DNA of 64,000 nt from Basidiobolus meristosporus CBS 931.73 (taxonomy: Eukaryota > Fungi > Basidiobolomycota). The notes below the pieces were generated by a model. That model saw only the letters and a program-made list of their open reading frames with translations. It searched no databases and had not been told where the DNA came from. Of the stretch, positions 1-64,000 are shown one piece after another (position 1 is the first letter of the stretch; the number at the start of each line of letters is the position of its first letter). A program made the position numbers and the translations under genes. Location of the stretch: contig MCFE01000195.1 of NCBI GenBank assembly GCA_002104905.1, positions 70,454 through 134,453 of the forward strand, in the 5' to 3' direction.

Positions 1-189
1 TTGTCCAAACAGCCCCAAACTTTGCACACATGTTCTTGGGACCTTCCTTAACCTATCCTACGTGTTTGTAATGCAAAGACCAGGTAAAAGTATAAATACT
101 ACTTTTACATTCAATAAATCATTAAGTGAAAACCATATAATCTACTTGTCCTCCCAATCACTTCCAATATCTCCAAGACTCTTACAACA
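1..189 (+). repeat. copia 5' LTR (3' part)
   Basis: Matches 4336-4524; ends TTACAACA directly before the PBS. Confidence 0.9.
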
Positions 190-201
190 GGTTATGAGCC
201 C
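190..201 (+). promoter_or_regulatory. Primer-binding site complementary to the tRNAiMet anticodon stem-loop (half-tRNA priming)
   Basis: GGTTATGAGCCC is the reverse complement of GGGCTCATAACC, the copia/Ty5-type PBS; it abuts the LTR end. Confidence 0.85.
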
Positions 202-964
202 CAAGCTGTCACTCTCTGCAATGTCTACTACTGCTATTACTGGAGTTTTCCCCTCTGCTGAAAAGTTGGATGGCTCTAACTACCAAGTGTGGAAGGTGAA
301 GATGAAGATGCTGCTACAAGAAAGAGGCCTTTGGGATATTGTCATGGGAGAAGAATGCCCTCCTAAAAATGTGGGAGAGCAAGCCTTAAAGTACCAGAAG
401 AAAGAACAAAGTGCCTTTAACTGCATTTGCCTTAATGTCAAGGACAAATTGCTAATTCAATGCTCAAGAGCAAAAACACCAAAGAATGCCTGGAAAGCAT
501 TGGAAGACACCTACCAGTCATGTTCAGCTGCCAAGAAAATGTATCTGAGACAAAAATTCTTTACTACAAAGATGCTGCCAGGAGAAGAAATGAAAAATCT
601 AATTAACAGAATTACCCTGCTGGTAGATGAGATGGAATCTGTGGGTGTACCAACTGCTGATGAGGATGTAATAGTTACCATCCTGAATAGCCTGACAGAC
701 AATTTTCAGGGCCTTGTATCAGCCCTAGAGTCCAGAACTGAAGATTTGACCTTAAATTACGTATATGGAAGGCTCCTGGATGAAGAATTAAGAAAATCAA
801 GCGCCAATAAGAAGGAAGAAGAAAATGCTTTAATAAGCAATGATAACCAACAAAGGAGGTACCCAAGACCCTGCAAAGGCAACAGCAACCTATTTTGCAA
901 CTACTGCAAAGGGAAAGGACACATATCAGACCGGTGTCTCAAAAAGAGAGATTATCAGCAATAG
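194..964 (+). pseudogene. gag: copia gag (Retrotran_gag_2-like, CCHC zinc knuckle)
   Basis: KLDGSNYQVWKVKMKMLL, LRQKFFTTKM, CNYCKGKGHISDRC; ends at an in-frame TAG. Confidence 0.9.
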
Positions 965-3900
965 AAGCCAGAATATGGAAATGCTGCAACAACTGAAGAT
1001 AGACTATTCATATCTGCACTAAATATGACCACAAACAAGGATTCTCAGATGTGGTATATTGACTCTGGAGCTTCTCAACACTTGACACACCAAAAAGAAC
1101 TTTTTACATAATATTAAGAAATTCCAATTAAGAAGGTCTTCATGGGTGACAATAGAACACTTGATGCAGTGGGAGAAGGAACTATCCAAGTAAACCTTAG
1201 AAGCAGTGAAGGAAGCCATACACTGACCTTTAAAGAAGTACTCTATGTACCAGAAATAGCCAAGAACCTACTCTCTGTAAGCAAGGCCACTGCAGAAGGA
1301 CTCAGTTTCAGTTTTGACAATTCTGGATGCAGGATCAATGATCAAAATGGTGCCCATATTGCTTTGGGCATCAGAGATCAGAATCTATACAAGTTGACTT
1401 ATAGACCATCATATCTGGAAGCCAATATAAGTAACTTAAATGAAGAAACACCAATGCTTTGGCACAGGAGATTTAGGCACATCAATTTTGATTATTTATG
1501 TAAAATGATCAAGGATCAGCTAATTTCTGGAGTGAAAACTGATCCCCCAGCTAATTTGGAGCACTGTGAAGCCTGCATATATGGGAAACAAGCCAGACAA
1601 CTGTTAAAGAGCTCTGGGTTAATCAAAACTAAGAAAAAATTAGATGTATTTCACTCAGATCTGTGTAGACCTATACAAAATTTATCCTTTGGCAGGACAA
1701 AGTATTTGATCACCTTTATTGATGATTGTATAAGATACACATGGGTCTACTTCATGCAGAGAAAGGAAGAAGCTCTATCTGAGCTCAGGGAGTTTAAAGC
1801 CATGGTGGAGAGAGAAACTGGTGAAAAAATCAAGAAAATATGCTCTGACAATGGTGGAGAATATACCTCAAAACTCTACATCCACTTCTGCAAAATTCAT
1901 GGGATAAAGCAAGAGACTACTGTACCATACTCCCCACAGCAAAATGGAGTAGTAGAACAAGCTAACAGATCAATAATTGATATGGCAAGATCTATGATCC
2001 ATGATCAAAAATTATCCTATGATTTTTGGGCGGAATCAGTTGCCACTGCTGTATATCTTAAAAATAGGAGTTATAACAGAATACTTAGTGATTCTACTCC
2101 ATTTGAAGCATGGTATGGATACAGACCAAGTGCAGAACATCTAAGAATACTTGGGTGTACAGCATACGCCAAAAAACTGGCCGGAAATCAGTCAAAATTT
2201 GAGCCAAAAAGTGTAAAATGCATATTTTTGGGCTACTGCAATGAGAATAAGGCATACAGACTCTATAATACCAAAGCAAAGAAGCTGATCAAGTCCAGGG
2301 ATGTGTTGTTTGATGAAAATTCAAAATTTTCACAAAAAATGACATCAGATGATGACAAAAATTTGATCTCAAGTCCACCAATTGTCAGGATTGAATTAGC
2401 GCAAAACAATGAAAATTTTTTCACTCCAGAGGACTCTACAACCGTGGTTCAGCCAGAATCAGTGCCCAGGAATATCCCAGAAGTGATCATTCCAGTATCA
2501 AATGCCTGGAGATCAAATGGGACAAGAAATAGCCCAAATTACTATATCAATGAGGGTACAAACTTAGTCTATGCCTATTCAGTCCATATTGATGAACCCC
2601 AGACTGTAAAAGAGGCCCTAAATAGCCCTCAGACAAAGTTTTGGAGATCTACAATCACCGGAAATGTCAGGCCCTGATGGAAAATCAAACTTGGGACTTA
2701 GTCAAATTACCAATAAACCAAAAATCAATTGGATGCAGATAGGTCTTCAAGACAAAATACAAGGCTGATGGTACAATTGAAAGATTTAAAGCAAGACTTG
2801 TGTCCAAAGGATACTCTCAAGCAAAAGGACTTGACTATACTGAGACCTTTGCACCGGTAGCCAAGTTTAAATCCATCAGATTAATATTGGCTATTGCAGC
2901 CAGATATAAGTATTTTATTCATCAAATGGATGTAAAAACTGCATTTTTGAATGAAGAACTTGATGAGGACATGTATATGGACCAGCCTGATGGGTTTGTT
3001 GACCAAGATAACCCCCATTTGGTCTGCAAGCTTAAAAAGTCACTATATGGTCTCAAACAATCACTGAGAGCCTGAAATTGCAAGATAGAATCTTATTTGG
3101 AATCTTTGAGTTTCAAAAGAAGTAATGCTGACTATAGTATATACTATAAGCCAGATAGAGCAAATCCAGTTCTATTAGCTCTATATGTGGATGATCTTAT
3201 TATAGCCACCAATAACCTAGAAACATTGGAAGAGACTGAATCCAGCCTATCTAAGGAGTTCAAGATGTCTGATTTAGAAGAACTTAGTTACTACTTAGGG
3301 ATTAAGTTCTCCATAGACAGAAGTACCCAGACTATCACCCTATGCCAATCCAAGTATATTCAAGATATACTAAAGAAGTACCAAATGGAAGACTGTAAAC
3401 CGGCAGCTACCCCAATGGAGACAAACCTTAGCTTGGTCAAAACTCAACCAAATCAAGAGAGCTTGGTGCCATCTGAAAGCCCTGACTTTCCTTATCAATC
3501 TATAGTCGGCAGTCTGATGTATATCATGCTTGGAACATGTCCAGATATCTTATATTCAGTGGGAGTTGTCAGCCAACATAATCAGAACTATGGATCTGAT
3601 CATATTGGAGCAGTTAAGTGGATTTTTAGATACCTAAAAGGAACTGCTGATATTTGCTCAAGATACACTTATAAGGACTCAGAACAAGATCTTGTGGGAT
3701 ACTCTGATGCAGATTGGGGACAAAATTTAGAAGACAGAAGATCCACCACCGGATACACCTTTCTTTACTGTAAAGGAGCAATTTCATGGAATTCAAGAAA
3801 GCAACCAACCATAGCACTTTCCACCACAGAGGCAGAGTATATGGCAGCCTGTGAAGCTACAAAAGAAGCAATGTGGTCAAGAAAGCTGTTTACAGATTTA

Positions 3901-4165
3901 GGCCTATGTCAAAAAATGCCTATTACTTTAATTCAAGATAATTGAGGATGTATACAATTAGGTAGAAATCCAACTTTTCATGCTAGAACCAAGCACATAG
4001 ATATTAGACATCATTTCACATGTGAAGCTATAGAGAATAACTTAGTAAGCTTAGTTTACTGTCCTACAGATGAAATGATTGCAAACATATTTACCAAACC
4101 ATTAGCTAGAGACAAGTTTGAATATCTTAGGTCAAAATTAGGATTAGTCAGTATGAACATTTAGC
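965..4165 (+). pseudogene. pol: copia pol (protease, integrase, RT, RNase H) with nonsense codons and a frameshift near 2650
   Basis: WYIDSGAS; CEACIYGKQ, SDNGGEY, PQQNG; KARLVSKGYSQ, HQMDVKTAFLN, YVDDL; GYSDADW, TKHIDIRHHF. Confidence 0.95.
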
Positions 4166-4166
4166 T

Positions 4167-4175
4167 GAGTGGGAG
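4167..4175 (+). promoter_or_regulatory. copia polypurine tract
   Basis: GAGTGGGAG immediately before the LTR TG. Confidence 0.8.
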
Positions 4176-4524
4176 TGTTGTAAAAATTTGTATTTCCATC
4201 TAAATATTCACCTAACTTAGTCACTTAGATCATTACCTTCAAATCCTAGAGAATACTGACCAAATTTCTTGTTGGGATTTACTTAGAATATTTTCCCCAA
4301 AATACCAAGTACCCAGAACATGAAAATTCTCAAAGTTGTCCAAACAGCCCCAAACTTTGCACACATGTTCTTGGGACCTTCCTTAACCTATCCTACGTGT
4401 TTGTAATGCCAAGACCAGGTAAAAGTATAAATACTACTTTTACATTCAATAAATCATTAAGTGAAAACCATATAATCTACTTGTCCTCACAATCACTTCC
4501 AATATCTCCAAGACTCTTACAGCA
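4176..4524 (+). repeat. copia 3' LTR (349 bp)
   Basis: TGTTGTAAAA...TTACAGCA; follows the PPT. Confidence 0.92.
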
Positions 4525-5069
4525 ATATTCACCTAACTTAGTTGCTTAGATTGTTACCTTAAAATCCTTGAGAATACTGAACAAATTCCTTGCTGGGATT
4601 TACTTAAAATATCTGCACCAAAATGCCAGGTACCCAGAATATGAAAATTCTCAAAGTTGTCCAAACAGCTGCAAACTTAGCAAACATGTTCTTGAGACCT
4701 TCCTTAACCTATTCTACATGTTTGTAATGCCAATACCATGTAAAAGTATAAATACTACTTTTACATTCAATAAATCATTAAGTGAAAACCGCAAAATCTT
4801 CTTGTCCTCCCAATCACTTGCAATATCTCCAGGACTCTTACAAAAAATATCAGGTACCCAGAACATGAAAGTTCTCAAAATTGTCCAAACAGCCCCAAAC
4901 CTAGCACACATTTTCTTGGAATCTTCCTTAACCTATTCTACATGTTTGTAATGCCAAAACTAAGTAAGAGTATAAATACTGCTTTTACATTCAATATATC
5001 ACTAAGTGAGAACCATATAATCTACTTGTCCTCCCAATCACCTCCAATATCTCCAAGACTATTACAACA
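4525..5069 (+). repeat. Two further tandem, 5'-truncated copia LTR units (~4525-4845 and ~4846-5069)
   Basis: LTR blocks such as GTATAAATACTACTTTTACATTCAAT and CTTGTCCTCCCAATCAC repeat; the last unit ends TTACAACA. Confidence 0.85.
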
Positions 5070-5913
5070 TATACAAGATCAATATTAGACCAGTACTTCT
5101 CTGCTAATATTTCTGCCACTCTTAACAATTCTAAGATTTTGCACTTGGTTGTCACTTGGGCTCAGTTATCCCATTTAAGAGTTTATTACACTTTTTTCTT
5201 GGATACAACAGTATCCATACAGTTAGGCTGCTTGGCATCTTGATGCTAAAGGTATAGGTATATCCATAGGCACATCTGCGCACCATATTTTGCAACTCTT
5301 CCTTGCTGTCCTCCATATGCCAACTCATCACATCCATGATGGGCTTGAAGGTAATGCCATTGATGGGATTGGATATGGCAATACAAGCACCTTAACTTAT
5401 CTTTCTATCTCCCCTAACATATATACTGTAGGAGACTTCCAAAAGGTGGAGCAAGGTCCAATATTCCCTACACACCAAGCAGGGAGGAGAAGAGAAAGGA
5501 CACAGTTGCAATAGAGATCTATACCACCAGATCTATGTCTGAAGTGTAGCTGCTCTAATCCCATTAAGACACCCCTGGAATGAATGCCATTGATATGCTA
5601 AATTGTTATAGATGATCCTCTTGTTGAGATATATTTCTACAATGCCAGCATATGACTGCAAATGCTTCAAACATATTCTGGGTAGATATTATATCCAAAG
5701 GCCACCATAGTAAATACATATCCACTTAATCTTGTCCTTTTGGTTGCTTTGTTGCCCATGCAAATGAATGTTGATTCAAGTTTGTGAGAAGTGTTTTTGG
5801 TAGTGGATACTCTGCAGTATCTTGCCTATACTTGTATACTTCTATGGTTTCTGAAGGGGCACATTTAGCTTGAAAAACCCTAGGTACAATTTGGTCATTG
5901 ATATTGGATATTG
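5070..5913 (-). pseudogene. Family D (EnSpm-like) transposase C-terminal fragment (D1)
   Basis: Homologous to ~62040-62800, e.g. MDVMSWHMEDS. Confidence 0.75.
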
Positions 5914-6009
5914 CCCTATGAAGAATAATCTGGTCCTGCATTGGGATCCAATACAGATCAGCCGTCAGGATCCCACAAGGAGGCCATGCTAATGCCAGCA
6001 GCTTGGAAT

Positions 6010-6377
6010 TGTTACAAGTCTTGGTATAAGAGTTGTAGAGGAATAGGGAGTTTAGCTAGTATTGTATTCACTAAAACTTGAACTGATTTTTATTGAGGTT
6101 CCAGCAGCTCCTTATATACATTTTGCCAGATCAATTGCTGACTAATTGTATTTCCTAATGTAGGTTGTGGCTGATGACTCATTTGATTGCATCATCATCA
6201 CCCAATAAGATCCTACTTAATATATCTATTTCTGTCTGATAAGGATCTGCTGATTCATTTGCTGACTAATGCTACTGATTTCATAGATAATACTGATGTA
6301 CTGATAACCTAAACATATACTAACTGATTTGACTAAAAACTGATCTAACTTAAACATTCAAGCGGCAGATCATAACA
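6010..6377 (-). repeat. A1 3' LTR
   Basis: TG...CA, 368 bp, preceded on the minus strand by PPT TAGTAGGGGAGAA. Confidence 0.95.
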
Positions 6378-6390
6378 TTCTCCCCTACTA
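6378..6390 (-). promoter_or_regulatory. A1 polypurine tract
   Basis: TAGTAGGGGAGAA abutting the 3' LTR and overlapping the stop codon. Confidence 0.8.
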
Positions 6391-9300
6391 AAGTTGAGAG
6401 GGTTCTCCTGAATCTCTTTTCTTGTGATACCAATATCTTGATGGTTCAGTATTATCAGCAAGTCTTGCAAGCTTGAGTCTGTCCCTATGCACTAAGTCTT
6501 CCCGGATATTGCCTTGTTTGTCCACCAGTTGGTAAGTTGCAAATGGACATTCTCTGATGATCTTGAATGGTCCTGTCCATTGTGGCTCAAACTTCTTCCG
6601 AGTGTTGTTTCTTAGCAATACAAAGTTCCCAACTGTCAATGCTTCTGGTGCTATAGTCTTATCAAATCTCTGCTTCATCTTTTCTGCACTTTGAGATACT
6701 TTGGTCTGTGCCTCTTGACGTCTTTGTTCCAGTTGCTGGTGTCTACTTGGCTGACTGAGTTCATCTTCTAAGGTGTCTGTAAGCTTTGGTTGTGTGAGAT
6801 CTCCTGGAATCCTTGGTTCACATCCATAAACTAAGTAAAATGGTGATTGCTGGGTGGTGTTGTGTACTCTGACTCTGCATGCAAAGAGTGCTTGGTCTAT
6901 ATACTCATCCCATCTACTGACAACTCCATTTGCATACTTGGTCAGCATTTTTCCAAATAATCCATTAAACCGCTCAGTGACTCCATTAGTTCTGGGGTGA
7001 TATGCCGAGGTTTTCAAGTGTCTGATCTGCTGCATTTCCAGGTAAGCCTCTAATGTCTTTGCCATAAAGTTTGCACCTCTATCGGATAAGATCTCCACAG
7101 GGCATCCAAACTTCATCAGGATCTCATGGTAAATGAAACTTGCAACTTCTTGTTCACTGGCTATTGGTACAGCTTTAGCAACTGGCCATTTAGTGGCATG
7201 GTCAATTGCTACTAGGATCCAACGGTTGCATTTCCTGGTAGTTGGCAGTCTTCCAATAAAGTCAATTCCCCATCTCTCAAATGGTCTTACAGGCTCCAAA
7301 GGGAAGAGTTCGGCAATTCTTTGTGGCTGGCCTTGATTGATTTGGCAGTTTGGGCATGTTTTTACTAGCTTCTCAATGTCTTGTTTCATTCTGGGCCACC
7401 ATGCTCTGGCTTTTACAAGGCTATAGGTTCCTTCAATCCCAAGATGTCCATATCCATTGTGTAGCTTATGTATTAAATCCAGGCGAGCAACATAAGGACA
7501 ATAGGCAATAGGGCTTCCATCAACAATTCGGTAGAGTGTTTCATTCTGTACAACAAATTTGCTGGCCTCATCACGGATTATCTTCTTGATATCTTCATCC
7601 ACCTCATTAGGAATGGCTTGGTCCTCCAAGTACTTTGGTAATAGGCTAGGCCAATCTGATTCATGCACCAAGTTGAGTTGTGCAACTTGATCTAATCTTG
7701 ATAAGGCATCAGCAACCGTGTTGTTTTTTCCAGGACAGTAGACAATCTCCAGGTCAAATTGCTGAATGTATTCACTCCATCTTGTCATTCTTCTAGAGAG
7801 TACCTTCTGAGTAAATATATACTTGAGGGAGGCATGATCAGTCTTCACAGTGCATTTGACTCCTTCAATATAGCATCTCCATGTCTTCAAACAGTGTATT
7901 ATAGCAAGCATCTCCTTCTCATGAACTGGATAGTTTTGTTCTGCTGAGTTCAGTTTCTTGGATTCAAAGGCAACAGGGTAGTCCTTTCCCTCGTGTTCTT
8001 GGCTCAGCACTCCACCAATTGCATAATCTGAAGCATCTGTGCACAGAGTGAACTCTTTTCTGAAGTCTGGTATTCTTAAGCTTGGCAGCTTAGCAAGTTC
8101 ATTCTTTAGTGTCTGGAAGGCAGTCTCACAAGCTATGTCCCACTTGTAGGTATTGTCTTTCTTGAGGATATCAGTTAAAGGGGCTGCAATACTTGCAAAT
8201 GACTTGACAAATCTCCGATAATAGGAAACCATTCCAAGGAAGGATCTGAGTTCTGATATGCTATGGGGCTGCTTCAAATTCTTGATTACTTCCACCTTCT
8301 TGGGGTCTAAGGTTACTCCTGTGCTAGTCACTATGTGTCCCAGATATTCTACGTGTTCCTTGAAGAATTCACACTTGGCTAGCTTGCCGTATAGCTTGTT
8401 CTCTCTTAGTTTCTTCAAGACCTTTTCAATGTGCACCATGTGATCCTTTTCTGTCTTGCTGTATATCAATATGTCATCCAGGTAGATTATCACAAACTTG
8501 TCTAAGTACTCCTGAAAGACAGTCTGCATCAGCGTCATGAATGTTGCAGGGGCATTAGTGAGGCCAAAACTCATGACTAAGTACTCGTAATGTCCATATC
8601 TGGTCCTGAATGCTGTCTTAGGGATATCTTCTGGTTTCACCCTAATCTGGTTGTATCCTGACATGAGGTCGATCTTGCTGAAAATAGTGGCTCCATTAAG
8701 TTGGTCCAAAAGCTCATCAATCCGAGGTATGGGGTACTTATTCTTGACGGTAACTGAGTTCAGGGCTCTGTAGTCAATGCACATCCTAAGTGTTCCATCC
8801 TTCTTTTTCACAAAAAGCACTGGTGCTCCCCAAGGTGACTTGCTGGGCCTGATGTATCCTTGCTCCAATAGCTGATCAATTTGTTTCTTCATTTCCTCCA
8901 ATTCCAATGGACTCATTCTGTAAGGTGTCTTGCTCACTGGAGGGCTATCTCCTGTGTCAATGGCATGATCCACATCTCTGACTGGTGGTAGGCTTACAAG
9001 CTCATCTGGAAACACGTCTGAATATTTCTTCAAGAGAGTCTGGACCTGCTGGGGTGCTGGGATAGAGGAATCCTCCTGTAATACCGCCATGAGGAACATC
9101 TGGGTACCTTTTCTAAGTGCTCTACAGAACTGGGTCTTGCTAAGTTCACTTGTCTCACACACACTGGAATTGACCAAGTTGAAATCCAGCCTGGCAGGTA
9201 ATAGCTCATAGGTCTTGTTGTCTTTTTGGATCTGAGTAGCATGGGTTCTCCAGTTGATTGATGGATTACGACAAAATAGCCAGGTTTTCCCAAGTACAAG

Positions 9301-10521
9301 GTCAAACTTGCAGTTCCCAAATATATAAGCCTGTAGGTCTTCTTCATAGTCATTGATCTTCATTCTTACTGGCTGGGTAATACGGTTGATTATGTGGGAG
9401 TTCCCATCAGCTGTGGAGACTGAAGTTGATTTGGTAGGTTCCGAGTTGATTCCAGCTTTCAAAGCAAATTGCTCTGACATGTACTCATGCGATGCTCCTG
9501 AGTCAATCATGATCTTGGCAGGTACTCCATTGATTGCTCCATTCAGGTACAATAACTTCCCTGAGTTTGAAGTCATTTGGGACAAGTACTCTTCTGTCAT
9601 ATGGAAGGTGAGTTCCGAGTCTTCTTCAAGCTCATCTTCCTCATTATTGTGTTCATGGGACTCAATATGGTTGAAGGTTCTTGTTGGCTGGTGTCCATTT
9701 CTTCTCTGAGGGCAGTACTTTGCAATATGTCCCTGCTGGTGGCAATTGAAGCAAAGTCCTCTCTTCTTGCATTCTTCTGAGGAGGGATTCTTCTGCATAG
9801 CGTCTATTTCCATTGGTACTGCTTCTGATTGTCTTCTTTCATAATGATTATAGCCTTTCTGACTAGTCACTGTAGGCTTCCCAACTCCAAACATAGCTGA
9901 GTCATAGTCAATGGCAATCTTGATGGCTTCTTCAATAGTCTGAGGTCTTCGGTAATTGACTTCCTTGCGAGTTCTTTCTTTCAACCCATCAATAAAGTAT
10001 TCAACTTGATCCAAGGGGTCCATTCTTTCAATTTGTCCAAGTAGACATCTGTACTCATAGATGTATTCTTGCACCATTCCTTTCTGTCTGAGTGTCTTTA
10101 ACTTCCTTCTTAGTAGTGTCTGCTGGTGTGGAGGTTCAAAAGCATCCTGAATTTCCGACACAAACTCATCCCAGGTAGAGATTGTAGAGCATCCCATCAT
10201 AGTAGCTGACCTGATCTTGTTGTGGTACCACTGTAAAGCTGCATCTGCCAGGTAAGAAGCTGCATAATGCAACTTGCTCTCTGGAGCAATTCCTTTAGCT
10301 TTAAAAGCTTCTTCAATCTGAAAGAGCCAAGTTCCCAGGTTTTCATTGACTCTGCCATGGTACCGGTTGACCTTCACACTAAAGTTGCTCTTGACAGGGC
10401 TTTGCTGGCTCTGAGCCATGGTAGTCATTCCTTGTTGCTGTTGGCTGAGGATCTGGAGTAGCTGTTGCTGTTGGGCCAGGATTTGCTGCATGGCATTCTT
10501 CCATTCTTGATTGTCCGACAT
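6388..10521 (-). CDS. gag-pol: Gypsy Gag-Pol polyprotein, 1377 aa (capsid, CCHC, protease, RT, RNase H, integrase; no chromodomain)
   Basis: [14 protein letters not shown]; MIDSGAS; [18 protein letters not shown]; TDASDYAIG; HNGYGH..CPNC, GIDFIG, SDRGANF, ERFN; WTGPF. Confidence 0.97.
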
Positions 10522-10567
10522 CTTGAGGGTGGTTTCTTCTTTCTTCAGGAGGGAGGTTTCTGGTTAT

Positions 10568-10578
10568 CGCTGCTACCA
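10568..10578 (-). promoter_or_regulatory. A1 PBS, likely complementary to the tRNAiMet 3' end
   Basis: TGGTAGCAGCG, 1 nt after the 5' LTR. Confidence 0.7.
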
Positions 10579-10579
10579 A

Positions 10580-10947
10580 TGTTACAAGTCTTGGTATAAG
10601 AGTTGTAGAGGAATAGGGAGTTTAGCTAGTATTGTATTCACTAAAACTTGAACTGATTTTTATTGAGGTTCCAGCAGCTCCTTATATACATTTTGCCAGA
10701 TCAATTGCTGACTAATTGTATTTCCTAATGTAGGTTGTGGCTGATGACTCATTTGATTGCATCATCATCACCCAATAAGATCCTACTTAATATATCTATT
10801 TCTGTCTGATAAGGATCTGCTGATTCATTTGCTGACTAATGCTACTGATTTCATAGATAATACTGATGTACTGATAACCTAAACATATACTAACTGATTT
10901 GACTAAAAACTGATCTAACTTAAACATTCAAGCGGCAGATCATAACA
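10580..10947 (-). repeat. A1 5' LTR
   Basis: Identical by eye to 6010-6377. Confidence 0.95.
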
Positions 10948-11329
10948 GAATTAATAACTCTCTACACAATTGTATGACAGGATTCTACCAGTTTTCTGCT
11001 GACTTCACGGCCAAATAAAGTAAAAAACTTAATGGTGTTTAAGTGGTCTTTTGCCAACAGTTGCATAGCATTGTAACAGTCTTCATGTGCTCTACATTTA
11101 TTTGAACTGATCCTGCTGACCAATACATCCAATTATCTTATATGGCAAGAAGCTTCAAAGTGTTCTGACAGCCTCCTTGCAAGCCCCCAATGGCATTATA
11201 ATGGCAGTACAGGGGCCTAGAGCTAGTTCTGCATAGTGCTTCTGTACCAATTTACCAGATAGTATTTCCTTTTCTGACCTCCCCTTGTGCCATTCCTATA
11301 TCCATAGTAGAAGCACCCCTCCCTCTATA

Positions 11330-13775
11330 CCTTGAGTATTCCACACATAGTTCAGATCAAAATAAACTATGGCCACCTGCTGACAAACTTCCACATATAT
11401 GCACACCCACTGCAATTGACACACTTCTATCACCTCAACTTAAGGCTTTTAGTGTGTCACTTGCAAAGTCACCATATACCTTGTATTGTGGCTAACATAT
11501 GCATCTTGCAAGAATATGCTTGGCTGGTGCCACTCTTGCCATGAATACCTCCAGATAATCCTCAAAGAGCTTTTAGTATTTAGCCACTTTATTCCTTCTC
11601 CCTGCTGGATTCTAGTACCCTTATAGGTGCAATCTGACTCTTGTGTTACAAGTCTTGGTATAAGAGTTGTAAAGGAATAGGGAGTTTAGCTAGTATTGTA
11701 TTCACTAAAACTTGAACTGATTTTTATTGAGGTTCCAGCAGCTCCTTATATACATTTTGCCAGATCAATTGCTGACTAATTGTATTTCCTAATGTAGGTT
11801 GTGGCTGATGACTCATTTGATTGCTTCATCATCACCCAATAAGATCCTACTTAATATATCTATTTCTGTCTGATAAGGATCTGCTGATTCATTTGCTGAC
11901 TAATGCTACTGATTTCATAGATAATACTGATATACTGATAACCTAAACATATACTAATTGATATGACTAAAAACTGATCTAACTTAAACATTCAAGCAGC
12001 CAATCATAACACTTGTATGTGTGAGTTTGGTACTGAACAGTGTAGAAGCTGTCTGGTGACCAAGAGAAACCCTGCATTCTTGCTAAATCTGTCCTAATAA
12101 AGATTACTTGCTTGTGTCACCCAACCCAACATGCATTACTCAACTCATTACCCATGCAATGCAGCTGCTTAGCTTCTTAATGCCATAAGCATAGATGTCT
12201 TCATGTGCACATCTGTTCTCTCTATTTTGCAACTCTTCCTGGCTGTCTGCCATGTGTCAACACATCACATCCATCCGTTGGTAGAAACAGCTATGGAAGT
12301 CCACTAGAATAACTACATGTCCAATTCACCTAGTTGTTGCATTTGTATAGTCGCATATGCATATGAATGTTGATTGGATCCCATGAGAAGTACTCTGGGT
12401 AGCCAATACTCTGTATTATCTTGTCAGTTCTTGCAAATCTCTCCAGTATCTCAAAGGGCACATTTAGCTTGAAATGGCCCATGTACAACTTGGTCATCAG
12501 TACAGGGATATTGATGAAAAGCAAATGCATTGCTCCTAGTGGAAAGCTTTTGCTCCAACAGATACCCTCTATTGTCAGTACCTCTGGTTTCCAATTAATT
12601 CCAAATTTCAGCCAATGGCTGATAGCCTACCAACTTTGCTGCAATTGCATGGTGACTTCTGTATGACATCACTGCAGGAAAATGATGTTTCTGATGTGGA
12701 TGTTTGGGTAATAATAATTTTTGTGAGTTAAGGAGTAAATCCCCAAGATCTCAAAGATTTGACAGTAATACTATCCAATGTGCCCAGAAAAGCTAGCTAA
12801 TTTGCTGATGGCTGGGATATATCCAACACAGATCATAGGATGCACTTTGATATGATGGGCATTTGGTAGTATCCTCCCGAAAAGCATACAAAGTTCATCC
12901 AGCTAAGGATACAGGTAGCTATCCAGGTTGGAGGGTGATATAGGCCCATACACCAACAAGACTACCATCAAATTTCTGCTCTGAAACTGCAAGATAAGCA
13001 GCAGTTTGAGACTGATGAGAATCAGTGGCCAGCAAGATTTGCTGGTAGAGTACTTGTTTCATGAGAGTACATCAGGTGCCAAGGCTAAGGCAAGGTCATA
13101 CATACCTTCAAAGTAGCCCCTGCTTCTTAGTTGCTTGAAATGTCTGCCATCAATTATATTCAAAATGCTTGCACTTAACTTATACTGATTGCAGTACTTT
13201 ATAGCTTCACAATATTTGTTGCACTGCATGTACTTCTTAAGACATGGTATTACTTGAATATATCTGGAGTGTGAACAATACTTTTCTCCAATGGTTGCGG
13301 ATTCCTGATAAGCTAGACACCTTGCAATGGTGGCACTTTCTGATGTAAATGCCATGTAACTGTTAACACATGCTGGTATCAGGACAGTCTTGGTGTTGTA
13401 TGCTGCCAGGCACATGACAGTTGCCCATGTGTACCATGTACATGATTGGTCAAATCCCATATTGATTTTGGCAAGAAGTAGTGGTAAATTCTCAAAGTCC
13501 CCATTACTGATATTAGTTGAAACATACCACCTCTCTAGCCACAACTTCACATCATTCACCAGTAAATGGATTACTGAGCTTACTTGACTCCATAAAGCAT
13601 CCTCTGCATTTGTTCAATGGGTGTTGTCTCATTGCATATTGGGACTTGACCAGGCTCATGCATGGTACTGATGTTAGGGGAGATAGGCTCACAATCCATC
13701 AGTGGGCCTTCATTTTCAGAGCTATTACTCTGCATGCCATATTCAGAAGGCTAAGGTGAGCCCAAAGTTATCACA
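11330..13775 (-). pseudogene. D2 Transposase_21-type transposase, decayed
   Basis: LIPACVNSYMAFT...YFEGMYDLALALA; MHLLFINIP; collinear with 59688-63147. Confidence 0.85.
11644..12011 (-). repeat. Gypsy A solo LTR
   Basis: 368 bp, a few differences from the A1 LTR; TSD CTTG/CTTG. Confidence 0.95.
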
Positions 13776-14256
13776 AGCCTACCTGACTCAGTTTGCGCCA
13801 GGTGACAAGTGCAATCAGGTGCAGTTATAAAAGTATCAAGTGGCTGGCAAGATATTGTTGATACAGTAGTGCCAGATGAATGGTCAAATATGACTTGTGT
13901 GGCAAAACACTGGCCACAATCCTTGCAATACTTCCTATGCTGCCTGCATGGTTCATTGCTTAGATGCTTGTTACAAAAGCCACATGGTCATGTTTCTCTT
14001 CTCTTATGTTGTTGAATCAATGTAGTCTTGTCCATGGGGCAAACAGTTTGACACCCAACAATGTAATGCTATTATACTACTTATTGGTCAGTACTCATGT
14101 AAATTTAAGACAGTCTTGTATTTGAGTCCTTGCACCAACTTGAATGTTCAATTCAATGATGACCCTCCATAGGAGGTATTATAGATAAAGTTGTAGCACC
14201 AAATACACATGTATATATAGCTCTATTTCCCTTTGGTTTGACTCACTTCCATATAT

Positions 14257-16133
14257 ATGCTGCCAAGAAATAAAGCAAAGTTGTCTAATTCCTAACCAAC
14301 CCTCACTTTTGAAAGTAGCAGAGGTGTGGTTGAATAACTGCTTGCTCTGACATTCAGTGCAACTACCACGGCTACATTCAAAAAAGGCCAGCTTGGCAGT
14401 GTGCTCACTGTAGGTAATAATGCAGACTCCTGAGGCTCTCAGTCAAGCAGTCAATTGAAAATCTCTGCAGAGCTGCAGGCTGACCATAGTGTTCAGGCAG
14501 ATTAGAATGTAGCACAAGCAACACCTTTGGTTGGATACAAGTAAGTGGCTGCCATACATCATCACCACCCATATTAGCTACTATATTGCCAGCTTATACC
14601 AAAGCATTAATGTAGCCATCAGGTGCAGTAGCCCATAGGATAGTATGTGAAGGCCCTGGGAAATTACAATATAGTCCAGAATCAGGATGAGTGGATAATA
14701 TGTGTAGAGCAATCAATATCACAGGCAGAGAAGGCAGTATCTTTGCTGCAAAGAAGAAACCCAAGTAGCTTGGTGTCACAGTCAAGAGTTGAGCCATTTT
14801 GTATGTAACAGCAAGGGAACACAGTCTTTGAAGCACACCAACAGTGGCCAAAGATAAAGCCCACAGAAAAGCCTATCACAGCATGGTAGGGAGAGATTGT
14901 AGATTCTATTACAAAGCCTAAAAATCAAAAGACATTGAAGATCTTTAAGGCTGTAGAGTGCAATGATCAAGAGTGGGCAAATATCTAAGAAGCCATAAGA
15001 AGCCTAGCCTGCCATTACCTTAAGGCTGGCATACCTTGAGACCATCAGTAATTCAAGGCCAAGCCAGATGTGGTTGACTAGTTCCATGAGTATTATCCTA
15101 GATTAAAACAAGCAAACAAATCTTGGGCCAGCATTTTGATGCTAAGAAAGTGTCTCAAGAAGAGCAGAAACTATCAAAGGCACAAGTACAAGGGTGTAGT
15201 GGCTAAAATCCAGTGGCTTTCTCAAGAGCCTGTTACAAGGAGGGCCAAACATACTAACAAGAATCAAAGATGCATCAGGTAGTGAGAAGAGTGCCAAAAA
15301 GGGACAGGTAGGCAAACACAGATGGAATATCATATCATTAATCAAGGAAAAGGTGTTGTTCCATCAAAGAAGCACTTGTTCATTGAAGTACCTGGCAGTG
15401 ATAGAAGTCAGCAGATTCCTTAGGAGCCTGACAAAACAAGGGCTTAAAGCTCAAAACAAGCAGCAAGAAAATGTCAGATTGTCAGTAGAGTGCCAGTAAG
15501 GGGCATGCCGGCCAAAGCAAACACATCAGAGCAGTATTTATCAAGGAGAAAACATAGCTCAATACAAGAAGCACTCAGACACATTAGCTGTGAAAGACCC
15601 AGCAGTGATAGAGCAATGGTTGTATAGAGAAAGGTCTGCCCAAGCTAGGGGTAGGGAAGTATAAGTTAAAAGCTTCTGCTCCTGCCAATTAATGACATTA
15701 GCCTGGAACAGGTAAAATCCCAACATAGCCAAGAAGAATTACCAATAAGACAAAAGCTGTTTTCACAAGAGTTGGAAGTGCCATCAGTTGAGCTATACTC
15801 CAGTGAGGTAGATGAGTTTGCAGAGAAAGGCAACTTGTCTACCACAACCTCCATGTCCTGCATTGTAAATAGGGTATAGATTGTGCCAACAGACATAGGA
15901 ACAATATCAAGAATTCAAAAGAGTGTCATAATTACTACAGTGGAATTTTAGAACATTAATAGGCACACCAAAAGGTGCAGCACTTCTTCAAGAGCAGTGC
16001 TCAAGAAAATACACTTGAAGATTGCAAGGATCTATTGCAATGACTGACAGATGAGGTTCCAGACCTTGTAGTACCAGCTGAAGACCAGGTTGAATGGGGC
16101 CCAATGAATGAACAGTGGTATAAAGCTCTAAAA
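14257..16133 (+). pseudogene. D2 ORF1 (divergent accessory gene), decayed
   Basis: Starts ATGCTGCCAAGAAATAAAGC (D7: MPPKNKAK); homologous to reverse complement of ~57300-59201. Confidence 0.8.
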
Positions 16134-16560
16134 CCCATGAGAAGTTATTGTGATGATTCTTTCAAAAGACTGTTATAAACTTAATATCCTGTGACTAAGA
16201 GGTATTGTTCCCTTCAGTACACTGTGCAAAGACTGTCAAAAACTAAATTATACCACAATTTTGCAGAAAACTTAGTCAAAATTTCTCATTCCAACAATAC
16301 CAAAGTGGCTTTTGATTGATTCTCTGCCAATTCTCTCACTTTCTGATCCTGGTGACTCTATCACCTCCTATATTTGCATGCATTCATTGGCTATTGCCTC
16401 TTTTATACACTCTTTGTTTCCTGACTTAGTTGTTTCTCTTACTTTTGATGCATACATATGGAGATATTGCTGTTGAAGCTCGAGTTGTACCTCAATTGCC
16501 AATTGTACTAGCCTATACAAGTCCCCAATCTGACACTCTACAACACTATCTGGCGCTCTA
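16134..16560 (+). mobile_element. Left end of another D copy (D8), inserted in D2 ORF1; probably continuous with D3
   Basis: CCCATGAGAAGTTATTGTGATGAT resembles the D7 left TIR; minus-strand ORF DLYRLVQLAIEVQL...KECIKEAIAN matches the D7 ORF1 C-terminus. Confidence 0.7.
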
Positions 16561-16652
16561 ATTTCTATCATTATGCCAGTGGTAGGACACAGTTACTGGT
16601 ATTTCTATGCAATCTTACTTATCTTGCTCACAATAGTGCATTTCTTGCTTTT

Positions 16653-17036
16653 TTACTCTGTATAATGCTCCTGACACATTTGTCTCAGTGGATAGCTTCT
16701 TATATGAGTATACTGTACATCAATAAGTATCATATATATTTTACATGTTCTGCTGTGTTGTTCCATATATGATTTTCCTCTGAATTTATCTGTCAATATG
16801 CTGGATCTCTTTAGATATCCAAATGTATGCTCCACTCTCACTCTGAAATGATTAAGTATCTTGTTGTTGAGCTTCAGCTTCTTGCTTAGTACTCCATTCC
16901 TTGGCTTCTTATAAGCTTTGATACATGCTGATCTCTGACAATCCTTTCCTATATAAGCTAAGTCTGTCATACACTTCTCCCCTCCACAGAATTCTGGATG
17001 ATTCTCTACCAATTGTGCTTTGTCATTTTGGTCCAC
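16653..17036 (-). pseudogene. DDE_Tnp_4 (IS5/Harbinger-type) transposase C-terminal fragment
   Basis: DLAYIG...YKKPRNGVL...NKILNHFRVRVEHTFGYLKRSSILTDKFR. Confidence 0.8.
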
Positions 17037-17556
17037 AGTACTTGGTGTAGATCTCCTCTAATGTGTCAAACAGACACTCAGTGTTAGTGATGACATTGCT
17101 GAGAACCATTCAGATGAGTGAGTCATATCAAAACTGGTATCTGATTGGGCAGAGGTGATATGAATTGATTTGGTGCACTCAGCTTAGTTTATCTGATTTT
17201 CCATTCATTATAATTAAATTTCATTCATTTGCCATTTATGCCATCATTATGACACGTGTATCATCCCTAAACAATGGCTTGGTGACGGTGTTGATGAATT
17301 ACTCACAGGTCTATGATCAAATTGGAAATCTGCAATTGATGTGATGTGATTCATGTCAATACAATCTTAGACGCTTCATCCATAATATATGGAAAATTCA
17401 ACAAACACTTTAATATTAATATATATATCATATAAGACCAGGTTGATGCCAGTATACCACTGTGAAAGTATCCAAATCTATAACTATGGTCCCTATACCA
17501 TGCATCAACTCATCTCTAATACAGCACAGACAAAACCCATCCACTAGCTCACAAGC

Positions 17557-17931
17557 ATGGTCCAAACCAGTAAAGTAATATTGGATCTGTTTGAGCACTT
17601 GCCAAATGTGTTTAGCATGGCCCAAGTGTCAATGATGAGCCTTCATGCAGATATATGGTCACTACGCATTAATGTAGCAGAATTGGATACCACAGAGAGC
17701 CAACAGAGATGGAAGAAACCAAGTAAAAAGCTGTAGCATGAGTTCTACATTGAGATGCCAGTAGATGTATATCAAAAGATACATAACCAGACAAGTATTG
17801 CAGTCAAGAATGAGCTGAGAGTGAGGAAGTTTGATGAGGAAGGCATGTGCAAAATATTTGCATGTAACTTGCACAGTATGGGCAAGATGCATCTGTTTGT
17901 GCCTCAACTCTGGGAACAACAGAGATCTTGA
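17557..17931 (+). pseudogene. Possible second ORF of P1 (125 codons, one internal TAG), unknown function
   Basis: My translation: MVQTSKVILDLFEH...QQRWKKPSKKL*HEFYIEMPVD...; divergent from the transposase. Confidence 0.3.
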
Positions 17932-19480
17932 ATTAGCTTTTGCCTTGAATGACTAATCTACTACATGATATATTAGTAGAGCTGAGTGGCTTCCAAAAGC
18001 AATACACACAAGACTCATCAAGGTAACAGTTCCAAAGTATCAGACAGAGGGCAAGTGAGTACCTTGAGGGGTCAGAAGGCTTACAACAAGAGGAAGAATA
18101 CAGACCTCAAGCAACTGCCTCTAGATTGTGCCAGCATGCCATGCTGGATTCCTTACCATCTTCTGCAATGTTGGCATGCTGGCACATGTCAGTCCAATCT
18201 ACACAAACTCCCTCACAAGAACACCCTTCATTGAGTCAATGTGTGTGAGATCAATGTAAGCAATGCAGAACAAAACCACCAGTACTCACCTAACTGCTCA
18301 TTTAGAAACTAGTCCATTGGAGCAGGCCAAGTCATGTCAGCATGTAACATCACATTGAACTCAGTTAAGAGCTATGCCAATGCATCAAGTTGTGTCTGCA
18401 CATGCTGGCACACCTGAATATCAGCAAGTTACTTCTGATGAGCTCACTGACAGTTACCTATAAGAAGTGCCCCCACCTCCAGAGACTTTAGCATAAGAAA
18501 AAATTAAAAGAATGCGTCAGCACATGGCACTTCAGGCTGGTTTGGTTATGTAGTCTGGAGCAATTCAGCGTAGCCAAGCTCTAGCATTTCACTCATCAAC
18601 TAAGAGACAAAATACTGACTACAAGTACACAAGTGGCTAAGATGATAGTCAACAAGGGAGTAGCTCAGGTGTGCAAAGTGAATCACTACCAAATGCCTCA
18701 GTAGTAATCCATGTGAGAGTAAATTCTAGGAGAATACAATGTGATTGCATTGAACTATTACCATTTATAAAGATCTAGATAACACATCTTTTTTTGCAAT
18801 CCAGATTGTGCCATCCCAAATCAGTGATTACTAGATTTTTGTTATAAGTAATATCAAGGTCACCTTACATTTGCCACAGAGCCCCTATAATAAACACCCT
18901 GCAGATGTATATATAGTCTATAACACCAGTGCAGCTACTTGTTCTGACTTGCACCTACACAATTGGTAGAATGCTTGCTATGACACCTTGTCAGATCACT
19001 AAGATCAAGGATTCACTTGCTTAATGGGGACAATAACTTTTTGGTGGCAATCATGTTACTTGTGTACTGGTCAATGAGCCATTTGGGGGTAAAGAGCTTC
19101 AGGATACTTTTTTACCAATCAGCCATTAACATACCATCCAAATGGAGTGATGGTAACCAAAATGGTGAGTATCAGTGAAATTTATACAGTGATAGGCATT
19201 TATTTTGATTTACATTAAAAAAATGTATTCAAATACTGATTTTTACCTAGCACAATAGGGGTATCCAGTTGCACATGTTATGCTAACATTACAAGTGGGT
19301 GTCATCATCTGTGCCAACCTCATTGTATCAGATTGTGCCATAGCATGCAAGATTGTCCCACATAGTGCAAAATTGTCTCACAGCAATCCTGCCTACTGGT
19401 AGCTACAATACCGCACCTGATCATTCTTCACAACTGCGGATTGCACCACACACCTTGGCATGGAACAAAGGAACAAGTCT

Positions 19481-22400
19481 AATTAGTATGTCTCCTACTA
19501 CACTCTGTTTCCATGACTTTGGCAGGAACCCTACGGCTTTATGCCACTGTGCATTCACCAGTTCTCGTACATCCTAGTCTTCAGCCAGCACTAAAAGGTC
19601 CAGAACTGCATCTGCCAGTCATTGCAACAAATCCTTGTAATATTAAAGTGCATTTTCTTGATTACTGCTGTAGAAGAAGTATTGACACCTCTTGGTATAT
19701 CTATTGATGTCCCAAAATTCCACTGAAGGCAATGTGATAATCCTTTGAGTTCTTGACATCAATACTTAGTCTATTGGTGGGATCTCCACTGTGCCAACAA
19801 TGGAGGAAATGGAGGCTGTTGAAGATAAATTGCCATCCTCTGCATACTCCTCTACCTCACTGGGGTGTGGCCCAACTGCCTGCACTTCCTACTCTTGTGA
19901 CAGCAGCTGTTTTCTTTTTGGTACTCAATGGCTATGATAAAATTCAACTTGCTCTGGGCTTAAGGCGTTAGTTAGCAAGAACTACTCCTTCTTTCTCATG
20001 CTTCCCTGTCTCTGGCTTGGATAGACTTTTTCCCTTTGCATTTTGCTTATCAGCACCAGGTCTCTCACTACTATTTTATCTGAGTGCTTTTGTAATGAAC
20101 TATATCTTATCCTTGATAAATGTTGTTCTGATGCATTTTTTTTGGCCAGCTTGTCCCTTGCAGGCACTCTGTGGTCAATCTGACACTTTGTTCATGCTTA
20201 TTTAGAGCTCTCAGCCCATGCTGTGATAGGCTCCTGAGGTAGCAACAGGCTTTATCACTGCCAGGTCCTTCAGTGCTGTATTGACTGTGTGCTTCTTGAG
20301 AGGAAGTACACTTCTCCCTTAGTAAATGTTGTGCTGGTGTATCTGTGTCTGCCTGCTTTCCTTGTATTAGCACCCCCTAGCTACCTGATGTCTCTTTGCT
20401 GCTTGTTTGAAGCTTTTGGCCCTAATTGTTGCTAGCTCTGGAGGAAGCTGCTGGTTTTTGGCCAATGCACCCTTGTTCTTCTGCCTTTAGTAGTTTCTGC
20501 TATCCTTGAGATACTCTCAAAGCATACCTATGCTGGCCCAAAATCAATTTGCTAGTTTGCATCCAGGATAATGCTCATTAAAGAAGTCAAGCAAATTCTG
20601 CTTGGCCTTTAGTTCCTGATGGTCCTATGGTATGCAAGCCTTAGATGTTGGCATGTTAGACTTCTAACAGCTTCTTGAATATTCAGTCCAGTCCTCCTCA
20701 TTGCACTCAACAACTTCACAGATCTTCAATGCCATTTGATTTTTAGGCTTTGGTATAAGCCCTACATAATCTCTGCCTCATGCTGTAATTGGGTTTTCTG
20801 TGAATCTCATTGTTGCACACTGTTGTTGTGCCTCAAAGACTTTACATTGTTCCCCTGCTATTGCATCAAGATATGGCTGAGCTCTTGGCTGTGACACTAA
20901 GCTACTTGAACTCCTTCTTTGCAGCAAAGATATTGCTTTCTTAAGCTGGGATATTGACTGCTCTACACTTATTATCTGTACACACTGTCTTAGGACTATT
21001 TCATGATTTCCCTGGATTATTTCATCTATCCTATCAGCCACTGCACCTGGTTGCCTATTAATGCTTTGGTATAAGCTGGCAACATACTTGTTGATACTGG
21101 TGGTGGTGATTTTATGATAGCCACATGGTGGTCTTCAACTGAAGATACTACCTTTGATACATACTCTTCTGCCTCAGCATTATGGTCAGCTTGCAGCTCC
21201 ACAAAAATTCCAAATTGCCCACTTGACCAAGAGCCTGAGGAGGTTGCATCATTACCTTCATTGGGTGCACTGTCAAGAGGGTCTTATTTGGTTGTATCCA
21301 CTCATCTGGCACTGAACGTCAAAGTAAGCTGTTGTTCAAGTGCTCTACTGCTGCTATCAGTGGTGAGGTTTAGCTGAGAGCAAAACAACTTTGTGTTATT
21401 TTTTGGTGGCAAATATATGGAAGTGTGTCAAGCCACAAGGGTAATAGTGTAACATCTGTTCTTCTGCTGCTGTCAGTGGTGGAGTTGGGTTGGGAACCAG
21501 ACAACTTTGCCTTATTTCTTGGTGGCATATATATGGAAGTGAGTAAAACTAAAGGGCAAATAGTGTTACATATATGTGGGTATATGGTGCCACAACTTTA
21601 TTGAGAATGCTTACCATGGTGGGTAATCATTGAATCTTACACTCAAGTAGGTGCAATGTCTCATATACAAGACTGTCTTAAATTCACATGAGTATTAGCC
21701 AAAAAGTGATATAATAGTGTTACATTGTTGAAGGTCAAACTGTTTACCCTGTGGACAACACTTCTTTGATTCAATGCCATAAAAGTAGAGAAAAAAACCA
21801 TGTGGCTATTGTAGCAAGCCTCTCAGTCATAAAGCATAAAGACACAATAGGAGGTATTACAAGGATCACAGCCAGTGCTTTGCCACACAAGTCATATTTG
21901 ACAAGTCATCAGTCACTACTGTGCCAACATTATCTGACCAGTCAGTTGATACTTCTATATGGGCACCTGACCATTGTGGAAGGGTAAAAATACCTCCCAC
22001 AGACAAGTTTATACAGATAGCTGTTATGATGCACTTATCCGTATTTTATCTTGTCAGTATTATCCCTTTCTTCTTTTGGCCATATTATCAGTATTTTCCC
22101 CATATGATATTTACCCTGATTAGTTATTAGCATTAGTTATCCCAGATGTTATTCAGCTTTGCAATCAGTCTATGTATCTACATTAGGCAAATACCCGCAT
22201 CAATATACATAAGAAATGACCTAAGTTTGTGTTACCATCTAAGCTAGAGAAGTAGAAGCTTTTACCATAGTGACATATTGACAAAGACACCAGCAGCTTA
22301 GACCCAGAGGTTATTGCACCCATCAGACATCTTACACACCTTGAGTAGTGTAACTTCTCCCAAGAGTACCTCTACACCACCATATTGTCATTGTAACCTT

Positions 22401-22681
22401 GTACAGATTGAGTCAGGTGTGTATGTGATGCCTTTAGGCTCACCTCAGCCTTCTCTATATGGCATGCAGAATGATAGCTCTGACAAAGAAGTCTTATTGA
22501 AGGACTGTGAGCCTATCCCCCCTAACAACAATACCATGCATGAGCCCAGTCAAATCTCAATAAGCTATGAGAGAGCACCCATTGCAACAAATGCCAAGGA
22601 TACATTATGGAGCCAAATGAGCCCAGTAATTCATCCACTGGTGAATGATGTAATGCTGTGGCTAGAGAAGTGGCATGTTTC
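19481..22681 (+). mobile_element. Family D copy D3 (ORF1 on minus ~19484-21528; transposase 5' end on plus ~22428-22681, cut by gypsy A3)
   Basis: Collinear with 57270-59940; MPLGSPQPS...LWSQMSPVIHPLVNDVMLWLEK. Confidence 0.85.
21975..22384 (+). repeat. Diverged LTR-C-related solo LTR in D3
   Basis: Starts TGTGG; 3' end CCAGAGGTTATTGCACCC...ACACCACCATA resembles the LTR-C end; absent from D2 and D7. Confidence 0.5.
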
Positions 22682-25600
22682 TGTTATGATCTGCCACTTG
22701 TATATTTAAGTTAGATCAGTTGTTAGTCAAATCAATTAGTTATAGGTTTAAGTTATCAGTATATCAGTATTATCTATCAAATCAGTAGCATTAGTCTGCA
22801 AATGAATCAGCAGATCCTTATTAGACAGAAATAGATATAATAGGTAGGATCTTATTGGGTGATAATGATGCAATCAAATGAGTCATCAGCCACAGCCTAC
22901 ATTGGGAAGTACAATTAGTCAGCAATTGATCTGGCAAAATGTATATAAGGAGCTGCTGGAATCTCAATAAAGATCAGTTCAAGTTTTAGTAAATACAATA
23001 CTAGCTAGACTCCCTAGTCCTCTACAACTCTTATACCAAGACTTGTATCATTGGTAGCAGCAATAATCAGAAACATCCCCCCTGAAGAAAGAAGAAGCCT
23101 CCCTCAAGATGTCCAAAAATCAAGAATAGAAGAATGCTATGCAACAAGTCCTGGCTCAGCAGCAACAGTTACTCCAGACCCTTAGCCAGCAGCAACAAGG
23201 AATGACTACCATGGCCCAAAGCCAGCAAAACCCTGTCAAGAGCAACTTTAGTGTGAAGGTCAACTGGTACCATGGCAGAGTCAATGAGAATGTGGGAACT
23301 TGGCTCTTCCAGATTGAAGAAGCTTTCAAGGCTAAGGGAATTGCTCCAGAAAGCAAGTTACATTATGCAGCCTCTTACCTGGCAAACACAGCTTTACAGT
23401 GGTACCACAACAAGATCAGGTCAGCCACCATGATGGGATGCTCTACTATTTCTACCTGGGATGAGTTTGTGTTGGAAATTCTGGATGTCTTTGAGCCCCC
23501 ACACCAGCAGACACTACTAAGAAGAGAGTTGAAGACACTCAGGCAGAAAGGAATGGTCCAAGAGTACATCTATGAATATAGATGTCTACTTGGGCAAATT
23601 GAAAGAATGGACCCTCTGGATCAAGTTGAATACTTTATTGATGGGTTGAAAAAAAGAACTTGTAATGAAGTGAATTATCAAAGACCTCATACTATTGAAG
23701 AAGCCATCAAGATTGCCATTGACTATGACTCAGCTATGTTTGGAGCTGGGAAGCCCACAATGACTAATCACAGAGGCTACAATCACTATGAATGAAGACA
23801 ATTAGAAGCAGTGCCAATGGAAATAGATGCTATGCAGAAGGATCCTACCTCAGACAAATGTAAGAAGAAAGGACTTTGCTTCAATTGCCACCAGCAGGGA
23901 CATATTGCAAAGTACTGCCCTCAGAGAAGAAATGGACACCAGCCATCAAGAACCTTTAACCATATTGAAGACATGGAGCATAGTAACATGGAGGATGAAC
24001 TTCAAGAAGACTCAGAACTCACCTTCCATATGACTGAAGAATTCCTATCCCAGATGACCACAAACTCAGGAAAGCTATTATACTTGAATGGAGTAATCAA
24101 TGGAGCACCTGCCATGATCATGATTGACTCAGGAGCATTGCATGAGTACATGTCAGAGCAACTCAATTTGAAAGCTGGAATCAACTCAGAACCCACCAAA
24201 TCAACTTCAGTCTCAACAGCTGATGGGAACTCTCACATAATCAACCGTATTACTCAGCCAGTAAGGATGAAGATCAATGACTATGAAGAAAATCTACAGG
24301 CCTATATATTTGGGAACTGCAAGTTTGACCTTGTACTTGGGAAAACCAGGCTATTTTATTGTAATCCATCAATCAACTGGACAATCATGCTACTCAGATC
24401 CAGAAGCACAACAAGACCTATGAGCTATTACCTGCCAGACTGGATTTTAACTTGGTCAATTCCAGTGTGTGTGAAACAAGTGAACTGAGCAAGGCACAGT
24501 TCTGTAGGGCACTAAGAAAAGGCACCCAGATGTTCCTGATGGCAGTATTACAGGAGAATTCCTCTACTCCAGTACCCCAGAAGGTCCAGACTCTTTTGAA
24601 AGAATATTCAGACGTATTTCCAGAAGAGCTTGCAAGCCTACCACTAGTCAGAGACATGGATCATGCCATTGAAGCAGGAGATAGCCCTCCAGTGAGTAAT
24701 ACACCTTACAGAATGAGTCCATTGGAGTTGGAAGAGATGAAGAGACAAATAGTTCAGTTACTGGAGCAAGGATAAATCCAACCCAGCAAGTCACCTTGGG
24801 GAGCACCAGTACTTTTGGTGAAGAAGAAGGATGGAACACTTAGCATGTACATTGACTACAGAGCCCTAAACTCAGTTACTGTGAAGAATAAATACCCCAT
24901 ACCTTGGATTGATGCGCTCTTGGACCAACTCAATGGAGCCACTATTTTCAACAAGATTGACCTCATGTCAGGATACAACCAAATCAGGGTGAAGCCTGAA
25001 GACATCCCTAAGACAGCATTCAGAACCAGATATGGACATTACAAGTACTTAGTCATGAGTTTTGGCCTCACCAATGCCCCTGCAACATTCATGACCTTGA
25101 TGCAGACTGTCTTCCAGGAGTACTTAGACAAGTTTGTCATAATCTGCCTAGAAGATATGTTGATATACAGCAAGACAGAAGAGGATCACTTGGTGCACAC
25201 TGAAAAGGTCTTGAAGAAGCTAAGAGAGAACAAGCTTTATGGCAAGTTACCTAAGTGTGAATTCTTCAAGGAACATGTTGAATATCTGGGACACAGCGTG
25301 ACTAGCACAGGAGTAACCTTAGACCCAAAGAAGGTTGAAGTTATCAAGAATCTGAAGCAGCCCCATAGCATATCAGAGCTCATATCATTCCTTGGAATGG
25401 TTTACTATTATTGGAGATTTGTCAAGTCCTTTGCAAGTATTGCAGCCCCTTTAACTGATATCCTCAAGAAAGACAATACCTACAAGTGGGACATAGCTTG
25501 TGAAACTGCCTTCCAGACACTCAAGAATGAACTTGCTAAGCTGCCAAGCTTAAGAATACCTGACTTCAGACAAGAGTTTACTCTGTGCACAGATGCTTCA

Positions 25601-26494
25601 GATTACTCAATTGGTGGAGTGTTGAGCCACAAATACAAGGGAAAGGACTACCCCATTGCCATTGAATCCAAGAAACTGAACTCAGCAGAACAAAACTATC
25701 CAGTGCATGAGAAGAAGATGCTTGCTATAATACACTGTTTGAAGACATGGAGATGCTATATTGAAGGAGTCAAATGCACTGTAAAGACTGATCATGCCTC
25801 CCTCAAGTATATATTTACTCAGAAGGTACTCTCTAGAAGAATGACAAGATGGAGTGAATACATTCAGCAATTTGATTTGGAGAGAGTTGTCTACTGCCCT
25901 GGAAAAAACAACACAGGATGAAATACTCTACTGTGAATTGTTGATGGAAGCCCTATTGCCTATTGCCCGTATGTTTCTTGCCTGGATTTAATACATAAGC
26001 TAGACAATGGATATAAACATCTTGGAATTGAAGGAACCTATAGCCTTGTGAAAGCCAGAGCATGGTGGCCAAGAATGAAACATGACATTGAGAAGCTAGT
26101 GAAATCATGCCCAAATTGCCAAATCAACCAAGGCCAACCACAGAGAATTGCTGAACTCTTTCCCTTGGAGCCTGTTAGACCATTTGAAAGATGTGGAATT
26201 GACTTTATTGGAAGACTGCCAACTACCAGGAAATGCAACCATTGGATCCTAGTAGCAATTGACTATGCCACTAAATGGCCAGTGGCTAAAGCTGTACTTA
26301 TAGCCAGTGAACAAGAGGTTGCAAGTTTCATCTACCATGAGATCCTTATGAAGTTTGGATGCCCAGTAGAGATTCTATCCAATAGAGGTGCAAACTTTAT
26401 GGCAAAGACATTGGAAGCTTACCTGGAAATGCAGCAGATCAAGCACATGAAAACCATGGCATATCACTCCAGAACTAATAGAGTCACTGAACGG
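22682..26494 (+). mobile_element. Gypsy family A copy A3, decayed and 3'-truncated (5' LTR 22682-23050)
   Basis: LTR homologous to A1; PBS TTGGTAGCAGC; gag-pol from 23109 with stops and frameshifts, ending inside integrase. Confidence 0.93.
23109..26494 (+). pseudogene. gag-pol: A3 gag-pol pseudogene
   Basis: ORFs 23139-23795, 23811-24488, 24452-24775, 24815-25921 and 26048-26494 align to the A1 protein. Confidence 0.93.
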
Positions 26495-27568
26495 TGTAGT
26501 GAGGTCACAGTGACACCAACTGACAGATGTGCTCATTCACATATTTTCTACTTCCCTATATCTCTACTACATTTATTTTAGTTTTATCCCATTTGTCTTA
26601 CCCAGATCAGTACTATCCCATAAGCCTGGTTGGCTATCACACCTGCTTACCTTATTGCATAAGTTACCCCTCACTTTATGTAAGATTACTAGCTATAAGT
26701 ACTTCTATATTAGGCAAGTACCCGTGCCAGTACCCGTAACACATGATCAGCCCGTGTCACCATCCCTACCAGCTCTCATACCGTATATGGTATCCCCATG
26801 TTACACAGGTTTCAGAATACTGATTCCTGATTGGTTGGATGTGCTGTGCCTCTTAGAACCTTCCAGCACCTACTTAGAACATTCTTAGGTCATTCTGATG
26901 TCATTAAGATATCTATTGAACATCCGGAACCTTCTGGAACACCATGATTAGTAATCACTTAGCCAGTGAGAAAAGTATACAAGGGAGGCTATCCTCAACA
27001 ATAAATCATCATCCCTTTTATCAATATACCAACTTGTTGATTAGTGTGATCACTGCTACCTGCTGCTACCTGAACTTCCAACCCTAGACCACAGGACACT
27101 CCCAGGAAACCGCGCTGACAGCCAACTGACCTTGGAGGCACTACTTGTGAGGAATACTCAGAGTAGGTATCTTTTATTATATTTGATTCTTTCCCAAGTT
27201 TGTTCTTGTACAGGCAAAGATACTTTTCTGTCTTTGTAACTATTGACCAAAGCTGCATTCTTATCAAGTCCCTGCTGGTGGAGTTTACAGTTGTTTTGAC
27301 TTTGGAAGCTTTAGTACATTGTCATCTCAAAGGACGCTGAACCCAGCACATACTTTTGTTAAGACACCAACTAAGTTGGGGATTGTAGCTCAATAGTTTT
27401 CCCTTGACAAGCTTGTGGCTTTATTCCCCTTCACATTAGATTAGAGACAGAACCCAAGTATTCCTAGCAAGCTTTTGCCAGAGGTTATTGCACCCAGTGA
27501 ACACCCCACACACAAAACACTTGAGAAGTGTTGGACGTATCTCTCCCTTGGACCTATACACCACCACA
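26495..27568 (+). repeat. LTR family C solo LTR (1074 bp) with non-matching flanks
   Basis: TGTAGTG...CACCACA, near-identical to 60594-61664; flanks ACGG / CCGG. Confidence 0.9.
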
Positions 27569-27938
27569 CCGGAAGGTTCTAAGAGGCACAGCACATCCAA
27601 CCAATCAGGAATCAGTATTCTGAAACCTGTGTAACATGGGGATACCATATACAGCATGGAAATGGTAGGGATGGTGACACGGGCTGATCATGTGTCACGG
27701 GTACTGGCACGGGTACTTGCCTAATATAGAAGTACTAATAGCTAGTAATCTTACATAAAGGCGAGGGGTAACTTATGCAATAAGGTAAGCAGGTGTGATA
27801 GTCAACCGGCTAATGGGATAGTACTGATTGGGTAAGACAAATGGGATAAAACTAAAATAAGTGTAGTAGAGATATAGGGAAGTAGAAAATAAGGGAATGA
27901 GCACATCTGTCAGTGGGTGTCACTGTCACCCCACTACA
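27569..27938 (-). repeat. Inverted partial LTR-C (first ~370 bp)
   Basis: Reverse complement of 26495-26866. Confidence 0.9.
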
Positions 27939-27942
27939 CCGT

Positions 27943-28575
27943 TTTTGCTCTTGAGCATTGAATTAGCAATTTGTTCTTGACATTAAGGCAAATGCAGTTA
28001 AAGGCACTTTGTTCTTTCTTCTGGTACTTTAAGGCTTCCTCTCCCATGTTTTTAGGAGGGCATTCTTCTCCTATGACAATATCCCAAAGGCCTTTTCTTG
28101 TAGCAGCATCTTCATCTTCACCTTCCACACTTGGTAGTTAGAGCCATCCAACTTTTTGGAAGAGGGAAAAATTCCAGTAATAGCAGTAGTAGACATTGCA
28201 GATAGTGACAGCTTGGGGCTCATAACCTGTTGTCAGAGTCTTGGAGATATTGGAAGTCATTGGGAGAACAAGTAGATTATATGGTTTTCACTTAATGATT
28301 TATTAATGTAAAAGTAGTATTTATACTTTTACCTGGTCTTGGCATTACAAACATGTAGAATAGATTAAGGAAGGTCCCAAGAACATGTGTGCAAAGTTTG
28401 GGGCTGTTTGGACAACTTTGAGAATTTTCATGTTCTGGGTACCTGTTATTTTGGTGAAAATATTCTAAGTAAATCCTGACAAGGAATCTGGTCAGTATTC
28501 TCTAGGATTTGAAGGTGATGATCTAAGCAACTAAGTTAGGTGAATATTTAGATGGAAATACAAATTTTTACAACA
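27943..28575 (-). mobile_element. copia copy 2: 5' LTR (28228-28575), PBS (28216-28227) and gag start
   Basis: 348-bp LTR; GGTTATGAGCCC; gag ends at CSRAKT where LTR-C begins. Confidence 0.9.
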
Positions 28576-31495
28576 GTTGAGAATGTAGCAAACACAGTAC
28601 CCTCCACTGAAGATCAGCAAGTGGCTATGATAACATCACCACCACCCATATTAGCAAGTATGTTGTCAGCTCATACCAAAGCATTAATGAAGAAGTTAGG
28701 TGTAGTGGCTGATAGGATAGATGCCATGGCCCAGAGATATCAGGAAATAGTCCAGAAACAGGATGAGCGGATAAGATGTGTAGAGTAATCAATATCCCAG
28801 GTAGAGAAAGCAGTATCTGTGCTGCAAAGAAGAAACTCAAGTAGCTCAATGACACAGCCAAGAATTGAGCCATTTCCCAATGTAACAGCAGAAGAACACC
28901 ATAGAGTCTCTGAAGCACAACATCAGTGCCCAAAGATAAAGCCCACAGAAAAACCTATCACAGTGTGGGAGGGAGACAATGTGGTGTTTATACCAAAGCC
29001 TAAAAATCAAAAGACATTGACAATTGAAGAAGCTGTTGAGTGCAATAATGAAGAGTGGGCTAATACACAAGAGGCTGTTAAAAGTCTAGCACACCATCAC
29101 CTTAAGGCTGGCATACCATGGGACCATCAGGAACTCAAGGCCAAACAGAATACACTTGACTTGTTCTATGAGCATTATCCCGGACTCAAATGGGCAAACA
29201 AATTTTGGGCCAGAATTGGTATGCTAAGAAAGTATCTTAAGAATAGCAGAAATTATCAAAGGCAGAAGAGCAAGGGTGCCATGGCTAAAAACCAGCGGCT
29301 TCCTCAAGAGCCTGTTACAAGCATGGCCAAAAGCTCTAGACAAGCATCAAAGAGATGTCAGATAGCTGAAAGAGTGCTAATTAGGGACAAGCAGGCAGAC
29401 ACAGATGCACCAGCACAACATTTATCAAGGAAAAAGCATAGTACCTCTCAAGAAGCACCCAGTCAAAGTAGCAATGAAGGACCTGGCAGCAATAAAAACC
29501 AGCCGCTTTTACAGGAGCCCATCACAACTATGGTTGAGAGTTCAAAACAAGTGGAAAAGAAATGTCAGGTTGCCAGAAGAGTGCCTGCAAGGGACAAGCA
29601 GGCCAAAACAGATGCATCAGAGCAGAATTTATCCAGGAGAAAATGTAGTTGTTTATAAGAAGCACTCAGACAAAGTAGCAGTGAAAGACCTAGCAGTGAT
29701 AAAGGAAATGGTAAAGGGAAAAATGTCTACTCAAGCCTGAGACAGGGAGTGTGGTAATGGAAAGTATTCCATTACTACAATATCTCTAAACCAATATTGC
29801 ACTCATTTCTTTATTTTGCTTTTTGCTATCATAACACACAAGCAAAAGATCAAGAATTTCCAACTTTGAAGAACAAATGCTCCAGACCCTGACAAGCAAT
29901 CCACCCAAGAATATTATGTCATACAGAACACATAGTAGCCAACACATGTTTCAGATTACAGCTCATTTGAAGCAGTACTTAAGGAGTTATGACCAAAATA
30001 GTCCAATTACTATATATACTATGCCTTATTGCTAGGATTACTATGGTGACTTTGATTGCATGTAACTTATGAACCAGCCAACCAAATCACGTGAAATTTT
30101 CACAGGTGCTGCGCCTATGTTTGATCTACGCCACTGCATATTTTAGCTTTGTTTCACATGTATAGTGTGCGCAATTGCCCAAAAACTTTGATCCTTCAAA
30201 ATTTTCATATATATGACTTCCCCAGCTGAAAAATAAAGGAGAGCCTCACTTTCCAGAATCTCCACTCTACAATTACAAGTTTAAAGGTTATAAGACTTCC
30301 CTTGCATCACTTGCACTGTTGAGTATTCTGACTTTGATCAGTACTACATCAGTAAAGAGACTGCAAAGCTCACAAGAATCCAATCTAAGTTCTACAAGAA
30401 ACTACCACCTTTCTGTTGGAAAAGTCCCCTCCAAGAAACCCCTTTACTCTAAAGACACCCCTTTAGACACCCCTTTAGGTCTAAAGACCCCTTTAGAGAC
30501 TTCTACAACACACCCCTTTAGGTTAAAGGGGAGTTCAGAATTTCCATATCAGGAAATATTTACTCAGAAAGGAAAGTGACTTCCAAATAAGGAAAGGTTA
30601 CTATAAAAGTAAATAAGCCCATTAGTCAACAGAAGGTCAGAACACTGCTGTAGAAGTGATAAACACTGCCTACAGTATATTTTGAGCCTAAGATTGAGGA
30701 AATTAGTGAAAACTATTTCTTCTATTGGTATATCAGACTCCCAATAAACTATTTCAGTATTAGCATACTGGAAGTTGTTGTATATTGTTGATTAGCCTCT
30801 ACATTGTAGAACAAGCTCCAAACTAATTGTAATACAACACAACAGGAGGCATGCACAAGTAACTGCAGTTCTTGCCAATTAACACTGCAAGCCAGGAACA
30901 GACAGAATCCCATCATAGCCAAGAAGAATTACCAACAAGAAAACAACTGCATTCACAAGAGTTGGAAGCACACCCAGTTGAGCTACACTCCAGCAAGGTA
31001 GATGAGTTTGCTGAAAAAGGCAATTTGTCTACCACAGCCTCCATTGTTGACAGAGTGGAGATCCCACTGATGGACAAGGCTACAACATCAAGAGCTTGAA
31101 AGACTATCACAATGCCTTCAGTGAAGTTTTGGAACATTAATAAGCACACCAAGAGGTTGCAGCACTTCTTCAAGAGCAGTGCTCAAGAAAATGCACTGGA
31201 ATATTGCAATGATTTATTGCAAAGACTGGCAGATGAGGAGCTAGACCTTGCAGTGCTAGCTGAAGACCAAGATGTGTGGGAATCAGTGAATGAGCAGTGG
31301 CATAAAGCCATTGGGTTCCTGCCAAAGTTGTGGAACCAGAGCATTACAGCAGAAATACTTATTGAGTGGTGGATTTTATTGGAGTTACTTGTTGAGTGTG
31401 GGGTTGGGCTTAATGTTAGTGTAGGGTATAGGGACTTGTATAGGTTGATACAATTGGCATTGAGATACATCTGAAGTTTCAACAGTAATAAAGCA
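28576..31495 (+). pseudogene. Family D ORF1 copy D4, split by solo LTR G
   Basis: ORF 28819-29658 (HHLKAGIPWDHQELKAKQ); 30872-31474 continues the same gene as in D7. Confidence 0.85.
29750..30844. repeat. Solo LTR, family G (1095 bp)
   Basis: TGTGG...CAACA; TSD GGAG/GGAG; removal restores D7-like GACAGGGAGGCATGC. Confidence 0.75.
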
Positions 31496-31990
31496 ATTTG
31501 CCTCTTGTATATTATCCCACTCTTCATTATTGCACTCAACAGCTTCACAGATCTTCAATGTCTTTTGATTTTTAGGATTTGGTATAAACACCACATTGTC
31601 TCCCTCCCACACTGTGATAGGTTTTTCTGTGGGCTTCATCTTTGGGCACTGTTGTTGTGCTTCAAAGACTGTATGGTGTTCCTCTGCTGTTGCATTGGGA
31701 AATGGCTCAATTCTTAGCTGTGAAAATCAGCTACTTGAGTTCCTTCTTTGCAGCAAAAATACTGCTTTCTCTAACAGGGATATTGTTTGCTCTACACATT
31801 TTATCCGCTCATCCTGTTTCTGGACTATGTCTGATTTCCCTGGGCCGTTGCATCTATCTTATCAGCCACTGCACCAAATTGCTTCATTGATGCTTTAGTA
31901 TTAGCTGACAACATACTTACTAATTTGGGTGGTGGTGATATTATGAGAACCACTTGCTGGTCTTCTATTGAGGGTCCAGCAATTGCAATA
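31496..31990 (-). pseudogene. Inverted D ORF1 N-terminal fragment (D5)
   Basis: KPTEKPITVWEGDNVVFIP...NIQEA on the minus strand. Confidence 0.8.
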
Positions 31991-34442
31991 TATGGCCTCC
32001 TGGACCATTGCAGTATACTGCAAAGAGTTCTGGCCATCCTCCTGGATTGATTGTATCAGGAGGACTTTACCCAATTTGCAGGTGCACAGTATATGACAGA
32101 TGGTGAAGTGGTGCAATCAGCAAATTTGCTTATCTATAATATCTCAAGTATTAAACAGCTCCATGTGCCTGTCAATGGCTTGTAGCTTGTTCACTATATT
32201 GCAGCTGGATACTGACTACTACACATTATCTCCATGGAAATATAACTGACTTATTGAAGGTGTTTTATTGATCACTAAGTAAGTTACAGAGTACCTGCTG
32301 TGGGTTTCACACACTCATCACTATGTCATCCATATTACTCAGAAAAGCTACCATATTGCTGATTGCTGGGGTATATCTATTGTAGAAAACCAAAGTGGCT
32401 TTGATAAGGTATCCACATACTAGCTTGCACTAAATGGTGTTGTTGAAATATCAGAGAGATATACCAAAAGTGAAATGGAGAATTGGAAGATTTACATGAT
32501 ATTCACTAGTTTATTTATAGAGTTGCCACATACTTTGTATACTTACATCAGAACTACATACATGTAACTACTTGCTCATTATTAGGGGAATCTCAGGAAT
32601 ACATGTATCAAGTTTCAGCTCATGTGGGGATGTTTCAAATATTTCCAAAGGCTTGTACTTCACTGATTTCTAATAGTTAGCAAATCTCTTACAAACTAAT
32701 TTTAGGTTAATATTCTGAAATATGTCATGTAACTAAGTGCTGGATCATTATATATTAATGATTAGGCAGATTCCTAACTATTTCAACACTCCCACTCACA
32801 TAATATATTCATATACTTATGAACTTGCTGTGATGTTATGTATCTCCAGTTGAAATTAATCCTTCAAGTAGCCATTTAACCTATTGGACTAATGTATTCT
32901 CCAATATATGTTAGGGACTGCATATTATCTGTAATAACTAAGTGTAAACCTTTGCTATTAATTTCATGCTTCAGATCAAATTATTTGAGTCTGAATTCTG
33001 AACTCATCACAAAATATCTGTGAATGAGAACCATCCACGTAACTGGGGCAAAATCTTGAGATGCAAACTGTATCTTATCATACCTCCAACCATTAGGTAG
33101 CTGCATTATCCGGCTTTCTGCTGCTGCTTATTTGAGTGTAATTGGTCTGTAACTGGCAAATTTATGATGGAGCTAGTTCCCAAAAGATCTAGATTGTCCA
33201 CAGTTCCTGTGTATTGTCAAATTCACTTAGAATATTCTCTGTATATGTATAGCTGCATCTCAACAATAACCTTTCATTTATTTTCCATATATCTTCTGCT
33301 AGGACCAATAACTGGTCAGCATTATAGTAGCCTTAATTGTCACCAGTTGATCTAATGTTTCCTCTTCTGGACTAGTGCTTTCAATGGTACTTAAGCTAGG
33401 TTTCCTGCACCCCTACTGTGGGATATTGTACTTCCACTGAAGCTATGACTTCTTGTGCTTCCTGCCTTCTAAAATTGACTAAGATAGATCATATTTATAT
33501 CCTTCTGATCTAGGCACACCTTTTTTGGACTGATTATTCTGTTACATACACAGATCTTCCATCTGCATCTTGATAGGCTTGATTTGGTATTACCTTGTAC
33601 TGCAGTCTGATTGGTAGCTATTTGCAGATGCTTCATCCTAAACACAATTGATTTGTTGTACTACACACCATTGCACTCAAACCATACAACTGGATCTGGC
33701 ACTTTTCAATTGCAAAAATCTAAAATAACAGCCCTGATTTGCACCATTACCTTTAATAGAGTATTCCAGCATAGAGCATAGTTGACAGCACAAATAGACA
33801 AGCTCATGATTTTCTACACCTATTATATCCCTTAGGTTGGATCTCAGTACCACTTCTCTAGCTCTAACTGCAAGGGATTTGACTTTATTGTACACCATAA
33901 GATTTATGTTACCTATGAGCTTGTAGTTTCTCATGTACTTTTCTGCTGCTTTTCCAAGCATCAATACTCCATTATCCTTGTGTGGTATGATTGCTGGATA
34001 ATATCTAGTGTGTGGGATAGTCACAATTTGGCTTAGGTATCTCCCAACTCCATGAAGAAACTGGCAACTTATTTGCAGTAGGTTTTTGTTTCATATCTGG
34101 TCTTGAAGATACTTGTTGCTAGATTTTCCTTTTTGATCAAGTTCTGGATCATGCAGGTAGCATATGCATGGCTTGTCAGATTCCCTAGAGTTCTTGTGAA
34201 CCTCCTGTCTGAAGAGCACTTCTAGTCTAAGATGTTTCATCCAAATTGGTCATCCACTTAGATCTGAAATAACTTTTCACAGGCTTGAACAAATTTGATC
34301 AAATAAACTTCCTTAAAAGCAGTTTCTCTCAGCATCCTGATAGCAGATATCACTTACTACAGTGTGGCTGTAGCTGTGAGCTGCAAGTAAATTAATCTGC
34401 ATATAATAGCAAGATTATATTTCATCCATGTTAATCTACATG

Positions 34443-37400
34443 TGTTACAAGTCTTGGTATAAGAGTTGTAGAGGAATAGGGAGTTTAGCTAGTATTGTAT
34501 TCACTAAAACTTGAACTGATTTTTATTGAGGTTCCAGCAGCTCCTTATATACATTTTGCCAGATCAATTGCTGACTAATTGTATTTCCTAATGTAGGTTG
34601 TGGCTGATGACTCATTTGATTGCATCATCATCACCCAATAAGATCCTACTTAATATATCTATTTCTGTCTGATAAGGATCTGCTGATTCATTTGCTGACT
34701 AATGCTACTGATTTCATAGATAATACTGATGTACTGATAACCTAAACATATACTAACTGATTTGACTAAAAACTGATCTAACTTAAACATTCAAGCGGCA
34801 GATCATAACATTCTCCCCTACTAAAGTTGAGAGGGTTCTCCTGAATCTCTTTTCTTCTGATACCAATATCTTGATGGTTCAGTATTATCAGCAAGTCTTG
34901 CAAGCTTGAGTCTGTCCCTATGCACTAAGTCTTCCCGGATATTGCCTTGTTTGTCCACCAGTTGGTAAGTTGCAAATGGACATTCTCTGATGATCTTGAA
35001 TGGTCCTGTCCATTGTGGCTCAAACTTCTTCCGAGTGTTGTTTCTTAGCAATACAAAGTTCCCAACTGTCAATGCTTCTGGTGCTATAGTCTTATCAAAT
35101 CTCTGCTTCATCTTTTCTGCACTTTGAGATACTTTGGTCTGTGCCTCTTGACGTCTTTGTTCCAGTTGCTGGTGTCTACTTGGCTGACTGAGTTCATCTT
35201 CTAAGGTGTCTGTAAGCTTTGGTTGTGTGAGATCTCCTGGAATCCTTGGTTCACATCCATAAACTAAGTAAAATGGTGATTGCTGGGTGGTGTTGTGTAC
35301 TCTGACTCTGCATGCAAAGAGTGCTTGGTCTATATACTCATCCCATCTACTGACAACTCCATTTGCATACTTGGTCAGCATTTTTCCAAATAATCCATTA
35401 AACCGCTCAGTGACTCCATTAGTTCTGGGGTGATATGCCGAGGTTTTCAAGTGTCTGATCTGCTGCATTTCCAGGTAAGCCTCTAATGTCTTTGCCATAA
35501 AGTTTGCACCTCTATCGGATAAGATCTCCACAGGGCATCCAAACTTCATCAGGATCTCATGGTAAATGAAACTTGCAACTTCTTGTTCACTGGCTATTGG
35601 TACAGCTTTAGCAACTGGCCATTTAGTGGCATGGTCAATTGCTACTAGGATCCAACGGTTGCATTTCCTGGTAGTTGGCAGTCTTCCAATAAAGTCAATT
35701 CCCCATCTCTCAAATGGTCTTACAGGCTCCAAAGGGAAGAGTTCGGCAATTCTTTGTGGCTGGCCTTGATTGATTTGGCAGTTTGGGCATGTTTTTACTA
35801 GCTTCTCAATGTCTTGTTTCATTCTGGGCCACCATGCTCTGGCTTTTACAAGGCTATAGGTTCCTTCAATCCCAAGATGTCCATATCCATTGTGTAGCTT
35901 ATGTATTAAATCCAGGCGAGCAACATAAGGACAATAGGCAATAGGGCTTCCATCAACAATTCGGTAGAGTGTTTCATTCTGTACAACAAATTTGCTGGCC
36001 TCATCACGGATTATCTTCTTGATATCTTCATCCACCTCATTAGGAATGGCTTGGTCCTCCAAGTACTTTGGTAATAGGCTAGGCCAATCTGATTCATGCA
36101 CCAAGTTGAGTTGTGCAACTTGATCTAATCTTGATAAGGCATCAGCAACCGTGTTGTTTTTTCCAGGACAGTAGACAATCTCCAGGTCAAATTGTTGAAT
36201 GTATTCACTCCATCTTGTCATTCTTCTAGAGAGTACCTTCTGAGTAAATATATACTTGAGGGAGGCATGATCAGTCTTCACAGTGCATTTGACTCCTTCA
36301 ATATAGCATCTCCATGTCTTCAAACAGTGTATTATAGCAAGCATCTCCTTCTCATGAACTGGATAGTTTTGTTCTGCTGAGTTCAGTTTCTTGGATTCAA
36401 AGGCAACAGGGTAGTCCTTTCCCTCGTGTTCTTGGCTCAGCACTCCACCAATTGCATAATCTGAAGCATCTGTGCACAGAGTGAACTCTTTTCTGAAGTC
36501 TGGTATTCTTAAGCTTGGCAGCTTAGCAAGTTCATTCTTTAGTGTCTGGAAGGCAGTCTCACAAGCTATGTCCCACTTGTAGGTATTGTCTTTCTTGAGG
36601 ATATCAGTTAAAGGGGCTGCAATACTTGCAAATGACTTGACAAATCTCCGATAATAGGAAACCATTCCAAGGAAGGATCTGAGTTCTGATATGCTATGGG
36701 GCTGCTTCAAATTCTTGATTACTTCCACCTTCTTGGGGTCTAAGGTTACTCCTGTGCTAGTCACTATGTGTCCCAGATATTCTACGTGTTCTTTGAAGAA
36801 TTCACACTTGGCTAGCTTGCCGTATAGCTTGTTCTCTCTTAGTTTCTTCAAGACCTTTTCAATGTGCACCATGTGATCCTTTTCTGTCTTGCTGTATATC
36901 AATATGTCATCCAGGTAGATTATCACAAACTTGTCTAAGTACTCCTGAAAGACAGTCTGCATCAGCGTCATGAATGTTGCAGGGGCATTAGTGAGGCCAA
37001 AACTCATGACTAAGTACTCGTAATGTCCATATCTGGTCCTGAATGCTGTCTTAGGGATATCTTCTGGTTTCACCCTAATCTGGTTGTATCCTGACATGAG
37101 GTCGATCTTGCTGAAAATAGTGGCTCCATTAAGTTGGTCCAAAAGCTCATCAATCCGAGGTATGGGGTACTTATTCTTGACGGTAACTGAGTTCAGGGCT
37201 CTGTAGTAATGCACATCCTAAGTGTTCCATCCTTCTTTTTCACAAAAAGCACTGGTGCTCCCCAGGGTGACTTGCTGGGCCTGATGTATCCTTGCTCCAA
37301 TAGCTGATCAATTTGTCTCTTCATTTCCTCCAATTCCAATGGACTCATTCTGTAAGGTGTCTTGCTTACTGGAGGGCTATCTCCTGTGTCAATGGCATGA

Positions 37401-39380
37401 TCCACGTCTCTGACTGGTGGTAGGCTTACAAGCTCATCTGGAAACACATCTGAGTATTTCTTCAAGAGAGTCTGGACCTGCTGGGGTGCTGGGGTAGAGA
37501 AATCCTCCTGTAATACCGCCATGAGGAACATCTCGGTACCTTTTCTAAGTGCTCTACAGAACTGGGTCTTGCTAAGTTCACTTGTCTCACACACACTGGA
37601 ATTGACCAAGTTGAAATCCAGCCTGGCAGGTAATAGCTCATAGGTCTTGTTGTCTTTTTGGATCTGAGTAGCATGGGTTCTCCAGTTGATTGATGGATTA
37701 CGACAAAATAGCCAGGTTTTCCCAAGTACAAGGTCAAACTTGCAGTTCCCAAATATATAAGCCTGTAGGTCTTCTTCATAGTCATTGATCTTCATTCTTA
37801 CTGGCTGGGTAATACGGTTGATTATGTGGGAGTTCCCATCAGCTGTGGAGACTGAAGTTGATTTGGTAGGTTCCGAGTTGATTCCAGCTTTCAAAGCAAA
37901 TTGCTCTGACATGTACTCATGCGATGCTCCTGAGTCAATCATGATCTTGGCAGGTACTCCATTGATTGCTCCATTCAGGTACAATAACTTCCCTGAGTTT
38001 GAAGTCATTTGGGACAAGTACTCTTCTGTCATATGGAAGGTGAGTTCCAAGTCTTCTTCAAGCTCATCTTCCTCATTATTGTGTTCATGGGACTCAATAT
38101 GGTTGAAGGTTCTTGTTGGCTGGTGTCCATTTCTTCTCTGAGGGCAGTACTTTGCAATATGTCCCTGCTGGTGGCAATTGAAGCAAAGTCCTCTCTTCTT
38201 GCATTCTTCTGAGGAGGGGTTCTTCTGCATAGCGTCTATTTCCATTGGTACTGCTTCTGATTGTCTTCTTTCATAATGATTATAGCCTTTCTGACTAGTC
38301 ACTGTAGGCTTCCCAACTCCAAACATAGCTGAGTCATAGTCAATGGCAATCTTGATGGCTTCTTCAATAGTCTGAGGTCTTCGGTAATTGACTTCCTTGC
38401 GAGTTCTTTCTTTCAACCCATCAATAAAGTATTCAACTTGATCCAAGGGGTCCATTCTTTCAATTTGTCCAAGTAGACATCTGTACTCATAGATGTATTC
38501 TTGCACCATTCCTTTCTGTCTGAGTGTCTTTAACTTCCTTCTTAGTAGTGTCTGCTGGTGTGGAGGTTCAAAAGCATCCTGAATTTCCGACACAAACTCA
38601 TCCCAGGTAGAGATTGTAGAGCATCCCATCATAGTAGCTGACCTGATCTTGTTGTGGTACCACTGTAAAGCTGCATCTGCCAGGTAAGAAGCTGCATAAT
38701 GCAACTTGCTCTCTGGAGCAATTCCTTTAGCTTTAAAAGCTTCTTCAATCTGAAAGAGCCAAGTTCCCAGGTTTTCATTGACTCTGCCATGGTACCGGTT
38801 GACCTTCACACTAAAGTTGCTCTTGACAGGGCTTTGCTGGCTCTGAGCCATGGTAGTCATTCCTTGTTGCTGTTGGCTGAGGATCTGGAGTAGCTGTTGC
38901 TGTTGGGCCAGGATTTGCTGCATGGCATTTTTCCATTCTTGATTGTCCGACATCTCGAGGGTGGTTTCTTCTTTTCTTCAGGAGGGAGGTTTCTGGTTAT
39001 CGCTGCTACCAATGTTACAAGTCTTGGTATAAGAGTTGTAGAGGAATAGGGAGTTTAGCTAGTATTGTATTCACTAAAACTTGAACTGATTTTTATTGAG
39101 GTTCCAGCAGCTCCTTATATACATTTTGCCAGATCAATTGCTGACTAATTGTATTTCCTAATGTAGGTTGTGGCTGATGACTCATTTGATTGCATCATCA
39201 TCACCCAATAAGATCCTACTTAATATATCTATTTCTGTCTGATAAGGATCTGCTGATTCATTTGCTGACTAATGCTACTGATTTCATAGATAATACTGAT
39301 GTACTGATAACCTAAACATATACTAACTGATTTGACTAAAAACTGATCTAACTTAAACATTCAAGCGGCAGATCATAACA
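34443..39380 (-). mobile_element. Gypsy family A copy A2, full length (4938 bp)
   Basis: LTRs 34443-34810 and 39013-39380; TSD CATG/CATG; nearly identical to A1. Confidence 0.98.
34821..38953 (-). pseudogene. gag-pol: A2 gag-pol with a 1-bp deletion in RT at ~37207
   Basis: ORFs 37193-38953 and 34821-37214; A1 GTAGTCAATGC vs A2 GTAGTAATGC. Confidence 0.92.
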
Positions 39381-40654
39381 CATGATTGGCAATCACCAAG
39401 TGCCTACTGATATGTGTACTAGTATAGGGCTACCAGTCCGTTCCTCAAATGAATCTCATATATTCTTCACAGCATATATAGAGTTTACTTGCATGTATAT
39501 TTTTGGACTTCCATTGGCACTTTACTTGATGATTATATAAATTTCATGTTCATATATTATAGATTTATCTCCTCCCACTGCTTCTAATACTTGATGTAGA
39601 CATGAAGCTTGTCTACTAAGTGTCTCACAGAGCCTCATAATTATTGGTGCTAGAAGGAGTACTACTTTTGTATCATGTGTACCACCCCAAAGTTGGCAAG
39701 TCTGAGATCCCTATTCTTCAGCCACATATATTTGTATTATACATCATTGGATCCTCAGGATATAATCAAGCTAATTGATGTATCTATCTGCATATTCAGT
39801 CTCAAACTAGGGTGGCAGGTGGCTCCAAAGTGCTTGCACATCATTGTTATTTCATGTGGCTACAAACCCATGTAAGCTCACTGTAGGGGTTCAGGTACTT
39901 GATTGACCAAAGTAGTCTAATCCACACCCAGGTATATGTGGATCCTCAGCATAGCTCCTTTATGTAATGACATATCAAGATCATAGCATTGATACATATA
40001 TGGTGTAGTATGCTCCTTGTTGATCTGAACTCCTTGCTGGGATTATGAGTTTTCTCAAAGTTTCATCCTTCTGCACATTGGATAATTTGAAATTTGTCCA
40101 ACATGATCTCATTAACATATGAGCTCTTTCTTCTCTCTGTGTCTTCTTTAAAGGCATATGCCTTTCTCTCCATAGCAGTATATCCTACTCAGCAGCTCTT
40201 ACAATAGCATTACTTTATGTCCTTTGTATTTCAAGTAAACAAGGCAGTCTTTCTCCAGAATAAAGATATAGTACTAAAGAAAAGTATGCACGTAAGAAAT
40301 AGCAAGCTTGGGGCTCATAACCTGTGGAAATATTAGACAGATGTATTAGAAGTGAAATGGAAAATAAGAAGACACCTATAATATTAATTGGTTAATTTAT
40401 TGATTTGCAACATAATACTTATACTTGTTGCAAGACTACATACAGTTAGCTTTTTGCTTGTTATTGGGAGAGTGTTGGGTGTACATGTGCCTAGTTTCAG
40501 ACATTGCTAAAAGTCTGCGCATAACTAATTTCCAACAATTAGCAAATATCTTACAAGCTAATTCTAGGTTCATATTCCAAAATATGTCATTAAACTAAAT
40601 GCTAATTCATAGTACATCAATAATTAGGTGGACTTCTAATTATTTCAACAAATA

Positions 40655-41015
40655 TGCCATGATATGCCACTTGAATGCTTAGATCAGATCAGTTTCTGGT
40701 CAATTAAATTTAAGCTTAGTCTATCATATGTAGTGTTAACTTTCAAGGCATTAGCATTTTTCAGCAAATGAGTCAGCAGATTTTATCAAACAGAAGTAGA
40801 TTCAATGAGTAGTATCTGATTGGGTGATGATGATGCAGTCAAATGAGTCATCAGCTGCTACTTACATTAGGAAATATACTTAGCCAGCACTTGATCTTGC
40901 CAAATGTATATGGCAGCTGCAAGTGCCTCAATGAAGCGTGGCTCAAGTTTCAGCCAATGCAGCACTTGAATAACTCCCTTTTCTTCTACAGCCCTGATAT
41001 TCAACACTTGAAACA
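40655..41015 (+). repeat. Old, diverged gypsy-A-like solo LTR
   Basis: Shares blocks with the A3 LTR (TTGGGTGATGATGATGCA.TCAAATGAGTCATCAGC). Confidence 0.75.
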
Positions 41016-41129
41016 AGCAGATCAATCTATACAGTATTGAAATCAGATAGCTTTCCAGATAGGACAGCAATTCTGCCTAAATACAAGGGAGACAGTGATC
41101 AGAGTTCTACTTTGAAGCCAATGGATTGG

Positions 41130-44100
41130 TGGCATTTTCAGTTTGATGACAATACTTGACCACTAGAATTTGCTGTTGTGATACTTGTATAGTGATAGCC
41201 CACAAATGCTAGGGCAAAGGCATGACCCTACATACCTCCAAAGTAACCCCTGCTTACTAGGTATTTTCAATATTTGCCATCAATTATCTTGGATATTCCT
41301 GTGTTGGATTGACAGTGTGTGGTACTTTACAGCTTCACAATGTTTCCTGGACTGCATGAGCGTCATTTACAGGGGCAATACTGGAATATACCACAAATAT
41401 AGACTATGCATGGCTCCAATGGTGGTGAATTCCTGACAAGTTGAGCTTATTACAATGTTAACATTTTTTGATGTCAATGCCATGATACTAGCAATGCATG
41501 CTCTTATTGCAACAGTCTTTGGGTCTTAAGTGGCCAGCCGCATGATAAAAGTTCTTTTGTTTGGTATGGATTGTAAGGAACCTCCTGAAGTAATCTTGTC
41601 TAGAAAAAGCAGTAGTTCTTTGAAGCCTCACTGCTGGAATTGATGGCAACATACCACTTATTTGGTGAACTTGGCATATCTTTCAGCAGTTTAAGGATTA
41701 CTGGGCTTACTTGGCACCATAAAGTATCCTTGGCATTTTTCCCATTGTTGCTTCCTCATCATATAATACAATCTTGCTAATCTCATGCAATCTGCTAATA
41801 TTTTGAGAGATAGGCTCTAGATCCTTCAGTGAGCTATCTTTTTGGGGGCTACTGATATGTGTGCCGTATTGGAAATACCAAACTGTATCAGAAGGCTTTG
41901 TCTATGCTTCTTACTTCATTTGTATAAGATAGTAAGTGTGACTAGGTGCAGTATAAGCAACATCAATTTGTCAGAAGTTCTAATATGGGTATGTTGATGA
42001 CTGAGCAGTGCTTAAATATTACTAGATGAGCAAATCAACAGCCATGATCTTTAAAGTAATTCCTGTTCTCTCTGCATGCCTATAACTGAAAGGCTTGTTA
42101 CAGTCACCAACTAATCTTTTTCACTTCTTAAGCAGTGAGCAAAGTAGTTGGATCCATGAGGCACACAGCTTAGTATATAGTAATGAAACACTATTATATC
42201 ACCTTCTGTCATCATTTGTGCAAGGAAAAGACTGAGTTGTTAATAATGCACTGGGCCTGTATGAGCTTAAGATCAAGCGTTGTCTTACCATGGTAAGTAT
42301 GATGGATTCAGCTGAGGAATCCTGTGCACTTGTGATTTTGGCACTACATTTCATTTAGTTTGGCACACTTCTGTATATATGACACAAGTATGTAGAGTCA
42401 AGCTATCTGAAATCAACCAGCGGCATGATGATTATCCATTTATGCCTTCTGCTTCGCTAGTTGCAACCCAGAATGATTTGGAGCAAAGCACCAGCAAATC
42501 TTCATAGCCCCCATTATTGCTATTGGTGCAAGTATGCAATGGCTTTGGCCCCATCTTTGCATTACTTACAAGTCAGTGGAATACTGGGCTTGCTTAGTCC
42601 CATTAAGTATATTTGGAAGTTTTGCCATGTCTGTTGTTGCATTGCATTTTGGGATTTTGATTAGTCCTCTGCCAGTTCTCTCAAGTTCATACCAGCAGTG
42701 CTGCAAGCTGACCATATTGCTGAGGAAGATAAGAATGTAGCAAAAGCAGTACCTTCAGCTGAAGACCAGAAAGGGGCTGTCCTAACATCACCACCACCTC
42801 TATTAGCATGCATGTTATTAGCTCATACCAAAAAATCCCAGATGTAACTAGGTGTTTTGACTGAAAGGATAGATGCCATGGTCCAGAGAAATCAGTAAAT
42901 AGTCCAGAAACAGAATGAGCAGATAAAAGTTGTAGAGCAATCAATATCCTAGGTAGAAAAAGCAGTATCTTTGCTTCAAAGAAGGAACTCAAGTAGTTCA
43001 GTGTCATGATCAAGAATTGAGCCATTTCCCATTGTAGCAGCAGAGGAACACTGTGCAGTCTTTGAAGCACAACAACAGTGCCCAAAGATAAAGCCCACAG
43101 TAACACCTATCACAGCATAGGAAGGAGACAATGTAGCATTTATATCAAGGCCTAAACATCAAAAGACATTGAAGATCTTTGAAGCCATTGAGTGCAATGT
43201 TGAAGTGTGGGCTAGTACTCAATAGACTGTTGGAAGTCTAGCATGCCAACACCTTAAGGCCTGCACACCATGGGACCATCAGGAACTCAAGGCCAAGCAG
43301 AATGCACCTGACTTGTTCCATGAGCATCATCCAGCATTCAAACAAGCTAACAGATTATGGGCCTGCATTGGTATGCTAAGAAAGTATCTCAATAATAGCA
43401 GAAGCTATCATAGGCAGAAGAACATGGGTGCAATAATGAAATAACAGTGGCTTCCTCAAGAGCCTGTTACAAGCATGGTCAACAGCTCCAAGCAGGCATC
43501 AAAGATGCCTCAGATAGCTGGAAGAGTGACAATTAGGGATAATCAGCTAGACACAGATGCACCAGCACAACATTTGCCAAGGAAAAGTGTATTTCTACTC
43601 AAGAAACACTCAGTCAAAGTTGCAATGAAGGACCTGGCAGTGATAAAACAAGAGGCTACCTCAGAAGCAAGTCTTAGCATGGGCTAAGGGCCTGAAACAA
43701 GCAGGAAGGAATTGTCAGGTTACCTGCAGAGTGAGCAAGGGACAAGCAGGCCAAAACAGATACATCAGAGCAGCATTTATCAGGCAGAGTGCATAGTTGA
43801 ATACAAGAAGCATGCAGACAAAGTAGTAGTGAAAGGCCTGGCAGTGATAATGGAAAAGGTAAAGGGGAAAAAGTCTACCCAAGCCAGAGACAGGGAAGCA
43901 TGAAAAAAAAGCTGCAGTTCTTCACAATTATTGCTGTAAGCCTAGAATATACTGAATTCCATCATAGCCAAGAAGAAATACCAAAAAGTAAACAGCTATT
44001 TTCACAAGAGTTGGAAGTGTAGCCAGTCAAGCTACACTCCAGTGAGGTAGATAAGTCTGCAGAGAAGGGCATTTTGCTCACCACTGCCTCCACATTTCCC

Positions 44101-45317
44101 CTTGTTGACAGAGTAGAGATCACTCTTACACATAAAGTAACAGTATCTGGAACTTAAAAGGCTATCACAATGCCTTCAGTGAGATTTGGAACATTAAAAG
44201 GCACACCTAGAGGTTGCAGCACTTCTTTGAGAGCAGTGCTCAAGAAAATGCACTTGAACATTGCAGGGATTTATTTCAAAGACTGGCAGATGAGGAGATA
44301 GACTTTGCAGTGGCTGCTGAAGACCAGGACATATGGGAACCAGTGAATGAACAGTGGTATAAAGCTGTAGTGCTCCCACCAAAGTCCAGGAAGCAGAGTG
44401 TTGTGGTGGTGTATAAATTCACAGGAGAGATATATCCAACAATTCTTTAGTGTTTGGTGTGGGATGTTCACTGAGTGTGATAACCTCTGGCAAATGCTTG
44501 CTAGGAATACTTGGGTTTTGTCTCTAATCTGATGTGAAGGGGAATGAAGCCACAAGCTTGTCAAGAGAAAACTATTGAGCTACAATCACAACTTAGTTGG
44601 TGTCTTAACAAAAGTATGTGCTGGGTTCAGTGTCCTTTGAGATGACAATGTACTAAAGCTTCCAAAGTCAAAACAACTGTAAACTCCACCAGCAGGGACT
44701 TGATAAGAATGCAGCTGTGGTCAATAGTTACAAAGACAGAAAAGTATCTTTGCCTGTACAAGAACAAACTTGGGAAAGAATCAAATATAATAAAAGATAC
44801 ATAAGGTAAGCAAGTGTGATAGTTAGCCAGCTTATGAGGTATTACCAATCAAGTGAGACAAATGAGCTAAAACTAACACAAGGGTAGTAGAAAAATAGGG
44901 AAGTAGAAGACATGGGAATGAGCACATCTGTCAGTGGGTGCCACTGTGACCCCACAACAGTGTTACAGCTAAGTTTCAACAGAATTAATCAATTTGTATG
45001 TATGAAAAGTAAGAGAAACAGATGAGTCAGATAGTAAGGAGTATGAATACAAGGCAATAGCCAAGAAATGCCTACAAATGTAGGGGTTGATAGAGTGTCT
45101 GCAACCAGAAAGTGAGAAAACTGGCAGAGAACCAATCAAAAGCCACTTTTGTATTGGTGAGATGAAAAATTTTGACCAAGTTTTTGATGATATCTGGGGT
45201 AATGTTATTTTTTTGACAGTCTTAGCGCAGCATTCCAATGGGATTAATACTTCTTAGTCATGGGACTTGAATTTGTGATGGCCTTGGATGGGATCATCAC
45301 AACAATTTTTATAGCAG
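41130..45317 (-). mobile_element. Family D copy D6 (transposase remnant on minus ~41130-41900; ORF1 on plus ~42690-45270; degraded left TIR ~45300-45317)
   Basis: Collinear with reverse-complemented D7; GGATCATCACAACAATTTTTATAG resembles the D7 left end. Confidence 0.75.
44402..44959 (-). repeat. LTR-C solo, internally deleted (558 bp)
   Basis: Both LTR-C termini present; TSD GTGT/GTGT. Confidence 0.88.
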
Positions 45318-46089
45318 TTGTTGCTACTGGACAAAAACAAAGATGGCTTCTCTGGATCATTTTTTGTGGGTATGAATTACTAAACAGATGTGGTTCAGGT
45401 GGGAGAAAGCCATTGCAGCTCAAAGCTATGTAGGAATCTTTTCTTTGCCATGCTGTATGTACCATGGTGCCAGGAAATGAGCAAACTCCAGATCAGGCAT
45501 ACATGGAAAGACCTTAACTTTGCTAATGTAGGTCATTATTTTTACCATGTATAGAGCCTATATGATGGAGGTACCTGGACCTGAGCTTCATATACACCCT
45601 AAGTAAAGTTACTAAATGAAGTAGACTATTACCCAGAAACAAACAAGCTCCAGATGTGCTGTATATGACAAGCACTGATGGTGACCAAATGTTAATCAAC
45701 ATTGCCCAAATAAGGATCATTGCATAGACCAAAGACTATATTACTTTTACAATCTGAAAATCAAGCCCAACATGTTGTTCAATCTCATACAAATGGTAAA
45801 AGTTTCTGCCAAGTACTAATAACAGATCATGCAAATATTTAAGCATTCTATTTGATAGGCATGCACTTTGTATTGCAGATTACCTGCGCAAATAAGTTGA
45901 ACACAAATATATATACTGTTGTTACTACATTAGTACAGAATGCAGCACAGTTAAACTTTATATGCTTATTGTTGATTGTAAATGCTGATAAATGTTTGAT
46001 AATTATGGGTATTTTGTTATGTGGAAGAGCTGTTATTTTTGAGTTGTTGCCTTGATATTCTTGTTCACTTAGTCATAAGGATATTAGTT

Positions 46090-48581
46090 TGTGATTAGCT
46101 TTCTGTTCTGATCTAAACTCCTGTTAGGATTTACTTGGAGTAGTTTCACTAAGTTATTAGGGTACCTAGATTAAGACCACTCTTAGGGTTGTAGGAAAGA
46201 TCCAAATGTTGTGCATATACTTTTGGGACCTTCCTAAGTAAGCTCTAAAAATTTCTTTGTCTTGCTTTACCAACAGTATAAATACCACAATTTTGATCAA
46301 TAAATCTACAAGTTTGCAGCATGATAATCCTCAAATTCTCCACATCAATGCCAATACTACTCAAATACTGCAACAGATGTTGCAAAAATATACAAATCTT
46401 CCTAAATATGCACATGAGTTGGTTACCACAGTTATAAGAGCAATACTAACCAAATTCCTTGCTGGGACTCACTAATCCTGAATAGCCTGACCAAGAGGTC
46501 TCAGGGCCTTGTTTCAACCCCATAGTTGAGAACTAAAGATTGGACCTTAATCTCACCTATGGAAGGCACCTGAATTGAGTGACCTGAAAACCAAGTACCA
46601 ACAAGAAGGAACAGGAAAATGCTTTGATAAGCAATACAACCAAAAGGAAGTAGTAAGGCTCCTTCAAAGGCAACAGCAATCTGTTTTGCAGCTACCTGAA
46701 AAAATTAACTCACATCAGCCCAGTGCCTCAGGAGGAGATAAATCGGCAAAAAAAGTCTGCATATGAAAATGGTGCAATAACTAAAGTTTGATTACCTATA
46801 TCTGCACTCAATATGACCATAAACAAGGCTTTGCAGATGTGACACATTGACCTTAGTGCATCTCAAGTCTTTATACACTCAACAGAATTTTTTGCCTGAT
46901 ATCAAGCAATTCAAATTAAGAAGGTTTTCATGGGTGAAAACATACCACTGGATGCATTTGGAGAGGGTGCTATCCAGGTAAGCCTTGGAAGTATTGAAGG
47001 GAAGTACACATGTACCCTTAGATATGCATTCTTTATACCAGAAATTCCCAGAAACTCTCTGTTTGTCAAAAGGTCACAGGTGAAGGGCTCTGTCACAGGT
47101 TTTACAATTCTGGATGCACAAGCTTTAATCAAAATGGTGCCCATATTGCTTTGGATACTAGAGCTCTAAGTCAGCCCAAGCTGAATGCAAAATATGTAAC
47201 TTAAAGGAAGAAACTCAAATGGATTGGCACAGTAACTTTACCTTATGAAAAATCACAGCTGGGATTTTGCTGGTATTCAGCTGGTGTTTTTGGTTCAAAG
47301 TTTTAAATGCATTTTTTGATGGAAGTAATGGGCAACTATTTACCAAACTTGATATGGATGGTAGTTGGCCTAGTCTCCTCCTGGAGGGTTTTTTTCTTAT
47401 CTGCTCATAAGCTAACAACAGAGATATTGAGAGTAGTCGATTTTGAGAAACTTGAGATTCAGCTGATATTATAAAGGTATCTTGCTGGCCTTAATCTTTT
47501 ACTTTGGGTTTAGGTACAACAATTTTGATTGTTTGAGCCAAATAATCAAAGTCAGTTAGTTTGTAGGTTAAAAGCTGATCCCCCAGCAAATAGGGAGTAC
47601 TGAGAAGCCTGCATATATAGAAAACAAGCCTGACAACCACTCAAGAGCTTTGTGCTAGTACAATATAACAAAAATTAGATTCAATTTGTGAATTATTACT
47701 GATTGTACTTGGTAGTTGAGAGAGCTTGTAAGTCAAGTCAGTACCCCTTGGTTCAATATAGTTTCCAGTAGAAGGTAGCAAGGTAGCAAGGTAATCATGA
47801 CTCATGTTTATTATGTGAAAGATATGTTTCTTTCAACTTGTCACAATTGGCTATATACATATCTCACTGAGAGATGCTTGGGCAATAGACAACATGTTTT
47901 GAAATAGAGGTACCTTCCTGTTATGGTAAGTGATCTAATTAGGTAAGGAAAGGAATAGAAGGAAGGACTTGTGAGGGACTCATAGAGAGAATACTTGGGA
48001 GACACTGGGTAGGACTTTGGGAGGACTCTTGGGCAAAGAGAGGTTACTACAGAGTACTCACACCATTGACTCAGATCTGCGCAGATATATGCAAAATATA
48101 TCCTGAGGCAGGATCAAGTATTTAATCCCTTTTACTAATAAAAACACTGGATGTATATGGGTTTATTTCATTGAATAAAAGGAAAAAGCGCTGTTTATGC
48201 TCAGGGAGCTTTAAGCCATAGTGGAGAGGGAAACTTGTGAAAATTTTGGAAAATATGCTCAGAAAATGGTGGGCAGTATATCTCAAAACTCTTCATCCAC
48301 TTATGCAAAACTCATGGTATAAGGCAAGAGACAACAGCACTGTACTTTCCACAGATAAATGGAGCAGCAGAACATGCAGACAGATTAACAAATGATATTG
48401 AGAGATTCATGATCCTTGAGCTAAATTATCTTATAATTTTTGGGCAGAGATAGTTGCTACAAGCCAGAATATTCAATCAGATAAGTAATAGCTCAAATTA
48501 CTTTATCAATAAGGGTGCAAACTTAGTCTATGCCTGTTTGGTCCATATTAATGAGCCCCAGACTAAATCAGATGCCCTAAA
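46090..48581 (+). pseudogene. copia copy 3, heavily decayed (LTR remnant; gag, protease and integrase pieces)
   Basis: MGENIPLDAFGEGAIQVSL; pieces homologous to copy 1 at ~680-2620. Confidence 0.75.
47687..48062. repeat. Solo LTR, family F (376 bp), in copia copy 3
   Basis: TGTGA...TCACA; near-TSD CAATT/CCATT; the flanks rejoin copia integrase sequence. Confidence 0.5.
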
Positions 48582-48929
48582 TGTTGTGAAAATTTGTAAT
48601 TCTACCAAAGAACTCACATAATATAGTCACTTGGCTCAACCCCTACAGCTTGTGGTGAAAACTAACCAAATACCTTCTTGGGATTCACTTGTGATCTTTT
48701 CACCAGAAAATCAGATACCCAGATCATGAATATTCTGAAAGTTGTCCAAACTACCCAAAGCTTTGCACACAAGCTGTTGAGGCCTTCCTAAACCAACTCC
48801 ACATGTTTGCTATGTCAAGGTCTTGTAAAAGTATGAATACTACTGTTTTGCTCAGTGAATCACTGAGTGAAAACTGCAAAGTCCACTTGTTCTTCCAATC
48901 ACTTACAATATCTCTAGGACTCTTACAAC
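48582..48929 (+). repeat. copia LTR nested in copy 3
   Basis: TGTTGTGAAAATTTG...CTCTTACAAC, 348 bp. Confidence 0.8.
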
Positions 48930-48932
48930 TGG

Positions 48933-49597
48933 TGTAGTGGGGTCACAGTGACACCCACTGACAGATGTGCTCATTCCCATATTTTTGACTTTCCTATATT
49001 TCTACTACCCTTATATTAGTTTTGTCCCATTTGTCTTACTTGATCAGTACTATCCCATAAGCTGGCTGACAATCATGCCTGCTTACCTTATTGCATGAGT
49101 TATCCCTTACTGTATGTAAGATAACTCAATGTAGGTACTTCTATATTAGACAGGTACCTGTGCCAGTTCCCATGACACATGACCACACTGTGTTGCTATT
49201 CCTGCTACTTTGATACCATATATAGTATCCTTATGTTACACAGGTTTCAGAATACTGATTCCTGATTGGTTGACTGTGCTATGCCTTTGAAAACCTTCTG
49301 GCACCTACTTATGGCATTCATAGCTCATTCTGATGTCATCAAGATTTCTATCTGACCCTTGGAACCTTCTGGAGCAGTATGATTAATAATCACCTAGCCA
49401 GTGAGAAAAGTATATAAGGGAGGCAATCCCTCAACAATAAATCATCAACCCTTTTATCAATATACCAACTTGTTGATTAGTGTGATTACTGCTGCCTGTT
49501 GCTACCTGAACTTCCAATTCCAGACTACAGGACACTCCCAGGAAATCATGCTGACAGCCAACTGGCATTGTAGGCACTACGTGTGAGGAATATTCAG
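48933..49597 (+). repeat. LTR-C, 3'-truncated
   Basis: TGTAGTGGGGTCACAG start; homology to LTR-C ends at GAATATTCAG. Confidence 0.85.
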
Positions 49598-52500
49598 GGT
49601 TCCCAAGTTTGATCATTTGGGCTGTAGCTTACCTAGTCTACAAGATGGTGAAGTTGGGATCTGATGTACCTTGAATCCAATACTTGCTGGAACTCAAACT
49701 CTTGGTGTTTGTCTACTTGGATGGTCAGGAGATTAGCTGGGTGCTGGTTGGGTAGACTATTGTCCTGGAATGGTTCTAGGAGGGATGCATGGAATGTGTC
49801 ATGTATTTTCATACTTAGTGGTACCTGTAGTTGGTATACCATTGGACTATGTTTCTTCTTGATCTTGAATGGTCCCAGTATCTTGTAGTATAATTAGTGA
49901 CAATGGCAGCAGGTAGCAATGTTTCTTCTCAGGAGTTATACTGAATCTCCTGCATTATGCTTTGGGCTAGGCTGCTGTTTGTTGTCTGCAAACTTCTTGT
50001 ACCCCTCATGGGCTAAGGATAGTTCCTTGGATTTTTAGAATTGTTGATGCATGCTCAGCTGCAGGGGGGCTCATAGGGCTTGTTGAGATCTAAATGTTAG
50101 ATTACTGATGAAAACCACAATTTTTATAGAATGAGGTGAGACAAGTTGCATTGTGACATGAGTTGTTGTAGACAAGTTCTGCAAGTGGTAGCACCTGGGT
50201 CCAGTTGTCTTGCTGATAGTTAATATAGCACCATAGGTATTATTCAAGGATCTGGTTAAATCTCTCTGTCTGACCATCAGACTGAGGATGAAAAGTGGTT
50301 GAGAGCTTGACTTTCAAACCAAGATATTGTATGAAGTGTTTCCAGAATCTTGATATGAACTGGGGTACTCTATTAGATACAATGTTACTAGGGATACCAT
50401 GGAGCCAGAAAATGCTATTGATTACTAGGGGGACAGTCTCCTTGGCTTCTATATTCTTGGGGCAGGGAATGAAGTGAGCCATCTTTGTGAGTTTATCTGC
50501 CACTACCAGGACTGAATTGAATCAGTTGGATTCTGGGATGTTGGTTATTAAGTTCATTGAAATTGACTTCCATTGCTGGTCAGGAATTGACAATGGTTGA
50601 AAAAGTTCAAATGGCTTGTGTCTGGCAGATTTTGCACAATTACATGTACCACAGGATTGGAGGTACTCCTTGACAAGGGATATCATCTTGGGCCACTAGA
50701 AGTCACTCTTAATTGCATTCATGATTTTGGCAATACCAAAATATCCTGCAGCCATAGAATCATGGCAAGCATGGATGATATCCAACAGGGTATCAAGGTC
50801 TGGGACAAGCCATTGGTGCCAGTGATAGATGATGTCATCAACTAGATGTAAGTGCAGGAGGTTTGGAACCAGGGTGGTGGGTCGGTGGGAGACATGAGGT
50901 ATTTCTTAATTGTTGCTGCTGTGAAGTTAATGGCTTGACAGGTCTTGACTTTCTCAAATAGTAAAGGAGCTATAGTGCTGGATGACTGGGTTGCAAGGTG
51001 CTCAAAATGTCTTTTGTTGAGTACAGGGTTTTTCATTTGCCAACAGGGATCATCCCCTTCTTTGAGAGAATATGCCATCTTTCTGGACAGGGCATCAGGT
51101 TTTCCTTGTTTTACACCTGGTCTATAAGTGATGACAACGTCAAAGTTAGACAGAAAGAGGGATCATCTGGCTTGTCTCCAGCTCAGTGCCTTTGAGGTGG
51201 TAAAGTACTCAAGGTTCTTGTGGTTACAGAAGATCCTTATCTTTTGGGCTGCACCATTTAGGCAGTGTCTTCATTGCTCAAAGGCAACAATGATTGCAAG
51301 TAGTTCCTTGTCTTGGATATCATAGTTTACTGCAGCTGGAGTAAATTTTCAAGAGTAGAATGCAATAGGTTGTAGCATGTTCTTGTCATCATACTGGGAA
51401 AGGATGGCACCAAGGGCAAAGTCAGAGGCATTAGTTTCTATGATGAAAGGTCTCTTAAGGTCAGGGTGGGCAAGCAGTGGGGCATACAAGAAGGACATCT
51501 TCATAGAATCAAAGAACTCAGACTGTTCCTTATTCCAGGCAAAGGGCAGATTTTTCTGGTTAAGCATTGTTAAGGGCATGACTATCTTGGAGTAGTGGAA
51601 ATGAATCTACAGTAGTAGTAGTAAGTTGGCAAATCCAAGGAAGTATTGCACTTATTTTACAGAACAGGGAGTTTTCCAGGATTGGATGGCTTCTACTTTG
51701 TTATGGTCCATTCTTGTCCCATTTAAGCTTACAAGATAGCATAGGAACTCAACTACTTTCTGGCCAAGCTCACATTTTTCCAGTTTGATACAAAGGCCAG
51801 TGGTGTCAAGCTTGGTTAAGACTTTCTTCAAATGGGAATTATATTCTTTTTGAGTCTTGGAGTAGATCAGGGTATCATCAAGATAGATAGCCACATAATG
51901 GTCAAGGTACTCACAGAAAATGTCATTGATCAGGTGTTCAAGGACAACAGGGGCATTGGTGAGGCCAAATGGCATAACTGTATACTCAAAGTGACCATAT
52001 TGTGTTCTGAAGGCAGTTTTCCATTCATTGACAGGCTTGATTCTTACAAGGTTATAAGCTCCTCTGAAGTCAATTTTAGTAAATACTTTGGCAGTAGAGA
52101 GTTGATTCATCAGGGTGTTGATCAGGGGCAAAGGGTACTGGTTCTTGATTGTGATCTTACTCAGTGCACAGTAGTGTACACACATTCTCAGGGTGCCATG
52201 GATTTCTTCCAACTTGGGTTGCAAAAGGTTGTAGATATGGCCAAAAGGTGGGGTTTTTCCATCTGCCAGGTCAATGGGACAATCATAGGGTCTATGTGCT
52301 ATTCTTATCAAACAGATGGGCAAGCTCTTGATACCTGGCAGGTATTCTATGGAAGGAGGTTCTTTCAGTGATGATGAGCACCCAGGTCCAGGGTAGCTTG
52401 GGAAAAGATACTTCTTCACCTGAGAAGTCATGTGCTTTTATGCAGCTGACTTGATGTACTCTGGGGAATGTCAGGGTTTTGGTCTTCCAGTTGATAGCTG

Positions 52501-53885
52501 GGTTATGGTAACTAAGCCATTAGCTTCTACGGACTATGGGGTGGTGGAGAGAGTTGATGATGTTGAAGGCTATTATCTCATGTTGACCAGTGCTGGACTG
52601 CTGGAGTAGACATGTTTCATGGGTATTGGCACCAGATGAAAGGGATCTTCCATCAATAACTTCTACTTGGATATGACATGATTTCAGGATAGTGGGGAAT
52701 TTGTGCTTCTGAACAAATGACTGGTCAAGGAGACAGGAGGAAGCGCCAGAATCTATAAGGACTAGGACATGGACAGGACTGGACTTATGGACTTGATAGT
52801 GTATAAGTTTCTTGAATGTTTTATATTTTCATGGGAGGGTCCAGTTGCAAGCCTGTCTTTGTAACTGTACAATGGAGTTTCCCTACAATTTTGGAGAAGG
52901 CTCTGCACTGGATGATTGCAGAAGTTTGAAGCTGGACTTATTGTTGGGGCAAGACTTGATAAAGTGGCCTGGCTGGCCGCAGTAAAGGCAGAGGTTTGCC
53001 TGTTGATATCTGGATCTTTCTTCTTTTGTAGGTTTCTTGTATTTAGCACTGTCAATTTGCTTAGGATCATTGGGCTTATTAGCGGGTGACTGGAATACTG
53101 GGAATGAGGTTGGCTGATAAGTAGGTCAGAACTTTTGTTTCTTCTGGAAAAGTTAACTTTGTCACATTGGATTGCTTGATGTATAGCTTCACCCAAGGTA
53201 GTTGAGTCAGGGAGTGTAAGTAGTAGGTCACTGACTTTGTCATTGAGCCAATCTTGAAACTGACTAACTAGGGCAGTATCACCCCAAAGGCTCAAGTCAC
53301 TGGCTAGTATCCAGAATTTGTAAGCCTACACAGTTGCAGGTCTGTTTCCTTGCTTCAAGTTCTTAATCTTGCTGGCAGCAGTTCTGGCTTTGTCAATGTT
53401 GCCAAAGGTTAGCTCCATTTCTGTGAGGATGGCATGGTAGTCACTGAGTAGAGGGGAGTTGGTGTTCAACAAAGTGGAGAACCATTTCTGGGCAGTTCCA
53501 GTGAGCAGGTAGAGATATAATCAACTTTTGCTTGATCTGTTGGGAACCAATTTGGTTGTAGCTACAAGTGGAGCTTGACTATGTTAACCATGGAACTCAT
53601 TTTGGGAGCCACTGAACTTGGTAGTGGAAGTGATCTTGGGATCATGGTAGGAAGGAGTATGGAAAGGCTGTTGAGGATTTTGGCTCTGAAGCTGAGCAAC
53701 AGTATTTCTGAGTTCTACATTGTCTTGTTGCAGCTAGGCAAAGGAAGCATGACACTTGCAAAGTTGTACTCTGGACTGGACATGTTGAGGTAGCAGGAGG
53801 TTGAGAGGTTTCTTGAGCTTGTTCCGGAATACTGGATATTACTAGCTAATATGCGAGTTATAAAGCCACTAGCTTGTCAAAATAC
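49598..53885 (-). mobile_element. Chromovirus-type (Tf1/sushi clade) gypsy B, decayed, no intact LTRs
   Basis: gag WGDTALVSQF...AIQCD; RT YLDDTLIYS; RNase H ETNASDFALGAILSQ; IN DKLTKMAHFIPC, HPQSDGQTER; chromodomain EFQQVLDSR...LVD*..Y.PNDQTWEP. Confidence 0.9.
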
Positions 53886-54184
53886 AATTATTAAACCAAT
53901 CAATAAACAAAAGACTTATATTTGGCTGCAATAGCCAATATTAATGTGATATACTTAAACTTGGCTACTGGTGCAAAGGTCTCAGTATAGTTGAGTCCTT
54001 TTATTTGAGAGTATCCTTTGGCCACAAGTCTTGCTTTGCATCTTTCTATTATATTCTCAGGCTGGTTTTTTGTCTTGAAGGCCCATCTGTGTCCAATTTA
54101 TTTTTGTTTAATTGGCAATTTGACTAAGATGCTCAATATGGACTGAATAGGCATAGTCTGAGTTTTTACCCTCATTAACATAGT

Positions 54185-54395
54185 AGACTTGTTCCATTGT
54201 GCCATTGATCATAGTGCCAGTAAGTGCTGTATATTTTATTATTAATATGATATTTTAGGGTCATATTTATGTCAATTGTGATCCCAAACCGGCAATGTAT
54301 GGCACTATCTGGCACTCTGTGGCATGATCAGGCACCCTCTGGCATTCTTTGACACTATTGGGGACTATGATCAGCTGGAATGATGGAACAAATCT
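54185..54395. mobile_element. Family P MITE (P2, 211 bp)
   Basis: AGACTTGTTCCAT...ATGGAACAAATCT; TSD AGT/AGC; eight 10-bp GGCACT-type units at 54291-54370. Confidence 0.8.
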
Positions 54396-56849
54396 AGCAA
54401 AACAGGTTATATCTTGTCTGGTTGGGTCTTTGGGCACTTGATACTGATTGGATCTCCGGGCATTTGATACTGGAATGATCACTTCTGGGATATTCTTGGG
54501 CACTGATTTAGGCTGAGCCGTGGTTTTAGAGTCTACTGGAGTGAAATAATCACAATGTTTTGCTCTGATTCAGCCCTGACAATTAGTGGACTCAAGATCT
54601 TAATTTTATCATCATCTGAAGTCATTTTTTGTGAAAATTTGATTTTTCATCAAACAACACATCCCTGGACTTTATCAGCTTCTCTGCTATGGTATGGTGG
54701 AGTATGTATGCTAAACTTGCATTGCAGCAGCCCAAAAAAAGCATTTATAACTTTTAGTTCCAATTTAGACTGTTTTCCAGGCAGCTTCTTGCCATTTGCT
54801 CTACACCAAAATCTCTTGAGATGCTCTGTACCTGATCTCTATCCATACCATGCTTCAAATGGAGTAGAATTGCAGAGTATTCTGTGATGGCTTCTATTTT
54901 TAAAGTATAGAGCAGTTGCAAATGATTCCATTCAGAAATCATAGGATAATATCTCATTATGATTAATAGACTTGCCATATCAGTTATTGTTCTGTTTGTA
55001 TATTCTGCCACTGCATTTTGCTATAAAAAGTATGGTGCAGTAGTCTCTTGCTTTATCCCATGAATTTTGCATAGGTGAATGAAGAGTTTTGAGGTGTATT
55101 CTCCAGCATTGTCAGAGCATATATTCTTAACTTTTCACCAGTGTCTCACTCTACCATGACTTTAAACTCCTTGGGCTTAGACAGAGCTTCTACCTTTCTC
55201 TACATGCAGTAGACCCACAAGTTGTATAATCATCAATGAAAGTGATTAAATACTTCATCCCACCTAAGAAAAAATAGATCTAATTCACTCAGATCTGTGT
55301 GAATTAGATCTATTTTTTCTTAGTTTTGATCAACCCAGAGCTCTTGAATTGTTACTTGGCTTGTTACCAATGTATGCAGACTTCACAGTGCTCCACATTA
55401 ACCAGGGGATCAATTTTACTCCAGAAAATAGCTGATCCTTGATCATGTTGTGCAAAAAATCAAAATTGAGGTGTCCAAATCACCTGTACCAGAGCATTGG
55501 TGTTTCTTCATTTAAGTTATTTATATTGGCATTCAGATATGGTGGAATAGAAGTCAACCTATATAGACTCTTAGCTCTGATACCCAAAGAAGTATGGGCA
55601 CCAATTTGATCAGTGATCTTGCATCCTGAATTGTCAATATGGAAGCTGAATCCTTCTGGAGTGGCCTTGCTTACAGATAGTAGGATCTTAGCTATTTTGG
55701 GTACATATAATACTTGGTTGAATGTAAGTTTAAGGCTTCCTCCACAGCTTTTAAGGTTTACTTGGATAGTTCCTTCTCCCACTACAGCAAGTGTTCTATG
55801 GTTACCCATGAAAACCTTCTCAATTGGAATATCCTGATGTTAGGTGAAAAGTTCTTTTTGGTGTGCAAAGTGTTGAGATGCTCCAGAGTCAATGTACAAC
55901 ATCTGAGAGTCCTTGTTTGTGAGCACATTTAGTGCAGATATGAATATTCTATCCTCTGATGTTGCAGCATTTCCATATTCAGGCTTATTTTGCAGATTAT
56001 CTCACATTTTGAAACACTGGTTGGATGTGTGTACTTCCCATTTGCAGTAGTTACAAAACAGGTTGCTGTTGCCTTTGAAGGGTCTTGAGTGTAGAAATTA
56101 CTAAGTTGTCACCTGAATATTCATGCTAACTTAGTCATTTTGATCTTATTCTTTGATTAGCATTCTGTCCTGACCAAATTTCTTGTTGGGATTTACATGG
56201 AATATTTTCACCAAATTATCAGGTACCCAGATTTTGATCTTTCTCAAGGTTGTCAAAAGCCCTGAAGCTTTGCACAAATATTCCTTGGACCTTTGTGAGC
56301 AAACTCTACATGATTTTTGCTCTACTTTATCAGAAATATAAATACTATACTTTTGATCTATAAATCTACAAGTGAGTAATAGACTTGTTCCATTGGATAG
56401 AGCCACATTGAGCCATGAGTGCCATACAATGCCATAGTGTGTCAGACAGGCCAAGTGAGCCTATACTTGGCCACAGAGTGTGAAACATAGATCTTCATCT
56501 TCATGAAAAGCAGCCTCTGTGTTTCACCTATGATGCAGGAGATAATCCATTTTTTGACATTTTCTTGAGGATCAATATTATGCAAGATGTGTAAGAGCAC
56601 TGAAGGATTGAAGATATACATCTGGTACTCAATACCTGTGGCACTCTGAATCTAGCAACTGTGGCTTGTAACATGTCACAAAAATGCATGGCACTATCTT
56701 GGTCTACTGATACTATCTGGCACTATACTTAAATATTAGCCCTAAAGTAAGATTAATACAAAGCACTTATAGTGTAGGCTCACTTGGCCTCCCTGGCACA
56801 CTATGGCATCCCCTATGAAAAATTATTGAGATGATCCATCAAAAGGCCG

Positions 56850-59201
56850 TCACAAACTTAATGTCACGTGTACTGATCTTGTCAGGACACTGTCCAGAGA
56901 CCATTGAAAAATAATTGCACCCCAGATTTCACAAAAAACTTTGTCAAAATTTTTCATCACAACAATGTATAAGTGGCTTTTGATTGGTTCCCTGCCAATT
57001 TGCTCACTTTCTGATTCCAGACACTCTATTGCCTCCTGTGTTTGTGTGAATTGATTGGCTATTGCCTCTTTTGTACACTCCTTACTTCCTGACTCAACCA
57101 TTTCTCTTACTTTTCATGCGTACAAATTGATTTATTTCCATTGAAACATCAGTTGTACCTCAAATGCCAATTGTATTGACCTATACAAGTCTCTATACCC
57201 TACACTAACATTAAGCCCAACCCCACACTCAACAAGTAACTCCATTAAGATCCACCACTCAATAAGTATTTCTGCTGTAATGCTCTGGCTCCACAACTTT
57301 GGCAGGAACCCAACAGCTTTATGCCACTGTTCATTCACTGGTCCCCACATGGCCTGGTCTTCAGCCAGCACTGCAAGGTCTAGCTCCTCATCTACCAGTC
57401 TTTGCAATAAATCACTGCAATATTCCAGTGCATTTTCTTGAGCACTGCTCTTGAAGAAGTGCTGCAACCTCTTGGTGTGCCTATTAACGTTCCAAAACTC
57501 CACTGAAGGCATTGTGATAGTCTTTCAAGCTCTTGACATTGTAGCCTTGTCTGTCAGTGGGATCTCCACTCAGTCAATAATGGAGGCTGTGGAGGCTGTG
57601 GTAGACAAATTGCCTTTTTCAGCAAACTCATCTACCTTGCTGGAGTGTAGCTCAACTGGCTGCGCTTCCAACTCTTGTGAAAACAGCTGTTTTCTTGTTG
57701 GTAATTCTTCTTAGCTATGATGGGATTCAGTCTGTTCCTGACTTGCGGCATTAATTGGCAAGAACTGCAGTTTTTTTTGCATGCCTCCCTGTCTCAGGCT
57801 TAGGTAGACATTTTTCCCTTTACCTTTTCCTTTATCACTGCCAGGTCTTTCACTGTTACTTAGTCTGAGTGCTTCTTGCAAAGAACTACATTTTCTCCTG
57901 GATAAACTCTGCTCTGACGCATCTGTTTTGGCCTGCTTGTCCCTTGCTGGCACTCTTCTGGCAACCTGACTTTTCTTTTCAGCTTGTTTTGAGCTCTCAA
58001 CTGTAGTTGTGGCAGGCTCCTGTATAAGCGGCTGGTTTTTATCACTGCCAGGTCCTTCACTGCTACTTTGACTGGGTGCTTCTTGAGTGGTACTACGCTT
58101 TTTCCTTGATAAATGTTGTGCTGGTGCATCCATGTCTGCCTGCTTGTCCTTAATTGGCACTCTTCCAGCTGCCTGACGTCTCTTTGACGCTTTTCTGGAG
58201 CTTTTGGCCCTGCTTGTAATGGGCTCTTGAGGAAGCTGCTGGTTTTTAGCCATGGCACCCTTGTTGTTCTGCCTTTGATAGTTTCTGCTATTCTTAAAAT
58301 ACTTTCTTAGCATACCAATGCTGGCTCAAAATTTGTTTGCCTGTTTGAATCCAGCATAATACTCATGGAACAAGTCAAGTGCATTCTGCTTGGCCTTGAG
58401 TTCCTAATGGTCCCATGGTATGCCGGCCTTAAGGTGATGGCATGCTAGACTTCTGACAGCCTCTTGTATATTAACCCACTCTTCATTTTTGCACTCAAGG
58501 GCTTCACGGATCTTCAATGTCTTTTGATTTTTAGGCTTTGGTACAAACACCACATTGTCTCCCTCCCATACTGTGATAGGTTTTTCTGTGGGCTTTATCT
58601 TTGGGCACTGTTGTTGTGCTTCAAAGACTGTACGGTGTTCCTCTGCTGTTACATTGGGAAATGGCTCAATTCTTGGCTGTGACATTGAGCTACTTGAGTT
58701 CCTTCTTTGCAGCAAAGATACTGCTTTCTCTACCTGGGATGTTGATTGCTCTACACGTATTATTTGCTCATCCTGTTTTGGGACTACCTCCTGATTTCTC
58801 TGGGCCATTGCATCTATCCTATCAGCCACTGCACCTAATTGCTTCATTAATGCTTTGGTATAAGCTGACAACATACTTGCTAATATGGGTGGTGGTGATG
58901 TTATTATGGCCACTTGCTGATCTTCAACAGAGGGTATTGCGTTTGCTACATTCTCATCTGCCTGAGCATAATGGTCAGCTTGTGGCTCCACAAAGGTTCT
59001 CAATTGCCTACTTGACTGAGAGCCTGAGGAGTCCGCATTATTACCTTCAATGGGCACACTGTCCACAGGGCCTTTTTTGGATGTAGCCCCGCTTGTTGCA
59101 CTGAATGTCAAAGCAAGCTGTTGTTCAACCGTTCTTCTGTTGCTGTCAGTGGTGGGGTTTGGTTGAGAACCAGACAACTTTGCTTTATTTTTTGGCGGCA
59201 T
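56850..59201 (-). pseudogene. D7 ORF1, ~784 codons in one frame, broken only by nonsense codons; unknown function
   Basis: ORFs 58404-59201, 57711-58313, 57132-57512 and 56850-57101 share one frame; several stops are sense codons in D4. Confidence 0.85.
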
Positions 59202-59687
59202 TTATATGGAAGTGAGTAAAACTAAAGGGGAAATAGTGTTACATATACGTGTATATGTGGTGCCACAACTTTATTAATAAAGCTTACTATGGCAGGTCAT
59301 CATTGAATCTTAAATTCATGTAGGTGCAATGTCTCAAATACAAGACTGTCTTAAGTTTGCATGAGTATTGACCAAAAAGTGATATAATAGCGTTACAGTG
59401 TTGAAGGTCAAACTGTTTGCCCCATGGACAAGACTACTTTGACTCAACGCCGTAAGAGAAGAGAAAAAAGACCATGTGGCTATTGTGGCAAGCCTCTCAG
59501 CCATGAAGCAAGCAGACAGCATAGGAAGTATTACAAGGATCATGGCTAGTGTTTTGCCACCTAAGTCATATTTGACCATTCATTGGTCACAACTGTACCA
59601 ACATTATCTTGCTTGCCAGTTGATACTTTGATATTGGCACCTGGCCATCTTTGTCACCTTGCGCAAACTGAGTCAGGTGAGTTTGTG

Positions 59688-62600
59688 ATGCCTTTAGGCT
59701 CACCTCAGCCTTCTGAATATGGCATGCAGAGTGATAGCTCTGACAAAGAAGGTTCACTGATGGATTTTGAGCCTATCTCCCCAAACAACAGTACTACATA
59801 TGAGCCCGGTCAAATCCCTATATGCAATGAAACAACACCTGTTGAAACAAATGCCAAGGATACTTTATGGAGCCAAGTGAGCCCAGTAATCCATCTACTG
59901 GTGAATGATGTAATGTTGTGGCTAGAGAAGCGGCACGTATCCACTAGTATCAGTAATGGGGGCTTTGAGGACTTATTACTACTTCTTGCCAAAATCATAC
60001 TGGGATGCAACTTACCATGTACATGGTACAAGTGGACAACCGTCATGCGGCTGGCAACATATGATCCAGAGACTGTCCTGATTCCAGCATGTGTTAACAG
60101 TTGCATGGCATTCACATCCAAAAATGCTACCATTGCAATGGGTCCAAATTGTCAGGAATCCACTACCATTGAGGGAAAGCATTGTTCACACTCCGGATAT
60201 ATTCCGGTCATACCTTGTCTGAGGAAGCTGATGCAGTCCAACAAATATTGCAAAGCTATACAGTACCACATTCAGTATCAATCAGGCGCAAACATATCCA
60301 ATATATTTGATGGCAAACATTACAAACAGCTCAGAAGCAAGGGCTACATTGAAGGTATGTATGACCATGCCTTTGCTTTAGCACTGGATGGATTCTCATT
60401 AAACAAGTACTCTACCAGCAAATCCTGCTGGCTACTGATTCTCATCAATCTGAATCTGCCGCCCATCTTACGGTATCAGAGCAATAATCTGATGGTAGTC
60501 TCACTGGTATCTGGGCCTGAATCACCATCCAACCTGGACAGCTACCTGTATCCATTGCTGAATAAATTTTGTATGCTTTCCAGCAGGATACAGTGTAGTA
60601 GGGTGACAGTGACACCCACTGACAGATGTGCTCATTCCCTTATTTTCTACTTCCCTATATCTCTACTACACTTATTTTAGTTTTATCCCATTTGTCTTAC
60701 CCAATCAGTACTATCCCATAAGCCGGTTGACTATCACACCTGCTGACCTTATTGCATAAGTTACCCCTCACTTTATGTAAGATTACCTGCTATAAGTACA
60801 TCTATATTAGGCAAGTACCCGTGCCAGTACCCGTGACACATGATCAACCCGTGTCACCATCCCTATCATTTCCATACCATATATGGTATCCCCATGTTAC
60901 ACAGGTTTCAGAATACTGATTCCTGATTGGTTGGATGTGCTGTGCCTCTTAGAACCTTCCGGCGCCTACTTAGAACATTCTTAGGTCATTCTGATGTCAT
61001 TAAGATATCTATTGAACTCCGGAACCTTCTGGAACACCATGATTAGTAGTCACTTAGCCAGTGAGAAAAGTATATAAGGGAGGCTATCCCTCAACAATAA
61101 ATCATCATCCCTTTTATCAATATACCGACTTGTTGATTAGTGTGATCACTGCTACCTGCTGCTACCTGAACTTCCAACCCTAGACCACAGGACACTCCCA
61201 GGAAACCACGCTGACAGCCAACTGACCTTGGGGGCACTACTTGTGAGGAATACTCAGAGTAGGTATCTTTTATTATATTTGATTCTTTCCCAAGTTTGTT
61301 CTTGTACAGGCAAAGATACTTTTCTGTCTTTGTAACTATTGGCCACAGCTGCATTCTTATCAAGTCCCTGCTGGTGGAGTTTACAGTTGTTTTGACTTTG
61401 GAAGCTTTAGTACATTGTCATCTCAAAGGACGCTGAACCCAGCACATACTTTTGTTAAGACGCCAACTAAGTTGGGGATTGTAGCTCAATAGTTTTCCCT
61501 TGACAAGCTTGTGGCTTTATTCCCCTTCACATTAGATTAGAGACAGAACCCAAGTATTCCTAGCAAGCTTTTGCCAGAGGTTATTGCACCCAGTGAACAC
61601 CCCACACACAAAACACTTGAGAAGTGTTGGATGTATCTCTCCCTTAGACCTATACACCACCACAACGGTAAATGGCTGTCATGTAAAAGTGCATACTATT
61701 ATCTGCATTGGAGATACCCCAGCCATCAGCAGGATAGCAGGTTTTTCCGGGCATAGTGGATGGTATTGCTGTCAAATGTGTGAGATCCAGGGGATTTACT
61801 CCATAACTCACACACATCATTATTACCCAAACACCAGCACCAAGAACATCATCTCTCCATAAAGAGAACGTACAGAAGTAAGCATGCAATTGCAGCAAAG
61901 TTGGCAAGCTATAAGCCATTGGCCAGAATATGGAATCAATTGGAGACCAGAGATACTTAAGATAGAGGGTATCTGTGGGAGCAAAATCTCTCCACTGGGA
62001 GCAATGCATTTGCTTTTCAACAATATCCCTATACTGATGACCAAGTTGTACATGGGGCATTTCAAACTAAATGAGCCCTTTGAGATACCAGAGAAATTTG
62101 ACAGAATTGGCAAGATATTACAGAGTATCTGCTACCCTAAGTACTTCTCACAGGCTCCAATTAATATTCATATGCATATGCAACAATACAAATGCAAAGA
62201 CTGGATGAACTGGATATTTTTATTCAAGTGGTGTTCTGAAGCCATTCCCACCAAGAGTACATTGGAAGCATTGGGAGTCATATGTGGACCTTGTAGGAAT
62301 ATTTATCCAGAAGCAGATCACCAATGCCAACTTGACACATCTACAGCTGTTGTGTGAGGAGTTTGTGACGGGATTTGAGCGGCTATACTACAAACATAAA
62401 GCTGAATGCATAGATCTCTGCTGCTACTATATCCATTCTCTACTCCATCTTGCTCTGTGTGTGTACAATATCAGGCCTTGCTTCACCTTTTGGGAGTTTC
62501 CTATGGAGCAGATGTGTAGGGAGATAGGAAGACAAGTCAAGTCACAGGTACTACCATATCCCAATCTCATCAAGAATATTACCTTCAAGTCCATCATGGA

Positions 62601-63147
62601 TGTGATGAGTTGGCACATGGAGGACAGCCAGAAATAGTTGGAAAATACTGAGGACAAATGTGCACATGGAGACACCTATGCCATGGCATTAAGAAGCTAA
62701 GCAGCCCCAAAGCATGGGTAATCAGTTAAGTAATGCAAAGTTGGGTTGGGTGCAACAAGCAACTAATTTTTATCCGGAAAACTCCACCAAGATATGCCAG
62801 ATTTCTTGTGGTCACAAGCCAACTTCTACACCATTAAATACAGAATTCACACAAACAAAAGCCAGAGCGCACCTATAAGGGGGACCAGAATCCAGCAGGG
62901 AGATGTAATATATTGGCTAAATACCAAGAAGTTCTTTGCGGATATTCAGGAGGTATTCATGGCAGAAGTGGCAACAACCAAGCATATGTTTGCAAGATGT
63001 ATATGCTACCAGCAGTACAAGGTATATGGCAACTTTGCAAGTATCACACTAAAGAGCTGTAAAGTTGAGGTGATAGAAGTATGTCAATTGCAGCAGGTGT
63101 GCATGTTTGTAGAGGTTAGTAAGCAGGAGGCCATAGTTTTTTTTTGA
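59688..63147 (+). pseudogene. D7 Transposase_21-family (CMC/EnSpm) DDE transposase, split by LTR-C
   Basis: ACVNSCMAFT; LALDGF...SCWLLILINLNLPP...SGPESPSNLDSYLYPL; GDTPA...GHSGWYCCQMC; AMHLLFNN; YKCKDW; FWEFPMEQ. Confidence 0.9.
60594..61664 (+). repeat. LTR-C solo LTR (1071 bp)
   Basis: TGTAGTAGGG...CACCACA; TSD ACAG/ACGG (one CpG transition). Confidence 0.9.
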
Positions 63148-64000
63148 TTCCAACTATATGTGGAATACCCAAGGTAGTAGTGGGTAAGCAAATAAAGAAA
63201 GGTGATTCTACAGTGGAATATAGGAATTGCACAAGGGGAGGTAGAAAAAGAAACTACTATTTGGTCAATTGGTACAGTAGCATTATACAGAACCAGCAGC
63301 AGGCCATCATACTGCCAAGAAAAAACCATCAGAGTCTTGCTGTGTGGCTGTCAAAATACCACCAAGTTTCTTGCCATATAAGGCAATTGGAAGTCCTGGC
63401 CAACTGGATCCACTCAAAATAGTAATAGAGTGCTGAAAGACCGCAACAATGCCATGCAAATATTGTTACAGCACCAATCAAAAATTGTCAAGCTTTATCC
63501 CTTTATTTGGCTGTAAAATTTGCAAAACACCATCATGATCTTGTTATAAGATTGTCAGGAGGGTCACTAATTCCAAGCTGCTGTTATTATGATGGTCTCT
63601 AAACAGGATCTTGACGGATGATCCGGATTGGATCCACCTGCAGGACCAAATTATTTTTCATAGGGATCATTTGGCGCACTATGGCATCACTTGGCACTCA
63701 TGGCTCAATGTGGCACTATCCAACGGAACAAGTCTAATATGTGAGTCCTCTAGTTCTCCACATATACTTCCAATACTCCTCAGAATATTACAACATTGAG
63801 TACCTCCTTTGTTAGTTACCATTGCTCATTAAAGCATTTTCTTCTTCCTTCTTATCAGCGCCTAATTATCTGAATTCTTCATTCAGGAGCCTTCCAAATA
63901 AGTAATTTAAGGTCAAATCTGCGTTGTGGACTCTAGGTCTGATGTAAGGCCCCAAAGCTTATCTGTCAGGCTATTTAGGAAGGTAGCTATCACATCCTCA

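Follow-up and report, generated by a model that had tools for sequence, protein, structure and literature searches.

Among the described EnSpm/CACTA (CMC) transposons, En/Spm makes both of its proteins from one alternatively spliced, co-oriented transcription unit (PMC1636069), and CCC termini have been documented for non-plant Transposase_21 elements, namely those of animals (PMC1636069), in agreement with what a preliminary description of the present DNA had stated for some non-plant CMC elements. A large CMC-EnSpm expansion in Basidiobolus has already been published from domain counts (PMC5751038). The window analysed here (64,000 nucleotides of Basidiobolus meristosporus CBS 931.73, contig MCFE01000195.1) is a dense transposon nest with many nested insertions. 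We read the interval 56811-63665 (copy A), with a probability of about 0.8, as one old, full-length, coding-dead insertion of a two-gene EnSpm/CACTA (CMC) cut-and-paste DNA transposon.

The active ancestor of this insertion had CCC...GGG termini and 3-bp target duplications, and carried two apparently intronless genes on opposite strands, whose starts were about 200 bp apart. One encodes a transposase of some 970 aa, which combines a zinc-finger-like motif at the N-terminus with a DDE core of the Transposase_21 type. The product of the other, ORF1, measures some 690 aa and contains a coiled coil, basic repeats and a conserved helical domain (about 105 aa).

Termini, target site and state of the copy

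The left terminal inverted repeat (TIR; 56811..56827, plus strand) begins with CCC and pairs at 16 of 17 positions with the right one (63649..63665, minus strand). Both are bordered by an ATC target site duplication (TSD; 56808..56810 and 63666..63668), and the element is embedded on both flanks in a tandem repeat of 19-20 bp. Removing the element and one ATC in silico rebuilt a repeat unit that agrees with the adjoining one at 18 of 20 bases; the flank could therefore be used as an internal empty site. The TIR match, the ATC on both sides and the rebuilt empty site bear out the CCC ends and the ATC duplication reported previously. A TIR motif scan allowing up to three mismatches gave five matches, against 0.75 expected by chance. 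Among the copies examined only copy A kept both ends; the right terminus of copy B is of the same CCC..GGG type. The 3-bp duplication fits CMC/EnSpm elements (3 bp, with a range of 2-5 bp in the wider clade), and the termini are CCC..GGG instead of the CACTA or CAC..GTG set for that group.

Subterminal repeats were limited to one degenerate TIR-like copy and one 24-bp block common to both ends in inverted orientation. The left subterminal block (56881..56916, plus strand) comprises the 24-bp motif (56881-56904) and, overlapping it, the degenerate direct TIR copy (56900-56916); the right 24-bp block lies at 63592..63615 (minus strand), and copy B carries it at its right end too.

The copy is structurally full-length and mutationally dead. 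The word "complete" used for it earlier cannot be kept: ORF1 has internal stops, and the transposase gene has stops, a frameshift and a solo LTR of 1,070 bp. None of the copies seen was intact, all those in the window and in a further B. meristosporus contig (L002) being broken. Introns were rejected as the cause of the interruptions in ORF1 (to codon 559) and in the transposase gene (59547 and 59562), because sister copies have sense codons at the interruptions compared; these are point nonsense changes. A possible 49-nt intron at 57112-57160 runs directly into a stop and was also rejected. RIP-like mutation bias was ruled out, the private substitutions being of mixed spectrum.

The solo LTR (60594..61663, plus strand; TG..CA ends) interrupts the catalytic domain of the transposase, and is flanked by a 4-bp TSD (ACAG/ACGG, at 60590-93 and 61664-67). 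The corresponding site is empty in copy B and L002, and the insertion is absent from a copy 78-85% identical in MCFE01000403. This LTR family also occurs at other places in the window, and in L002, where its TSD (TTGG) is perfect. Other observations made around the element were a Gypsy polyprotein encoded in its neighbourhood, and one B. meristosporus gene model partly built from the element, which is an annotation artefact.

The plus-strand transposase gene

The transposase N-terminus (59424..59546, plus strand) is 49% identical to the N-termini encoded by two metagenome contigs (L001 and L003), and contains a conserved zinc-finger-like motif (C-x2-C...H...H, 59475-59522). The first part of the remaining gene, up to the LTR insertion (59565..60593, plus strand), matched the Pfam Transposase_21 profile (E 4e-11; score 42.9 bits, cut-off 28.6; profile positions 29-102), and the gene is thus of the Transposase_21 type, as first proposed. 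The second part (61671..63419, plus strand, 3' end approximate) was recognised by its motifs and by weak profile matches: a continuation of Transposase_21 on the 3' side of the nested LTR (positions 120-157, E 0.028); and a DUF4218 match (E 0.087) obtained with the homologous piece of L002. Transposase_21 was the sole transposase family in a Pfam scan at E values up to 1, which gave no Plavaka, KDZ or Harbinger matches.

The catalytic motifs were picked by inspection against the definition in PMC12730594, rather than by alignment to reference transposases. They comprise the first D in LDGF (60384-60401), the second D in IGDTPA (61707-24), C(2)C as C-Q-M-C (61770-81), H(3)H as H-S-L-L-H (62434-48) and E in FPME (62497-62511); all lie in the expected order, and are also conserved in L002 and copy B. 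On the basis of this domain and these motifs the element is classified as a fungal (Basidiobolus, Zoopagomycota) element of the EnSpm/CMC type; the Transposase_21 domain, the CCC termini and the 3-bp TSD uphold the earlier assignment to a fungal CMC element.

Where copy A has the stops at 59547 and 59562, copy B and L002 encode Q or K. Further lesions were found in the second part of the gene, in which the frame shifts near 62205-62215 and stops occur at 61860 and at 62635-62766. The start of the transposase is most likely the ATG at 59424 and not that at 59688, since the conserved zinc-finger-like N-terminus is situated upstream of the latter. The two divergent ATGs are then 222 bp apart and not 486 bp as given in the preliminary description.

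Both genes were searched as separate pieces, without a joined or read-through model. Word searches were blank for the transposase (365 aa) and for the N-terminal 265 aa and C-terminal 130 aa of ORF1, among proteins of 0.55-1.75 times the query length; this length rule makes the blank results uninformative on full-length relatives. Scans of JGI metagenome contigs with the transposase N-terminus and with the ORF1 domain returned zero relatives.

ORF1 and the head-to-head layout

The family-specific second gene lies on the minus strand. The frame of about 784 codons previously assigned to ORF1 does run from the ATG at 59201 to a stop at 56850-56852, and holds seven internal stops (codons 266, 292, 497, 544, 559, 690 and 696). 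The first five (58404-06, 58326-28, 57711-13, 57570-72 and 57525-27) are matched by sense codons in the sister copies. Copy D shares the TAA at codon 690, which sits within AATAAA, so the in-frame continuation over codons 690-784 (56850..57134, minus strand) is probably 3' UTR or subterminal DNA. ORF1 therefore probably ends at codon 689 (57135), although copy B', which reads through codon 690, disagrees. The gene would then comprise about 689 codons (57135..59201, minus strand; a pseudogene here) and stop about 320 bp from the left terminus, a more likely distance than the 40 bp or so stated before.

Coding constraint shows ORF1 to be a real gene. Between lineages, identity was highest at codon position 2, followed by position 1 and far behind by position 3 (about 0.65, 0.55 and 0.31-0.40, respectively), dN was 0.41-0.54 with dS saturated, and the MPPK start was kept in L003. 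The protein opens with a disordered N-terminus and a coiled coil, continues with the conserved helical domain (about 105 aa) and a pair of basic repeats, each about 69 aa long, and closes with a helical C-terminal region; AlphaFold models gave a confident long helix, which fits the coiled coil, and a four-helix domain.

For the profile alignment (A1), stop-free pieces of different copies were tiled over ORF1 codons 1-543; the ORF1 C-terminal and transposase pieces were excluded, because MAFFT stacked them on each other. Run against 1.84 billion representative proteins, the profile gave four real ORF1 matches, all from Basidiobolus or from the two metagenome contigs, the named relatives being ORX90044 (B. 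meristosporus) and KAK9738516 (B. ranarum); a bacterial repeat protein of 1,502 aa (P0003) was judged a spurious match. The Pfam scan of the ORF1 pieces and their relatives returned zero families, those of plant TnpA (Transposase_23/24) included, and this agrees with the view that ORF1 is unrelated to TnpA. There were zero PDB sequence matches to ORF1 and no significant match in fold searches, and none of these three approaches detected a Myb/SANT, zinc-finger or other DNA-binding fold; a Myb/SANT reading of the tryptophan-spaced ORF1 domain was consequently left unsupported.

The spacer between the divergent ATGs (59202..59423, 222 bp), a candidate for a promoter common to both genes, is conserved in copies A, B and C and in L002; in L003 it measures 191 bp. 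Its geometry suggests that this short spacer may drive both genes divergently, as a putative bidirectional promoter. A scan of the spacer for bacterial-type promoters and terminators was disregarded, since the host is eukaryotic.

The head-to-head layout was found in window copies B and C, in L002, and in L001 and L003, two diverged and short contigs of 1.8 and 2.4 kb, where the transposase N-terminus lies opposite an ORF1 with about 30-40% amino acid identity over the aligned parts. Judged by these sequences the layout is a conserved family feature: the recurrence of the divergent genes and their intergenic DNA in other copies of the window, as the preliminary description had it, was confirmed, and the gene pair was located outside the window as well. 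Within the window, each ORF1-like stretch lay inside a copy of this element.

Alternative readings and comparison with known systems

A family with this layout may already be catalogued, for instance as a Basidiobolus EnSpm entry in Repbase or Dfam. The published Basidiobolus expansion (PMC5751038) and the many fungal EnSpm families in Repbase speak for this; we consider it rather unlikely, given that our full-text literature search returned no paper describing the element.

As regards function, ORF1 might, in our main reading, be the counterpart of En/Spm TnpA or of the Myb-like protein of PIF/Harbinger: by analogy with these, it would be a self-associating, end-binding cofactor which may recruit or position the transposase at the TIRs and the subterminal 24-bp blocks. 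An improbable alternative is that the element keeps ORF1 not as a cofactor, but as a regulatory or anti-silencing factor (compare VANC of VANDAL, or TET/JBP) or as a selfish passenger. The failure of our searches to detect any DNA-binding fold or family in ORF1 and the scarcity of subterminal binding-site arrays are in line with it, as are the extra genes, thought to be anti-silencing, that fungal DNA transposons including EnSpm carry (PMC12730594). However, ORF1 showed no TET/JBP or other enzymatic signature, its fixed head-to-head co-inheritance across deep divergence suits an essential partner at least equally well, and the combination of a coiled coil and basic repeats would be common in end-binding cofactors. 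A composite origin, with an ORF1 from another element or a host gene that adjoined or inserted into an EnSpm copy later amplified, is suggested by the nested character of the window and by the lack of connection between ORF1 and known CMC accessory proteins, but is highly improbable: junction and spacer are the same in all the copies retaining the region, the arrangement extends to L001 and L003, although their DNA has diverged beyond alignment, ORF1 is not bracketed by an internal TIR or TSD, and the ORF1-like stretches of the window are confined to this element.

Beyond the cofactor reading of ORF1, we put forward a tentative and broader proposal, possible rather than probable: a distinct, unnamed CMC branch may exist in Basidiobolus and close relatives, marked by CCC termini, by duplications of 3 bp and by a gene pair that is obligatorily head to head, in which ORF1 would represent a new class of cofactor with an unseen helical end-binding domain, co-expressed with the transposase from a bidirectional promoter of about 200 bp.

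This analysis gives, within the literature searched, the first element-level anatomy (termini, TSD and gene pair) for the Basidiobolus CMC-EnSpm expansion, and extends to an early-diverging fungus the CCC-type termini known from animal Transposase_21 elements. It also provides a compact natural divergent two-gene transposon with an orphan partner, useful for the question of what directs CMC transposases to the ends of their elements.

Membership in other groups found no backing: Plavaka and KDZ (Kyakuja-Dileera-Zisupton) gave no Pfam model match; plant-type En/Spm sensu stricto disagrees with the missing TnpA Pfam match and with genes on opposite strands; and a two-gene element of the PIF/Harbinger type disagrees with the absence of both Harbinger DDE and Myb/SANT matches. 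PIF/Harbinger elements likewise make 3-bp TSDs, and their transposase depends on a separate DNA-binding partner encoded by the element; this serves as a working analogy and not as membership, since the transposase superfamily is unrelated and the Myb/SANT domain of the partner was not detected in ORF1.

En/Spm and plant CACTA elements have CACTA ends and dense subterminal repeat arrays, whereas the Basidiobolus element has CCC ends and sparse subterminal repeats; the second En/Spm protein, TnpA, belongs to Transposase_23/24, a signature that ORF1 lacks, and the En/Spm genes are co-oriented in one unit (PMC1636069), whereas those of Basidiobolus are apparently intronless and back to back. Fungi are also the hosts of the Pucciniales EnSpm elements (PMC12730594) and of Cryptococcus CNIRT6 and CNEST (PMC12810828), which share the C(2)C and H(3-4)H motifs in a transposase of the CMC type and, in Pucciniales, the 3-bp TSDs. 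They have CAC..GTG or CACTG ends, or TA duplications, unlike the CCC ends found here, and the available parts of their descriptions mention no divergent second gene like ORF1 (PMC12730594, PMC12810828).

The animal elements of Schistosoma (SmTRC1), Tribolium and Aedes combine Transposase_21 with CCC TIRs, as the Basidiobolus element does, and the Tribolium TIR starts with the same CCCTA (PMC1636069); the likeness is one of domain and termini, across different host kingdoms. Their accessory protein is described as fast-evolving and as having no homologues (PMC1636069), which we count as a likeness to ORF1. In contrast, the TSDs of the beetle and mosquito elements are 2 bp long instead of 3 bp, and the SmTRC1 proteins arise by alternative splicing of one unit instead of from two divergent genes (PMC1636069). 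The earlier suggestion of an undescribed system is too strong; the element represents a variant, at the level of a family, within a known superfamily, unusual for a well-known kind of element, and neither a new mobile-element type nor a new mechanism.

Ends, target site and neighbouring copies

Copy A of the EnSpm/CMC-type element (56811-63665) has inverted repeats at its two ends that agree in 16 of 17 positions, with no difference in the initial 13 bases, which start with CCC; the trinucleotide ATC flanks the element on each side. Scanning the whole window for this terminal motif (up to 3 mismatches) gave five matches against 0.75 expected, including both copy A ends, the end of another copy (5914) and a degenerate internal copy 89 bp inward from the copy A left end. 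The element lies in a tandem repeat of 19-20 bp (56740-56810 and 63666-63760, unit close to GCACTATGGCATCAWTTG), and removal of the element together with one ATC rebuilds a repeat unit that agrees with the following unit in 18 of 20 bases; this internal empty site establishes where the element begins and ends and that the duplication is of 3 bp. The CCC-type termini and ATC duplication of the preliminary description were thus confirmed. A 24-bp block, also found in copy B, occurs at both ends as an inverted pair, about 70-95 bp from each terminus; apart from it, subterminal repeats are sparse.

The window (40% G+C) is a nest of transposons with Copia and Gypsy polyproteins, and besides copy A it contains at least five other copies of the element, partly rearranged and with 71-91% nucleotide identity; another B. 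meristosporus contig, MCFE01000403 (L002), bears a copy 78-85% identical to copy A. Copy B (5914-16127) has a recognisable CCC terminus at 5914, adjoining an internal fragment of another copy (5226-5913), and its terminal region at the other end (16214-16523, about 300 bp) has the reverse orientation to the rest of the copy, suggesting either a local inversion or a separate second fragment. Within copy B lies a Gypsy/Ty3 element (6011-11054) with an uninterrupted minus-strand ORF (6388-10521; 1,377 aa, gag-protease-RT-RNase H-integrase); this retrotransposon may be young or active. Another Gypsy/Ty3 copy (34821-38953) is split in two ORFs.

The transposase gene and its decay

The plus-strand gene of copy A was recognised by Pfam Transposase_21 (profile positions 29-102, E 4e-11) ahead of a nested insertion, with a weak continuation past it (positions 120-157); the homologous piece of L002 gave a weak DUF4218 match at the expected site of the C-terminal part, and the Plavaka and KDZ models of the Pfam search gave no match. 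The CMC motif set as defined in PMC12730594 is present in order on the plus strand: the first D (LDGF, 60384-60401), the second D (IGDTPA, 61707-61724), C(2)C (C-Q-M-C, 61770-61781), H(3)H (H-S-L-L-H, 62434-62448) and E (FPME, 62497-62511). The gene is therefore of the Transposase_21 type, as had been proposed. Transposase and ORF1 queries were separate pieces, each searched apart, and word searches with the transposase pieces could not reach full-length transposase relatives.

A 41-codon segment starting at 59424 bears a C-x2-C...H...H motif and shows 49% identity to the N-termini of the genes facing ORF1 in two diverged metagenome contigs (L001, L003); the start previously placed at 59688 is probably an internal codon. 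Copy A has stops at 59547 and 59562, between this segment and the remainder, where copy B and L002 encode Q or K, so the ancestral transposase looks like a single continuous ORF of roughly 970 codons; no intron was detected in it. The copy A gene is also broken by a stop at 61860, a frameshift near 62205-62215, later stops and the 1,070-bp insertion (60594-61663), which falls between both catalytic aspartates. The transposase is thus destroyed and, with seven internal stops in ORF1, the element described as complete is not so in its coding capacity.

We read the insertion as a solo LTR on the basis of its TG..CA ends, its 4-bp duplication (ACAG/ACGG), its absence from the corresponding site of copy B and L002, and its recurrence elsewhere in the window (26495-27568; 27569-27938, inverted; 44400-44959; 48933-49597) and in L002 (1275-2342, 94% identical), in one case with a perfect TTGG duplication. 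The copies of this family, with TG..CA ends and 4-bp duplications, are 86-97% identical, more uniform than the surrounding EnSpm copies, which argues for more recent activity of the LTR. At 26495-27938 a full LTR copy adjoins an inverted partial one.

Taken together, these observations show copy A to be a Transposase_21/CMC-type element that moved by cut-and-paste, left a 3-bp duplication on insertion and has since decayed; we give this structural classification a probability of about 0.8.

The head-to-head pair and the ORF1 protein

With 59424 as the probable transposase start, where the N-terminus is conserved in L001 and L003, the copy A start codons are 222 bp apart (spacer 59202-59423) rather than the 486 bp first reported. 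The recurrence of the divergent layout and its intergenic DNA was borne out: copies B, C and L002 preserve the spacer together with the start of each gene, and a more divergent L002 fragment (4226-5264, 73% identity) crosses the same junction. Outside the window, the pair was recovered in L002 and also in the metagenome contigs L001 and L003, whose DNA does not align to the window, yet has the same geometry: in L003 the transposase ATG (456, minus strand) and the ORF1 ATG (648, plus strand) are 191 bp apart, and L001 has ORF1 on the plus strand from about 787, opposite a transposase N-terminus on the minus strand (319 to 2). All ORF1-like stretches in the window fall within copies of the element, none being independent of it. 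Judged by these sequence comparisons, the pair is an inherited feature of the family and not an accident of the copy A locus.

The minus-strand ORF1 frame runs from the ATG at 59201 to the stop at 56850, the 784 codons previously estimated, although seven internal stops interrupt it. The first five are Q, W or R codons in sister copies, and are therefore nonsense mutations; introns at these places were rejected on the same grounds. The TAA at codon 690 lies within AATAAA and is also present in copy D (copy B' reads through), so the original protein was probably about 689 aa long, with its end some 320 bp from the terminus instead of about 40 bp. Between the window family and its relatives in L001, L003 and the B. 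ranarum contig JASJQH010006008 (L004), amino-acid sequences are 40-47% identical, identity by codon position is 54-69% for positions 1 and 2 but 31-40% for position 3, and dN is 0.41-0.54 with saturated dS; the MPPK start is present in L003 too. By this pattern of substitution, ORF1 is a real gene. The 1.2-kb L004 carries two tandem, near-identical ORF1-like frame starts (350-772 and 776-1183), which suggests local duplication or assembly collapse.

AlphaFold predicted a long helix (pLDDT above 90) fitting a coiled coil, and a domain (pLDDT 77.5) of about 105 aa made of four helices, in which three tryptophans are conserved. Behind this domain come two repeats of about 69 aa, basic and rich in serine. 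They are encoded by a tandem duplication of about 207 bp within ORF1 (57785-58200, codons ~335-470), seen in every copy covering the region, L002 included, and thus older than the amplification. ORF1 gave no match in Pfam at permissive thresholds (including plant TnpA families, Myb/SANT and TET/JBP), in the PDB sequence search, or in Foldseek with E below 0.9. Profile searches with ORF1 pieces against 1.84 billion representative proteins (the C-terminal 130 aa by word search only, hence with thinner coverage) gave five matches, four of them real: ORX90044 (B. meristosporus CBS 931.73), KAK9738516 (B. ranarum) and two proteins from ENA metagenome contigs; the fifth, a bacterial repeat protein, was judged spurious. 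The preliminary description of ORF1 as an unrelated protein agrees with these results. For ORX90044 (K493DRAFT_357335; L002 10001-12020), annotated as a 135-aa hypothetical protein, the gene model is chimeric, joining an ORF1 fragment to a second part that by eye resembles the helix-hairpin-helix region at the N-terminus of a Rad51/Dmc1-type protein.

On the model of En/Spm TnpA and the PIF/Harbinger partner, ORF1 might tentatively be a transposition cofactor: it would self-associate via the coiled coil, bind the ends through the helical domain and/or the basic repeats, and aid transposase assembly on the terminal inverted repeats and 24-bp blocks. As to function, the chief alternative is that ORF1 acts against silencing or as a regulator. 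As a candidate promoter, the roughly 200-bp spacer could drive both genes.

Comparison with known elements

The genes of plant CACTA elements are generally co-oriented. This is the arrangement of En/Spm (PMC1636069), whereas those of the Basidiobolus family are head-to-head. CCC termini are shared with animal Transposase_21 elements, which also have a fast-evolving accessory protein (PMC1636069); in contrast, the described fungal EnSpm/CMC families have CAC..GTG or CACTG ends, or TA duplications (PMC12730594, PMC12810828). CMC-EnSpm expansion in Basidiobolus is known from transposase-domain counts (PMC5751038), and our literature search found no paper on this family or on CMC elements whose two genes are divergent. 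The preliminary description was largely right, but copy A is dead and several measurements were corrected; its proposal of a distinct fungal CMC lineage is partly supported. The element belongs to a Basidiobolus family of a known superfamily; unusually, its genes form a conserved head-to-head pair, one of them encoding an orphan protein.
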